Shown: in pieces, positions 1 through 64,000 of the stretch
Position numbering within the stretch: position 1 is the stretch's first letter
Layout: the number at the start of each line of letters is the position of its first letter
NCBI GenBank assembly: GCA_002104945.1
Contig: MCFH01000001.1
Location: forward strand, 1,240,001-1,304,000
DNA from: Piromyces finnis finn
Lineage: Eukaryota > Fungi > Neocallimastigomycota
Direction of reading: 5' to 3'
DNA: 64,000 bases
The notes under the pieces: generated by a model
Databases searched by the model: none
What the model was told of the DNA's origin: nothing
Seen by the model: the letters and a program-made list of their open reading frames with translations, nothing else
Position numbers and translations under genes: made by a program

Positions 1-85
1 AGCTATTTATTGTTCAACAAATATTTATGTTTATACGCATACTTTTTCTTAATAGTAATTATAAATATTTTTGTAATTGATAAAG

Positions 86-1458
86 GGTGGGTTAATGCCA
101 GATTTATTTGCAACCACCAGTGAATATTTAAGAATATGGGAACTTTCTGATGATGTTAATTCTGAGGAAGCAGAAAATGAAATTTCATTAAAAGCTACTC
201 TTGCTAATATAAGAAAAATAGGACCAGTATGTATTAAATAAAAATTTATTATTAATTAATATTTAATAAAATACTTCAATTTCCTTTTTTTATTTTCAAT
301 TTGCTAAATTACCTTGTAATATTACTAATAATATTAATAAAGAATAAAAAGGATTTCTGTGCACCTCTAACATCATTTGATTGGAATGAAGTTGATCCTT
401 CTATGATTGTCACTAGTAGTATTGATACTACTTGTACAATTTGGGATATAAATGTAAGTACAGTGATAAATATATTGATAATTTTAGATTTGATGCTAGT
501 ATTTTTTTTTTTTTTTTTTTTTTTTACATTATATTTTAAAAATATAAATTGTGTTTAATAAAATTTTTATATTTTCTTATGTAATATTTTATAAATAATT
601 CTTAATAGACTCAACAAGCTAAAACTCAATTAATTGCTCATGATAAAGAGGTTTATGATGTTGCTTTTTCAAATGGTGTAGATATATTTGCTAGTGTTGG
701 AGCTGATGGCTCTGTAAGAATGTTTGATTTAAGGTAGGAAAAAATATATATTCTTTTAAAAATCATTATTATATAATAATATAGAATTATTGTATATTAT
801 ATTCATTATCAAAACCAAAATGGTAAATCACTCATAATAAATATATATATTTATATTTTTTTTATTCTTTTATTATTTTTTATAAATAAACTCTATAATT
901 AGAGCATTAGAACATTCAACTATTATTTATGAAACTTCAACTTCAAATGGTGATGAATCTGAAACAAGTAAAAGCCAAGAAAGCAATATGCCATTATTGA
1001 GATTATCATGGAATAAACAAGACCCAAATTATATTGCTACATTCCAAATGAATTCTTCTGATGTCATAATATTAGATATTCGTGTTCCTGCTGTACCCGT
1101 ATCCAAATTACATTGTCACAAAGGTAATATAAACTCAATTACTTGGTCACCTCAATCTCGTAAACATTTATGTTCAGCAGGTAAACATATATATATAAAT
1201 CTCTGAATTATTAATATATATTTTTATATAAAAGTTTTATTAAATATTATTTTTCATAAAAAAAAAAATAATTATAAAGGTGACGATGGTCAAGCTTATA
1301 TATGGGATATATCACAAATAGAAAAAGGTAGAAAAATTGAACAACCTATACTATCATATCAAGCAGGAAGTGCCATTAATCAAGTATGTTGGAATGCTTC
1401 ACATCCTGAATGGATTGGAATTAATTATGATGATCATATACAAGTATTAAAAGTTTAA
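86..1458 (+). CDS. DCAF7: WD40-repeat protein, DCAF7/WDR68/AN11 (Han11) family, 5'-truncated at window edge
   Basis: Spliced exons 86-226, 343-453, 609-733, 903-1180, 1280-1458 join in frame: [14 protein letters not shown]...[30 protein letters not shown]...[14 protein letters not shown]...[24 protein letters not shown]...[14 protein letters not shown]...QVLKV*. These are hallmark DCAF7 motifs. Confidence 0.93.
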
Positions 1459-1963
1459 TTTATAACAAAGGAAAATATCAATAAATAAAAATTAAATGTA
1501 TAATAAACAATATAAGAAATAAGAATGAAATATCATTCACATATAATTATATAGTTATATAATGTAAAGCATTTTTTTTATATCATGTTTTATATTAATA
1601 TTGTGTAAATGTCATATATGTTATACTAATTATCATAAAAATCAATAACAATTTGTCATTTCATTATTCATTTCAATAAAATAACTGTTTAAATTATCTG
1701 ATTTTAATATTTTTATTTTAATCTATTTAATTTATCAAAAGGGTAAAATAAAAAAAAAAAAAAAAAAAAGGATAAATAAATAAACAAATAACTAAATACT
1801 AAAAATAAATTGTATATATATATGTATATATAATATATATTTCAGAGGCTTAATAATGTGTATTTTGATGTTCGCGATGTTGACGGAATGAATGAAATTT
1901 TATAAATTATTGAAATAAAATATATATCCTTAAAAAATTATGTGATTGATTTTAATTTTATTT

Positions 1964-3428
1964 TTACTTTTTTAATTCTTTTAAATCGGTACGACATCTA
2001 TAATATTATAATTATAAAGAAATATATTAATACTAAATATAATTATTATTAATAATAATATCTAATTAATTTAATTACATTGGGCAGGTTGAGCTAGTTT
2101 TAAACCAATTATCAATACACTATCATGAAATATACAAATAAAATTATAATGAATATTATGTATTAAAAAAAAAAAATTGTAAAATTATATTATTTTTGAT
2201 AACTTATTTACTTCTTTATGAAATGAATGGGTACATAAAAGAATTCTTAATTCATCATTTTTTTCATAATTTAAGAGACAAATTGAACACCTACATATTT
2301 AATTTTTAAAGAAAAATAATAATTATTTTTTTTTAATTAAATATATTTGGTGATTTAAATTCATATATAAAGAGAATAATGTATTAAAAATATACTGAAA
2401 TATTAATTATAAAAAAATTACTTTGTCTCTTGAATCTCTTTATTATCTTTATCATATTTTAATGCTTTATTTTTATTAATTTGGCTTTTGTTTAGATTAT
2501 GTTTAACATTTCCAATCCTTTCTTCTAATCTTAATAGACCTTCGTAACTATCATCTAATTCACCATCATCTACATAATTTCTTAAATCCATAACATATCC
2601 CCTATGGAAATGATTCATTATAAACAATATCATAATTATATATATTAATTTTTAAATTTAAGTTTATTTTACAGAAATAATAATTTATTATTATTATTTA
2701 TATGGATTTGAATATTATTTTTATTACCTTGAGTTCAAAAACATTGGAGATTCAAAGTCATCGTTAATTGAGTTATATAAAGTATTTATATTCTGAGCTC
2801 CGAAATCATCGAAATCAAAAAAGTCTGGTATCCTATTTTCGTTTACTCTTTGAAGCTCAGCCTTATCATTTATGTTATTTTTATATTTATGATTATACAT
2901 TTTAGAAGTTATAAATTTTTATAATAGGATAAATAGATAATTATTTTTTTATATTAATAGATAAAAAAAATATATAAAATATATAATATATATTACCATT
3001 CTATACTGATAGGCTTCTTCTTCTTCTAACTGTAATCTCAAAGCTAATAACTCATCTTCAGATATATTATTGTCATTATTTCTGTCATTATTATTATTAT
3101 TATTATTGCTATTATTGTTATTATCATTACAATCTTGCACTAAAATGACATCACTGGATCTTGATTCATTATCACTAATATATATATATTTGTTATCATC
3201 TACAATGTTATCATCATTATCAAGGTCAATAACTTCTACAGAGGACTCTGAACGAGGTCTACCACTAGTTTCTGTAAAAAATTCTAAAGGTACATTATCA
3301 TCGTCAATTATATTATATAAAATAAATTCTTCATCTATTGAAGATTGTTTCCCCTTTTTTTTTGTATTACTATTGTCATTATTATTACTGTTTGAAGAAG
3401 ATTCTCCAATAAAATCATCCCAAAACAT
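1964..3428 (-). CDS. RING-H2 E3 ubiquitin ligase with N-terminal SIM-like and MIU-like motifs (RNF111/RNF4-like architecture)
   Basis: About six minus-strand exons join in frame to give ...DDSYEGLLRLEERIGNV...KCSICLLNYEKNDELRILLCTHSFHKECIDNWFKTSSTCPICRTDLKELKK* (C3H2C3). The N-terminal exon is ORF 2949-3428. The start codon is uncertain. Confidence 0.85.
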
Positions 3429-5158
3429 GTTTTTTTTTTTTATTTAATTATTTTTGTTTAAGTTAATTCTATTATGAATATTATCTTTATTTTATTATTG
3501 TTTGTATTATTATTAGCTTTATCTTTGGTAGTGTTTTTCGTTTATTCTTTACTTTACTAATTATCGAGTAAAAATTTAATGGAAAAATCAGATTTTGCAG
3601 TTGTAGGTGAGGATGAAGCTTTTTTTTTTTACTATTAATACTAATTATATTTTTTTTGTAGTCAATTCTATTCTAATTGGTGATAAACTTATTTCTTTTT
3701 CTTTTATATCAAATTATTTTCTTTTTTGGAAAAGAGAAGATAATGAAGAAGTGTTATTTGATAGTACTAAATTTGAATTTATATAAGTCTTTCTTTATTA
3801 AATATTTTATTGTTTAGGGTATTATAAATATTATTTATATTTACTATATTAAAATTACTATTAATTATAATAATAATATTAGTATTATAAAATATAAAAT
3901 ATAAAATATATAAAAATTAATTTCGTTTTTTCATTTAATATTTCTTTCATTTTTATTATCATTATTGTTATTAATAATAATAGAAAAAAAAAAGATTTTT
4001 TTTTTATATAACATTATCATTATTATTACTGTTGTTATTATCATGATATTTATTGTTTCAATTATTACTATATTTTTAATTGAGAAAGATATTTTAGAGG
4101 AATTTATTGAAATATATTTTTTTTCTACATTGAAAGTGATAAAAGCTATTAATATGTTAATAGTTATATGAAATATAACGTCAAAAAACTGAAGATTTAT
4201 AATGAGATATTGGTTTATAAAACAAAAACCATGACATATTTTAATTGTGAAAGTTATTGTAAATGATTTTTTAAAGTATTTTTATATAATATAATATTAA
4301 ATGTATTCATTGATTTATTCAATTTCTTTTTTAATAATGCTATAAAAAAAGTTAATTTTTTACTTTATTCTAAATTCAATAATACAGCAATAATAAAACA
4401 CATAATAAATTATATAGAAATTACCTTTTTTTTTATTTTATAAATATACCACACTAAAAGTAAAACAAATTGAAATAAGGATATACAAAAAATTATTTCT
4501 TAATATTAAATTTTAGTTGAAATAAAAGATTTTAAATTTAAAAAAAAAAAAAAATGTTTTTTGATAATGTATTATAAAATATATTAAAAATATACACAAA
4601 ATATATAAAAAATAAATTAATTTTTTACTTTTTATATTTTAAATAAAATATATTAATTAATAAATCAATATATTAAAATATACTAATTTATACAAATCCT
4701 TTTATTTAATTTCTACATTTTCTTACCAAAAATCCATAATGGTCACAACGAGTTTTTGGTAAAAACTTATCATTAATATTTTTTTTTTATAAATTTCAAA
4801 AAACAAGTTAAATTTCTATTTATGTTTTATTTCACAATAGTATTAAATATTGGTTGTTCACTATTTTATTATTGATTTATGATTAAGTATTAAATAATTT
4901 ATTATTATTATTAAGCTAATAATGTAACAATATCTATTTTTATTTAAAATAGTTTTAATATTTAGGATGATTAATCTTATATAATTTCGATTAGATTTAA
5001 CATATACATATTTTTTAATAAAAAACTTAATAATAATAAGGTTTGTCCAAAATTTTTAAATTATTAAAATTATATTAAAAAAAATATATATTTACATATT
5101 AGTAAAATCATAAATAATATTTATTTTCTTTGCATTTTAAAGATTAGAAAATAAGAAA

Positions 5159-5643
5159 ATGAATATTGATATTAATGAAATAAATGATTTGGATGATGTA
5201 ATATACAGTAGTACTGAAAAAAACAATGAAGATACTGATACAAAAGATGAAAATAAATTGAATAACGACAACAGTGATATAAGTACTGAAAATATAAATG
5301 ATATAAATAATAAGATATTTTCATGGAAAACTGTAATAGAAAACTTTAAAGGTTCATGCACAGAAAAAGAACAAAGTGTTCCAAAAAATAATTGTAATCT
5401 TTTAGATATAACAATTTTTGATTTAATATATATATAATTTATTTTTTTTATAACAAATATAATTGCTTAATTAGAAATATAATTAAAAAATAAAATTTAG
5501 TTATAGATATAAATAATATTGATTTAATTCCATGCCATGAAACTATCAAATTATCAAAAGAAAATGAAGAATTAAAATTAGAACAACCATTACTTCCTAA
5601 TTTGGAAGAACACTTTTTAAGTAATATAAATACACCATTGTAA
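5159..5643 (+). CDS. Hypothetical acidic/Asn-rich protein, probably two exons
   Basis: ORF 5159-5437, plus a second open segment ~5501-5643 (IDINNIDLIPCHETIKLSKENEELKLEQPLLPNLEEHFLSNINTPL*) after a plausible TTTAG/TATAG acceptor. No family recognised. Confidence 0.4.
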
Positions 5644-6121
5644 GTAAACAGTATAAATTCTAAAAATAAAAAATTGTATATCTGTATCTTATTATAAAAT
5701 TCTTTTTATCTATCTAAATAAAGCTTTTTTGAGCCAATATTGATGGAACAAAATAATTCATTAAAATAAATTAATAAGATATTTAAAATTGTAACTTAAT
5801 TTATATAAATAATAAATAAAGGTATAATTTATTTTGTATGATGTTTAAATTTTAAAATTCAATTTATTTATTATTTTTAATTATAAATAAGTACCAAAGA
5901 TTTTCTTTAATATTTTTTAAAATTTTAAAATACTGTTGAATTTATTGTAATTATTAATAAAATGCTAATAATACATTGATTGCTTTAGTAATAAAATAAC
6001 ATACAAAATATATAATAAATTTAATTTGTAATATATTACAATAACATAAAATTTCAAAATTGTTAATTACTAAATGTATAATAAAAGAATTTAATATTTA
6101 TATGTTATAGTATTAATAAGT

Positions 6122-7721
6122 TCACTCATTCCATCCTTCATTCATTGCAGATAATAATTCTCTTTGATAATCTTCACTAATTTCCCAAACCATTATACCA
6201 GCAAGACCATTAACACGAGCAAATTTAGTCTTTTCCTTAATAGATTTTGGATCATCATAACCAATGAAGACATGAGTATTATAATTGTAAATGGATGGGC
6301 AAACTTCTAATTCATGGTACTTACGGACCCATGGAGAGTTAGCATTTAAAGGAGAGCTTAAAAGTCCTTGCTTTCTTAAACTGTAATAGGCCCAGACACC
6401 AGTTGGAGACCAGGCAACATCGAAAGCGTCACCAACAATTGCATTACAAACACCACCTTGAACACCCCAAGAATTTTGTTGACATAATTGATAGGCACCA
6501 TTATTATTATCAGAGGTAACCATCCATGATCTACCATAGAAAGCACCTCCAATAACAAGCTTACTTGGTGAAACACCCTTGTTAATGTAATCTGCAACAA
6601 CGTCAGAAATACTGGTTTGACCATTCTTATCATTTTCTTTATCAATATAAAGTGGTGAGTTGAAACCAGAGTAAGCGTTCCAAGCACCAGCCATATCGTA
6701 AGTCATAACACCAACCCAATCAACTACTTTGCTAATATCAATTAAGTATTCACCATAGATAGATGCATTAGCAGAATTGGCAATAGTAAGTAAGTATTTA
6801 TTACCGATTACATTTCTGATTTCCTTTAACATACTAAGGAAATTCTTAGCATCATCGCTTCTGAAGTGATTACCATCAAGACCACCACCTCCTGGGTATT
6901 CCCAATCAAGATCAACACCATCGAAACCATTAGTGGTAATTATATCTAAAATGTTGTTAGCGAATCTAGTTCTGGCGGCGGCATTAGCAGCAACATCAGA
7001 GAAGTATTGAGAACATGACCAACCACCAATAGAAACAACAACTTTAATATTTGGATATTTGGCCTTAATATCGTGAGTTAAAATACGAATTAAACCACCA
7101 TTACCCCATCCATAATCAGCCCATTCATCAAGGGTTAATACATTACCAGAAGCATCAACATTAAAGAAGGCATAGTTAATAACATCAACTCCTGAGAAAT
7201 CATAACTAGCAACGTTAGTGAATCTGGAGTAGATTGACCAGTTAGTAAGGTACATGATAACACCAGCCTTACCGTTTGAATTATTTGAGGTTTGAATTGG
7301 CTTGGTAGTAGTAGTTTTGACAGTAGTAGTAGTAGTAGTAGTAGTAGTAGTTTTCTTAGTAGTAGTTTTCTTAGTAGTAGTTTTCTTAGTAGTAATTGGT
7401 TTAGTAGTAGTAGTAGTTTTCTTAGTAGTAGTAGTAGTAGTTGGTTTAGTAGTAGTAGTAGTAGTTGGTTTAGTAGTGGTGGTTGGTTTAGTAGTGGTGG
7501 TTGGTTTAGTAGTGGTGGTTATTTTATTAACTGGATCTTCAAATAATTCACATGGACCATTTACACAACCTGCACCACAGTAGTTAGAACCAGTACCACA
7601 GTATCCATACTTTGAGCAACAGTGATCTGGATTTTTACATGGACAATTAGCGTTACAGGATCCAGTATTTAAAGAACTACAGTCTTCAACAGAAGTAGTG
7701 GTTGGTTTTTTGGTAGTGGTA

Positions 7722-7812
<91 letters not shown>

Positions 7813-8738
7813 TGCTACCGCAATTTCCTCCTTGACAACCTTCTCCACAGAAGAGATCACCAGTACCACAGTAACCATATTTAGAACAACAATAACCTTC
7901 TGGACATGGACAATCTGCACTGCAGCTACCATCTTCTGGGCATTCAACTGGTTTATTAAAAGCATAGCATGGTCCATTGATACAACCAGTACCACAATAT
8001 AATTCTGAACTGCCACAGTAACCGTAGCTAGAACAACATAATCCATTTTTACATGGGCAGTCTTTGTTACATGAACCACTTGGTAAAGCAGAACAGTCAG
8101 TTTGACTACTAATAGAAGCCTCTTCATCAACTTCACATTGACCAGTCTCTTCATTACAGGTTCCATTTTCACAGGGACATTTTTCATTACATTTACCATC
8201 TAAGATGAGATTTTTACATTTTAATAACCATTCCATACCTTCATATGGTGCATCATCAGAAGCAATAATTGGATTACAATCACCACTTTGACAGAAACTA
8301 CCACAAAATTCATCGGTTTCACCACATTCATCTAATTTTTGTTTTCAATAAAATTATATAATTTGAATTATTATTATATTGTTATTTATTTATTTATTAT
8401 TTTTTTAATATATATTATATTTGAACTTACTATATTGATTACAACATTGATGATATTGTGGATCACTTAAGTTGATAGTATCACCAACATAAACCTCTGA
8501 ATCATTTAAGAGTTGTTCATATTTATCTAATATATAAACAATTTATTATTAGTTTATGTATATTTTTCATTTGTAGTGTAAATAATTAACGTATTAATTT
8601 TAATTTACCTTTGAGTGGACAAAGTTTTAAAGCATTACAAGCTACATTATCTGGTATTTGAACTTTAGTAACCCCGTTACTAACAACTTTATTGACGATT
8701 AAAAGAATGCTTAAAAAAGATAAATGTTTATTAAACAT
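6122..8738 (-). CDS. Secreted GH18 chitinase with multiple CBM18/hevein-type chitin-binding modules and Thr-rich linkers
   Basis: Exons 8738-8609, ~8527-8431 and ~8331-6122. Signal peptide [20 protein letters not shown]; three CCSxYGYCG modules; SIGGW motif; intact catalytic [10 protein letters not shown] (DxxDxDxE); VMTYD; terminal [10 protein letters not shown]. Confidence 0.95.
7300..7520 (-). repeat. Coding Thr/Lys-rich linker repeat (TTTKP / TTKK units)
   Basis: Imperfect (GTA)n/(GTG)n repeats inside the chitinase ORF. Confidence 0.9.
7713..7812 (-). repeat. Coding poly-Thr linker built from blocks of ACA, ACT and ACC codons
   Basis: Plus strand shows (GTT)n next to (GTA)n/(GTG)n; it encodes ~31 consecutive Thr. 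Confidence 0.9.
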
Positions 8739-9825
8739 TTTCTATTTTAATATATAATTTCAATAATAATAAATTATGATTTTTGGTTTTACTAATTTAA
8801 TAAACAATTATAATAACTAATTTTAAATAAATAAAATTCAAAAAACGATAATTTAAAAAAAATGCTTATTTTTTATTTCTTTTATATACTTTTTTTTTTT
8901 TTGTTGAAGAAACAAAAAAATAATAATATAATTTATATAATAACAAAACCAAAAACTTAATAACTATAAAAATCTAAATTTTATATAAATTAAAGTTTAA
9001 CAATAAATTAATATAAAAAATCAATTTATAATAATAAAGATTTAAAACTTTATAAAAAGAGATTTTGTTATTTAGAAACTGATGATGTTATATAAAGTGC
9101 AATGAAGATAAGATATTGCCATTTCTTTATTACTATTATTTTTTTTTATTTCATTTTTTTTGAAATAACAGAATTAAAATTAAATAATTAAATATAATTT
9201 AATTAATATTTTTGATTAGTAAAAAAAAAACAAAAAAAAACAAAAAAAACAAAAATAAAGTTTACGGTACGAACTTTTAGCAAATTTCGATGTAATGAAT
9301 AAATAAAAAAAGAATACTATATTAACAATAAATATAATATATAGTAAAATATAAAAACAATTATGATGAAGGCTTTAATATAATCGTACTAAAACTATTT
9401 TTTTTATGATGTTATTACTATTATATTACATATTCAATAAACGATAATAAAAACATTTATTATTAATATTTTAAACGCTACAATGAATATAATTAATTTA
9501 TGCAATTTATAATAAAAATCAATTATCAATGAATATCAACATATTTGAATGTTTAATAACTTTAAAATGAATTATATATTTTATTTATTATTTAAGTATT
9601 ATTTAAAATTTCAATAAAAACATTCTTAACATATATTATTATCGAATTAATGGAATTTAATTATATTATTTTTGATTTTAGGAATTTCTGTTGTAGAAAT
9701 ATTTTTTAATTTAAGAGTATATGTTTATAAAATAAAAACCTTAACAAATATACAAATATTCGATGCGGTTAAAATTTTCATTTCAATTAAAAATGTGAAA
9801 TAATTTAAAAATTCGTATTTTATTT

Positions 9826-9858
<33 letters not shown>

Positions 9859-12245
9859 CCCATTAATAAATATTTATAAACTATTTATATGATTAAATTT
9901 TAAAAGTATAAATTAATAATAATAACAATAATAATAATATTATAAAAATTCAGTTATTCTAAAATTTCAGCTAAATTAATATATTAACTGAGTTTTACAT
10001 TAAAAAAAAAATTCGAATAAACTATAAGAATAAAAATATTTTAATTAATATAGCATTTTTTTTGTCTTTTTCGCCTATTTTATTATATTATTAATCATGT
10101 AATATAATAATTAGTGTTATTTAATTATTAAATGATTTTATAATTAATATATGAATATTTGAATATTGTAAAAATCCTTGATATATCATTTTATTTTAAT
10201 ATATATATTTTTTAAAAAAAACCCGCAGTAAAAAAAAAAAAAATTAATAACTTTAATAAATATTTTATTTAAGTTTATATTATATTAAATTTTATTTATT
10301 ATTATATAATCAAATTTTAAAAGTAGTAAACATTGTATTATATTTTATTATTTATTTATTTTTATTATTTTTATTTTTAAATATTTTTTAAATATATGTA
10401 CAATAAACTATATTTACCTCTATGCCAATAAAGGAAATTATTGAAAGTTTTTATTTTATTAATTTAAAATAAAAACGAAAAATAAAAATAAAAATAAAAA
10501 AATAAAAGTAAAAAATAAAATAAAAATAAAATAGAAAAACATAAACAAAAACAAAATAAATAAAAAATATAACAATGATAATAAAAAAATATAGAATATT
10601 AATCATAATTAAATTTATGAATTAGCTTATTACTTTAACTTTTTTTATATCCAATAATATTTTTATAAGAAAATTGATGATAATAATATATATTTAATAT
10701 TTTTTATAAATTTATATAAAGAATACTTTGATTTTATGTATTATTTTAAGAAAACATTAATCTTTTAATACAAGAAATAATAAATTATGAAATTCAAAAA
10801 AGAATATATATATATATATTTCTATTACTACTACATAATTAGTACCTGTAGTTTTATTAACAATATTTTAAAATTATATATGAAAAATTCAATTAGAATA
10901 TATATTAAAACGTTTATATGAAAAAGAGTGTTTTGTAAACATTTTATATTATTTATTGATTAACAAAAAAGTTGTGGTAATGGATTAATTAATAGTTATA
11001 ATTTAATATTAATATATTTTTTAATACTAATCATTAATGTCTTTAATGATTATATTTTATCAGTTAAAACTTTAATTTTGATTTTATATGACTAATTTGG
11101 GTATTAAAATGTTTATTGAACATAAATGCTTATAGATAAAGTATATAAAATTTGAAATTTTAATGGCTATAATTCTAGGTGTATTATTTAATAAAATGAA
11201 CTTCAATAGATATATATCTATCTTCAAAAGAAAATTAGCTTTTTTTTTTGTGATATTTATTTTTTTTATACATTTATATATTAATGAATGTATAAAAATA
11301 AAATTATAAATAAATAATTAAATTATTTCTTTTCTTTTTTCTCTTCTTTATATAATATGTTTTAATTTAATTAAACAAATTTTTAATATCTATAAATAAA
11401 AAACAATATCATGTTATTATTTTCATAGATACAGTACAAATATATAAAAAGTTAAAGAAGATTTTCCTTTCAAAATATATTTTGAATATTGTTGTTTTTT
11501 TTATGGATATAATTCTAAAAAACTAAAAAATAAATTTCCTTTTCAATATTATAAAGAATATTCTAAACTAGTTTTTATGAGTATAAAATTAAAAAGATAT
11601 TTAAACAATAAATATAGAATATTCTATTGATCTATTTTTCATTTAAATTTTTGATATTTCTGAAATTAACTATTATTATATAATTCAAATTTTTTAAAAA
11701 AAAGAAAATAAATAGAATTAAATATTAATTTTAAGAAAATGTTATTAAATTTATATAAGTGATAAGTGATTACATAGAACATAAAGATTAAATAAATAGT
11801 ATAATTAATCTACAAAATAAAATATATAAAGAATGTTCATTAAAACTTTAAAACAAAAGAATCAAATCATATATATAAACCTATTAATATTAGACTTTAA
11901 GTGAGACCTATATAATATTATAATTATATGAATTATATACTTAATTATGAAAACTTATGGTTTATAATTAATTAGTATATTTTTTATAAATCATTAAAGA
12001 TATATTTTTATATTAATAATTTTTATATAATAATTATATAAAAAATATAAAAATTTTATTAATTTTTTGTATCAAAAATTGAACTAATGTACGTTAATGT
12101 ATTATAATGTAAATAATTAAAAATATATTATTATTTCATTAATAAAAAACTTTTAATAATATCAAAAAGATATTGTTGATTAAAAACTTTTTAATTTATA
12201 AAGAAATATATCTTGTTCAGATAAAATTATACTTTAATTTAAAAG

Positions 12246-12866
12246 ATGAGTGAGGATAAGAGCCTATTTTACTTAGTATCCGAGTCACATACATTAACTG
12301 GCACATTAGGAAATAAAATTCAATTATTTATAAATGAATTTTTAAATTTAAAATCAAGTTGGTCAAATCTTGAAAATGAGAAAGAAAAAAAAGAAAAAAT
12401 AACATATATTAAGAATTCATTGTCTGATATTAATGAGTTAATTTCTAATTTAAAAAAATTATTAACAAATATTGAAGAAATGAAAAATAAGGTATGTAAT
12501 TTTATTCATTCTTATAAATATATTAATATTTATACATTTTAACGCAAAATCATAAAACATAATAATATAGAATGATGATTCTAAAACAAATATAGATGAA
12601 TTAATCGAAACAAGAAATAAATTGCTTGAGGTATTTTATATATATATATATTTTAAAAAAAGTTTATTTATTAAATTTATATTTATAAATATAATCATAT
12701 TATTTTTGAAATATTTTGTATAACCATTTGTATATATATATTATAAAATATTTATATATAAAAGCAAAGTAAGGAAAAAGCACGAAAAATTGATTCTTTA
12801 GTTAATTCTCTACATAATTTAGATAGAGATATACAAACATATTTTTCTTTAAAAGAAGATTCATGA
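12246..12866 (+). CDS. Small (135 aa) helical/coiled-coil hypothetical protein, possibly Mediator Med30-like
   Basis: Three exons 12246-12491, 12571-12630, 12765-12866, all phase 0 with GT-AG, ending ...QSKEKARKIDSLVNSLHNLDRDIQTYFSLKEDS*. The gene model is good; the family call is weak. Confidence 0.65.
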
Positions 12867-13821
12867 TTAAATGATTAAATATACCAATTTACATTGTAAT
12901 TTTATTTATTGCATAATAATCATTAATTTAATTTCTTTTTTCTTTTATTTATTATCATTATTATTTTTTTCTTTTTTATTTTGTTTTATTAGTAATAATA
13001 TTATTTATTGCCTTTAATAATTCATATTTCGAGTAGTAACAGATAGAGAAACAATAATAATGATAAAAAGAAAAAAATCAACTTTATATATGTTTACAAT
13101 AATTCAATAGTAATTATAATACTTATTACCTCATTTCTTTATTAAATAATTATCTTCAATTCAAATTTCTTTTTTCTTTCTTACTTTCTTTTTTTTTAAT
13201 GACCTATTAACTGATATAGTAATGAATGAATCTTAGAAATGTGTACATATATTTTATCAAATAAAAAGTTGAAAAAGAAGCATTTATATAAAAAGTAAAA
13301 GTAGAAATTAATAAATTGTTATTGTTAAGAATTTTTTATTATATGTTTTTATATTTTGGTTTCTTTATAAAGGTACTTATTTATTTTTCTTTTATTTTAA
13401 GATTGGCTAAATATATTGAAATGTTCGCTCCATTTCTTTTCTTTTATTTTACAATTTTTTTTAAGAATTTTATTATCATATATAAATAATAGTTATTTGT
13501 GTAAGGGTTAGGTCAAATAGTAAAGTATATAAAAAATAAATATTACTTTTATTTTTTAAAGTATATTTTTATTCCTAATATTTATTTTATTAAAAAAGAA
13601 ACCTCATTAAAAAAGAGGATAATATTGTTATTTAATTATTTTAATAAACACCTTTTTTTTTTATTAAAAAAAAAAAGGGACAGAAATAACATTAAAAAAT
13701 AAACAATATTGTATTTTAACAAAATATAATAAAAATAATACTAATTAATATAAATAAAAATATCATTCCACTTTTTGTATTGCATAATTTATCAAAAATA
13801 TAAATTAGTAAATTTTAAAAG

Positions 13822-17915
<4,094 letters not shown>

Positions 17916-18656
17916 AATTAATAATTAAGAATTATATTCCCCAGTTAAATCAATGATATTTAAAATAATAATAATAAAATAAAAAATTAAATTAAATACA
18001 TAAAATATTTAATAGCAAAAATAAATATTAGGTTAAAATAATAATAATAATAATAATAATAAAAAATTAATAAAAATAAAAAAAATAAAAATACAATAAA
18101 CAATAAAAATAAAATAAAATAATTAATATAAAAAGAATTGATATTAATAAATTAATAGTAATTATTAATTGATTAATTTTTAATTTTTATAAAAATAAAA
18201 TATATAATAAATAAATATATATACTAGTTTTCATATTATTTTTTATAATTTATTTTTATTTATGTATAATAAGAGTTATATAATAGAAGTGATTAATTAA
18301 AAAAAAAAAAAAATAGAATCTAATTTGATAATTATTTTAGTTTCTAATATTATAAATAAAAAAAGTAATAGTTCTACAGAATAAATAATCTATTTATAAT
18401 TTGATTACGAGATTATGATATATTTTTGATGAAATAATGCTTATTAAATTAAGAGTATTTTCCTTCTTTCTCATATTACTTTACATTAATTTTTCTTACT
18501 AAAAATTGCTTTTTTTTTCCCTAAAAAATACTTTATCATTTTAAGAATAAACTTTTATAATAATTATATAATTAAAAAGAATAATATAAATATTTTCCTT
18601 TTTAATTTTTATAAGTTTCTTTTTTTTTTTAATTATTTTAGTGTTATTTATAAAAA

Positions 18657-20594
18657 TTAAAAGTCCATGAATGATTCTTCGACCATCATTTCATCTCTTG
18701 TTTGAACATTTGATAATTCACGACGAATTTCTGGTGTAATTTGTTCATGATATTTGTATTTCATTAAATCTAATAAAGATTCTCTTTGTTCTGGTGTTAT
18801 ATCCTCCTTATAACGTTGAGCGAAAATCAATAATGATTGATGCCATAATACTGGCATTTCTCTTGGATCTCTTTTAAAACGTAAAAAGTGGAAAACAACA
18901 GAATCAATAACTTTAAATGGAAGAGCATATTTCTTATCTAAAAGAATACGAATGAAATAACTATTTGGACCTATTTTATTATAAGTTTTAAAATAATTTA
19001 ATTTTAAATTAGGTTACTAAAATTTTAAACGCTTCAAAAATAAATTTTTATTTCAAAATTTACCAGTATAATCCATATCAGCAAGTTTCATTAAAGCTGC
19101 ACTAGAATGTAAGATTGGAATACTAACTTTTGTAATAACACTACCAATAATAGCGGCTTCTCTTAATGTGCAAGTTCCTGATTCACAAAGAGGTAATAAT
19201 ATACCTTTGAAGAAAGCACCTGGTTTATAAAGTGCTTTTTTTAATGCCATATAGAGATGATAATTTAATTTTTTTGTGTGTTGAATTTCATCACGAATTC
19301 TATCAAGTAGAACTAAATTATAAAATCTAATTTTTAAAAAATAATTATTTATATACATTATATATTATTACAAATATGTTTTTTCTTATTTAATTTAAAT
19401 ATCTTATATCAAGGTTTATTTTATTTTATTTTTACCTTTGAGCTAAATCAGACTTTAAGTTGGAAGCAAATATTCTAGTTGCTTGATAAACTGCATTTGG
19501 TGTCCAGTTGTAAGGTTGAGTAATCCATAATACTTCTTCCCAATTTTGGAATGATGGTATAATCTTAAAAACTTTTGGTAAACTACCTGACTTATATCTG
19601 CTCATTAATAAAGCAATTCTATTATAATATATAATACAAATAATGTTTTTAATAATAATGCTTAATAATAATAATAAAAGAATTTTTTTTCCGTTATATA
19701 TTCTTATTCTAATTACTTTGAGTAAACTTCAACAACTTTTGGATCCATTCCTTCTGGAACAATTTCTTCCATATTTTCTGGTTGTTCACCATTTGAATTA
19801 ATTTTACTCATAATAATATCAGCTAAAGTTTGTTGTTTTTTTGGTTCTGAACTCATGAATTGTTCCATGATAAGTTTATCTTTTTCATCTAATTCCTATA
19901 ATATTATAATTAAAAATTTTTTGAATTTATATTTAATTTATTTTGAAAATATATTTTTAAAGTTTTTAACTATTCATTAATATTAATACATACTATATCT
20001 GCTGTGTAATCTTCATATTCTCCTTCTAATAATTCATCATCACTAATTTGTTCTTCTTCATTATCACTAATATCCCAATTATTTGCTAATTGTTGTTCAT
20101 TTTTGACACTGAATGAATATACATTTAATTTATAAAATTTTAATTATTTAAACATTAAACATTATTATGCATATTATATTTTGGTTAAATTATTGTGTAT
20201 ATAATATTTACAATTTAATATCATTTTCTTCTCTTGCAATTTCTTCTTGTTGTTCACGAACTAAAGATAAAATACGTTTGGAAGTTTTTGGATCAATAAA
20301 TTGTTTCTTTTATAATTAATATAAATAATAAATTAGAAAACAAAAAATTTTAATATATTAATTTCATATTTGTATTAATCTTCTTGAATAAATTTTATAT
20401 AACTTTATATATATATATTTTGAAATTTTAATTTCTATTATTTTATATATTACTTCTTCTGCTCCCTTTTTTTGAGCTTTTTTTTCTCTTCTATTTTTTG
20501 CATTATATGCGACACTTGTATCCTTTCCTATTTGAAGATGTAAAGGATCATGTCTTTGTGTTTTACCAAGAGAAGACTTCTTAACTTTTCCCAT
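18657..20594 (-). CDS. ENP1: Bystin (Enp1/BYSL), 40S ribosome biogenesis factor
   Basis: N-term RHDPLHLQI; [45 protein letters not shown]...[11 protein letters not shown]; C-term [23 protein letters not shown]...[12 protein letters not shown]. Confidence 0.96.
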
Positions 20595-20659
20595 TTTAAA
20601 AATGTTAAATTATGAAATTAAAATTTAAAATATTAAAATTTGGTATAATTTAAATTTAA

Positions 20660-20696
<37 letters not shown>

Positions 20697-20858
20697 ATTA
20701 TTATAAATCAATATTTTAATTGGTGGTTTTTTTAAAAAAATAAAGCCTGTTTTAATTATTTCAAATATATATGTATTTTATTTTAACCAATATATTCCCT
20801 TACAATGAATTAATGTAATGTAGATACATTAAAAATTTATAAATATACGATATTAGAT

Positions 20859-21218
20859 CATGTGATCGTAAATAAAAAAATAAATCGAAAATACTATCTC
20901 AAAAAATATGTAGACATTTTGTTTAAAATGCACATGATATCTTTACAACAAAAACACGTGTATATATCGTGTATCCATAAATATTTAATATAAATATGTA
21001 ATATAAATATGTGTTTATACTTTTTAACAAAAAAAAATATATAATAATACTGCAAGTATTTTTTACCTCAAAGTATTCTAACCTTCTAATATGTATTTTT
21101 TAATGTTAACTTTTTAAACCTATGTCATATGAAAAATTCAAAAAGTTAAAACCGACTTCCAAAATAAAATCTCATCAGGGTTGATTTTTTGCCTAGATTC
21201 TGGCCATTTTAACATGTG
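20859..21218. promoter_or_regulatory. Cluster of E-box-type motifs upstream of ENP1
   Basis: CATGTG 20859-20864 (within GATCATGTGATC), CACATG 20931-20936, CACGTG 20955-20960, CATGTG 21213-21218, all in very AT-rich DNA. Function is inferred. Confidence 0.4.
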
Positions 21219-22972
21219 GATGAATTTATAGTAAAATTATTTATATATTGATTGCAAAAATATTTAATTCATTTCAAAATAATTTAATAATTACTGATTT
21301 ATTAACTATATTGTAATGAATAGGCTAAAATTTATAATAAACAATGTATTATTTTAATGTAATAGTTATTAAATTATATATATTATAAGCTAATCTTTTT
21401 ATTTTAATATTTATCAATGATTCTACAATAATTATAACTTATACTAGAATCTTTAATATTAGATGATAATTATATAAATAAAATATTATTACTTTTTAGA
21501 GCATATTCAGCAGTTATGATTTTTCTATTAATTCTTTGTTTTTTTTTAACATTCTTGTATATTAAATTTATTCATATAATTATTACATTGTATCGTGTGA
21601 ATTTATTATTGGTAATAATAATAAATTTATAATTAAAATGTATACAAGGAAATTATTTTTTTTTGAAAGAAAACATAGCTTTATTAAAAGAACTATTTTT
21701 TTTTTTGCTAATTATTGATAGAATTATATTTTAAACTGGTTAAAATACTCTTTAAATTATTATAAACATCTTTATTATTATTAATATATAAAAATAGTAG
21801 AAATATATTGTTATTTTTATATAAATCTCTTTAAATTTTATTTTTTTTCCAAAATTAAGTATGTATTTGTATTTAGTTATTAAAAAGAATAATAAAATTA
21901 ATAATTTATTATAAAATAGTAGTTAATAACTCTATTTATTATTGTTTTTAATAAATATTATGATTATGTAGATTATACATTAGTATATTTTAATAAATAA
22001 TTTATATTTGAATTTTTTATACTTTTAAAAAATAATTATTTTCATTATTAAAAATACGTTAAAGTAAGTTTTAGGACAAATATTGATTCATTATCATTTA
22101 AGAAAACTTACTTTTAATTAATAAAATTAAATTCTATACTTGTAAGGTCTAAAATACTGAAAAACTAAAATTATAAAAAAAAAAAAAAAAAACATTAATA
22201 AATATAAATATAAAAATATAAAACAAATTAAGTAGTTAATTATAAACAAACAAACAAAAAAAAAAAAATAAAAACAAAACAAAATAAAACAAAAACATAA
22301 ACAAAAACAAAAATAAAAAACAAAACAAAATAGAAACAAAAACAAAGATATTCAAAACTTAGATTTAATATTAAAAACAATATAATAATAATAATAATAA
22401 AGTATTTTTATAATAATATTAATGATACTTGATAATAATTAATAATAATTGCAACAACAACAACAACAGCAACAACAACAATAACAATAATATCAATAAT
22501 AATAACAATAGCAGTAATAATAGAAATAATCATGTTATTATCAAAATTATTTTATGAAAAGTTATATATTAATATTAAAAATTTTGAAAAAAAAAACAAT
22601 AACGTTTTTTTATAATTTATTATTAATATTATTTTAAGAGTAAAAATCTTAGCTATTAAAATATAGATTTTACTGTAAAGATATTTAAAAAATGAATATA
22701 ATCTAAATATTATAAACGTTCATAAATTTAAAATAAAAATTATATATAACTATTATTAATAATTTAAATCTTAATTTCATAAATAAATTAAAAATTACTT
22801 TATTATTGAAACATATTAATAATTAAAAAATTTAAAATAAAATTTGTGTTTTCTAGGAATTATAATAAATACTTTTATTTTATTTTAAAAATACTATATA
22901 TATATATAAATAAAAAATAAAAAATGTTGAAGTAATTAATGTTTAATATAATTTATATTTTTAAAGAATTAG

Positions 22973-25900
22973 ATGAATAATCAAAATCAACAATTCCGGC
23001 CACCAATGATGGGTAATGGCCAAAATTCATCATTCCAACAAGGTATGCCTTTTGGAAATCAAATGCCACCACAACCACAAAGAATGCAAAGTAAATATTT
23101 TTATATTTTAATTACAAATATATTTAATAGTATAAAATTTATATGAGAAATATTATATATTTTGTACTTATTGTTTTTCGCTATAAAGGTACACCACCAG
23201 TACAAGGTCAACCACCACAACAATTTATGCAAAATCGTCCCCCAAATTTCCAATCACCTTTAGCAAATCAACAAAGATCTATGTCTACACCACCACAACC
23301 AATGACTCCTCAACCAATGCACACTCAACCACCAATGGCATCACAACCACCACAACCAATGACTCCTCAACCAATGCATACTCAACCACCAATGGCATCA
23401 CAACCACCACAACCAATGACTCCCCAACCAATGCACACTCAACCACAACAACCTCAACCACAACAATCATTACCAAATCAACCATTTTTCAGACCACAAG
23501 GTTCTATGCAATCACAACCATCAAGTTTTAGTAGAAGCAGTACTCCACAAATGAGTAGACCAGGATTCCAAATGACCAGTGGCCAATTTTCACCACAATT
23601 ATCTTCACGTTCTCCAAGTCCAGGTTTTCCACCACCACCAACTGATAAACAAATGCCACAAAGTCCAAATATTGGAAGTGCTTCACCATTGGGACGTCAT
23701 AGACACAAATATCCAGAACAAATGGGTAAAGCTTACAGTAATGGTCCAGAATCTCTTCCAAATATGAATCAAGGTCCATCAACTCCACAACAATTTTTTG
23801 TTCCAGGAAATATGGGTCAACAAAATATGATGCAAAGAGATCTTCAATCCCCAGTTAATGGCTTTTCAAGTCCAATGAATAATTTAACTGCTGGATTTTC
23901 AAATATGAATTTAAATCAAAAAAATGTTACATCAGTTTCATTATTTAATGCTCAACCAAATATTCAGACTATTGATAATTATTTAGAGCCAGTAATTCCA
24001 GCTCAAGTAAATAATAAAGTTTCTTTTATTATAGTATAAGAGTAATGATGAAATTGAATTATTTTTTTTAATAATTAATTAATATTTAATATTTATAATT
24101 TATGATTTTAAATTAGTTTTGTATGCAATCAGAAAAGAAAAATCCATCAAATCAATATTGCTGTTCAACCTTAAATGCAGTTCCTCAAAATAATGCTTTA
24201 TTACAAAAGTCCAAAATTCCATTTGGTCTTGTTTTTGCTCCATACAAAAATATTGGTCCTGATGAAGTTAGTAAATTATTAAAGTTTTAATTTTATTAAC
24301 ATATAATCATTTCTTTATTTATTAATATTGATACTAAATTTACATACAATTAGCCTGAAGTTCCTGTTGTAAGTCCAGAAGTTATTGTTAGATGTAAGAT
24401 TTGTAGAGCATACATTAACCCATTTGTTACATTTGTTGACCAAGGAACAAGATGGAAATGCAATATTTGTCATGTTGTAAATGATTGTAAGTTGTTATTG
24501 CTATTTTGACAATAAACAATTTAAATAAAACTAATAAGACTTAAATTAAAATTATACAATAATACTTCATATAAAATATAGTACCAGCCTTCTATAGCTG
24601 GGATTCAAAGACAAGACAAGCTGTTGATAGAAATACAATCCCAGAATTAAACAGTTCTGTAATTGAATTTGTTGCTACCCAGGAATACACTGTAATTCAT
24701 TTCATTAGTTTGTTATAAAATTTATTATTATTATTAATTAAAATTATTAAATTTATTATTATATTTTTGTAAAAATTAAGCGTGGTCCACCACAACCAGT
24801 AGTTATAATGTTTGTTATGGATGTTTCATTCCAATCTATTCAATCAGGTATTTAATATTAAATATTAAAAATAAATTATATTTGTTTACTAATAAATAAT
24901 AAATTATTTTGTATTAAAATAAATATACTGTAATTGCTATTAAAATTATATGTAGGAATGGTTGCTACTGCTGCTCGTACAATATTAAGCACATTGGATA
25001 GTATTCCAAATTATGATAATAGAACTAAAATTGGTTTTATTACTTATGATAGCACTTTACACTTCTACAACTTAAATGTAATAATTAAATTAATAATTGT
25101 CAAAACAAAAATTATTCAAAATACTCAACTAATTTCGTAATATTTAATTTTATTAATTCATAAACAAAAAAAAAAAAAAAAAAAAAAATAAATACTATAT
25201 ATAAATTTTTAAAAAAATATATCAGTCAAACTTAAATGAACCACAAATGCTTGTTGTTTCTGATCTCGAAGATATCTTTATTCCAGCTCCAGATGATTTG
25301 TTAGTTAATTTATCTGAATCCCGCTCAGTTATTGAATCATTTTTAAACAAGTTAGGAAATATGCATAAGTCAACTCAAAATGTTAATAGTGCTTTACCTG
25401 CTGCATTAACTGCTGCTAATAAGATCATAGTAAATATTTAATAATATTGTAATAGTAATATATATAGAAGCGCTAATTTAATAATAATAATTCATTTTAG
25501 GGTCAAATTGGTGGTAAGATAGCTATCTTCCAATCAAATATTCCAAATTGTGGTAAAAATGCTTTGAAGAAACGTGAAGATCCATCTCTTTATAATACTT
25601 CAAAGGTATAATAAATATAAATTTTTAATTTTATAAGTAATAAGTATATATATAATTTAAGAATAATAATAACGCGTATGAATTATATATATTTAGGAAA
25701 GTACATTATTACAACCAGCTGATAATTGGTACAAGGAATTTGCACTTGATTGTTCCAGAAAGCAAATTTGTATTGATACATTTATATTTAGTGGTCAATA
25801 CACTGATATCGCCACTCTTTGTAAGTTAGAATAGAAGTTTAAGATTTAAAATATCATTAATCTAATTTGTTTTAATATTTTTATAATATTAATATTTATT

Positions 25901-26582
25901 TTTTTTTAAAAAATAGCTACATTACCAAGATTTACTGGTGGATCAATTTATTTCTATCCAGGATTTGATGCTAGTCGTGCTGAAGATGCTAATAAATTCT
26001 CTTCTGAATTAAGTAGATTCTTAAGTAAGAAAATTGGTTTGGAAGCTGTATTAAGAATAAGATCAACTAGGGGAGTTTCTGTAAAGGCTTGCTATGGTAA
26101 TTTCTTCCTTATGGCCTCAGATTTAGTTCAACTTCCAAATGTTAATCCAGATAATTGTTATGCATTAGAAGCTTCTATTGATAAAGATCTTACTAGTGAA
26201 CCATATATTTGCTTCCAAGGTGCTATTTTACATACTTCTAATAATGGTAATTAGTACTTCGTTATTAATGATATTTAAATTCTTTTATTGCTTAACGATA
26301 ATTAATATTTTTTTTTTTAATAATTTTTAGGAGAAAGACGTATTCGTGTATTTACAAATATTATTCCAGTTACTAATAACTTAACTGAAGTTTTTGCAAA
26401 TGCTGATCCAAGAGCAATTGCTGCATTCACAGCAAAGAAGGGTACTAAAATAATGAATATTGATATATTAAAAATTATAATACAAATAAAGGATATTTTT
26501 AATTACTAGCTATTATAAAAGATAGAACTAATAAATTATAAATATTACAATAAGACGATGAATTGTACAAAAATTTAATTAA

Positions 26583-26616
<34 letters not shown>

Positions 26617-27741
26617 TAAATAGCTGTTGAGAGAACCATTACTGATAAATTAGAAGATGCACGTAACTTGATTATCAATACTTGTATTGATATTATGGGT
26701 GCTTACAAGCAAGCATTTACTTCATCAGGACAAGCTTCACAACTTCTTATTATTGAAAATCTTGCATTATTACCAGTATTGACTCAAGCTCTATTAAAGA
26801 ATGTGAGAAAAAAATGAATATTAATCTATATAAAAATAATAGCAATAATTATCAATAATATTGAAATATTAATATTTTATAATTCCTTAAATATAAATAA
26901 TATATTAGATCGCATTCCGTCGTGGAAATATTCCATCAGATATTCGTTCATTTGCTTTGTCTGTTCTTTACGGTTCTCCAATAGAAAATGCATTATCTTA
27001 TATTTACAGTAAATTATATGCCATTCACATATTAGATGCTAATGTAATATTTTACTATTTTCTTAATTTTTAATATTTTATAATAATTTACATAATTAAT
27101 AATTCAAAATTATTTAAAATATATATTTTTAAATTTTTTAGACTGGTTTACCAATTCCAAACACTTCACAAGTTTATATGCCACCAAGAATTAATTTATC
27201 TATGCAAAGAATGACACAAGATGGTATTTACTTACTTGATAATTCCCAACATATTATCATTTGGTTATCTCGTGGCTCTAACCCAGAATTAGTTAATGCT
27301 TTATTCCAAAAACCATATGAAGCTATTGCATCTGGAAAGGTAAAAATACAGTAAATATAATATAATTAATAAAAAGAATTTTAAATATTAATACTTTTTT
27401 TATTTTCTTTAATTAATTATTTATAGACTACCTTACCAACTCCAAATAATGATTATGCTACTCGTATAAATAACATTATAGAATTCATTCGTAAGGATCG
27501 TTTAATATCCTATAATAATTCACCATATGTATACATTGTTAAAGAAGATGATAATACTAGAGGATGGTTTATTTCTCATATGGTTGAAGATAAATTAGAC
27601 AGTGAACTTTCATATCCACAATTCCTTTCTCATTTAAGAGAACAAGTAATATTATATAAATTAAGAGAGTATACTTTTAATGAAAATAGTTTATTAATAT
27701 TTTTTTATATTTTCATATAGCTTTCCAAGTATTCATCATAA
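22973..27741 (+). CDS. SEC24: COPII coat subunit Sec24
   Basis: Pro/Gln-rich N-terminus; zinc finger [29 protein letters not shown]; trunk domain [30 protein letters not shown]; [12 protein letters not shown]; gelsolin-like domain GIYLLDN; stop TAA 27739-27741. Confidence 0.96.
23290..23445 (+). repeat. 57-bp coding tandem repeat ([19 protein letters not shown] x ~2.7) in the Sec24 N-terminus
   Basis: Near-identical units start at 23290, 23347 and 23404. Confidence 0.9.
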
Positions 27742-28216
27742 GTATAGCAATAATTATCAACGACGTTACTAAATAATACAAAATAAGAAATAATCAAAGA
27801 AATGGTAAATTTCAATTATTGAAAATATATTTTAAATTATATAATAACAATTAACTGAAAAATATATTTTATTTTATTATATTAGAATATAATTAAGTAA
27901 AAGCTTAATAGTTATTTTCAATTATAATTAAAACAACTATAATAGAATCAACAAATTAAAGAATTTTATTTTTTAAGAATTTTTTAAAAAAAAATAAAAT
28001 AAAATAATAATAAAGGATAACAATAAAATATAATATAAAATAAAAAAAAATAAAAAAAAAAATAAAAAAAAAAAAAAATAAAAAAAATAAAAAAAAATTA
28101 AAAGAAATAAAAAAAAAAAAAAGTAAAGATATTAAATAATAGTTATTCCATAAAAAAATAAAAATCAATAATCCAAACATTTTTTTTTTTAGTTTATACA
28201 ATTTTAAAAATATTAA

Positions 28217-28251
<35 letters not shown>

Positions 28252-28667
28252 AAAAGATAAAAGATATAAATATAATTATTTTAATGAAATAAATTTTATT
28301 GTTGTTATTTTTCCTTTTTCTATAATTATTAAGATTGTAAACGATATATGATATCTTAATTCATTGCATAGTTTTATTTTCTCTTTGTAATATATATTTT
28401 AATAATTTCTATATTACAAATAGTTTAATTAGATTGCTGTAATTTGGCAATATTAAATAATCATTTAGTTTTAATTTTTTGTAATTTTTTATTTTTTTTA
28501 CAATAATGTATTATTTACACAATTTTTGTTCTTTTAATTTAAATATGATAAATATACATATTAATGGGTATTTGTTTTATTAAAAAATATATAATAAATA
28601 AACAATAAATATAATGAGAGCCATTAATAGATACAAATATTTATAAAAGTATATTGATAAAGATTAT

Positions 28668-31600
28668 TCAAGCTATTTTCATATTTCTTTTAGCATAATT
28701 TTTAATGTAGTAATAACCACAAATAGTTAGTATAATAGATAGTATACCAATTAATAATTCAATAAATTGGAATGTTTTAGAAGAAACAAAATAAATAGTT
28801 AATCTGTTTTTATCCCATCTTTATATTAATAATATTCAATTAGTTTTTATTCATAATTATATTTAAAGGAAAAGAACAATAAATAATAAATGTTTTTAAA
28901 ATTATTATTTACCTGCTTTCTGTCCAATTTGGTAAATTTCTATCATTTATATAGAACAAATCTTTTTTAGCATCATGTTCGATACCTATACCATAAGCTG
29001 GATGAGCATATGATCTGCCTTCTATACAGTAACCAAGAATACATTGATAATTTCTTAATGAATATGGTAAAGCATCTATTTTTGCTTTTGCGTCTTTATC
29101 TAAATCTTTATAGTTAGGATACTAAAAATTAAAAATTAAGGATTACTAATATTATATTATCAAATTCATCATATGTTTGATTACAATAATATATGTTTTA
29201 CCTCCAAATCTAAACAATCATTAATAATTGTACATGGAATAGTGGTATTTCTACCTGTAGATTTTATAATTGCATAATTTGCAATCCACGAGTCATAATT
29301 GTAGTTTGAGTTAATAGCACCACTTAAAGATACACCATTAAAAACTCCAGAATAATGGCTAATTTTACTTACTTCACTATCTTTTTTTTTTTTTAAAGAA
29401 TTTAAAAAACAAATTATTTTTTTAATTAGCTAATTTAATTATTAACATTTTTATTTATATTTGTATTTTATTATTATTACTTAATGTCGCGCCATTATTA
29501 GAAGCTATTAATTTACTTGTTAATGAACATGTAATATTATTTGATAAACAATGAATTAAATCATTTACCTATATTAATTATATTTAAAAAATACTTTATT
29601 AATAATATTTAAAATATTTATATTTATGCATTAAATATATCAATTACATATTGACAATCAACAGAAACAGATGGTGGTATTGAATTTATTTCAAGATCTG
29701 ATTCTTTATTTTGAGCATACAACCATATTGCTTTTGCAATAATATCTGCTGTTTTACATACTGTATTATCATATTTAACAGAATCACTTTCGACATCAAA
29801 TCCACTATGATAATGTCTATTAAAAGACATATATAAAAAAAATAAAAGTTATGTTATTTTTTGTAATTATGATAGATCATTATTTTTAATATTTATTCTA
29901 ACTTATTTGTATATTCAGTTTGAAAATCTCCAATAACAACAGCTGGTATTTTTTGTTTTTTCAAAAAGGATTGTGCACTTGCTGGTGGTAATCCAAGATT
30001 TTTTTCTAAGCCTTCCCATGCTGGCTTAATATTATATGAAGAATAACTATCTTCATACGTAGAATATACCCTAGATATTAAATTTGTTATTTTTAATGTT
30101 TCTGGATCAGTTTCATCGTCAACATGCATATAATAGGCTGGATTATTGATATCATCACATCCACTACAGGTCAACTGATTTAATTCTATTATTCCTTTGA
30201 TATTATTTAATGTAATATTTTTAAAATCATCAACATACATACATGGATCTTGACATGATGAAAACTGAGAACACATATAATTACTGTTATAATCATGACT
30301 TTTACATTCATATGAAGAAATATCTTTTACAAATCTTTGTGAACCACCATAACCATATGATTCACCACTAAAAAATGTAAATACTATATGATTTTGAAAT
30401 TGTTCAGGTAATACTTCAGACTTTTTTTTTTGGGGGGGGGTATAATATATAATAAAGTAAATATTATGATATTTAAAAGTTATTTACTATAAAATTAAAT
30501 AATTAAATTACTTTTGATAAAGCATCGGCAATTGCTAAATTTGCTACAAATCCACCGATTTGACTATTTGTTCCTATTGTATTATCATGAAATAAACTAT
30601 TTCCATCTATTTGTGAGCTAACAATTACAATTTTTTTCCCATCATCTGGATTAATTTGTTTAGAATAAGTACCCCATACAGAATTTCCTCCTATTGGATC
30701 GCAGTGATCTGTATAATATCATAAAACAGCAACAAAAAAAATATATGATGAAAATGTAAATTATTTATTTTAATATATAAGTTAAAATATTAATAGTTAA
30801 GATACCTCTTGATAAACATGTTTCTGAATTTTTTGAAGCATACATGAATGAATCAAATTTAATAGAATATAATGGATATTTTTTATAATTTCTTTTTTTA
30901 TTAAATTCATCTGCCTTTTTTTAAATGAATAAATAAAAAATTTTTTTCATAAATAATTAAAATATATTTATAATCATTTATATATATTAAACAACTTTAA
31001 AAAAGCAATTTACTTTAATTATTGCATTTACTCCTTCTACTTCATATGGCTTATCAAGAGACATTCCATAAATTGGGAAACTAAAATATTCATAAAGCAA
31101 CCCGTCTCCCTTTATTCGTATAATAAATATATCAATAATAGTATTCATAAATTATAAAGTAATATAGTTTAAATAATTTTTTCTTTTAATCATACATAAG
31201 GATTCCATTTATAATTTGCTTTTTCTCCTTCTGTGTACTACATGTTTTATTTTTTTGATATATTAAATATTTATAAATATCACTAAAAAATGTTAATATT
31301 TAAAAAATAGATTTGTAAAAATAATAAGAAAACCATACCATTCCAAATTCGCAATTTGGACATTCTTTATCAGGTGAATATGGTACAGGCTCTTTAGTAT
31401 CATCATATATTACAATAAGTCCTTCAACTTTATTTGTTGCTTCTAAATCTCTTAAATTTTTTCTTTAATATATTAAAAATTTAAGTATAGATAATTCATG
31501 ATGTAAAATTGTTTTACGTGTTTTTTAAAAAAATATTTTACTTGTTAATAAGATCTGCCTGAAGAACTACAGCAAATTTTCCTTTTAGATTTGATTTTTT

Positions 31601-32065
31601 AAAAATTTCAAATTCTTCATTTGTTGATATTCTGTATATAATAGAGGCTGAAGAACTTGCTGTTTATTTTTTTTATCATTTATTTATTTATTATTTATTA
31701 TTATTATTATTATTATTATTTAAAAAAAAAAAAATAAAAAAAATAAAACAAGTAATTAATAAAAATTTAAATTAATTTCTTTAATTTCTTTATTCTTATA
31801 TTTTTATTGTTATAAATTTACTAAATAATGAATAATTTACATTTGCTTCCAATTTCAGAAGTCGCATTTAAATATTTTGGAAATACAACATTATTAAGTT
31901 CCTGTTCCATTATTTTTTCAAGGGAAGTACAAAGACATGGTATTTCTTTATATTATTTTATAAAATTTATTAATATTAAGTCCATTAAATTTTTATTAGC
32001 ATAATAGCTGATACTTTACCTACTAATAATAGTAAAAATATATTATAAAAATATTTTATTTTCAT
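28668..32065 (-). CDS. NCSTN: Nicastrin-like protein, copy 1
   Basis: Spliced product: signal peptide; YLNATSEIGS; DGNSLFHDNTIG...AIADALS; FSGESYGYGGSQRF (DYIGS region); IIELNQL; LPPASAQSFLK; HYHSGFD; WTESRW; one C-terminal TM and a short tail; TGA at 28670-28668. Confidence 0.9.
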
Positions 32066-32564
32066 ATTAATTAATTAAATATTTAATTTAAAACGAATTG
32101 TTTGTATTTAGGAGTTTGGATTATATTTAAATAATTCAAAATTTTCTAAGTAATTATTGTAATAATAAAATAATTTTTTTTTTATTATTATTACTAATTT
32201 TAATATTATAATAATATTAATAATAATAATATTTATTATAATACTAATTCAAGGATTGTTATTCTTAAAAAAAGTGTATATTTAGTTTTATTTAATATTA
32301 TATAATAAATATAAAATTGTAAATTTCTTCGAAATGAATGAAAGTTCTTTTTTTTTTTTTTGAATTAAATGATTTTATTAAAGTTTGAATGTATTACAAC
32401 TTTTTATTACACAAATATAAATAAAATATATATTATATATATTAAACATATATCATGTGATTTTAAATAATTTATTACTTTTTTATGTTATAAATAATCA
32501 AATTAATATAATATTTTACAGGGTATTAATTATTTATAATTTATTTTAAAATAGAATTTTAGTT

Positions 32565-35500
32565 CTATGCTAACTTTAAATACTTTTTTGTATATGTATT
32601 AATGAAATAATATCCAATAATAGTCAAAATAACAAATACAATTCCTACTAATAATTCAAATATTTGAAATATTCTGGATGTTGTAAAGCAAATAGTTATT
32701 GAATTTGAAGACCATCTAATAAAATAAAATGCAGGTATTATTAATAAATTTTAAAAATTTAAATATTAATTATTTTTGATATTCAAAAAAATATAGATTT
32801 ACCTGCTTTCAACCCAAGTTGCTTCATCTTCTTTCTTTACAAAATATTTATTATTAAAAACATCATATCGTAATCCCGATCCATATGCTGGGTGAACAAA
32901 CGCTTGGCCTTCAATACAGAAGTTATTTATACATTGATATTTTCTTTTTGAGTATGGCATAGATTCAATTTTTTTCTTGGATTCATCATCTAATTCATCA
33001 AAATTAGGATACTATATATCATAATTTGTGAATTTCATTATAAATCATTAATCATATGGCATTTTTTAATAATTTTTTTTTTATTTTATTACCTCAAATT
33101 GTTTCATGCAATCGTCAATATATTTACAAGGAAAAGTTGTATTTCTTCCTGTTGATGTTATTAGAGCATAATTTGTTACCCAAGAATCAAAATTACTATA
33201 GGTATGAAGTGTTCCATTTAAAGAATAGTCATTAAATATACCTGAATAATGACTTACTTTAGATAATTTACCTATATCAATTATGTATATAAAATTAAAT
33301 ATAATTACTATAAAATTGAAATAAAAATTATATATTTATTTAATTACCTTCCACTTGACGTGTTGAATTATTTGATGTCAATAGTGTTTGCGCCAATGGA
33401 CAAGATATATTATGTGAAAGACAATACATCAATTCATTAACCTTTATGTTTTATTTGAAAAAAATATATGCAAATAAAAAAATTTTTAATACAATTCAAT
33501 ACAATTTTTTTTAAACAATTTTATTTTTATTTTGTTATTGATTTTTATACTATTAATAAATAAGAAATGAACTTTATAAATTACATAATTGCAATTAACA
33601 GCGACAGATGGTGGAATTAAATTAACATCATAATCAATTTCTTTATTTTGAGCATAGAGCCATACTGATTTTGCAATAATATCTGCTGTTTTACATACAG
33701 TATTGTCGTAAGTGGTTGAATTACTATCAATATCAAAACCGCTATGATAAAATCTTAATTAAATATATAGTAGAGTTTAATAAAAAAAAAAAAAATTTTT
33801 TTAAAAAATAAAACTAAAGTAAAATAATATTTATTATTTATTATTTATTATTTACTTATTTGTAAATTCAGTTTGAAAATCGCTTATAACAACCGCTGGA
33901 ATTTTTTGTTTTTTTAAAAAAGATTGAGAACTTGCTGGAGGTAATCCTAAGTTTTTAATTAAGCCTTCCCATGCAGGTTTGATATTATATGATGTATTTT
34001 GGCGTTTTAATTTATTTATGGTTTCATTTCTACTGGAACTGTCTATATTATTATTATTATCTACAATAATATTAGAAGCATCATTATTATTTGGTATAGC
34101 AGGTACACTATTTCCAAATACGGAATAAACTTTTGAAATTAAATTTGTTATTTTTAGAGTTTCTGAATCATTTTCATCATCAATATGCATAAAATATGTT
34201 GGGCTATCTGTATTGTTGCATCCACTACATGTTAATTGATTCAACTCTATAATTCCCTTGATATTATTTAATGTGATATTTTTAAAATCATCAAAATACA
34301 TGTATGGGTTAAAACATGAAGCATAATTTGAACATTCTTTATTTACACGTTCATTTTTATTGAGACATTTAAATGGTTCTGATATATCGTTGACAAATCG
34401 TTGAGATCCTCCATAACCAAATGATTCACCATTAAAAAACATAAATACTATATGATTTTGAAATTGTTCTGGTTTAATGTCTGACTTTGTTTATAAATAT
34501 ATGATTATTTATAAATAAAAAATATTTTTACAGCTATTACTTATTATAAAAATATTTAATATATAAAAGCAAAATATATACTCTTGATAAAGCATCTGCA
34601 ATGGCTAAATTAGCTACAATTCCACCAATTTGACTATTTGTTCCTATTGTATTCTCATGAAATAAACTGTTTCCATCGAGTTGAGCTGTTATAAATACAA
34701 TCTTTTTACCATCATTAGGATCTATTTTTCTTGAAAAAGAGCTCCAAATTGAATTACCACCAATTGGATCACAAGTTTCTTTTTATTATATAATAAAATA
34801 TTTAAAAGTTAATATATAATATTATTAAATAATATGAATTGAATTTTATAATTATATCAACTATACTTCTTGATAAGCATGTTATTGTATCTTCAGGTGC
34901 TAGCATAAAAGAATCAAATTTAATTGAATATAATGGATAATTTTTATATTTTCTTTTTTTATTAAATATATTAGCCTATTTTGAAAATTTTAATTCATAT
35001 TAATGCTAATTCATTATTTAATTCAAAAGTTATTATATATCTACTTCGATAATTGGTAGGACTGCATCTTTTACTGAATATCCATTTCCTGTAATACCAA
35101 AAATTGGAAAATCAAAATATTTAAATAACATTCCGTCTCCCTTTTAAAAATTTTATATTAACAGTATATATAAATTTAATTTTTAATATGATTTATTAAA
35201 TAAATTATTATTTTAAAATGTTTACTTACATGGGGATTCCATTTATAATTTGCCCTTTCATCTCCGGAATACTATTATAAAGGTATATAGTTATATTTCA
35301 TATTATATTTAATGAATTCGTATTTATTAATTTAAATATTATTATTTCATTGAAGAAAAAAACTTACCATTCCATATTCACAATTAGGACATTTTTTATC
35401 CGGAGAATATGGTTTTATCATTGGCTTATCATCATAAACTACAATTACTCCTACTACTTTTTTGGTTTCTTCTAATTTTACTAATTTTTCTCTTTACATA

Positions 35501-36068
35501 TTATTTCCATAAATAATAATAAGAGTTATTAAAAGTATTTTATTAAATCTAAAAATACTATACAAAAATATTATATATATATTTTAATAATTTACGCATT
35601 AACAAATACAGCTGATATAACAATTGCATATTTATCTGTTAAATCGGAATTATTTATAAATGATTTAAAATCTTCTTCTGAATCAATTCTATATATAATA
35701 CCCGAGGATGAACTTGCTATTGTAAATTTTATAGAATTTAATATTTACATTTTAAATTTTTTAAACATTTCATACAATTATTGATATATCTATATTTTTT
35801 AGAAATTACATTTGCTTCCAATTTTTGTTTTTGCATTTAATATTCTTGGGAATACAGTATCAAAATTTTTATATTCAGTTACTAAAGTCTGTGTAATATC
35901 TTTTTTTACTTTGCTACTTGTGCATTTTAAAACTTATTAAAAAATAGAATAAATTAACTTCATTATTATAATGAATATATAATAAACAATGAAAATTAAT
36001 ATATATACTTTTATATATTTTTTACCTTGTAACAGAAAATATATGATAATAAAAGAAAGAAGTTTCAT
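32565..36068 (-). CDS. NCSTN: Nicastrin-like protein, copy 2
   Basis: Same motif order: RILNAKTKIGS; DGNSLFHENTIG; FFNGESFGYGGSQRF; IIELNQL; LPPASSQSFLK; FYHSGFD; WVESRW; TM; TAG at 32567-32565. Intron positions largely match copy 1. Confidence 0.9.
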
Positions 36069-36846
36069 TCTTTTTTTCTTTTTTAATTTTATTATAATAA
36101 ATATTATATTGCTAAGTATATTTTTAGTTTTATTAAGTAAAATTAAATAAAACACATAAATTTAAAAAAAACTTTTTTTATTATTGTTATTACTATTTTT
36201 TTTTTATTGTTGTTATTGTTGTTGTTGTTCTTATTTGAAAATATAAAAGAATTTCTAATTAATACATTGTAATTTAAAAAAAAAAGAGAGAGATTAATTT
36301 ATTTAAGGTATTATATTAATTTTTACTTGTTTATATAACTTTGTTGTATAAATATAAAATCTAAATAATTAATAATTCCTTTTTATTTTTATTTTATTAT
36401 TATTGTTGTTATTTCTTATTTTATTTTATTTTATTTTTTTAAATGTTTATATTTAATTTTTATAAATTTCACAAAAAGACAAAATGCTGTGAATAATTAA
36501 ATTAGCTTTATTAAATTTAAATAACATAAATATATACATTATTATCATAAATATATTTTAACCTATGAAAAATAAATGATATGACACTTATAATTAATAA
36601 ATTACTATAAATAAAATTTTCAATATAAATTAAAATAATTTATAAACATTATTTGGATATTGTTAATCCTATTTATTTAAACAAAAATATGATAATTCTT
36701 ATACAAAAAAAAAAGGAATTAACTAATTTGTGAAAAATTAAATTATCAATATATTATAATATACGATAATCGATTATTTACTATATATTACTTTAATAAT
36801 TTATAAATAAAAACGATTGGTTTTTAGTTTTTTAAAATTTTTTTCA

Positions 36847-36892
<46 letters not shown>

Positions 36893-36927
36893 CTACAAAT
36901 TTTACTTATTAAATATTAAATTTAAAA

Positions 36928-39133
36928 ATGGAAACTAGATACGGTAATAAATAAGTTAATTAATTAATATTAGAAATTTTAATTTATAAAAACAAAAAGA
37001 AAATAGAAAATGGAAAAATTCTGTTAATAATAAATTAATGTTTTTTTATATTATATAATTTTATTAAATATATAATAAAATAATAATAAATAAAAAAAAA
37101 AAAAAGCCCTTCTTTCATTATCCGACAAAACCGGTCTTATTGACTTAGCCAAAGGTTTAAATGAAGTTGGTGTTACTTTAGTTGCTTCTGGTGGTACATC
37201 TAAGGCTATTCGTGAAGCTGGACTTCCAGTCATGTAAGAAATGTTATTAATAATAAATTATCCAATTTAATCAAAAATTAATTAGTATTGTTATTTATAT
37301 AGCGATGTTGCCGATATTACTAAGGCTCCAGAAATGTTAGGTGGTCGTGTTAAGACTCTCCACCCAGCTGTTCACGGAGGTTAATAAATTAATAAAAATA
37401 ATAAAATTGTTAATAAAAATAAAATGATTAAATATTCTTATTAAAAAATGAAAAATAATGGTATAAATAGGTATCTTAGCCAGAGAAATCGAATCCGATG
37501 TTAAGGAAATGAAGGAAAGAGGTTACAACATGATTGACTATGTTGCCTGTAATCTTTACCCATTCCAAAAATGTGTTGCTAGACCAGATGTCACTATTCC
37601 AGAAGCTGTTGAAGAAGTTGATATTGGTAAGAAATTAAATAATTAATTTAATAAATAAAATTTTAAATAAAAATCAAAATTTAATAGTAAGAAATTAAAA
37701 TATAATTAATATAAACTTAAAAATAAAAAGGTGGTGTTACTCTTCTTCGTGCTGCTGCTAAGAATCACGCTCGTGTTACTATTCTTAGTGATCCAAATGA
37801 TTACCCAGAATTCCTTGCTGAATTAAAGAAGAACTTCCAAGAAACTGGTAAGGCTTCTATTTCTCAAGAACTTAGAAACAAGTTCGCTGTTAAGGCTTTC
37901 TCTCACACTGCTGAATACGATACCGCTATTTCCGGTTACTTCAGAAAACAATACTCTGAAGGTGTTTCCAGATTAGAACTCCGTTACGGTGCTAACCCAT
38001 ACCAAAAGCCAGCTTGCGTCTTCACTAACAAGTCTGAACTCCCATTCAAGGTTTTATCTGGTAGTCCAGGTTACATTAACCTTTTAGATGCTTTCAATTC
38101 TTACCCATTAGTTAAGGAATTAAAGGAAGCTCTTGGTCTTCCAGCTGCTGCTTCTTTCAAGCACGTTTCTCCAGCTGGTGCTGCTGTTGGTACTCCATTA
38201 TCTGCTGATGAAGCTAAGGTCTTCATGGTTGATGATCTTACCGTTCCATTAACCCCATTAGCTTGTGCTTATGCTCGTGCTCGTGGTGCTGACCGTATGT
38301 CTTCATTCGGTGACTGGATTGCTCTTTCTGATCCATGTGATTTAGCTACTGCTAAGATTATTTCTCGTGAAGTTTCAGATGGTGTTATTGCTCCAGGTTA
38401 CAATGCTGATGCCTTAGAAGTTTTAAAGAAGAAGAAGGGAGGTAGATACTGTGTCTTACAAATCGATCCAAATTACGAACCAGAAGAAATTGAAACTCGT
38501 CAAGTCTTTGGTATGTACTTACAACAAAAGAGAAACAACTTAAAGATCACTAAGGAAGTTTTCAACAACATTGTTTCATCTAACAAGAACCTTCCAGAAT
38601 CTGCTATTCGTGATTTAATTGTTGCCACCATTGCTCTTAAATTCACTCAATCTAACTCCGTTTGTTACGCCAAGAACGGTATGGTTGTTGGTCTTGGTGC
38701 TGGTCAACAATCTCGTGTTCACTGTACTCGTTTAGCTGGTGACAAGGCTGATAATGTCTGGTGTCGCTTCCACCCAAAGATTCTTGCTTTCAACTTCAAG
38801 AAGTCTGTTAAGCGTGCTGAACGTTCTAACTGCATTGATCAATACATTACTGATCAAATTGATAACTTAGAACAATGGAAGCAATGCTTCGAAACTGAAC
38901 CAGAAATGTTAACTCGTGAAGAAAAGAAGGAATGGATTAGCAAGAATACTGATGTCGTTGTTAGTAGTGATGCTTTCTTCCCATTCCCAGATAACATTCA
39001 ACGTGCCAGTCAAAGTGGTGTTAAGTACGTTGCTGCTCCAAGTGGTTCTGTTCAAGATCCAGTTGTCATTGAAGAAGCCAACAACAAGAACATGACTTTA
39101 TGTTTCACTAACTATCGTCTTTTCCACCATTAA
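36928..39133 (+). CDS. ADE17: Bifunctional AICAR transformylase / IMP cyclohydrolase (PurH; Ade16/Ade17)
   Basis: METRY|[11 protein letters not shown]...ASGGTS...[21 protein letters not shown]...[18 protein letters not shown]...[12 protein letters not shown]...[11 protein letters not shown]...FTNYRLFHH*. Strong codon bias. Confidence 0.97.
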
Positions 39134-39668
39134 GCTATTTGATTTCTAATATGAAATAGGAAAAAATATTTATTTTTTTTTTTTTTGAATTTCTGTTATT
39201 ATTAGAAAATAAAAATAGTAATATTTAATAAGTTTTTAAATAGCAAAGAAAAAATAAAAAATAATCTCATAAAAATTATATATTGAAGATTATAAAACAA
39301 TTAAAAAAAACAGTTAAAATTAATATTTCAAGTATAAAAGAAAAAAATAGAATTGAAATGAGATAAAAAATATTTCCATAAAAATATAAAATACATAAAG
39401 ATTAATAAAAATAAAATAAAAAATTGAAATTTTTTTTAAATACTGAATAAATTAATTTTTTATTTTTAGCAATTTTGTAAGATCAGTTAAGTAGTCTAGA
39501 GCTATAAAAGAGATTATAAATTTGTTCTTGAAAAGATTTAATTTTTTTGACGTTGTTGGAAATCAAATGTTTTTTTTTAATTTTTAAAATTTAGATAGTT
39601 ATTTCGATAATAATAATAATCGTTCTAATAATCCGATGTACACAATAAAATATTTAAATTCCTTCTTT

Positions 39669-39683
39669 GGGGGGGGGGGGGGG
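39669..39683. repeat. G15 homopolymer
   Basis: Direct reading; it abuts the GC-richer integrase-like relic. Confidence 0.85.
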
Positions 39684-39714
39684 AAGTTTTAATAATATCA
39701 ATTCCAATTCAAGG

Positions 39715-39990
39715 GAATGGAAAGAAATTTACAAGTGTCAGATTCCATCGGACACTTATAAAGGAACATCATTCTTGATGGTAATAGTAGAACTTCTAAC
39801 CAAAATCATACCTTTTGTTATATTGGCCAGCAATGGTCAAGGTTCAAAAGATTTTGAAGCAACAGCCAAAGAGTGTCATTCATGCTGAAGAAACAGTAAG
39901 ACAGGCCAGGAGGGCCAGCGCAATCAATGGAGATCATAATTTTGTCCCATGACAAAATTTTGATCTTTGACTCGGTGTCCCATTGAAAAG
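39715..39990 (+). mobile_element. Degenerate Ty3/Gypsy LTR-retrotransposon integrase fragment (H2C2 zinc-binding region and start of core)
   Basis: GC-richer island. Joining frames gives IPS/RTLIKEHHS...YWPAMVK/DFEATAKECHSC*RN...P*QNFDL, which follows the integrase pattern IP..R..I..E.H...YWP.M..D......C..CQRN...PW....D, with frameshifts and TGA stops. Confidence 0.5.
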
Positions 39991-40718
39991 TTAAATACAA
40001 TTATTCTACTTTAGTATAATAGTAGATTTCTTACTTTAATTAAAATGACTCGAATACATTATACCCAATTTTTATTCATTTGTGTTTTTATTTAAAATCT
40101 ATTTTTTTTTTTTTTTCTTTTTTAATTTTTATTTTAATCCTATTTACTCTATCGAACATGACCCAATTATAAATGCTTTAAAAAAACAAATACTTTTTTT
40201 TTTTATATATGTTAAAAAAACAAAATTCTTATAACATAATGACTTCAAAGTATTTACTGTCGATAAAAAAAAAAAAACTATTTTATAACTATTTTAGATA
40301 ATGATTTTGATACTATAATAAATCTATAATATATATATGAAATTCTTACAATTTCATATATATACACTTTTTTTTTTTTTTGTACTGAATAATTTTATTT
40401 TTACAATGCATAAAGTTTTTTTTTTTTTTATAATTTATTTAGTTATTTTATTTTTATTATTTTTTTTTTATTTTTTTTTTATTTTTTAATAATTATCATT
40501 ATTGTTGTTATTTATTTTATTTATTTATTTATTTATTACTTTATTTTTTGTACCATTTGCTTTTATATATATGATAAGTTATATATATATTTTGCTCTAT
40601 TACAAGGATTTATTAGATAAATAGATTATTGAATATTTTAATAATATATAATTATTTTATTATTAAATTCATTATTTAAAATAAGATATAATTGCTACTT
40701 GTTATTATTATTATTATA

Positions 40719-40754
<36 letters not shown>

Positions 40755-40798
40755 AATTATTAATATAATTCATTATCGATGATATTTTATTTTAGAAT

Positions 40799-42387
40799 TT
40801 ATTCTTCTGGAGCAGCTTCTATTCTTTTCATACTTTCTTCATAAACCTTATCTTGTTTTCTATGTTGTTCAGCAATTTCATGAATTTTAAAACCAAAGAT
40901 TTTTGGAACATAACGTTCTTGAGTTCTTATTGGAATAAATTGTGGGTAAACTTGGAGTAATAGATGTGGGAATGTTGTACCAAAGAAAGCACCATCAATA
41001 CAGTTATGTTTCTTATTACTTGAGAAATATATATCTTCACAACGTGGGCAATATAAACGAACTGATTTTTGGAATGGAACATCTGTAAGACCAACTGGTA
41101 ATACATGTTGACGTTGACAGAGTACACGTGGACACTTACCGAAATCACCACGTCTAAATTTTTCAACCATTCTGGCTAAACCTCTGTTAGTAATAATATA
41201 ACGAGCATGAATTAAACCATAAAGTTTAACAGCAGATTTTTCTATTTCATGACGTAAATTGGCATCTTCAATTTCTTCTTCTAATGAATCGGTAATGAGT
41301 TGAAGGGCATAATGAAAGTGTTCAACTTCTGTATTTAAACCAGTTAAATTGAATCTATCTAAAATATAGCTTTCTTCAACTTCACAAAATAATTCATGAC
41401 CTTGAATTGATAAAAAGTAATCTACCCAATAACTATAATTATATATATAATTTATAAAAATTAATATAATATTAATTGATTAATTAAGATGACTAATTAA
41501 AGTAAATAATATCTATAAATATATTATTCAAATTTGATTATATATATAATTAAAGCATAAAACTAAGATGTGATAGCATTGAAACTATATTATTTAAATC
41601 ATTTTTATGAAATTTATAAATATATTTTTAATTAAATGTCATTATTAAAGTTATTTTTGTTTTGTTAATTAAAATTGATATAAAATCCATTTAATATATT
41701 CTTTACTGTTATATAAATAATTAATTATTTATAACATCAATTTTAGAATTTTTGAAATTTTATGATTTTTTCTTTCTTTAAATAAATTTAACCTTTTGAA
41801 ATATTGAATATATTTTATACTAAAAGTATTTCTAAATATCATAAGGTTTTTAATTTTTAATTGAATATTACTTTATGTATCTTATTAAATATATTCCAAC
41901 AGCTAAACAATTGCTTTTAACAAATGAATTTCTTTAAATATATAATATATTTTGAGTATATTTTATTGTTAACATTTTTTTATTCATCATTTGTTCAATT
42001 CAATTGATTTTTAAGGTGTTTGTATTTGTTATAAATAGAATTGTTCTCTTTGTTTTTTCTCCATTATATTAGCTTTAATAATGATTTTAATTAATAATCA
42101 CACAATTGAATTTTATATCCAAAATAAAGTTTTAAATTATGTATCTCTTTTATATTCTAAATTTATAGTAATAAATCTTTTTTTATTTAATCTAACATTA
42201 TAAATTATTTACTGTTTTTTCTAATTTGTTATTAATAATTGTAGAGTTGAATACTTAATTATCTACATAATCAAATATTGAAATTTGGCATATAAAAATA
42301 TAAAGAAAAAAAAAAAGAGATGTTATATTATGAATTTTAAAGTTAATCTATATACCGAGTGTAATCTGATCCACTTGAAACTTCCAT
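40799..42387 (-). CDS. CKB1: Casein kinase II regulatory subunit beta
   Basis: Exon 1 MEVSSGSDYT(R) at 42387-42356; exon 2 41432-40799 YWVDYFLSIQGHELFCEVEESYILDRFNLTGL...LYGLIHARYIIT.RG...DFGKCPRVLC...VRLYCPRCEDIY...IDGAFFGTTFPHLLL...YVPKIFGFKIH. Confidence 0.97.
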
Positions 42388-44606
42388 GTTAAATATTTAT
42401 ATTCTATTTGTTATATTTGAAAAAAAAAAAAGTTTATATTTAAATATAATATATATAATATAAAAATTGATGAGTAAAAAAATAAAGTTAGTGAAATCTA
42501 TTTATATATAAATATTATCATTATACTAATAACTATTTATTTAATGATATTAATATATAATTAATTGTAAAAAAAAATAATAATAATAATAATCTTTCAT
42601 CATGTATCTTTTATACTTAATAATAAAAGAAATAATTTAGTGTGTTTTTATTAAATTATTAATTCTTAAAAATTATATTTAAAAAGTATTTTTATATAAT
42701 TTCATCATAACATTTTATATATTATATATATATAACTTTTTGATAGTTTACATTGATATTAGTAAATTATTTAATATATAATTTAAATTCTAAAATTATA
42801 TATTTAAATTTTTTTGTTGAAAGATAAAGCAACAAAATAAAAAAAAAAATTTTCCCTATACCTTTAGTATCTCTTATTTAAAAATTTTTATTTATTTTTT
42901 TATATATATTATTATTATTTAAAAATTTTATTCATTCATTTATAAATGTTAATATATATAAAAGAAAAATACAAAATAATTTAAATAGTTGTGAAAATTT
43001 TTATATTAAAAAATAGTATTAAATTTAGGTTTGTTGTTATTCAACTTTTTTTTTTTTTTAAAAAAAATTATTAAAAATAAAGTTAATTTATTTTTCATAT
43101 AAAAGAAAATTTGTTAGTTTTCATTTATGGTAGGATTAATCTACTGTATGTTGAAGTAGCCTATTGTAAACTATAAACTAAAAATCACATTTTATTTATG
43201 TATTTATAAAGAAAAAAAAAAAAGTTATTTTCATTAATATTATTAAAAAATTTAAAATAATCTATTTCATTTAATTATAAATAACAAGATTTAATTTCTT
43301 TTTTCTCAAAGTTTGGTTTTTTTTTTTTTTTAACTAAATAAATCTAATAAAAACAGGTAGGATTTATCGTATATTAAAATAAAAGATATTTTATTTTCTA
43401 TTATCAATAAATATTTAATATTTTTATTTTATTATAATTTTATTATTGAATAAGGTTTTAATGAAAAGTTTAGTGGTGATAAAAAGTATATAATGTTAAT
43501 TAATCCAATAGGCTCCATTGATTTTTGTTGAACATTTAATATATCGAATATATATAACAATATAATTTCAATTTATTTTATAATGATGATTATATTGTTT
43601 TTATATTAATTTCATAGTTTAATATAAGTTAAATAAAAATTGTTTCAACTATTGGTTGGCTTACTTTAATAATAAAATAGTTGTACATTTTATCTACATT
43701 AATTAATACATTGATAATAATGAATATCATGTAGGTCATCAGATAAAATCCTTTTTTTTTTTTTCATATTATTAAATAAAAAATAAATAAAAAAAATACC
43801 TAAATTTTAATTAATTCTATTAGCAAAAAACTTTAGAAAATTCACTAAAAAAAAAAAAAAACATGGTTGCTTATTTTACCAGCATAAAAAAATAAAACGT
43901 TGATCAGTAGTAATAAGCATTTTACTCTATAATTTTGAATAAAACAAAAAAAAAAAACATTATAAAAACGATTTTTATAGGAGGAAATATTGTTTTAATT
44001 GTTATTAATTTGTTTTTATTTACTGATAGATGTTTTAATTTTATATAATTATTGAAAATAAATATATACATTATATACATTTATTGCTATTTTTAACTTT
44101 TTTTCATTTTAATAATGAAAGAATTTATAAAAAAAAATACCATAATATATAAAAAAGTAAATTGTAATATAAAAAAAAAAAAAAAGGTTAAAAAAAATTG
44201 AAAAGATAAAAAAAAATAAAGAATAACGTTTAAATAATAAAATTTTTTAAATATTATAATTTTTGCTTCTTTTTTATATATGTGTTATTTTTGTTTGTTT
44301 TTTTCTTTTTTTTTTTTTTTTTTTTTTTTTGCTTTTTTAATTTTTGTATATATATATTTGATTTTATTTATAATTATATAAAAAGAATAATCTGTTTTAT
44401 TTTTGTTTTTTGATTTGATTTGGATTATTGTTATTTAATGTTTATTTTTTGGTGAAATAAGTTATTGACAAGTATAAAAAAATGATTATAAATTCGATTA
44501 TTACAAATTTATAGTGATTATTTTTTTTTAAAGTAATTGGTTTCTAATTTTTTTTTTTATTTTCTTTTGCAATGTTAAAAAAAAAACTTTGTTATTTCTA
44601 ATTAAT

Positions 44607-47600
44607 TTACCATACATTATAACTGTTAAATATTTCCTCTGAATTCAATTCATTGTTTAATACTATTTTTGAAGGTTTTTCTTTTACCTTTTGACCTTTT
44701 GAATAATCTTGTGGTTGAATAGAGGAATATAAATCATCTATAACTGCATTTTTATGAGCATCTGAATTTGATCTACTTTTTGAATGATTGGAATTATCAT
44801 ACATGGTACGATCAGACTGAGCTGTAAATGGAATGGTTCGAGGAAAATCATTAGAATTAGTACTACGAGTTGAATATCCATGATTTAACATCGTAGCGTC
44901 TGTATTATTTGTACCATTCATTGAAATATAGATTCTATTCGGTGGTGTTGGTGGACGAATAATTGATTTATAGTCATTAGTTTCCTTTCCTGTAAATTGG
45001 GTTAAATTAACAGATGGAAGACCGGTTTGATTATCAAGTACTGCCAAGGTTCTAACAAAATCTGGATTATTTGATTTTTTAGATTTCTTTTTCTTACCAA
45101 ATACTCTTTTTACATTTTTTATTTTGGATTTTTGAGAAATATTTTTATGTTTTGATTTCGGTGATATATCTCCCCCAGAATATATTGTTTTAACGCTCTT
45201 AGAATCACTACTAGTGATATTACTATCACCTAAATTATAAATCGGAATGGAAAAACTCATTCCATCTGGTGAATTTTCATGAAGGGTTGTCGGAGAATCT
45301 GCCATCGATATATCTGCATTTGTCATACCTGGAATAATTAAGTTCTTAAGTTTAAGATTACTGTCTTCATGATATATGTCTTCTATATTTTCACCATTTC
45401 CAATTCTAAATAATTGTTCATCTGTTAATATTCCATTATCACTTAAACTCTTATGACCTTCTTCATTAGTCCAATGCGGTATATAATTTTTAGAAGATTT
45501 ACTTCCATTATCTTGATTATTTAAATCTTTGAGAATTTGATTCATTTTTTGACTAGTAGATTTTTTTCTCTTAAAAATCCATAATGCCATTACAAATAAG
45601 CTAATAGCAACAAATGGTGCAAAATATAATACTACAGTTTCAACTGGTGCCTCTTTTATTTGTTCTAAAATATTACCAGTTAATGGAAACTTACTTTTAT
45701 AATCTTTACTACTATCACCATCCCCATGAACTGACGCGGATGATAATACTTTTGTATTGATTTTTTGATTACCACCCTTTGGAAAAGCTGTTGATGTTGG
45801 TTGAGTTTCATTTAACATCTTTGGAGATATAGTTTTTAATGTAACTCTATTTACTTTTATATTTTCAATATCCTCTATTCTCTTTGGTTCGTTTACAACT
45901 TTAGTATCAATCATTTTGGTATCTTGTATTTCCTTTGTTTCAGGTGTTTTAGTTTCTATTATTTTAGTATCTTGAATTTGTTTAGAATCTTGAATTTGTT
46001 TAGAATCTTGAATTTGTTTAGAATCTTGAATTTGTTTTGCATCTTGAACTTGCTTTGTTTCAGGTGTATTTTTAGTCTCAATATTTTTTGTGTCCAACTG
46101 TTTTGTTTCTTGAACAGTTTTTGTAGAAGATTGAGGTGCTTTGGTATCAAGTTTTTTTGCATCAAGTTTTTTCGTATCTTCGATTTTTTCAATTCCACCT
46201 AATATATTTTGACCAGTTGGAAAGCCTATAATTGGTAATCCGTTATCAGGTTTTTGATTTTCTTTATTTAATTCATTTAATTTTTTTGTTTGTTCTTTTG
46301 GATTATTTATTTCTAAATTGTTTTTTGGTGAATTATTAGGTAGCAAAGGTATATTATTATTAGACGGTATGTCTGTACGCTTTGTCGGAATAGATGCTAT
46401 ATTAGTTGGTTTCTCATTATGCTTTGTTTTATCTGGTTGTGTTGGATATATAGTAAAGTTTGGTTCAACTTTGGTTTCACTATTTTTATTATGTTCTTCA
46501 ATGTGCTTTGCAGATTCATTTAAATATTTAATAAAGTTAGGATCATTCCATATAAACTTTGATGGATTGAAATAACTTGGTGGAATTGGAGGCCAACATA
46601 AAGGTGGACTCGTTGGCCAAGCTTGTGGATATGGTAATGTTGGAGGCCACATTGGTGGCGGAGTTAAAGGCCAATTTGATGGTCTTTGTTGAGGCCAGTA
46701 ATTTATATTTACTGGTGCATTACCTGATTGAACCCATTTCTGTGCTTCTTTATTATTAAATCCATTATTGTAAAACTTATTAGAGAAATCACACCATAAT
46801 CCAAATGATTTCATATCTTCTTTATTAGTTTCATCATTTGACTTATTGAAAAAATCACCAAAATTAAAGTTTTGATTTTTAATTCTTTCATTAGGATTCC
46901 ATATATTGTTTTTGTTTTCATTTTTATCACCTGTATCATTTCCTTGCTTATTATCATTGGATTCTGAATTTAACTTTGAACTGGATGTTGATGTTTTATC
47001 ATTATTATTTTTTAATTCTTGGTTGTTATTTTCCCATGGAATATATGGAAATCCAAAAAAGCTATTTTTACTTGAATATTTTTCTGTTGCTGATTCAATT
47101 ATTTTTTTATTAGCTAATCCAAAATCTTTATCTAAATTTGTATTAATTAATTACCAAATAATTTTATATTATTAAATTTTGTTTTAAAAATGAAATAAAT
47201 TTTAATATTATATGAAAATATATTCATTTCTGTTACCATTGCCTTCTATTTCTGGAGGATTACTAAGCCATTGAAAACTATTGTTATTATTAACATTATT
47301 TTCCTTTTCAGACAATGAATTTTTTTCATTTTCTCCCCAATGGAAAGTTGGAAATCCAAAATTGTTTTTATCATTTTTATTATATAAATTTTTTACTGAG
47401 AAAGTTCCATCATTTTTATTTTCAATTTTATCATTAAATTTCCATTCAAATGTTGGAATATTAAACTTTAGTTTTTCATTTTTATCATTTATATTTGTTT
47501 CATCATTTGTAGGATTTGGTTTAATTTTATCATTAATAAATAATTGAATATCGGGTATGTTTTGATTTTTTTGATTTAATGGAAAATTTGATTTGTTTTC

Positions 47601-47924
47601 TATACTATTGTTCTTTTTAGAATTTAAATTTTCTTTTGAAGTTTCACTACTCAACCATTGAGAATTATCTTTGCTCCTTGGCAAATATGTTTTTGATGAA
47701 TAAATATCTTTTTCGGATTTTTCTAATTCTCTTGAATTCAAATAATGAATATTATCATTTACATTATTGTTATTTTCATTTTCATTATTATAAATATATT
47801 CTTCGAAGTGTTTTTCATCTTTTTTACTTATATTATCTTCTTTGGTATCAAGTTTAGATTGCTTATTAATATATTTATTATATGAATTTGTAAATATATC
47901 TGAAATATTTAGATTTAAATTCAT
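44607..47924 (-). CDS. Orphan ~1,070-aa single-pass membrane protein with Trp-Pro-rich and hexapeptide repeats
   Basis: ORF 47924-47208 splices (GTAACA...TTTAG, intron ~47236-47131) into an open frame continuous with ORF 46814-44607. One hydrophobic segment, VVLYFAPFVAISLFVMALWIF, is followed by KRKK. The true N-terminus/signal exon is unresolved. Confidence 0.7.
45969..46058 (-). repeat. 18-bp coding repeat (DSKQIQ / DAKQIQ units)
   Basis: Tandem ATCTTGAATTTGTTTAGA units on the plus strand. Confidence 0.9.
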
Positions 47925-50766
47925 TTTTGTATTGTTATTATTACTACTTAAAATATTATTTATTATTATATTTTCATAAGATAAATTAATTTAATTTGTA
48001 TTATTTAATTTTACTTTGTATTTTTATATAAAAATTTATTAAAGAATTGATAAAATAGAAACGAAATCTTCAGAATTTCTAAAGAAAAAAAAAAACTTTA
48101 TTTATTCTTTAAAAAATAATAACTTTCATTTAATTATCTGGTATTTAACTAATTATAGAGATTATGAATATTCTGATTATGAAATTAAAAATAAAAAGAA
48201 AAAAGAAAACTATATATTAGATGTAATTGTCTTTTATATATACTGTAATTTGTAAAATTATTTGATATCTTTTTTCTTTTTCTTTTTTTTTATTCAATTA
48301 TATAAGAGTAATAACTTATTTCATCTTATGTTTTAATGTTTTATAATATAATATTTAAAATTTTAAAATTTTAAAAAAAAATAAAAATTTATGGAAAAAA
48401 AAAAAATAATAATAATAATAAATAAATATAATTATAAATTATAGGGGATATATAATATATAAGTATTTAAATGATTAATTTTTTAAACTTTATTAATAAT
48501 AATAAAATTATATATTTGATGCATAAGAATTAATTACAAATATAATAATTTGGTGTTGAAAAAATAAGGCAACAAACAGTTATTTCTTTTTTTTAAAAAA
48601 AAAAGAAAAAAAAATTATATTGATATACATAATATTATTTTACAAGTTAATATTTTTTCATTTCAATAAAGCTTAATATAGCAGCTAATAACAGATAATT
48701 TCAAATTGTTTTTTGTATATTTATAATAATATTAAGGGTGCATTCATCATATAACAATGAAATTAAGATTTTTATTTAGGAACAAATCCTGTTTAGAATC
48801 AAGCTCATATAACCCATATAGATGGTAGGAGGTAATTAAGTATAATAATAATTAAAAATAAAAATTTTAATTGAATTTATATTTAAAACCATAATAATAA
48901 AAATTAATTATTATTTAAAGTTCTATTAATAAAGTCTGATTTTGTTATAAAAATAAAACTTTAAATTATATAATTAATATAAGAATCAATTTGCTATATG
49001 CAGCCACAATTATTTATTATTAATATCATACTAATAAAAAATTCATAATACAAATTATAATATTATATAATAATGTTGATTGGATAATAATAAATTAAAT
49101 TTAATATATAAAGTAAAATATATTATTATCCAATCATTTGTATTCATAATTAATAAATTTAAATTATATATTATAATATTATCACTATATTATCATTTTC
49201 TATTAAAAAATACAAGAATATTTTTGTCATACTTTTTAAACACATTTTAATTTATATCAAATTTTATCACATTATTTTTAAAAAAAATATATTTATTTAA
49301 GTTTATAATAATTTATTATATTGTGGCTTATTAATTTTATATCTATATAGTAGTCTAATCCTTGAAAATGATTATTTTGAAAGGTTTATTATAATTAAAA
49401 TTATAAAATGATAATAACTTTTGGTATTAACAGTAAATTCTTTCAATAAAATATTATATATATACAAGTCTAATTTAATTTAATAAAAATATATTGCTGT
49501 ATCATATTGTATCAACAGATTGGAGTGGTATTTGCTTAATTAAATAAAAGAAACTAGTTTCTAATTATTCTATCATCTATCTTAACTTTATAGTTCTCTT
49601 TCTAACGCTTTATAAAAACTTTTAAAATTAGAAATTCTATAAAATAATTTATTATTGAGTGTCTCCAAATTTTAAAAATTCTTGGTTAAATTTTTTTTTA
49701 AAAAAAAAATGAATCAAAAATTTAATAAAAAAAATAATTATTTTAACTAGCTAAAATTCAAATTCTTATTTTTAAATTTTTATTTTATTATAAAGTTTCG
49801 CTTAAATGTATTATTCATAATAAAAAGTATAATAATAAAAATATATAAATATAAATATAATATTAATAATTTAATAATTTTATTAATATAAAAGGATTTT
49901 ATATTTATTGTGCAAAAAATTAAATCATCATGAATATAGCATCTTAATTATCTTAACAATTTTTTATTAACATATATACTAATATTTTCTATATATTTAT
50001 ATGAAAAGAGAAAATATTTAAATATTTTAATTACTAAATATTATTTTTGATCATATTATAAATAATTATTTTTATTAGCAATTATTAGTATATAACATAT
50101 AAGGAAATAAAAATAATCCATGTTTTTTTCAATAAATAGATAAAAATAATAAGAATTCTTTGACTATTTAACAATGAGATTATTATTTATAATAATAAAA
50201 AAAAAATGGATATTTAAATAATAAATATTAATAAATAATTAAACATTTTAAAAAAAAAGGTTTTTGTTTTATTTTTATAATTTGAAATGAAGAGGATAAA
50301 TTAAAATAAAAAAGAGGAATGATTTAAATCATTTAAAATACTTAAAGTTTTTTAAGTTGTTAAAATAAATAAGATAAAGTTAAAAATAAATTTAAAAGTA
50401 TTATTATATAATATTAATATAATTCTTAAGGAAAATTATATTATATATACTATTATATATTATACAAGGTTAAAAAAAAATAAAGATAATAATATTTTGA
50501 AAGCATTTTGAAAAAAAAGTAAATATAAAATTATATATATTAAAATTTATGAAAAAATTTTATTTATAATTATTATTTTTACACTATGTAAAATATTAAT
50601 ATATAAATTTAAAAATATATATATTTTGTTATTTTTTAAATAACATGAAAATTAACTAAAAAAAAAGATGTGTTATATTTTTAATTTATCATTGCTTATT
50701 TATATTAATTATATTTAAAACTTGTTTTATATTTGATTATATAATAAAAGAAATAATACAATTAAA

Positions 50767-53302
50767 ATGAGGAATAAAATACATTTCTTCTTATTATTAT
50801 TATTATATATAATAATAAGGAATATAAGGAAAAGCTATGCAGAAATTAGCAATATTAATTATACAATAGATATAATAAAAGATAATAAAAAAACGGATAG
50901 ATATCAACTTACATTTAATTATTCCACATATCTATTTAATGAAGTTAATTCTCTTTTTACTTTGTATGTTTAAATATACTTCTTTTATATATTCACTTAT
51001 TTAACTTTATTCATATACATTATGTAAATTTTAGGGAAGAAGAAGAAGCCATAATATGTAATTCAAAAGATATTGATAAATCTGAAGAAGATAAGACAAC
51101 AATACTTTTTTGGGTTCCTACTTACTCCTTTAGTATTATTGTACTATTATTTAATGCATTCCCAATTTGGGAAAATAAACATAGAGATAATGGAAAACCT
51201 TTTTGTATGAGAATAAAAGATGTTGGGTGGTAAATACTAATGACATAAAAAACCAACTCTCTATATATATATATTAATTAACAACTATTCATCATTCATA
51301 AATAGGGTAGATAATGCAAATAAAGAAATTTGCACAAATGATGATCCCAATAATGAAGATTTATCATGTCCAGATTTAATTTTACTTGGAACAACTCAAG
51401 TACTATTTAAAAAACATTAATGAATATTTTCAATAATAATATACACTCTTATGTAAAAATCTTTATAAATTAACAATTCCTTTTATTATAGTTTTCATAT
51501 AGATATAGTAAAAATGATACATTAAACCTTGAAAAATATTTTAGAGAATACTTTAAAAAAAAAGGATATTCATTGGAAAGTTTAATGAATAAATATTCAA
51601 TGTATGATTGTAAGTAATTCAGTATAACATTAAATAACTAATCATTAAATTATTATTGTTAATATTCTAAAAAAAAATTTCTATACTGTACATATAATTA
51701 GATCACCTTGGAAATAGTTGGTTAGCCATTCCATTTATTGTTGATTTTAGAACTCTTAAATTTAATGTTACAACATTTGATTATTGTAAAAGTAAAGGAT
51801 ATGACCTTCATTATCCACCTGTAATATGCATATATATAATAATTTTTAATAATTTATTTTAATAAATCTAATATAAAATTTATATTTTATATTTCTCCTT
51901 TTAGCCATTTGAAAAAGATTATTGGTATATGTTATTTATTTTAAGAAAATAATATTCATATATTATCTTTAATTAAAACAAATTATTGATTTCTTAAATA
52001 TGAATATAAATATTATATATATGTTTTTAATCATACAAATAAGGGGACCCAATTACAAAGAGAAGGTATATAAAAATTAAAATTCTCTCTTAATACAAAA
52101 TGCATATACACCATAAAAAATTTAAATAAATATATTTAGATATTCATGCTATAATTTAAATATAAATACATAGTGGACTTGGGAAAAAGTATTTGAATAT
52201 TCAAAACTTATTACTGAATGCACTCAAAAACCTGGTTTTCAACTTCCATCTGGTTGTTCATATGAAGGTAAAAATATTAATATTATAATATATTTTATTT
52301 AATATATTTGCTAATTAATTTATTGATATAATCTTTACTTTTATCATTCAAAGATACAAAATTTTTTATAACCCTTTGTCAATCAATGAATATTCCATTT
52401 ATCACAGAAGATTCAGAAAGTGAAGTTAAAAAATGTGGTTTTCGAGACTATTCCGAAAAATTTTCCTTTTTGAAAGTTTTTTTTGAGAATCATTATGTAT
52501 ATATAAATTTAAACATATATGAATGACATGTTATTATAATTTTATAATGTTTAACTTTCGAATATTAATATTGCGATTTTTTTATATTACAGATTAGAAA
52601 ATGGTTAAATGAAGAACAAGTGTGGAAATGGAGAAATGAAACTTATCCAGATTCTATTGAAAAGCAGCCATTATTTAGAGGTGATATAATAAATATTGAT
52701 GAAAATATTAATGGAATTAAATTCTCTACACCGATAGAAGAAGTAATACTCATAATTAAATATTAAAACATTGTACAATTTATATATTAATTATTATATA
52801 CTTTTAATAATATTATATTAGAGCAAACCGAATATCAAATATACAGTAAATATATCATTATGTTATTTAAATAAAAAAAAATGGTTTTTATAATATGTAT
52901 AATAATTATGAAAAAAATATTAATTTATGAATATATCCTTATAATAATTTATTTTAATAGCATTTTCCAGGAACCACAACATGTAAGTTTAAATAAATTT
53001 CTATTATTGCTAGTTTCACTAAGTATTCATTATTAAAAAAATATATTTAAAAATAGTTCTTGGTGGTTCAGGTAATAGAAATTAAATAAATATTTAATCA
53101 TCATTTTATATTATATTAGTCAGTAATATAAATTAATGTATATTAATATTAACATAGGTATTATCATTACAAAAAAAACCAAATATCCTGACGAATTATT
53201 TGAATATATTGAAATTTTAATAAGTGAAGAATATCCATATGTTTCTTTAACAAATCCTAGTGTAACGGTAAGCTTTATTCCCCTTTTTGATAAATAATAA
53301 TA

Positions 53303-53356
<54 letters not shown>

Positions 53357-55674
53357 GTAAATAAATAAATAAATAATATATTATATTATATTATATAGCC
53401 ATTTGAAAATGTTCGTGGGAATCAGTAAGAAATATTTCTTCTTTTTTAATTAGAAGTTAATTATATAAGCTGATTATTAATTTAATTGTATAATATTTTA
53501 AATAACATAATTATGTAGATGTAAATATCAATCAAAAACTAAAAGGGAATTATGTAATTCATTACTACAGTCAAATGGAACATATCCATATTATTTTTCG
53601 TATAATAATAATAATAATTTAAATGTTATTTATATAACACAAAATTCGTTTGGAGAAAATAAAGGGATTTCAATAAATACAAAAAATTCAATGAATTCTG
53701 GAATATTTAATAATATATTTCATGACGCGGATTACATATGTGATGATGAAACAGATTTTCAAAATAATAAAATAACATATAACAGTGAATATAAAATAGA
53801 GCTCAAGATTAATGAAGATGAAACAATATTATTGAAATCCATGACTGACATAGTTTCCAACCAAGAACAATCACTTGATGATATATGCTCAATTTTTGAT
53901 GAAACCATAAAAAATGCAAAACCTTATCAAGTATATACTTAAATATATATAAATCATTTATTATAAAATTACACAAAACTAAATTTACATATTAACTTAA
54001 TTAATCTTCAATGTTTAAAGTTTCCATATAGTACATTGTATGTTAAAATTTTAAATTATAATTTTTAATCAGACTATTATGTATTAATATATTTATTATA
54101 TAACATTATGTTAGTGGTGAAATTAATATTTTTGAATATAGAGCTCCGATTTCACTTATGCTATCACATTTTTATTATAAGCATAACGATACTGAAAGTT
54201 CTCTTAAAGATATTATTAATGAATGTTGTGATATTATTGATGATACTTTTCTTCCAAGATGTAGTGAATCTAAAAATATAAAATTTAAACTTAGTGAATG
54301 TGATACAAAAAGGCATAAACAAAAAATTATCTTCATAAATTGTAAAATTGATAATGAAGATATAAAAAATGAAATTAGCTGTTCATATATACCATATAGT
54401 AATTATAAGGGAATTATAATTGAAATTTATGATTTGTTGTCTTTTTTTTTTGAATTAATTTCTTTAATCATTCTAATCATGTAATATTATATTATAGATA
54501 TATAATATATGTTTTTATCTTTATTAAGTATTTATATTTAAATCCTTTTATATTCTTATTGCCATAATTATATAGAAAACGTGATGATAGACACATTCGT
54601 AAAGGTATAAAATTTTTAGTTGGAATCATTATTTCAAGTATGTTATTGGATATATCAGTTATATTCTGGATTGGAAAATATTCACATTCTAAATGCATTA
54701 TTAAATTTTGGATGTTAATTTGTGGGGTAATTTGAATATAATAAAATTAAAAAAAAAAATTAATTATAACTATTCATTTCATTTTAACACCTATTTATAA
54801 CACAGATGACAGGTTTTATAAGTTCATATTCAATTAAAGCAGAAATTATTATTTCAGTATTTAAAAATAGGAGTTTAAAAAAATCAAATAATAAATATAG
54901 AAGTTATTTTGTATATATTCTTATAAGTATAATTGAACTAGTTTTATTAAGTATATGGACATTTGGTAATAAAATAGAAAAAAGAATAGCCTATATTGAG
55001 AATATTGGATATTATGAGTATGATTCATGCTCTCTTGGTAGTGAAGGAATTTTAACAATGATATTTGTCGTTGAATTTTCTTTATTAGGACTATCAATTA
55101 TTATGGCATACCTAGGAAAAAATAGTAAGTATTCTTTATTATAGAATTTCCATTATGAATTTAATATTTATTTATTCTATAATTCAATAATTAATTGATA
55201 GTCCCGGCTGCATTTAATGAGGTAATTATATATATAATAAAATATAAACATAATAATTACAGTACATATTAAAAATTAAATTATTTATATATTAAAGTCA
55301 AAAAAAATATTTATAACTTCATTATTAAGTATTTTTGTGGTAAGTTTATGCATAAAATATATAGATTAATTTAAAGTAATATTATTAGTATTTATTAATA
55401 TTTGATCTTAATTATTTAATTGTTTAATTACATTATAAATTGATAGATTTTATCAAGTTATATATCAGTTATATTTAAAACGGAGAACACAAATATTGAC
55501 TATTTTATGGTATTAATAATTATTACTATTACTTTAATTATTAATATTGTTTTTATTGGTCAAACATTTTTGGTTTTGTTTGACATAACAATAAGTGATA
55601 ATACCTCAGTTCTTGTGGTAGTTAGTAACTTAAACAAAGAAGAAATAAAAATGTCAAATTTTTCATCTGGATAG
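50767..55674 (+). CDS. Class C-like 7TM GPCR with N-terminal bacterial-type extracellular solute-binding (SBP family 1-like) domain, paralogue A
   Basis: About 23 exons join in frame: signal peptide; CPDLILLGTTQ; WLAIPFIVDFRTLKFN; YPP..WTWEKVFEYSK; LGGSGIIITK; Cys-rich linker; seven hydrophobic segments with KCIIKFW (TM3 Cys), IELVLLSIW, YDSC (ECL2), PAAFNESKKIF; TAG 55672-55674. Confidence 0.85.
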
Positions 55675-56536
55675 TTAAAAATATAAAAATTAATAATATA
55701 TTTATAAAAAATATTAGAAATTTATAATTTAATAATTTTCAATATAATAATCTATTAATTAAACTTGAATATAATATTTATATTATCAATAACTTTTATT
55801 TTTTTTCAATAATAAATAATATTATTTATTTAAAATAAATAAATGAAAAAAAAATTAAATTATTTAAGTAAACCAATAAATAAATAAATGTATAAAAAAA
55901 AAGTTAAAATAATAAAAAGTGCCCAAGTATGAATAAATTTTTATCTTTTCTTTATATTAATATTGTTTTTAATATAAAGAAAAGATAAAAAAAAATAGTA
56001 ATTTTAAAATTATTTATTAAAATTCAATATAAATATATAAATATAGGGTTCTGTTATAAAAATGATATTTATAAAGACTTTGAGAGGGAGGTTTTGTATT
56101 TACTTCTCTATGATCTTTTATTTTCTATCTTGTCATGAACTTTTCTTTATTATTTTCTATTATTTATACTATTTATAAATGATTATTTCACCTATTAAAA
56201 TGATATATAACTTTTATAATATAATATACAAAATATTATAAAAATATGACATATGGGATTAATAAGAGTTAATTAATAATTTTCTTATTTGTAATAAGTG
56301 ATATAAAGGCACACAAAATTCTATATGAACTATATAAAATATTAAACTTAATTATTAGCTATTTCTAGTGTTTCCTACATTCATAATACATTATATAAAA
56401 TTTCATTACATTATGTATATGTTGTTTGTTTAGATTTTTGAAATATTATGTTTCTTATTTAAATCTAATTTAATAATTATATTTATATTTTATTATTCTT
56501 TTATATCAATTATATGGCAGAAAAGTATTTTATAAA

Positions 56537-58744
56537 ATGCTATTTAAATTAAATGATATACTACTATATATTATAATTTTAAGTATAAAGATAAAATCAT
56601 GTCTTGCTTTATCTTCAGATAATAGTAATAAACCTCTTCATTTTATTTTGGATTTTTACGATACTTATGATGAACATTTTCATTATAATTACACATATAA
56701 TTATTCAACTAATATGTTTAATGAATATGAAAATATAAAAAATTTGTATGTTCATAAAATAATTATAGTTTATGTAAATTATGACAATCCTTTTTATATA
56801 CAAAATAAATATTAATATTTAAAAAATATTTTATAGTTATAGCGTACAATCATTTGTAATATGTAGTGATGAAGATTATGGAAAAAAAGATATAAATACT
56901 TTATTATTTTGGAATGCTCCATATACATATTATTTTGAAATACAGGCAGCTATTGTAAATGCTTTTCCAATATGGCTAAATATGCAAAGAAAAGAAAGAG
57001 GAATGTCATTTTGTTTAGAATTATACAATTCCGGATGGTATATTTATTATTTACAAAATAATTATAACCGGACCTCATATTGACATTGTAAAAATAAATT
57101 GATAGGGTTGATAATGTTAATAAAGAAATTTGTACAGATGATCCATCAACACCATGCCCTGATATTATAATGCTTGGAACAACACAAGTATAAATTAATA
57201 ATATTCTATACTAATTAAATAATTATATATTAATAATAATTGTATGTTAATTTTTTTTTTTTACAGTTCGCAGCTAGAATTAATGATTCCCTAAATTTAA
57301 ATAAATATTTTAAGCTGTACCTAAAAAGACATGGAAAATCTATTGAAAGCATGATAAATAAATATTCATATTATGATTGTATGATTAAACATTTCAATAT
57401 ATTTAATATTAAAAAAATATTATTTAAACAATAGTCATTTATAAATTAAATTTGATTATAACTTATTAATCATTATAGATCATCTCGATAATAGCTGGTT
57501 AGCTATTCCATTATTAACTGATTTTAGAATTTTTCAATTTAATATGACAACATTTGATTATTGTATAAATAAAAACTATGATCTTAAATATCCACCTGTA
57601 AAATAGGATTATAGAATTATAATTAAAAATGTTTTTTCATTAAAAATATTAAATTTAAATCATTTTATTAAATATACTTCTATATAAAAATTATATATTT
57701 GTATGTATAACATTTATCATTTATAGCCATATAACATGGATTATTGGTTAGTTTAGTTTTTTTTCTTTTTTTACTTAATACTAAAATAATGCTAGTTTTT
57801 TTTTTTTTTTTTTTTTTTTTGCTATATAATAATTTAAAAATTAATTAATATAATTATATATAATTATAGGGGTGAAAATTATAAAGAAAAGGTATATATT
57901 TGATTTTATTTCATTGTTATCAAGTTATTAATCGTAATATATTAAAATACTATAATGCTTTAAATCATTTTATATATAAGTGGACATGGAATAAAGTTTT
58001 GGAATATTCAAAAATGATTACAGAATGTACAAATAAACCAGGATTTAGTATAAGTAGAAGTAATTCATACGAAGGTATAATTAATTTAAAAAATTATTGA
58101 AAAAACTATATACTATAATATTGATATGTATTTTTTATATTTAAAAAAGATACAAAACTATTTATAATAATATGTCAAAGTCTAGGGATTCCATTTTTCA
58201 CTGAAGACAACGATGGTACAAAAAAGTGTGGCTTCAGAAAAAAGGAATATATTGAAAAACTATCACTAGTTAAAGATTTATTTGAAAACAAATATGTAAA
58301 CATAATATATATAAATAAATAGAATTAAAAAACTAAAATAATTAGTAAAATACTTATATATAATATTTAAATAAAATAGATTGAGAAATGGTTAGTAGAA
58401 GACCAAGTATGGGAATGGAGAAATAATTCATACCCAAAAAATATTGATGAACAACCAATATTTAGAATTTATGAAAGTGAAGATTATACAGATGGAATTA
58501 AAATAAACGGACTTCATTTTGTAGCGTCGTATACTGATGTAATTAATACCATAAACAAAAATATTGCATAAAGACTATATAATAATAAGAATAAAAATAA
58601 TAATAATAATTAATCATAAATACTTTATTTTCTCATATATTAGAAATGTCCTGATGTTAAAACAGTCGTATGATTAAAAAATATTATAAAAATAAATTAA
58701 TAATGATAAAAATATTATTATATTTATATATTAATATTTTAATA

Positions 58745-58775
<31 letters not shown>

Positions 58776-61510
58776 TAGTATACGCCAGGATCATCATGTA
58801 AAAGTTGTTTTATAATTATATTAAATTAAAAATATTTTATAACAATTTTAATATAATATATATAGTTTTAGGAGGTTCAGGTAAAATTTTAGAAAATATA
58901 TAATGAAAAATCAACTGAATAACTATTAATAAATTATTTGATAAAGGTCTTATTATAACAAAAAAAACAAAATTTCAAGATGAAGCATTTGATTTAATAG
59001 ATATATTAATAAATGATAAATATCCATTCTTTGTAGAAATTAATACAGCAACAACTGTAAATTTATTAAATAATAAATAAATAATAATAATTAATTCCTA
59101 ATTTCATTTATTTTATACTGATTTGAATATAATATTAATTTAAATGAATATATATTTATAAAGCCATTTGAAAATATACATGGGAACGAGTATGATAAAT
59201 ATGAATTCATTTTATATAAAAAATTTAAAACATATTAATTATCATGTTATTATATATATATAGATGTAATGATTCACAAAAGACAAAAAAGGAATTATGT
59301 CATAATATTTTAGAGATGGATGGAACTTATCCATATTATTATATCAAAGATAACAAAACTAATGTTGTATATTTAACACATATAATATCAAATTCAGAAA
59401 GAGGAGTATATATCAATACAAATATTTCACAAAATTTGTCATTAATAGATAATACGAATAAAGAAAGTTATTATATGTGTGACAATCAAGTAAATTACGA
59501 AAGGAATTCTATTACATATTATGATGATTTCAAAATTGAATTTCCAATTAATGATAATGAAACCATTATTCTTAAATCTATGAATGATATTACTAAAACC
59601 TATGAGCAGTCAAATAGTTTAATTTGTTCTATTTATGATGAGATTTTGAAAAATGCTAAACCATATCAAGTAAAGATAAATGAAAAAGAAAAATATAAAA
59701 ATACATATTAAATATAAAGAAATATATCTTATTAAATACTAATATAAAAAATATTTCTTATGCATAAATATAGTTTCCATATAGTACATTGTAAATATTC
59801 AAATTCATTTTTATATTATAAAGTATTAAGCATATTAAAATTTTCATTAATTTATTTTATTAAAATTTATAAATAATAGCAATGAAATAAATGAAATTGA
59901 GTATAAATCACCTGTATCAATTCTTTTAGCACATCTTTATTATAAGCATAATGAAACAAATGAAGGAACTTTTGATAATATAATAAATGAATGTTGTGAT
60001 ATAATGGATGAAATACTTCTACCAAATTGTTATAATTATAATAAAATAAAAATTTCTCTAGGAACTTGTAATGAAAAAACTCAAAAAATGTCTATTGAAT
60101 ATTTAAATTGTAAACCTGGATCAGATATTGAATTGTATCCGGAAGAAATAGCTTGCCCTTATATTCCTTATAAGAATTATAAAGGAATTGGAATAATTGT
60201 GATAATCAGTATAGCCATTATTATTAAACTTACCTTATTAATCGTTATAATTATGTAAATTTCTCTAATACAGAAATATATTTTTTATTGAATATGCTCT
60301 AATTTATTCTTCTTTGTTTTCAATTACTAATATGTTTATATAGATATCGTAAAGAAAGATGTATATATATAAGTGGTTTAGGCTTTTTAATTATTCTCGT
60401 ATTATCAAGTATTGTCTTGGACTTTTCAGTTTATTTCTGGGTTGGTGATATCATTAAATTTAAATGCATTACAAAGCTTTGGTTACTTATATGTGGTGTA
60501 ATATTATCTTTCTCTATTTAATTTAAAAAGTATCAGAAAAATAAATTTGATTACTTAAATATACTATTTTAATATATTTTAAATAATAAAAGATCACTGG
60601 TATCTTATGCTCATTTGCCATTAAAAATGAAATTATTATATCAGCATATAATAATAATAGTATTACAAAAGTAAATAGTAAATATAAAAGTTCTATTATT
60701 TACATTGTTGTAATAATAATTCAAATAGCAGTACTAATCATATGGACATTTGCTCAAAGCGGAGTTGATATAAAGTATAATAATTTAAGTAATAATGCAC
60801 CTTATATATATAAAACATGTTCTCGCGGAAGTCAACCTTTATTATCAATAATATTTGGAATAGATTATATTTTATTATTTCTATTAATATATATATCATA
60901 TAAAGGAAGAAATAGTTAGTAATCACAATATTTTAAAAAATTATATTTATTATTTTTATATTAACTATTTTATTATATTTTATTTAAATATCTATCATAC
61001 TAATGAAATAAATAATAGTACCAGCAGAATTTAATGAAGTATTTTTTATAAATTATTATAATTATATGTTTTAATGTAAAAACATTTTCTAACTTTTATT
61101 ATAATATAGTCTAAAAAAGTTTTTATTTCATCACTGATTTCCATATTATTAGTATGATAAATAATAATAAACCATAATATATATAATATGTGAATAATAC
61201 TAATATATTACTAATGTTAATATTACTATTGATATTTAAATAGCTATCTCTTTGCTATCTCTCAATGATGATGGAAATGGTAAATGAGATTCAATATATA
61301 TTTATTTCTACAGCGACAATAATTACTTCAGTAATTATTGTAATTCTATTTGTAGGAATCAAACTATTAATAGTATTCAATATTGATATTATGAGTTCTG
61401 TTGATAACACATCTGTGGTGGTAGTTGTTAGTAAAAATATCAATGGAAATGAAGATACTAAAGAAAAAATGGCATCTGGGTATATATATAATAGTGGAAT
61501 CTTAATATAA
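56537..61510 (+). CDS. Class C-like 7TM GPCR with N-terminal bacterial-type solute-binding domain, paralogue B
   Basis: Collinear exon structure with paralogue A: CPDIIMLGTTQ; WLAIPLLTDFRIFQFN; YPP..WTWNKVLEYSK; LGGSGLIITK; YRKERCIYISG; KCITKLW; IQIAVLIIW; IPAEFNESKKVF; stop at 61510. Confidence 0.85.
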
Positions 61511-61931
61511 AACATTAGAAAACATATTCCAATGATAAAAATATACATATATGTATATTTTAATTTCTTATGTATTTAATAATAAATTTTATTTTATTAT
61601 ATTTATTAAATTTATAGAATTATGATATTTTACTATATTATTATATTATTTATAATATCTGAATCTACCCTATATAGTAATTTTTTAAACATACTTAAAA
61701 TAAACAAAGAATATCAAAATAAAAAAAAAAGTTACAAATTTTTGTTAAAATTAAGGATTCTATATCAAATCATTAATTATTTTATTCATTTTATATTTTA
61801 ATTATTATTATTTATACTTTTTTTTTTTTTTTTTTTTTTTGAAATCTATATGAATATATTTAAATTTATTTCTTAATTAATAAATCTATATAATAAATAA
61901 AAATAGCGATAATAATACATTATTAAAAATT

Positions 61932-63974
61932 TTAATTAGTAGGCTCCGATATAATATCTATATCTTCATCTAAATATTCTGGTTTTTTATCTGATATTAC
62001 GAAAATTGGATAATCACCCTTCACCTAATAAAAAATGAAAAAGACATAGTAAATAAATAAAAATAATGGATTAATATTAATTGTTATAATTAAAAATTAT
62101 TTACATTTTCGAATTGTGTACAAAAATCGTTAAAATCTCCTTCATCTGAAAAATAAAATCCTACAGCTAGTGATGGATCTAATGAAGCTATATCTATTGT
62201 TTGTACTGTTGAGCATTTATATGAAATAAAATCCTTTTTTTTATTATTATAGTAAATCAATTAAAAGAAATTTATATTATGATTAATATAAATTCATTAT
62301 TTATATTAATAATGATAATATTTTATTATTAAGAATATATATTGAATTATTTACATCATCATCATATTTGTCTTTTTTTTCTAATGCTTTTATGTTAAAT
62401 GTATTATAATAAAAAAATATTAATTTAGGAATTCTATCTATAATTAATATATAATTAAATTACCTGGTTTTATTATATGAGGATCTAAATAAATAATGTC
62501 ATTATCTAATAATATATAAATTTTAATAATTATATCATAATATCATAATATTTAGTATTTAATGTTATATATTAATAACTTTGACACTTACCATCATTTC
62601 CTATTAAATATAAAGAAGATTTCGGTTTACCACTATTTATTCACATTGCATATATGAATATATTAATAGAAATTAATAGAAATTTTAGAGTAAAATATAT
62701 ATATATATATTTAATTACCCAGCAATTCCTATACATTGGGGAAACTGAAAACATATCTGTTTTATTATAATTTTAAATGAATGATAAATTTAATTTGATA
62801 ATATTAATTGTTTAAATATATATGAGTTTTACCTTTAATCCTTCATGATATAAAGGATTTAAACTCTTAATACCTAATCGCAAAGGCAATAATATAATTA
62901 AAGCTTTATTCCAATTATTTGTAACTTTTACTACTTCATCTTTATATATTGATTGGTCTACAGACACACATACTCCTATACATTTATTGCATTCCGATGA
63001 ATGTTCAACAGCATTTTTTAATACTTGAGAAATAATCATCGGTCCAAACCATTCACCAATTGATTTATCATATTTTTGACCCAAAGTTGCAATTTTATGA
63101 ATTGAAAAGGGTTTTTCTGGAAAATCTAAAAACCAATTAATTAATTCTTTATATGTTTCGAATTTTTCCTTATTATTAATACGCCAATCTTTAATGATAA
63201 TAATAATAATACACAGATATTTAGTCAACTGATATATACAATATATATTATAAAATGAAACATAAAATAATTTTAAAAAAAAAAAAAATACCTCTTCCTA
63301 AAAAATGATATACAAAAGCATTTATTAAAAGCATTTGACCTGATCTCAACATGCATCCCCATCCCATATCTGATGTATAGTCTGACGGTAATATAGGCTC
63401 AAAGGAATGTCTATAAGTTAACCAAATTCTTGAACTATGGTCTAAGAAAAATGAAGACTCTTGTTGATTTGTTTTTTCCATTCCATTAGGATAATATTGT
63501 CCAAGTAACCACACTGGATCTTTAATAAAAAAAAAACATATATTGTAAATAAAAATTTAATATATTTAATATATTAGATATTTAATATATAATGAAAAAA
63601 TTTAAAATTAATATGTTAATTGAATAATTATATTTAATAGTCTTGAACTATTACTTGTTCTTGATTTTAATCTTTCTTTTGCTTGTATTATTACATCATT
63701 TGTCCAATTAACTATATTATAATAATAGTAAGATACTGACTTAGAATATTTACTTCCTTTATATACATAATATAATAAAAAAAATATTAATATTAGCATT
63801 CTATTAGGAAAATAATTTAATATTTAACTTTTTTATCATTATATCCATACCACTACGTTCTAATGAAACCGAAGAATCGTTTTTTTTATTATTATTTTCC
63901 ATCTCTGTATTTTCATTTTTATTTTCATTACTATTTAAGTCTTTATTGGAAGATAAATGTGTTTGATATTCCAT
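61932..63974 (-). CDS. ATG4: Autophagy cysteine protease Atg4 (peptidase C54)
   Basis: VWLLGQYY; [11 protein letters not shown]; catalytic [17 protein letters not shown]; PFSIHKI; IGEWFGP; LLPLRLG; YLDPH (catalytic Asp/His); [11 protein letters not shown]; ends [11 protein letters not shown]. Confidence 0.96.
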
Positions 63975-64000
63975 AATTTAATAATTATTTAGATATTATT

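Follow-up and report, generated by a model that had tools for sequence, protein, structure and literature searches.

A tandem pair of nicastrin genes in the gut fungus Piromyces finnis

Nicastrin, a type I membrane glycoprotein, is the scaffold of gamma-secretase and covers the site where its substrates enter. In vertebrates, the heterogeneity of this complex comes from the paralogues PSEN1/PSEN2 and APH-1A/APH-1B, and in animals nicastrin itself is, to our knowledge, single-copy. A distant relative of nicastrin, nicalin (NCLN), is found in the ER translocon-associated BOS complex. We know of no substrate or role of gamma-secretase in any fungus.

The presence of gamma-secretase in fungi outside Dikarya has already been published (Merenyi 2023, PMC10406608), and the passage of PMC10512342 that cites Youssef 2013 attributes to it a report of the complex in the gut-fungal lineage. 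Homologous groups of presenilin, APH-1 and PEN-2 have been listed for chytrid-grade fungi, and presenilin and nicastrin are recorded in 8/8 species in the group to which P. finnis belongs (PMC10406608 Suppl. Data 2a). The original prediction for the locus described here, that this lineage retains gamma-secretase, agrees with both of these sources and is thus not new.

The nicastrin pair of P. finnis and its closest relatives

We analysed a window of 64,000 nucleotides from P. finnis (assembly GCA_002104945.1, contig MCFH01000001.1), in which a head-to-tail pair of nicastrin genes had been predicted. Our hand-built gene models recover two minus-strand genes with exactly the predicted bounds. 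The upstream copy, nicastrin A (positions 36068-32565), has 14 exons and a CDS of 2286 nt encoding 761 aa; the downstream copy, nicastrin B (positions 32065-28668), also has 14 exons, with a CDS of 2151 nt encoding 716 aa. Each gene carries 13 introns of 69-181 nt, all of them GT-AG (26/26), and those of A and B match in position, as predicted, and in phase. The two copies share 60% protein identity and 71% CDS identity (dN 0.27, dS 0.93).

Model A and the public protein P0156 (BCR36DRAFT_341074), annotated as "Nicastrin", have identical sequences, and model B is the same protein as the public nicastrin P0152 (689 aa), which starts at Met28. Because the public annotation already calls both nicastrin genes, side by side on MCFH01000001.1, their identification as nicastrin is not new. 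The public B model lacks exon 1 (32020-32065, minus strand), which encodes a signal-peptide-like N-terminus, judged from its translation; the N-terminus of P0154, a transcript-derived B-type homologue, matches this exon. Similarly, exon 1 of A (36026-36068, minus strand) translates into a hydrophobic, signal-peptide-like N-terminus. The exon absent from the public B is one of three annotation fixes provided by this analysis, together with a chimeric model in Piromyces sp. E2 and a truncated model in Neocallimastix. A scan of the window with Rfam gave no matches.

Profile searches were run with single exons first and then with the public proteins P0156 (A) and P0152 (B), which also served as the structure models. 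Both proteins score far above the cut-offs of the small-lobe family PF18266 (A 125 bits, 3e-36; B 127 bits, 1e-36; cut-off 25.9) and of the large-lobe family PF05450 (A 119 bits, 2e-34; B 125 bits, 4e-36; gathering cut-off 25), and exons 8 and 9 each exceed the PF05450 gathering score on their own. The match to Peptidase_M28 is weak and partial in both copies (22-24 bits). The core of the large lobe is encoded by exon 9, which in A (33856-34484, minus strand) carries GESFGYGGS, IIELNQL and LPPASSQSFL and matches Pfam Nicastrin with 1.6e-17 as an exon alone, and in B (29903-30420, minus strand) carries GESYGYGGS, IIELNQL and LPPASAQSFL and matches Pfam Nicastrin with 6e-21 and the structure 4R12 with 1.2e-16. 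The topology, read from translations and modelled helices, is type I in both: a hydrophobic exon 1, a large ectodomain, one hydrophobic C-terminal helix and a short tail. The C-terminal helix spans residues 726-757 of model A (32580-32675, minus strand), including its single hydrophobic TM segment, and residues 681-712 of the 716-aa model B (28683-28778, minus strand; H654-685 of P0152), again including the TM segment.

The AF2 models have a pLDDT of 89 for A and 93 for B (P0152). Their best Foldseek match is 4R12, the nicastrin of Dictyostelium purpureum (TM 0.85-0.88, E 1e-46 to 1e-50), which is also the best match in sequence (E 1e-16 on one exon) and which shares with A and B the motifs GY.GS, IIELNQ and LPPSS.SFLKK; however, it is 24-27% identical to them and belongs to another supergroup (Amoebozoa). 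Human NCSTN (PDB 5A63, 6IDF, 8OQY chain A) has the same small and large lobes, the same single C-terminal TM helix, a Glu-x-x-(D/G)-Y-x-G-S region and LPP.S.Q.FL, and as part of gamma-secretase it matches the models with TM 0.76-0.79 at about 20% identity. Across these nicastrin structures E ranges from 1e-41 to 1e-50, against 1e-9 or weaker for aminopeptidases. Nicalin (PDB 7TM3 chain 7, 9C7U chain A) has a comparable M28-derived ectodomain and TM anchor and is the next-best fold, but its chains rank below all nicastrin chains (TM 0.66, rmsd about 10 A, E 1e-18 to 1e-20, about 10% identity) and Pfam places A and B in nicastrin, so a nicalin identity is ruled out. By their Pfam scores and fold matches, A and B are true nicastrins, and the tree places them among the fungal nicastrins, in a Neocallimastigomycota clade with 100/100 support.

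Every motif named in the original prediction was located in both genes. In the HMMER alignment, GES(F/Y)GYGGS lies opposite GETFDYIGS of the human protein (chain residues 323-349), and the Glu, Gly and Ser of this region are invariant or nearly so in 63 nicastrins; the D and I of human DYIGS are both replaced by G in A and B, a change comparable to the GYVGS of Dictyostelium. IIELNQL aligns with IIELNQI of Dictyostelium nicastrin and LPPAS(S/A)QSFL with human LPPSSLQRFL, while W(V/T)ESRW is followed in both copies by the long C-terminal helix. One assignment had to be corrected: the substrate-gating Glu had been placed in IIELNQL (A residue 365), but the residue with a classical role in substrate recognition, E333 in human nicastrin, is instead the Glu of GES.GYGGS (A residue 305). 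Both Glu residues are kept in both copies. In contrast to the human protein, A and B have a Cys-rich insert after the GYGGS region, and A has in addition an Asn-rich low-complexity loop (33990-34109, minus strand; about residues 411-450, pLDDT 48-59), which is missing in B in the A/B alignment and, in the phylum alignment, varies in length. The loss of the N-terminal Cys pair, also predicted, is seen in A and B and in every Neocallimastigomycota nicastrin recovered, whereas C.RLLN.....GC is kept in the consensus of other fungal and animal nicastrins.

A local tandem duplication in the Piromyces lineage

What is new here is the history of the duplication; our search of the literature on nicastrin in Neocallimastigomycota or Piromyces, or on nicastrin paralogues, found no paper describing it. 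Piromyces sp. E2, another species with an independent assembly, carries the same nicastrin tandem. In the tree, the A clade (100/100), the B clade (96/94) and their union A+B (100/99) are all recovered, with the Neocallimastix copies outside A+B. In addition, AU tests, whose groups were chosen after inspection of the tree, reject both A+P0157 (p 0.0016) and B+P0153+P0159 (p 0.0026). The tree and these tests rule out a single ancient duplication, in which A would be orthologous to P0157 and B to P0153, and they show a local tandem duplication in the Piromyces lineage, later than its split from Neocallimastix but earlier than that between P. finnis and Piromyces sp. E2. The duplication had been predicted to be old and retained: it is retained, and it is old only relative to these two splits. 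Because the metatranscriptome sequences carry no genus assignment, this age bracket is coarse; Anaeromyces, Caecomyces and Pecoramyces are not represented in the nicastrin tree, and a second word search with the phylum alignment gave no further Neocallimastigomycota nicastrins.

The genomic surroundings are conserved as well. The ATIC (AICARFT/IMPCHase) gene (37100-39130, plus strand), identified by Pfam, tblastn synteny and called genes, is divergent from nicastrin A and is a syntenic anchor common to Neocallimastix and Piromyces sp. E2. On the other side, a Sec24-type COPII gene (22990-27663, plus strand), found by tblastn synteny and called genes, is convergent with nicastrin B and serves as the other anchor. 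Neocallimastix, from the same phylum, shares with Piromyces the syntenic block (CK2beta - ATIC - nicastrin - Sec24 - bystin) and also two nicastrins, one shorter and conservative (P0153, 687 aa) and one longer and long-branched (P0157, 777 aa), just as in the Piromyces pair. However, these copies lie on separate contigs, each in a duplicated whole block (flank dS 0.4-0.5), which makes the duplication segmental and not tandem, and they show no one-to-one orthology with A and B. Duplicated BUSCOs number 110 of 267 complete in N. californiae and 10 of 269 in P. finnis. The Neocallimastix pair arose by its own segmental duplication, independently of the Piromyces tandem.

Selection, expression and possible roles of the two copies

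The two genes had been described as intact, diverged and retained, and the selection estimates support this description: comparison of the P. finnis and Piromyces sp. E2 orthologues gives a dN/dS of 0.21 (A) and 0.12 (B), and both copies are under purifying selection. By the same measure, B is the conservative copy and A the derived one, evolving about twice as fast; A also has the longer tree branches. A has gained extra N-glycosylation sequons (12 N-x-S/T sequons in A, 5 in B) and its Asn-rich loop, and it has lost a Cys that is invariant in the phylum. This Cys belongs to a set of six phylum-invariant sites that differ in the A clade, with a cluster at residues 603-615, whereas the B clade has no such change. 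Substitutions of note in the A clade are T300M and C346Y.

As for expression, four runs, drawn from three studies, contain between 0.46 and 0.51 of the 31-mers of the locus. Two spliced mRNAs would give a share of 0.488, a single one about 0.25 and DNA 1.0, so the observed values fit the presence of both spliced mRNAs, the runs being presumed RNA. Moreover, A-type and B-type homologues are also found on intron-free contigs of transcript size.

How could these two nicastrins be used? The Piromyces tandem duplication produced two functional nicastrins, both of which keep the two lobes, the family-wide conserved residues, a signal-peptide-like N-terminus and the C-terminal TM helix. We lean slightly towards a reading in which B would continue the ancestral job in complex with the APH-1, presenilin and PEN-2 of the genome, and A would most likely still be an alternative nicastrin for this set of partners. 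The outcome may be two isoforms of the complex that differ in the ectodomain sterically screening the substrates, in line with the two gates originally suggested, or that are used at different life stages.

It is also possible, with a smaller chance in our judgement, that both copies share one biochemical function within one complex, the duplication being maintained for dosage or for split expression (for example, zoospore versus thallus), with no difference in gating. A set of 36 other nicastrins from fungi and animals defines 89 conserved columns, of which a single one differs only in the A clade and another only in the B clade, and this retention of nearly all family-wide conserved residues, with the same fold in both copies, fits such a shared role. 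So do the clade-fixed sites, of which 16 differ between A and B and 248 are the same, and the k-mer shares, which suggest co-expression of the two genes in bulk samples, again with the runs presumed RNA. However, dosage-only duplicates seldom remain intact to a dS near 0.9, and the asymmetric rates, together with the six sites changed in the A clade only, make the pair look like more than neutral redundancy.

A different proposal would take A out of gamma-secretase altogether, to act by itself or as part of a different membrane complex, like nicalin in BOS. The lost Cys and the faster rate of A could equally reflect such a drift toward another role, and the longer branches and additional glycosylation sequons point in the same direction. 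We nevertheless regard this departure as improbable, since A retains 85 of those 89 columns conserved family-wide, stands alone in differing at only one of them, keeps the TM-helix pattern common to all members of the phylum, and has a fold far nearer to nicastrin than to nicalin. Finally, that the pair is an assembly artefact or that one copy is a pseudogene has practically no chance of being right: we found nothing in its favour, collapsed or split haplotypes and misassembly are ruled out by the 60% identity, the dS of about 0.9 and the same tandem in Piromyces sp. E2, and a pseudogene by frames that are open across 14 exons and purifying selection on both copies.

Returning to the reading of two complex isoforms, it is tempting to extend it to the Neocallimastix pair and to speculate that anaerobic gut fungi have, on two independent occasions, retained a pair of nicastrin isoforms, one conservative and one fast and longer, and so build two gamma-secretase complexes with different screening ectodomains. 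We consider this broader idea rather unlikely. The finding itself is ordinary, being a lineage-specific duplication of a gene already annotated, in a complex already reported in the phylum. If the idea were true, it would be the first nicastrin-based heterogeneity of gamma-secretase and would provide a handle on the role of this protease in a fungus. A lineage with two selected nicastrin variants offers a natural contrast for what the ectodomain screens and for stage-specific use of isoforms in the zoospore and the thallus. The proposed fungal case would resemble that of vertebrates in building several complexes from alternative paralogous subunits; in vertebrates, however, it is presenilin and APH-1 that vary and not nicastrin. 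The structure of the APH-1B complex (8OQY) was itself among the Foldseek matches.

Two nicastrin genes and their identity

Piromyces finnis, a rumen fungus of the Neocallimastigomycota, carries two intact, selected and apparently expressed nicastrin genes, one conservative and one derived. In this very AT-rich window (G+C about 19%), our hand-built models place the upstream gene, A, at 36068..32565 and the downstream gene, B, at 32065..28668, both on the minus strand and separated by a spacer of 499 nt. Each has 14 exons, with a CDS of 2286 nt (761 aa) in A and 2151 nt (716 aa) in B, and GT-AG borders are present at all 26 introns of the pair (69-181 nt). These models bore out the coordinates, orientation, open frames and motifs that the original prediction had given for two tandem genes. 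The 13 intron positions and their phases are identical in A and B, and the proteins share 60% identity over 715 aligned residues, with 71% identity between the CDS (dN 0.27, dS 0.93; NG86). The biggest difference is an Asn-rich loop of 36 residues, encoded by exon 9 of A and missing from B.

Both genes are already publicly annotated, being called as adjoining genes on MCFH01000001.1 (GCA_002104945.1), with ATIC on one side and a Sec24-type gene on the other. Their proteins were found in two steps: exon 9 of B was searched against the protein representatives, and a full-length hit then served as the query of a word search. Model A is BCR36DRAFT_341074 letter for letter (P0156; UniRef name Nicastrin), and model B is the "Nicastrin-domain-containing protein" P0152 apart from its N-terminus. 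The public B model (689 aa) takes an internal Met, our Met28, as its start and lacks the putative signal peptide. An upstream exon (32020-32065) and the 5' part of exon 2 (31841-31945) supply the 27 extra residues that include this peptide, and the transcript-derived B-type homologue P0154 has an N-terminus of the same kind.

Single exons matched Pfam Nicastrin above cut-off (exon 9 at 1.6e-17 in A and 6e-21 in B, exon 8 at about 1e-6), and the full proteins contain both nicastrin Pfam domains, with scores of 119-127 bits. Among solved structures, exon 9 is closest to the Dictyostelium purpureum nicastrin 4R12 (1e-16); aligned with human nicastrin, the exon has GES.GYGGS against the human GETFDYIGS, with LPP.S.Q.FL in common. 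AlphaFold2 models, built from an input alignment of 63 sequences, were confident for both proteins (pLDDT 89 for A, 93 for B), with poor prediction confined to the Asn-rich loop of A. The predicted folds match 4R12 at TM 0.85-0.88 and human nicastrin in gamma-secretase structures at TM 0.76-0.79, with E values of 1e-41 to 1e-50. Nicalin, with fold matches of only 1e-18 to 1e-20, fell far behind the nicastrins and was rejected; the M28 aminopeptidases were likewise far behind. Thus, A and B are nicastrin family members by each feature tested. Both copies lack the N-terminal Cys pair, as had been predicted, and this trait is phylum-wide rather than special to them.

Separate duplications in Piromyces and Neocallimastix

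In a maximum-likelihood nicastrin tree (26 rows, LG+C20 PMSF), all Neocallimastigomycota sequences form a single clade (100/100). Within it, an A clade (A, its Piromyces sp. E2 orthologue and one metatranscriptome sequence; 100/100) and a B clade (B, its E2 orthologue and two metatranscriptome sequences; 96/94) are united at 100/99, with the Neocallimastix copies outside. For groups named after the tree had been seen, AU tests rejected the grouping of A with the Neocallimastix nicastrin P0157 (p 0.0016) and of B with P0153/P0159 (p 0.0026).

The locus in Piromyces sp. E2 is bracketed by CK2beta and Sec24 and reads, in order, A orthologue, a 1264-N gap in place of the 5' half of B, and the 3' half of the B orthologue. 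Its annotated model, PIROE2DRAFT_69514 (928 aa; 7169-15306 of locus L011, from KZ150936.1), is a chimera in which the A orthologue is joined to this half of B over the gap (11803-13066): residues 15-568 share 70% identity with A, and 567-910 share 76-78% with B. This tandem arrangement indicates that the duplication took place before the two Piromyces species separated. A stretch matching exon 3 of A is inverted in the same scaffold.

In Neocallimastix there are likewise two nicastrins, P0153 and P0157, on different contigs (both copies in two N. lanati assemblies, P0157 only in the N. californiae match), and each is embedded in a separate copy of the block CK2beta - ATIC - nicastrin - Sec24 - bystin. 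The same block occupies 18660-41440 of the window, with nicastrin doubled in place. Between the two Neocallimastix blocks (loci L003-L007), flanking genes have a dS of 0.4-0.5, about equal to their dS of 0.39 to P. finnis, so this duplication is also old. The doubled block points to an old large-scale duplication, which fits the 110 of 267 complete BUSCOs duplicated in N. californiae (in P. finnis, 10 of 269). The Piromyces tandem and Neocallimastix segmental duplications are separate events.

The annotated P0153 model of N. lanati (687 aa) starts about 60 residues into the protein, and upstream of that start tblastn finds a match to nicastrin exon 2 (L003 9765-9905). One metatranscriptome, JGI sample 3300018087 (L002, L009, L010), contains three different Neocallimastigomycota nicastrins: the A-type P0160, P0158 and the deep-branching P0003. 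With P0155, P0003 forms a clade that is sister to all remaining phylum members and may represent an unsampled genus or an additional old paralogue.

Constraint, asymmetry and expression

Measured against the Piromyces sp. E2 orthologues, dN/dS is 0.21 for A (656 codons) and 0.12 for B (501 codons). Both copies are constrained, in line with the retained duplication originally proposed. The two are not symmetrical: B is conservative and A is derived. A-side branches are about twice as long as B-side ones, and six sites (T300M, C346Y, I604L, N605H, N607Y/F, G672N/H) are changed in all A-clade members and invariant in the B clade and the rest of the phylum; the same comparison gave no phylum-invariant site changed in the B clade. 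In addition, the clades have different fixed residues at 16 sites, of which six fall in residues 603-615, and A has 12 N-x-S/T sequons against five in B. The clades were also compared at 89 alignment columns, each at least 85% conserved across 36 further nicastrins from fungi and animals: one column is changed only in the A clade, one only in the B clade, and two in both. The transmembrane helix pattern is common to all phylum members.

For expression, we sampled 31-mers of 28668-36068 and took the share lying wholly inside CDS exons as the expectation (0.253 for A alone, 0.235 for B alone, 0.488 for both, and 1.0 for genomic DNA). Four P. finnis runs from three studies, presumed to be RNA, gave 0.51, 0.48, 0.47 and 0.46. 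These shares lie near 0.488, which suggests that spliced mRNAs of both genes are present and that their splicing is close to our models. The frames of A-type P0160, B-type P0154 and Neocallimastix P0157 are uninterrupted on transcript-like JGI contigs of 1.5-2.8 kb.

Possible roles of the two copies

Supplementary Data 2a of Merenyi et al. (2023; PMC10406608) gives homologous groups for presenilin (a MYND finger being present in some), nicastrin, APH-1 and PEN-2, with conservation of 1.0, 1.0, 0.75 and 0.75, respectively, in a "Chytridiomycota" group that takes in P. finnis v3.0, Piromyces sp. E2, N. californiae and Orpinomyces. Gamma-secretase components in Orpinomyces were reported by Youssef et al. 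(2013), as cited by PMC10512342. With these reports, a fungus keeping gamma-secretase is not new; what the two genes are, and that fungi of this grade have the complex, was known before. The original interpretation is partly supported, its gamma-secretase in this grade being upheld but already published. The literature searched yielded no mention that these fungi have two nicastrins. What is new is that the gene was duplicated in tandem, when this took place, that Neocallimastix duplicated it independently, and that the copies diverged asymmetrically.

The transmembrane helix of nicastrin binds APH-1, seeding complex assembly, and its bulky ectodomain lies over the presenilin substrate-docking site and keeps out proteins with unshed ectodomains. 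B probably retains the ancestral role. A, in which the conserved core and transmembrane pattern are preserved, probably joins the same partners as an alternative subunit. The outcome would be complex isoforms that differ in ectodomain surface or glycan coat, or that are used at different stages. A rival reading is that A and B are same-function duplicates kept by split expression or dosage, to be weighed against the near-equal conservation of their cores on one side and their unequal divergence on the other. Another would give A a new stand-alone role, with the changes confined to its clade set beside the core and helix that it retains. That the pair, tandem in two species and constrained in both copies, is an artefact is excluded.

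Elsewhere in the window, an intron-free ORF of 704 aa (6125-8236, minus strand) encodes a GH18 chitinase that has three chitin-binding type 1 stretches and lies in a segment that is locally G+C-richer (35%). Two long minus-strand ORFs, of 735 aa (44610-46814) and 238 aa (47211-47924), had no Pfam match; the former is conserved beside CK2beta in Neocallimastix, at about 40% identity over 351 aa.

Follow-up and report, generated by a model that had tools for sequence, protein, structure and literature searches.

Two adjacent Piromyces finnis genes of the gut-fungal class C receptor family with a type II SBP-like ectodomain

The window, a stretch of 64,000 nucleotides of contig MCFH01000001.1 (assembly GCA_002104945.1) from the anaerobic gut fungus Piromyces finnis, carries between positions 50767 and 61510 two adjacent genes on the same strand, which are listed here with their exons and domains.

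50767-55674, + strand: gene 1 (BCR36DRAFT_407975 of P. finnis), 967-969 aa, 23 exons, from a homologue-guided GT..AG spliced alignment
50767-50963, 51035-51229, 51306-51399, 51492-51609, 51702-51820, 51905-51924, 52044-52065, 52174-52267, + strand: gene 1 exons 1-8
52354-52496, 52593-52742, 52822-52845, 52961-52982, 53057-53071, 53158-53267, 53399-53424, 53519-53930, + strand: gene 1 exons 9-16
54021-54037, 54115-54480, 54576-54726, 54806-55124, 55202-55221, 55298-55339, 55447-55674, + strand: gene 1 exons 17-23
50767-50841, + strand: gene 1 N-terminus resembling a signal peptide (about residues 1-25), with a hydrophobic run after a basic n-region in the translation
51099-53424 (approximate), + strand: gene 1 N-terminal part of the SBP fold, both lobes up to the insert (about residues 88-449), from Pfam SBP_bac_1 and structural alignment
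53519-53930, + strand: gene 1 exon 16, a beta-rich insert of about 135 aa in the SBP C-lobe with conserved Cys residues at its borders
54021-54223 (approximate), + strand: gene 1 C-terminal helices completing the SBP fold, encoded by micro-exon 54021-54037 and the start of exon 18
54224-54406 (approximate), + strand: gene 1 Cys-rich linker with six Cys, mostly beta, not NCD3G
54404-55575 (approximate), + strand: gene 1 class C 7TM domain, exons 18-23 (Pfam 7tm_3, residues 689-929)
56537-61510, + strand: gene 2 (BCR36DRAFT_579057 of P. finnis), 986 aa in the present model, 23 exons, from a homologue-guided GT..AG spliced alignment
56537-56745, 56837-57037, 57106-57187, 57267-57378, 57479-57597, 57727-57746, 57870-57891, 57981-58074, + strand: gene 2 exons 1-8
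58150-58295, 58380-58538, 58644-58667, 58779-58797, 58866-58880, 58947-59056, 59164-59189, 59264-59669, + strand: gene 2 exons 9-16
59774-59790, 59880-60254, 60344-60497, 60593-60914, 61019-61038, 61110-61151, 61244-61510, + strand: gene 2 exons 17-23
59264-59669, + strand: gene 2 exon 16, the insert of about 135 aa as in gene 1
60187-61384 (approximate), + strand: gene 2 class C 7TM domain (Pfam 7tm_3; TM1-TM7 from hydropathy)

A first-pass annotation made from the sequence had described two adjacent paralogues at exactly these coordinates, and the spliced alignment agrees and shows both genes to be intact, with neither stops nor frameshifts. Both are already deposited in GenBank as P. finnis models and are named family 3 GPCR proteins in UniRef. 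Gene 1 starts with the ATG at 50767 and its product is 99.6% identical to the deposited protein P0041, from which it differs by two residues at the intron 1 junction. A spliced RNA contig of 2,996 nt is collinear with gene 1 over 50700-55671, its offsets agreeing with each exon length, and as this contig spans the whole gene the SBP and 7TM parts of gene 1 belong to one transcript and not to separate genes. Spliced contigs of gene 1 were found in four runs from three studies, and the letters of its 17-nt micro-exon (54021-54037) in RNA contigs of four runs. Gene 2, whose stop codon ends with base 61510, is 100% identical to the deposited P. finnis protein P0043 over 927 aa; the deposited model begins at an internal ATG (56714) and ours upstream at 56537. 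The closest relative of gene 2, P0037, is an uninterrupted ORF of 982 aa on contigs of 3.0-3.1 kb from one JGI metatranscriptome sample and one SRA run.

The two products share 49% identity over 911 aa. Seven micro-exons are present in each gene, and all 22 introns occupy the same position and phase in both paralogues and across genera; 15 of them lie upstream of the insert exon, where the N-terminal extension and the SBP are encoded. The motifs quoted in the first-pass annotation were all recovered in both spliced proteins, namely CPD(L/I)I(L/M)LGTTQ, WLAIP...DFR...FN, YPPP...WTW.KV.EYSK and FLGGSG.IITKK, the last being assembled by splicing across micro-exons, together with IPA.FNESKK before TM6.

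The membrane part was assigned with Pfam, where 7tm_3 matched gene 1 with 91.8 bits (E 7e-26) and gene 2 with 91.0 bits (E 1e-25) at a curated cut-off (GA) of 33.5 bits, covering positions 3-242 and 6-248 of the 251 model positions, respectively. The region 54788-55141, a single gene 1 exon, exceeds this cut-off by itself. Hydropathy recovered all seven TM segments in gene 2, one of them listed twice, and TM1, TM2 and TM4-7 in gene 1, whose TM3 stays under the threshold yet lies inside the 7tm_3 match. The closest class C matches of the 7TM are GPR158 (E 9e-7, 31.9 bits) and mGlu1, and in a HMMER alignment the TM3 Cys, the TM3 Lys, the ECL2 Cys and P-x-x-F-x-E, present in both paralogues, fall on the same residues of human GPR158. 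Class C hallmarks are the TM3-ECL2 Cys pair, the TM3 Lys and, where TM6 begins, F-x-E (ionic lock). A type I flytrap is typical of the animal class C members and is not demanded by the 7tm_3 definition, GPR158 also being without it.

Ahead of the 7TM lies an extracellular N-terminal domain of about 690 aa. SBP_bac_1 was matched with 26.6 bits in gene 1 (P0041, residues 154-431), only marginally over the curated cut-off (GA) of 26 bits, and with 34.7 bits in gene 2 (P0043). The sequence signal of the SBP is thus weak, since the ectodomain profile finds no match among PDB sequences at E <= 1. The AF2 model of the ectodomain (pLDDT 86.1, pTM 0.78) shows a two-lobed alpha/beta fold that can be superposed on solved type II SBPs over the whole chain, and Foldseek returned ABC SBPs for all top 50 hits (best E 8.9e-13), the large majority of them oligosaccharide binders. 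The structural neighbours are all MalE-like type II SBPs, at 10-16% identity to solved SBPs. In gene 1 the structural alignment runs from model residue 62 (residue 88 of the protein) to about 620 with some 365 residues aligned, and the helices at model residues 545-613 lie inside it. Neither protein has a Pfam match to ANF_receptor. The predicted model therefore supports a type II SBP fold, a periplasmic-binding-protein class other than the type I (ANF/LIVBP) flytrap found in class C receptors of animals, as the first-pass annotation had proposed.

Between both domains, the gene 1 linker contains six Cys residues (630, 631, 642, 655, 669 and 682) and strands at model residues 626-657; neither NCD3G nor any other Pfam domain was matched in residues 590-700. 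GABA-B likewise has no NCD3G, nor has any non-metazoan member (Krishnan 2012, PMC3251606). The proposed order of signal peptide, SBP ectodomain, Cys-rich linker and 7TM was hence recovered by translation, Pfam, hydropathy and the GPR158 alignment. As the ectodomain models as a type II SBP, the TM region matches 7tm_3 and both lie on one spliced mRNA in gene 1, the architecture read from the sequence stands, and the data support chimeric proteins in which a sugar-SBP fold of the ABC type (type II) is joined to a class C 7TM.

Such receptors are not new. Class C GPCRs of gut fungi with a type II SBP at the N-terminus have been described by Seppala et al. (2016, Microb Cell Fact 15:212, PMC5168858), as the first-pass annotation had correctly indicated by its mention of transcriptome surveys. 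Among about 100 such receptors roughly half carried type II SBP domains resembling those of sugar uptake, and P. finnis was one of the three strains, so that the family has been reported from its transcriptome. Genes 1 and 2 belong to this family, with which they share the type II sugar-SBP-like ectodomain, the class C 7TM and the lack of both ANF and the nine-Cys domain. Relatives at 40-55% identity were found in Piromyces, Anaeromyces and Neocallimastix, as well as shorter SBP-bearing relatives in Orpinomyces. What we add are exon models including the micro-exons, RNA-verified for gene 1, a corrected start of gene 2, a confident assignment of the oligosaccharide-SBP fold, evidence for an ancient fusion and a delimited insert, all of which ease the design of expression constructs and binding assays.

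From the oligosaccharide SBPs of bacterial ABC importers (PDB 5ysf, 7x0i CbpB, 7c6y, 3uor), to which identity is only 10-16%, the proteins of genes 1 and 2 differ in being fused to a 7TM, in an N-terminal extension of about 60 residues, in the 135-aa insert and in having no known ABC permease partner, and their genes are intron-rich and eukaryotic. [quoted passage not shown] A type II binding-protein fold can thus serve class C receptors as a flytrap, which matters for receptor evolution and for sugar biosensors.

Regarding the origin of the fusion, the first-pass annotation had suggested an independently assembled receptor built from a probably horizontally acquired bacterial domain; read as a recent event, the SBP of a (rumen) bacterium would have been joined in the gut-fungal lineage to a resident class C 7TM. 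SBP_bac_1 is an overwhelmingly prokaryotic family, which makes an ultimate bacterial origin plausible, and HGT has been proposed for the gut-fungal SBPs (Seppala 2016, PMC5168858). However, a bacterial relative of the SBP part was detected neither in a word-indexed search of 5.8e9 proteins nor in PDB sequences (E <= 1), in 185,579 prokaryotic genomes scanned by pattern or by tblastn against 72,556 plasmids, and the GC content of 11-24% and the 22 introns conserved across genera also speak against such a transfer. Instead, the SBP part matches that of an SBP-7TM receptor from the amoebozoan Dermamoeba algensis (transcript P0051) with 29-30% identity and blastp E values of about 1e-38 to 1e-40 in a small local database. 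P0051 is homologous in both halves, scores 136 bits with 7tm_3, has stronger SBP_bac_1 and SBP_bac_8 signals than genes 1 and 2 and is without the insert of about 135 aa. Fusions of SBP_bac_1 and 7tm_3 have been published for Allomyces macrogynus (Krishnan 2012, PMC3251606) and Plasmodiophora brassicae (Rolfe 2016, PMC4815078), and these share the two-domain architecture with genes 1 and 2 as does the Dermamoeba receptor, the first two compared here by their architecture. A Paraphysoderma fragment matches the P0051 ectodomain, yet carries only 7tm_3. The conserved introns, the fusions in Allomyces, Plasmodiophora and Dermamoeba and the lack of a detectable bacterial relative give sequence-based evidence that the SBP-7TM fusion is ancient, and it appears quite unlikely that gut fungi assembled it recently from a rumen bacterial domain.

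We consider it fairly probable that genes 1 and 2 are class C receptors of the described family, with the SBP as a probable sugar flytrap and an old fusion behind them. The receptor would be secreted via its signal peptide and display the two-lobed SBP on the cell surface, anchored by the class C seven-helix bundle. The ligand would be a soluble carbohydrate, probably an oligosaccharide of plant origin, that would enter the cleft separating both SBP lobes and make them close. A short, disulfide-rich beta linker may pass this movement on to the 7TM, probably in a dimeric receptor as is known from class C, whereupon the 7TM might activate a heterotrimeric G protein and so tune zoospore chemotaxis or carbohydrate-utilisation genes. 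Ligand class, coupling to lobe closure, dimerisation, G-protein coupling and physiological output are here inferred, and no published findings on ligand, dimer or G-protein coupling of gut-fungal SBP class C receptors were found in the literature. GPR158 signals via RGS7 and not by classical G-protein activation, and coupling may be atypical here too, because GPR158 is the nearest solved 7TM. In co-culture with methanogens, Avicel and xylan have been reported to raise the transcription of SBP homologues and class C GPCRs (Brown 2021). In our view, SBP class C receptors are the leading candidates for plant-sugar sensing in anaerobic gut fungi.

By analogy to its structural neighbours a sugar is a plausible ligand. 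Sugar specificity is not established, as the leading neighbours differ by no more than 2 Z units and include same-fold binders of other solutes, namely UgpB (glycerol-3-phosphate) and a dinucleotide-binding protein. The same architecture could sense other small solutes, such as glycerophosphodiesters, nucleotides or dinucleotides, or metabolites from bacteria or methanogens, but this appears rather unlikely given the prevalence of oligosaccharide binders among the highest-ranked neighbours and the top 50, the niche of P. finnis in plant cell-wall degradation and the similarity to sugar-uptake SBPs, which was found invariably by Seppala 2016 (PMC5168858). That the proteins capture or tether sugars at the surface or are transporter components instead of signalling would agree with the label of putative transporters for the Plasmodiophora fusions (Rolfe 2016, PMC4815078) and with the sugar sequestration discussed for stand-alone SBPs (Seppala 2016, PMC5168858). 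We regard it as highly improbable, as the proteins span the membrane with a full-length 7tm_3 domain in which the Cys pair of the disulfide, F-N-E and the TM3 Lys are conserved, features of a receptor activation machinery and not of any known transporter fold, and as ABC importer membrane components, including a permease partner, were not found in gut-fungal transcriptomes (Seppala 2016, PMC5168858).

Returning to the probable sugar-flytrap receptors, the adjacency of the two divergent genes on one strand raises the idea of obligate partners like GABA-B1/B2 or T1R2/T1R3, with one binding the ligand and the other coupling, and class C receptors do usually function as dimers. However, no SBP motif and no 7TM hallmark is missing from either protein; there is therefore no sign of split roles, and both are without a coiled-coil tail. 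In addition, they are not sister paralogues: the family tree is a star radiation in which the pair is not recognisably conserved, and the Anaeromyces and Neocallimastix relatives examined are solitary, so that an obligate heterodimer seems improbable. A different and doubtful suggestion concerns the lineage-restricted beta-rich insert encoded by one exon, which might be a new functional domain, maybe a dimerisation surface, a lid or an additional glycan-binding site. In that case the gut-fungal subfamily would work unlike bacterial SBPs and other class C receptors, and the tandem pair could possibly heterodimerise through it. No recognisable fold match was found for the insert; a search of 1.84e9 representatives gave 35 matches at E <= 1e-3, and the 20 that were compared are members of the gut-fungal family or fragments of them.

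In the extremely AT-rich gene region (GC 11-24%), a scan of the pair for ORFs found no long ones, and on the + strand the stop-to-stop segments revealed short coding stretches in two collinear series. Gene models were built with our own protein-to-genome aligner, which allowed GT..AG introns in all three phases, and the full-length proteins (847-944 aa) among the HMMER matches to the exon at 53511-53939 served as guides. Two intact genes were obtained:

50767-55674, + strand, gene 1 (G1), 23 exons, 967 aa, intact
56537-61510, + strand, gene 2 (G2), 23 exons, 986 aa, intact

Every donor in both genes is GT and every acceptor AG, the introns range from 66 to 131 nt, and each gene contains seven to eight micro-exons of 15-26 nt. 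Those in the spliced model of gene 1 are:

51905-51924, 52044-52065, 52822-52845, 52961-52982, + strand, gene 1 micro-exons
53057-53071, 53399-53424, 54021-54037, 55202-55221, + strand, gene 1 micro-exons, continued

This density of micro-exons is unusual, and their position and phase are kept between the paralogues and across genera. Using BLAST against the spliced models we matched gene 1 to the deposited P. finnis protein P0041 (BCR36DRAFT_407975) with 99.6% identity, the sole difference being two residues at the junction of intron 1, and gene 2 to P0043 (BCR36DRAFT_579057) with 100% identity over 927 aa; the two genes are 49% identical to each other over 911 aa. The deposited 927-aa model of gene 2 begins at an internal ATG at 56714 and is without the signal-peptide part. 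An in-frame ATG upstream at 56537 adds 59 residues (exon 1 = 56537-56745), and the N-terminus from this predicted start would hold a signal-peptide-like hydrophobic segment that parallels the one of gene 1. Intron 14 of gene 1 carries a long simple repeat of the AAT/ATT type (53272-53365), whose translation in two of the frames is poly-N or poly-I; this repeat was left out of the comparison with RNA.

Sampled words of 53400-55700 were present at about 0.36-0.58 in four public runs from three studies, a share that exon-only sequence would give. In the public RNA run X1, compared with 50700-55700, one contig of 2,996 nt is collinear with 50700-55671 with the introns removed. The offsets between its blocks equal the exon sums exactly for exons 6-15 (626 nt), exon 17 (17 nt), exon 19 (150-151 nt) and exons 21-22 (61-62 nt). 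Micro-exons were thus found in spliced RNA contigs, where the letters between the sides of two joints are the micro-exons of 15 nt and 17 nt. As one spliced contig spans gene 1, the sugar-binding protein (SBP) part and the 7TM part belong to a single mRNA, and the fusion proposed in the first-pass annotation withstands the objection that the two parts might be separate transcripts. The model of gene 2 is supported by its identity to the deposited annotation, by its introns, all 22 of which have alignment column and phase in common with gene 1, and by its closest relative P0037, an uninterrupted ORF of 982 aa on contigs of 3.0-3.1 kb from one JGI metatranscriptome sample and one SRA run. With two intact ORFs, splicing and expression of gene 1 and conservation of the family, a reading of the pair as pseudogenes or artefacts is ruled out.

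Contigs of X2, a public run from a different study, show base differences to the window at 50851, 52686, 53829 and 54330, each in a single contig, and in a single contig an extra T after 54441 that would shift the frame; these could reflect a strain difference or assembly error. In one X2 contig 52927 is followed directly by 55677, so that 2,749 nt with TG..TT ends are skipped, and the shorter side has just 21 letters; this contig is most likely an artefact of chimeric assembly and not an isoform.

The class C 7TM domain read from the sequence is borne out by the Pfam model 7tm_3, which scores 91.8 bits in gene 1 and 91.0 bits in gene 2 (GA 33.5) with nearly the whole model covered. Among solved class C receptors, the 7TM half is closest to GPR158/mGlyR (E 9e-7), followed by mGlu1 (E 0.007), and in the HMMER alignment with GPR158 the TM3 Cys, TM3 Lys, ECL2 Cys and P-x-x-F-x-E are aligned. 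For the ectodomain SBP_bac_1 lies above its threshold (26.6 bits in gene 1, 34.7 bits in gene 2, GA 26) and SBP_bac_8 scores below threshold; neither protein has a Pfam match to ANF_receptor or NCD3G. Single SBP exons are too short and gave no Pfam matches. As a search of the ectodomain profile against PDB sequences returned no matches at E <= 1, a fold search was needed. For the ectodomain of gene 1, an AlphaFold2 model made from a 22-sequence alignment has a mean pLDDT of 86.1 and a pTM of 0.78, and its best 50 Foldseek matches in the PDB are all oligosaccharide-binding proteins of ABC importers (top E 8.9e-13), in agreement with the sugar-binding type of ectodomain claimed at first reading. 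About 60 residues stand N-terminal to the SBP fold, which is followed by a mostly beta linker with six Cys that is not an NCD3G domain.

A carbohydrate-sensing surface receptor is the best-supported reading of the pair, for which architecture, fold, hallmark residues, the single transcript of gene 1 and conservation were shown. In such a receptor the SBP lobes would close on a soluble carbohydrate, and their motion would be passed via the disulfide-rich linker to the class C 7TM, which would activate a G protein; the receptor is probably dimeric, and its output may be chemotaxis or control of carbohydrate use. The ligand may also be a non-sugar, since the structural neighbours of the ectodomain are tied and include UgpB and a dinucleotide binder. 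With regard to the carbohydrate receptor, no ligand, dimer or coupling data for these proteins were found in the literature searched, and Brown 2021 gives the function of these gut-fungal receptors as unknown.

The suspicion that the family had been reported before proved right. About 100 class C GPCRs, 32 of them listed in Piromyces, were described when the transcriptomes of three gut fungi, N. californiae, A. robustus and P. finnis, were analysed (Seppala 2016, PMC5168858). About half carry an SBP type II domain resembling prokaryotic sugar-uptake SBPs, none has ANF or nine-Cys domains, and independent fusions and possible HGT were suggested in the same work. In UniRef the two proteins of the window already bear the name family 3 GPCR protein. 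The first-pass finding is thus correct and rediscovers a family that was already known.

Horizontal acquisition of the SBP domain from bacteria, thought probable from the sequence alone, was not supported as a recent event. A word-indexed protein search with the SBP part yielded only Neocallimastigomycota proteins, the ectodomain profile had no match among PDB sequences at E <= 1, a scan with a single degenerate pattern found no relative in one genome each for 185,579 prokaryotic species, and tblastn against 72,556 plasmids gave no match at E <= 1e-3. Judged by these searches, each of limited sensitivity owing to the word index, the single pattern or the restriction to plasmids, a close bacterial donor is excluded and a deep bacterial ancestry is possible. 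The SBP part shares 29-30% identity (blastp E about 1e-38 to 1e-40 in a small local database) with that of P0051, an 800-aa protein with SBP_bac_1/SBP_bac_8 and 7tm_3 from the EukProt transcriptome of Dermamoeba algensis (Amoebozoa). P0051 may be a contaminant of this transcriptome; its ectodomain matches a 496-aa protein from Paraphysoderma (Blastocladiomycota) that carries only 7tm_3. SBP_bac_1 has been reported in eight class C receptors of Allomyces macrogynus (Krishnan 2012, PMC3251606), and the architecture SBP_bac_1 plus 7tm_3 in Plasmodiophora brassicae (Rolfe 2016, PMC4815078). Intron positions in common number 21 of 21 for the relative from Neocallimastix lanati and 20 of 22 for that from Anaeromyces robustus, so that fusion and exon structure are older than the radiation of the gut-fungal genera. 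Barring transfer among eukaryotes, the fusion is probably older than the phylum as well.

Structural alignments to SBPs start at model residue 62 and end near residue 620 with only about 365 residues aligned, showing that the fold is interrupted in its C-lobe by a segment of ~135 aa, after which three helices complete it. This insert is encoded as follows:

53519-53930, + strand, insert in gene 1 exon 16, a single exon and the largest in gene 1
59264-59669, + strand, insert in gene 2 exon 16, a single exon and the largest in gene 2

The exons of the SBP part around it measure 15-150 nt. With flanking introns of phase 2 and phase 0, the insert exon is not a symmetric shuffled exon. P0051, a distant relative, is without the insert. 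The exon (53511-53939) was used for an exhaustive HMMER search, which gave 35 representatives out of 1.84 billion at E <= 1e-3. Of these, 20 were compared with G1 or Pfam and proved to be family members from gut fungi or fragments; the weakest match of the search, P0035, is a protein of 2,506 aa matched in 12 short stretches. Modelled alone, the insert reaches a pLDDT of 80 (core about 90) and shows seven strands plus a helix at its C-terminus. Foldseek (best E 0.16, PH-like domains at TM 0.3-0.4) and the ESM Atlas (scores < 0.9, TM < 0.4) gave no convincing match, and from these and the HMMER comparisons neither a fold nor a family could be assigned.

A maximum-likelihood tree was calculated from 20 family members, and its gut-fungal part is a star with poor resolution. 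G2 is joined there to P0037 (100/99) and G1 has no definite place, which means that G1 and G2 are not sisters. At the two loci examined in other genera, those of P0002 (Anaeromyces) and P0036 (Neocallimastix), the adjacent paralogue is absent and both are single genes, which led us to reject a tandem arrangement there. Both paralogues keep the full set of SBP and 7TM motifs; a heterodimer of the two is a possibility, and these motifs give no sign of a GABA-B-like division of labour. The pair has unrelated genes as neighbours (CK2 beta, an unknown protein of 1,070 aa, an Atg4-like peptidase C54 and INTS13), and neighbours of the MFS/Sugar_tr or GH9-CBM10 type are absent from the window. As anecdotal observations (L001 6282-7859; L002 2173-5427), an MFS/Sugar_tr transporter gene is found about 2 kb away from P0002, and the gene of a GH9-CBM10 cellulase about 4.6 kb away from P0036. 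Three proteins of 501-553 aa from Orpinomyces, N. lanati and P. finnis (P0049, P0050 and P0011) have the SBP part with the insert and are without the 7TM; either they are genuine SBPs, secreted or anchored like those in Seppala 2016, or their gene models may be truncated.
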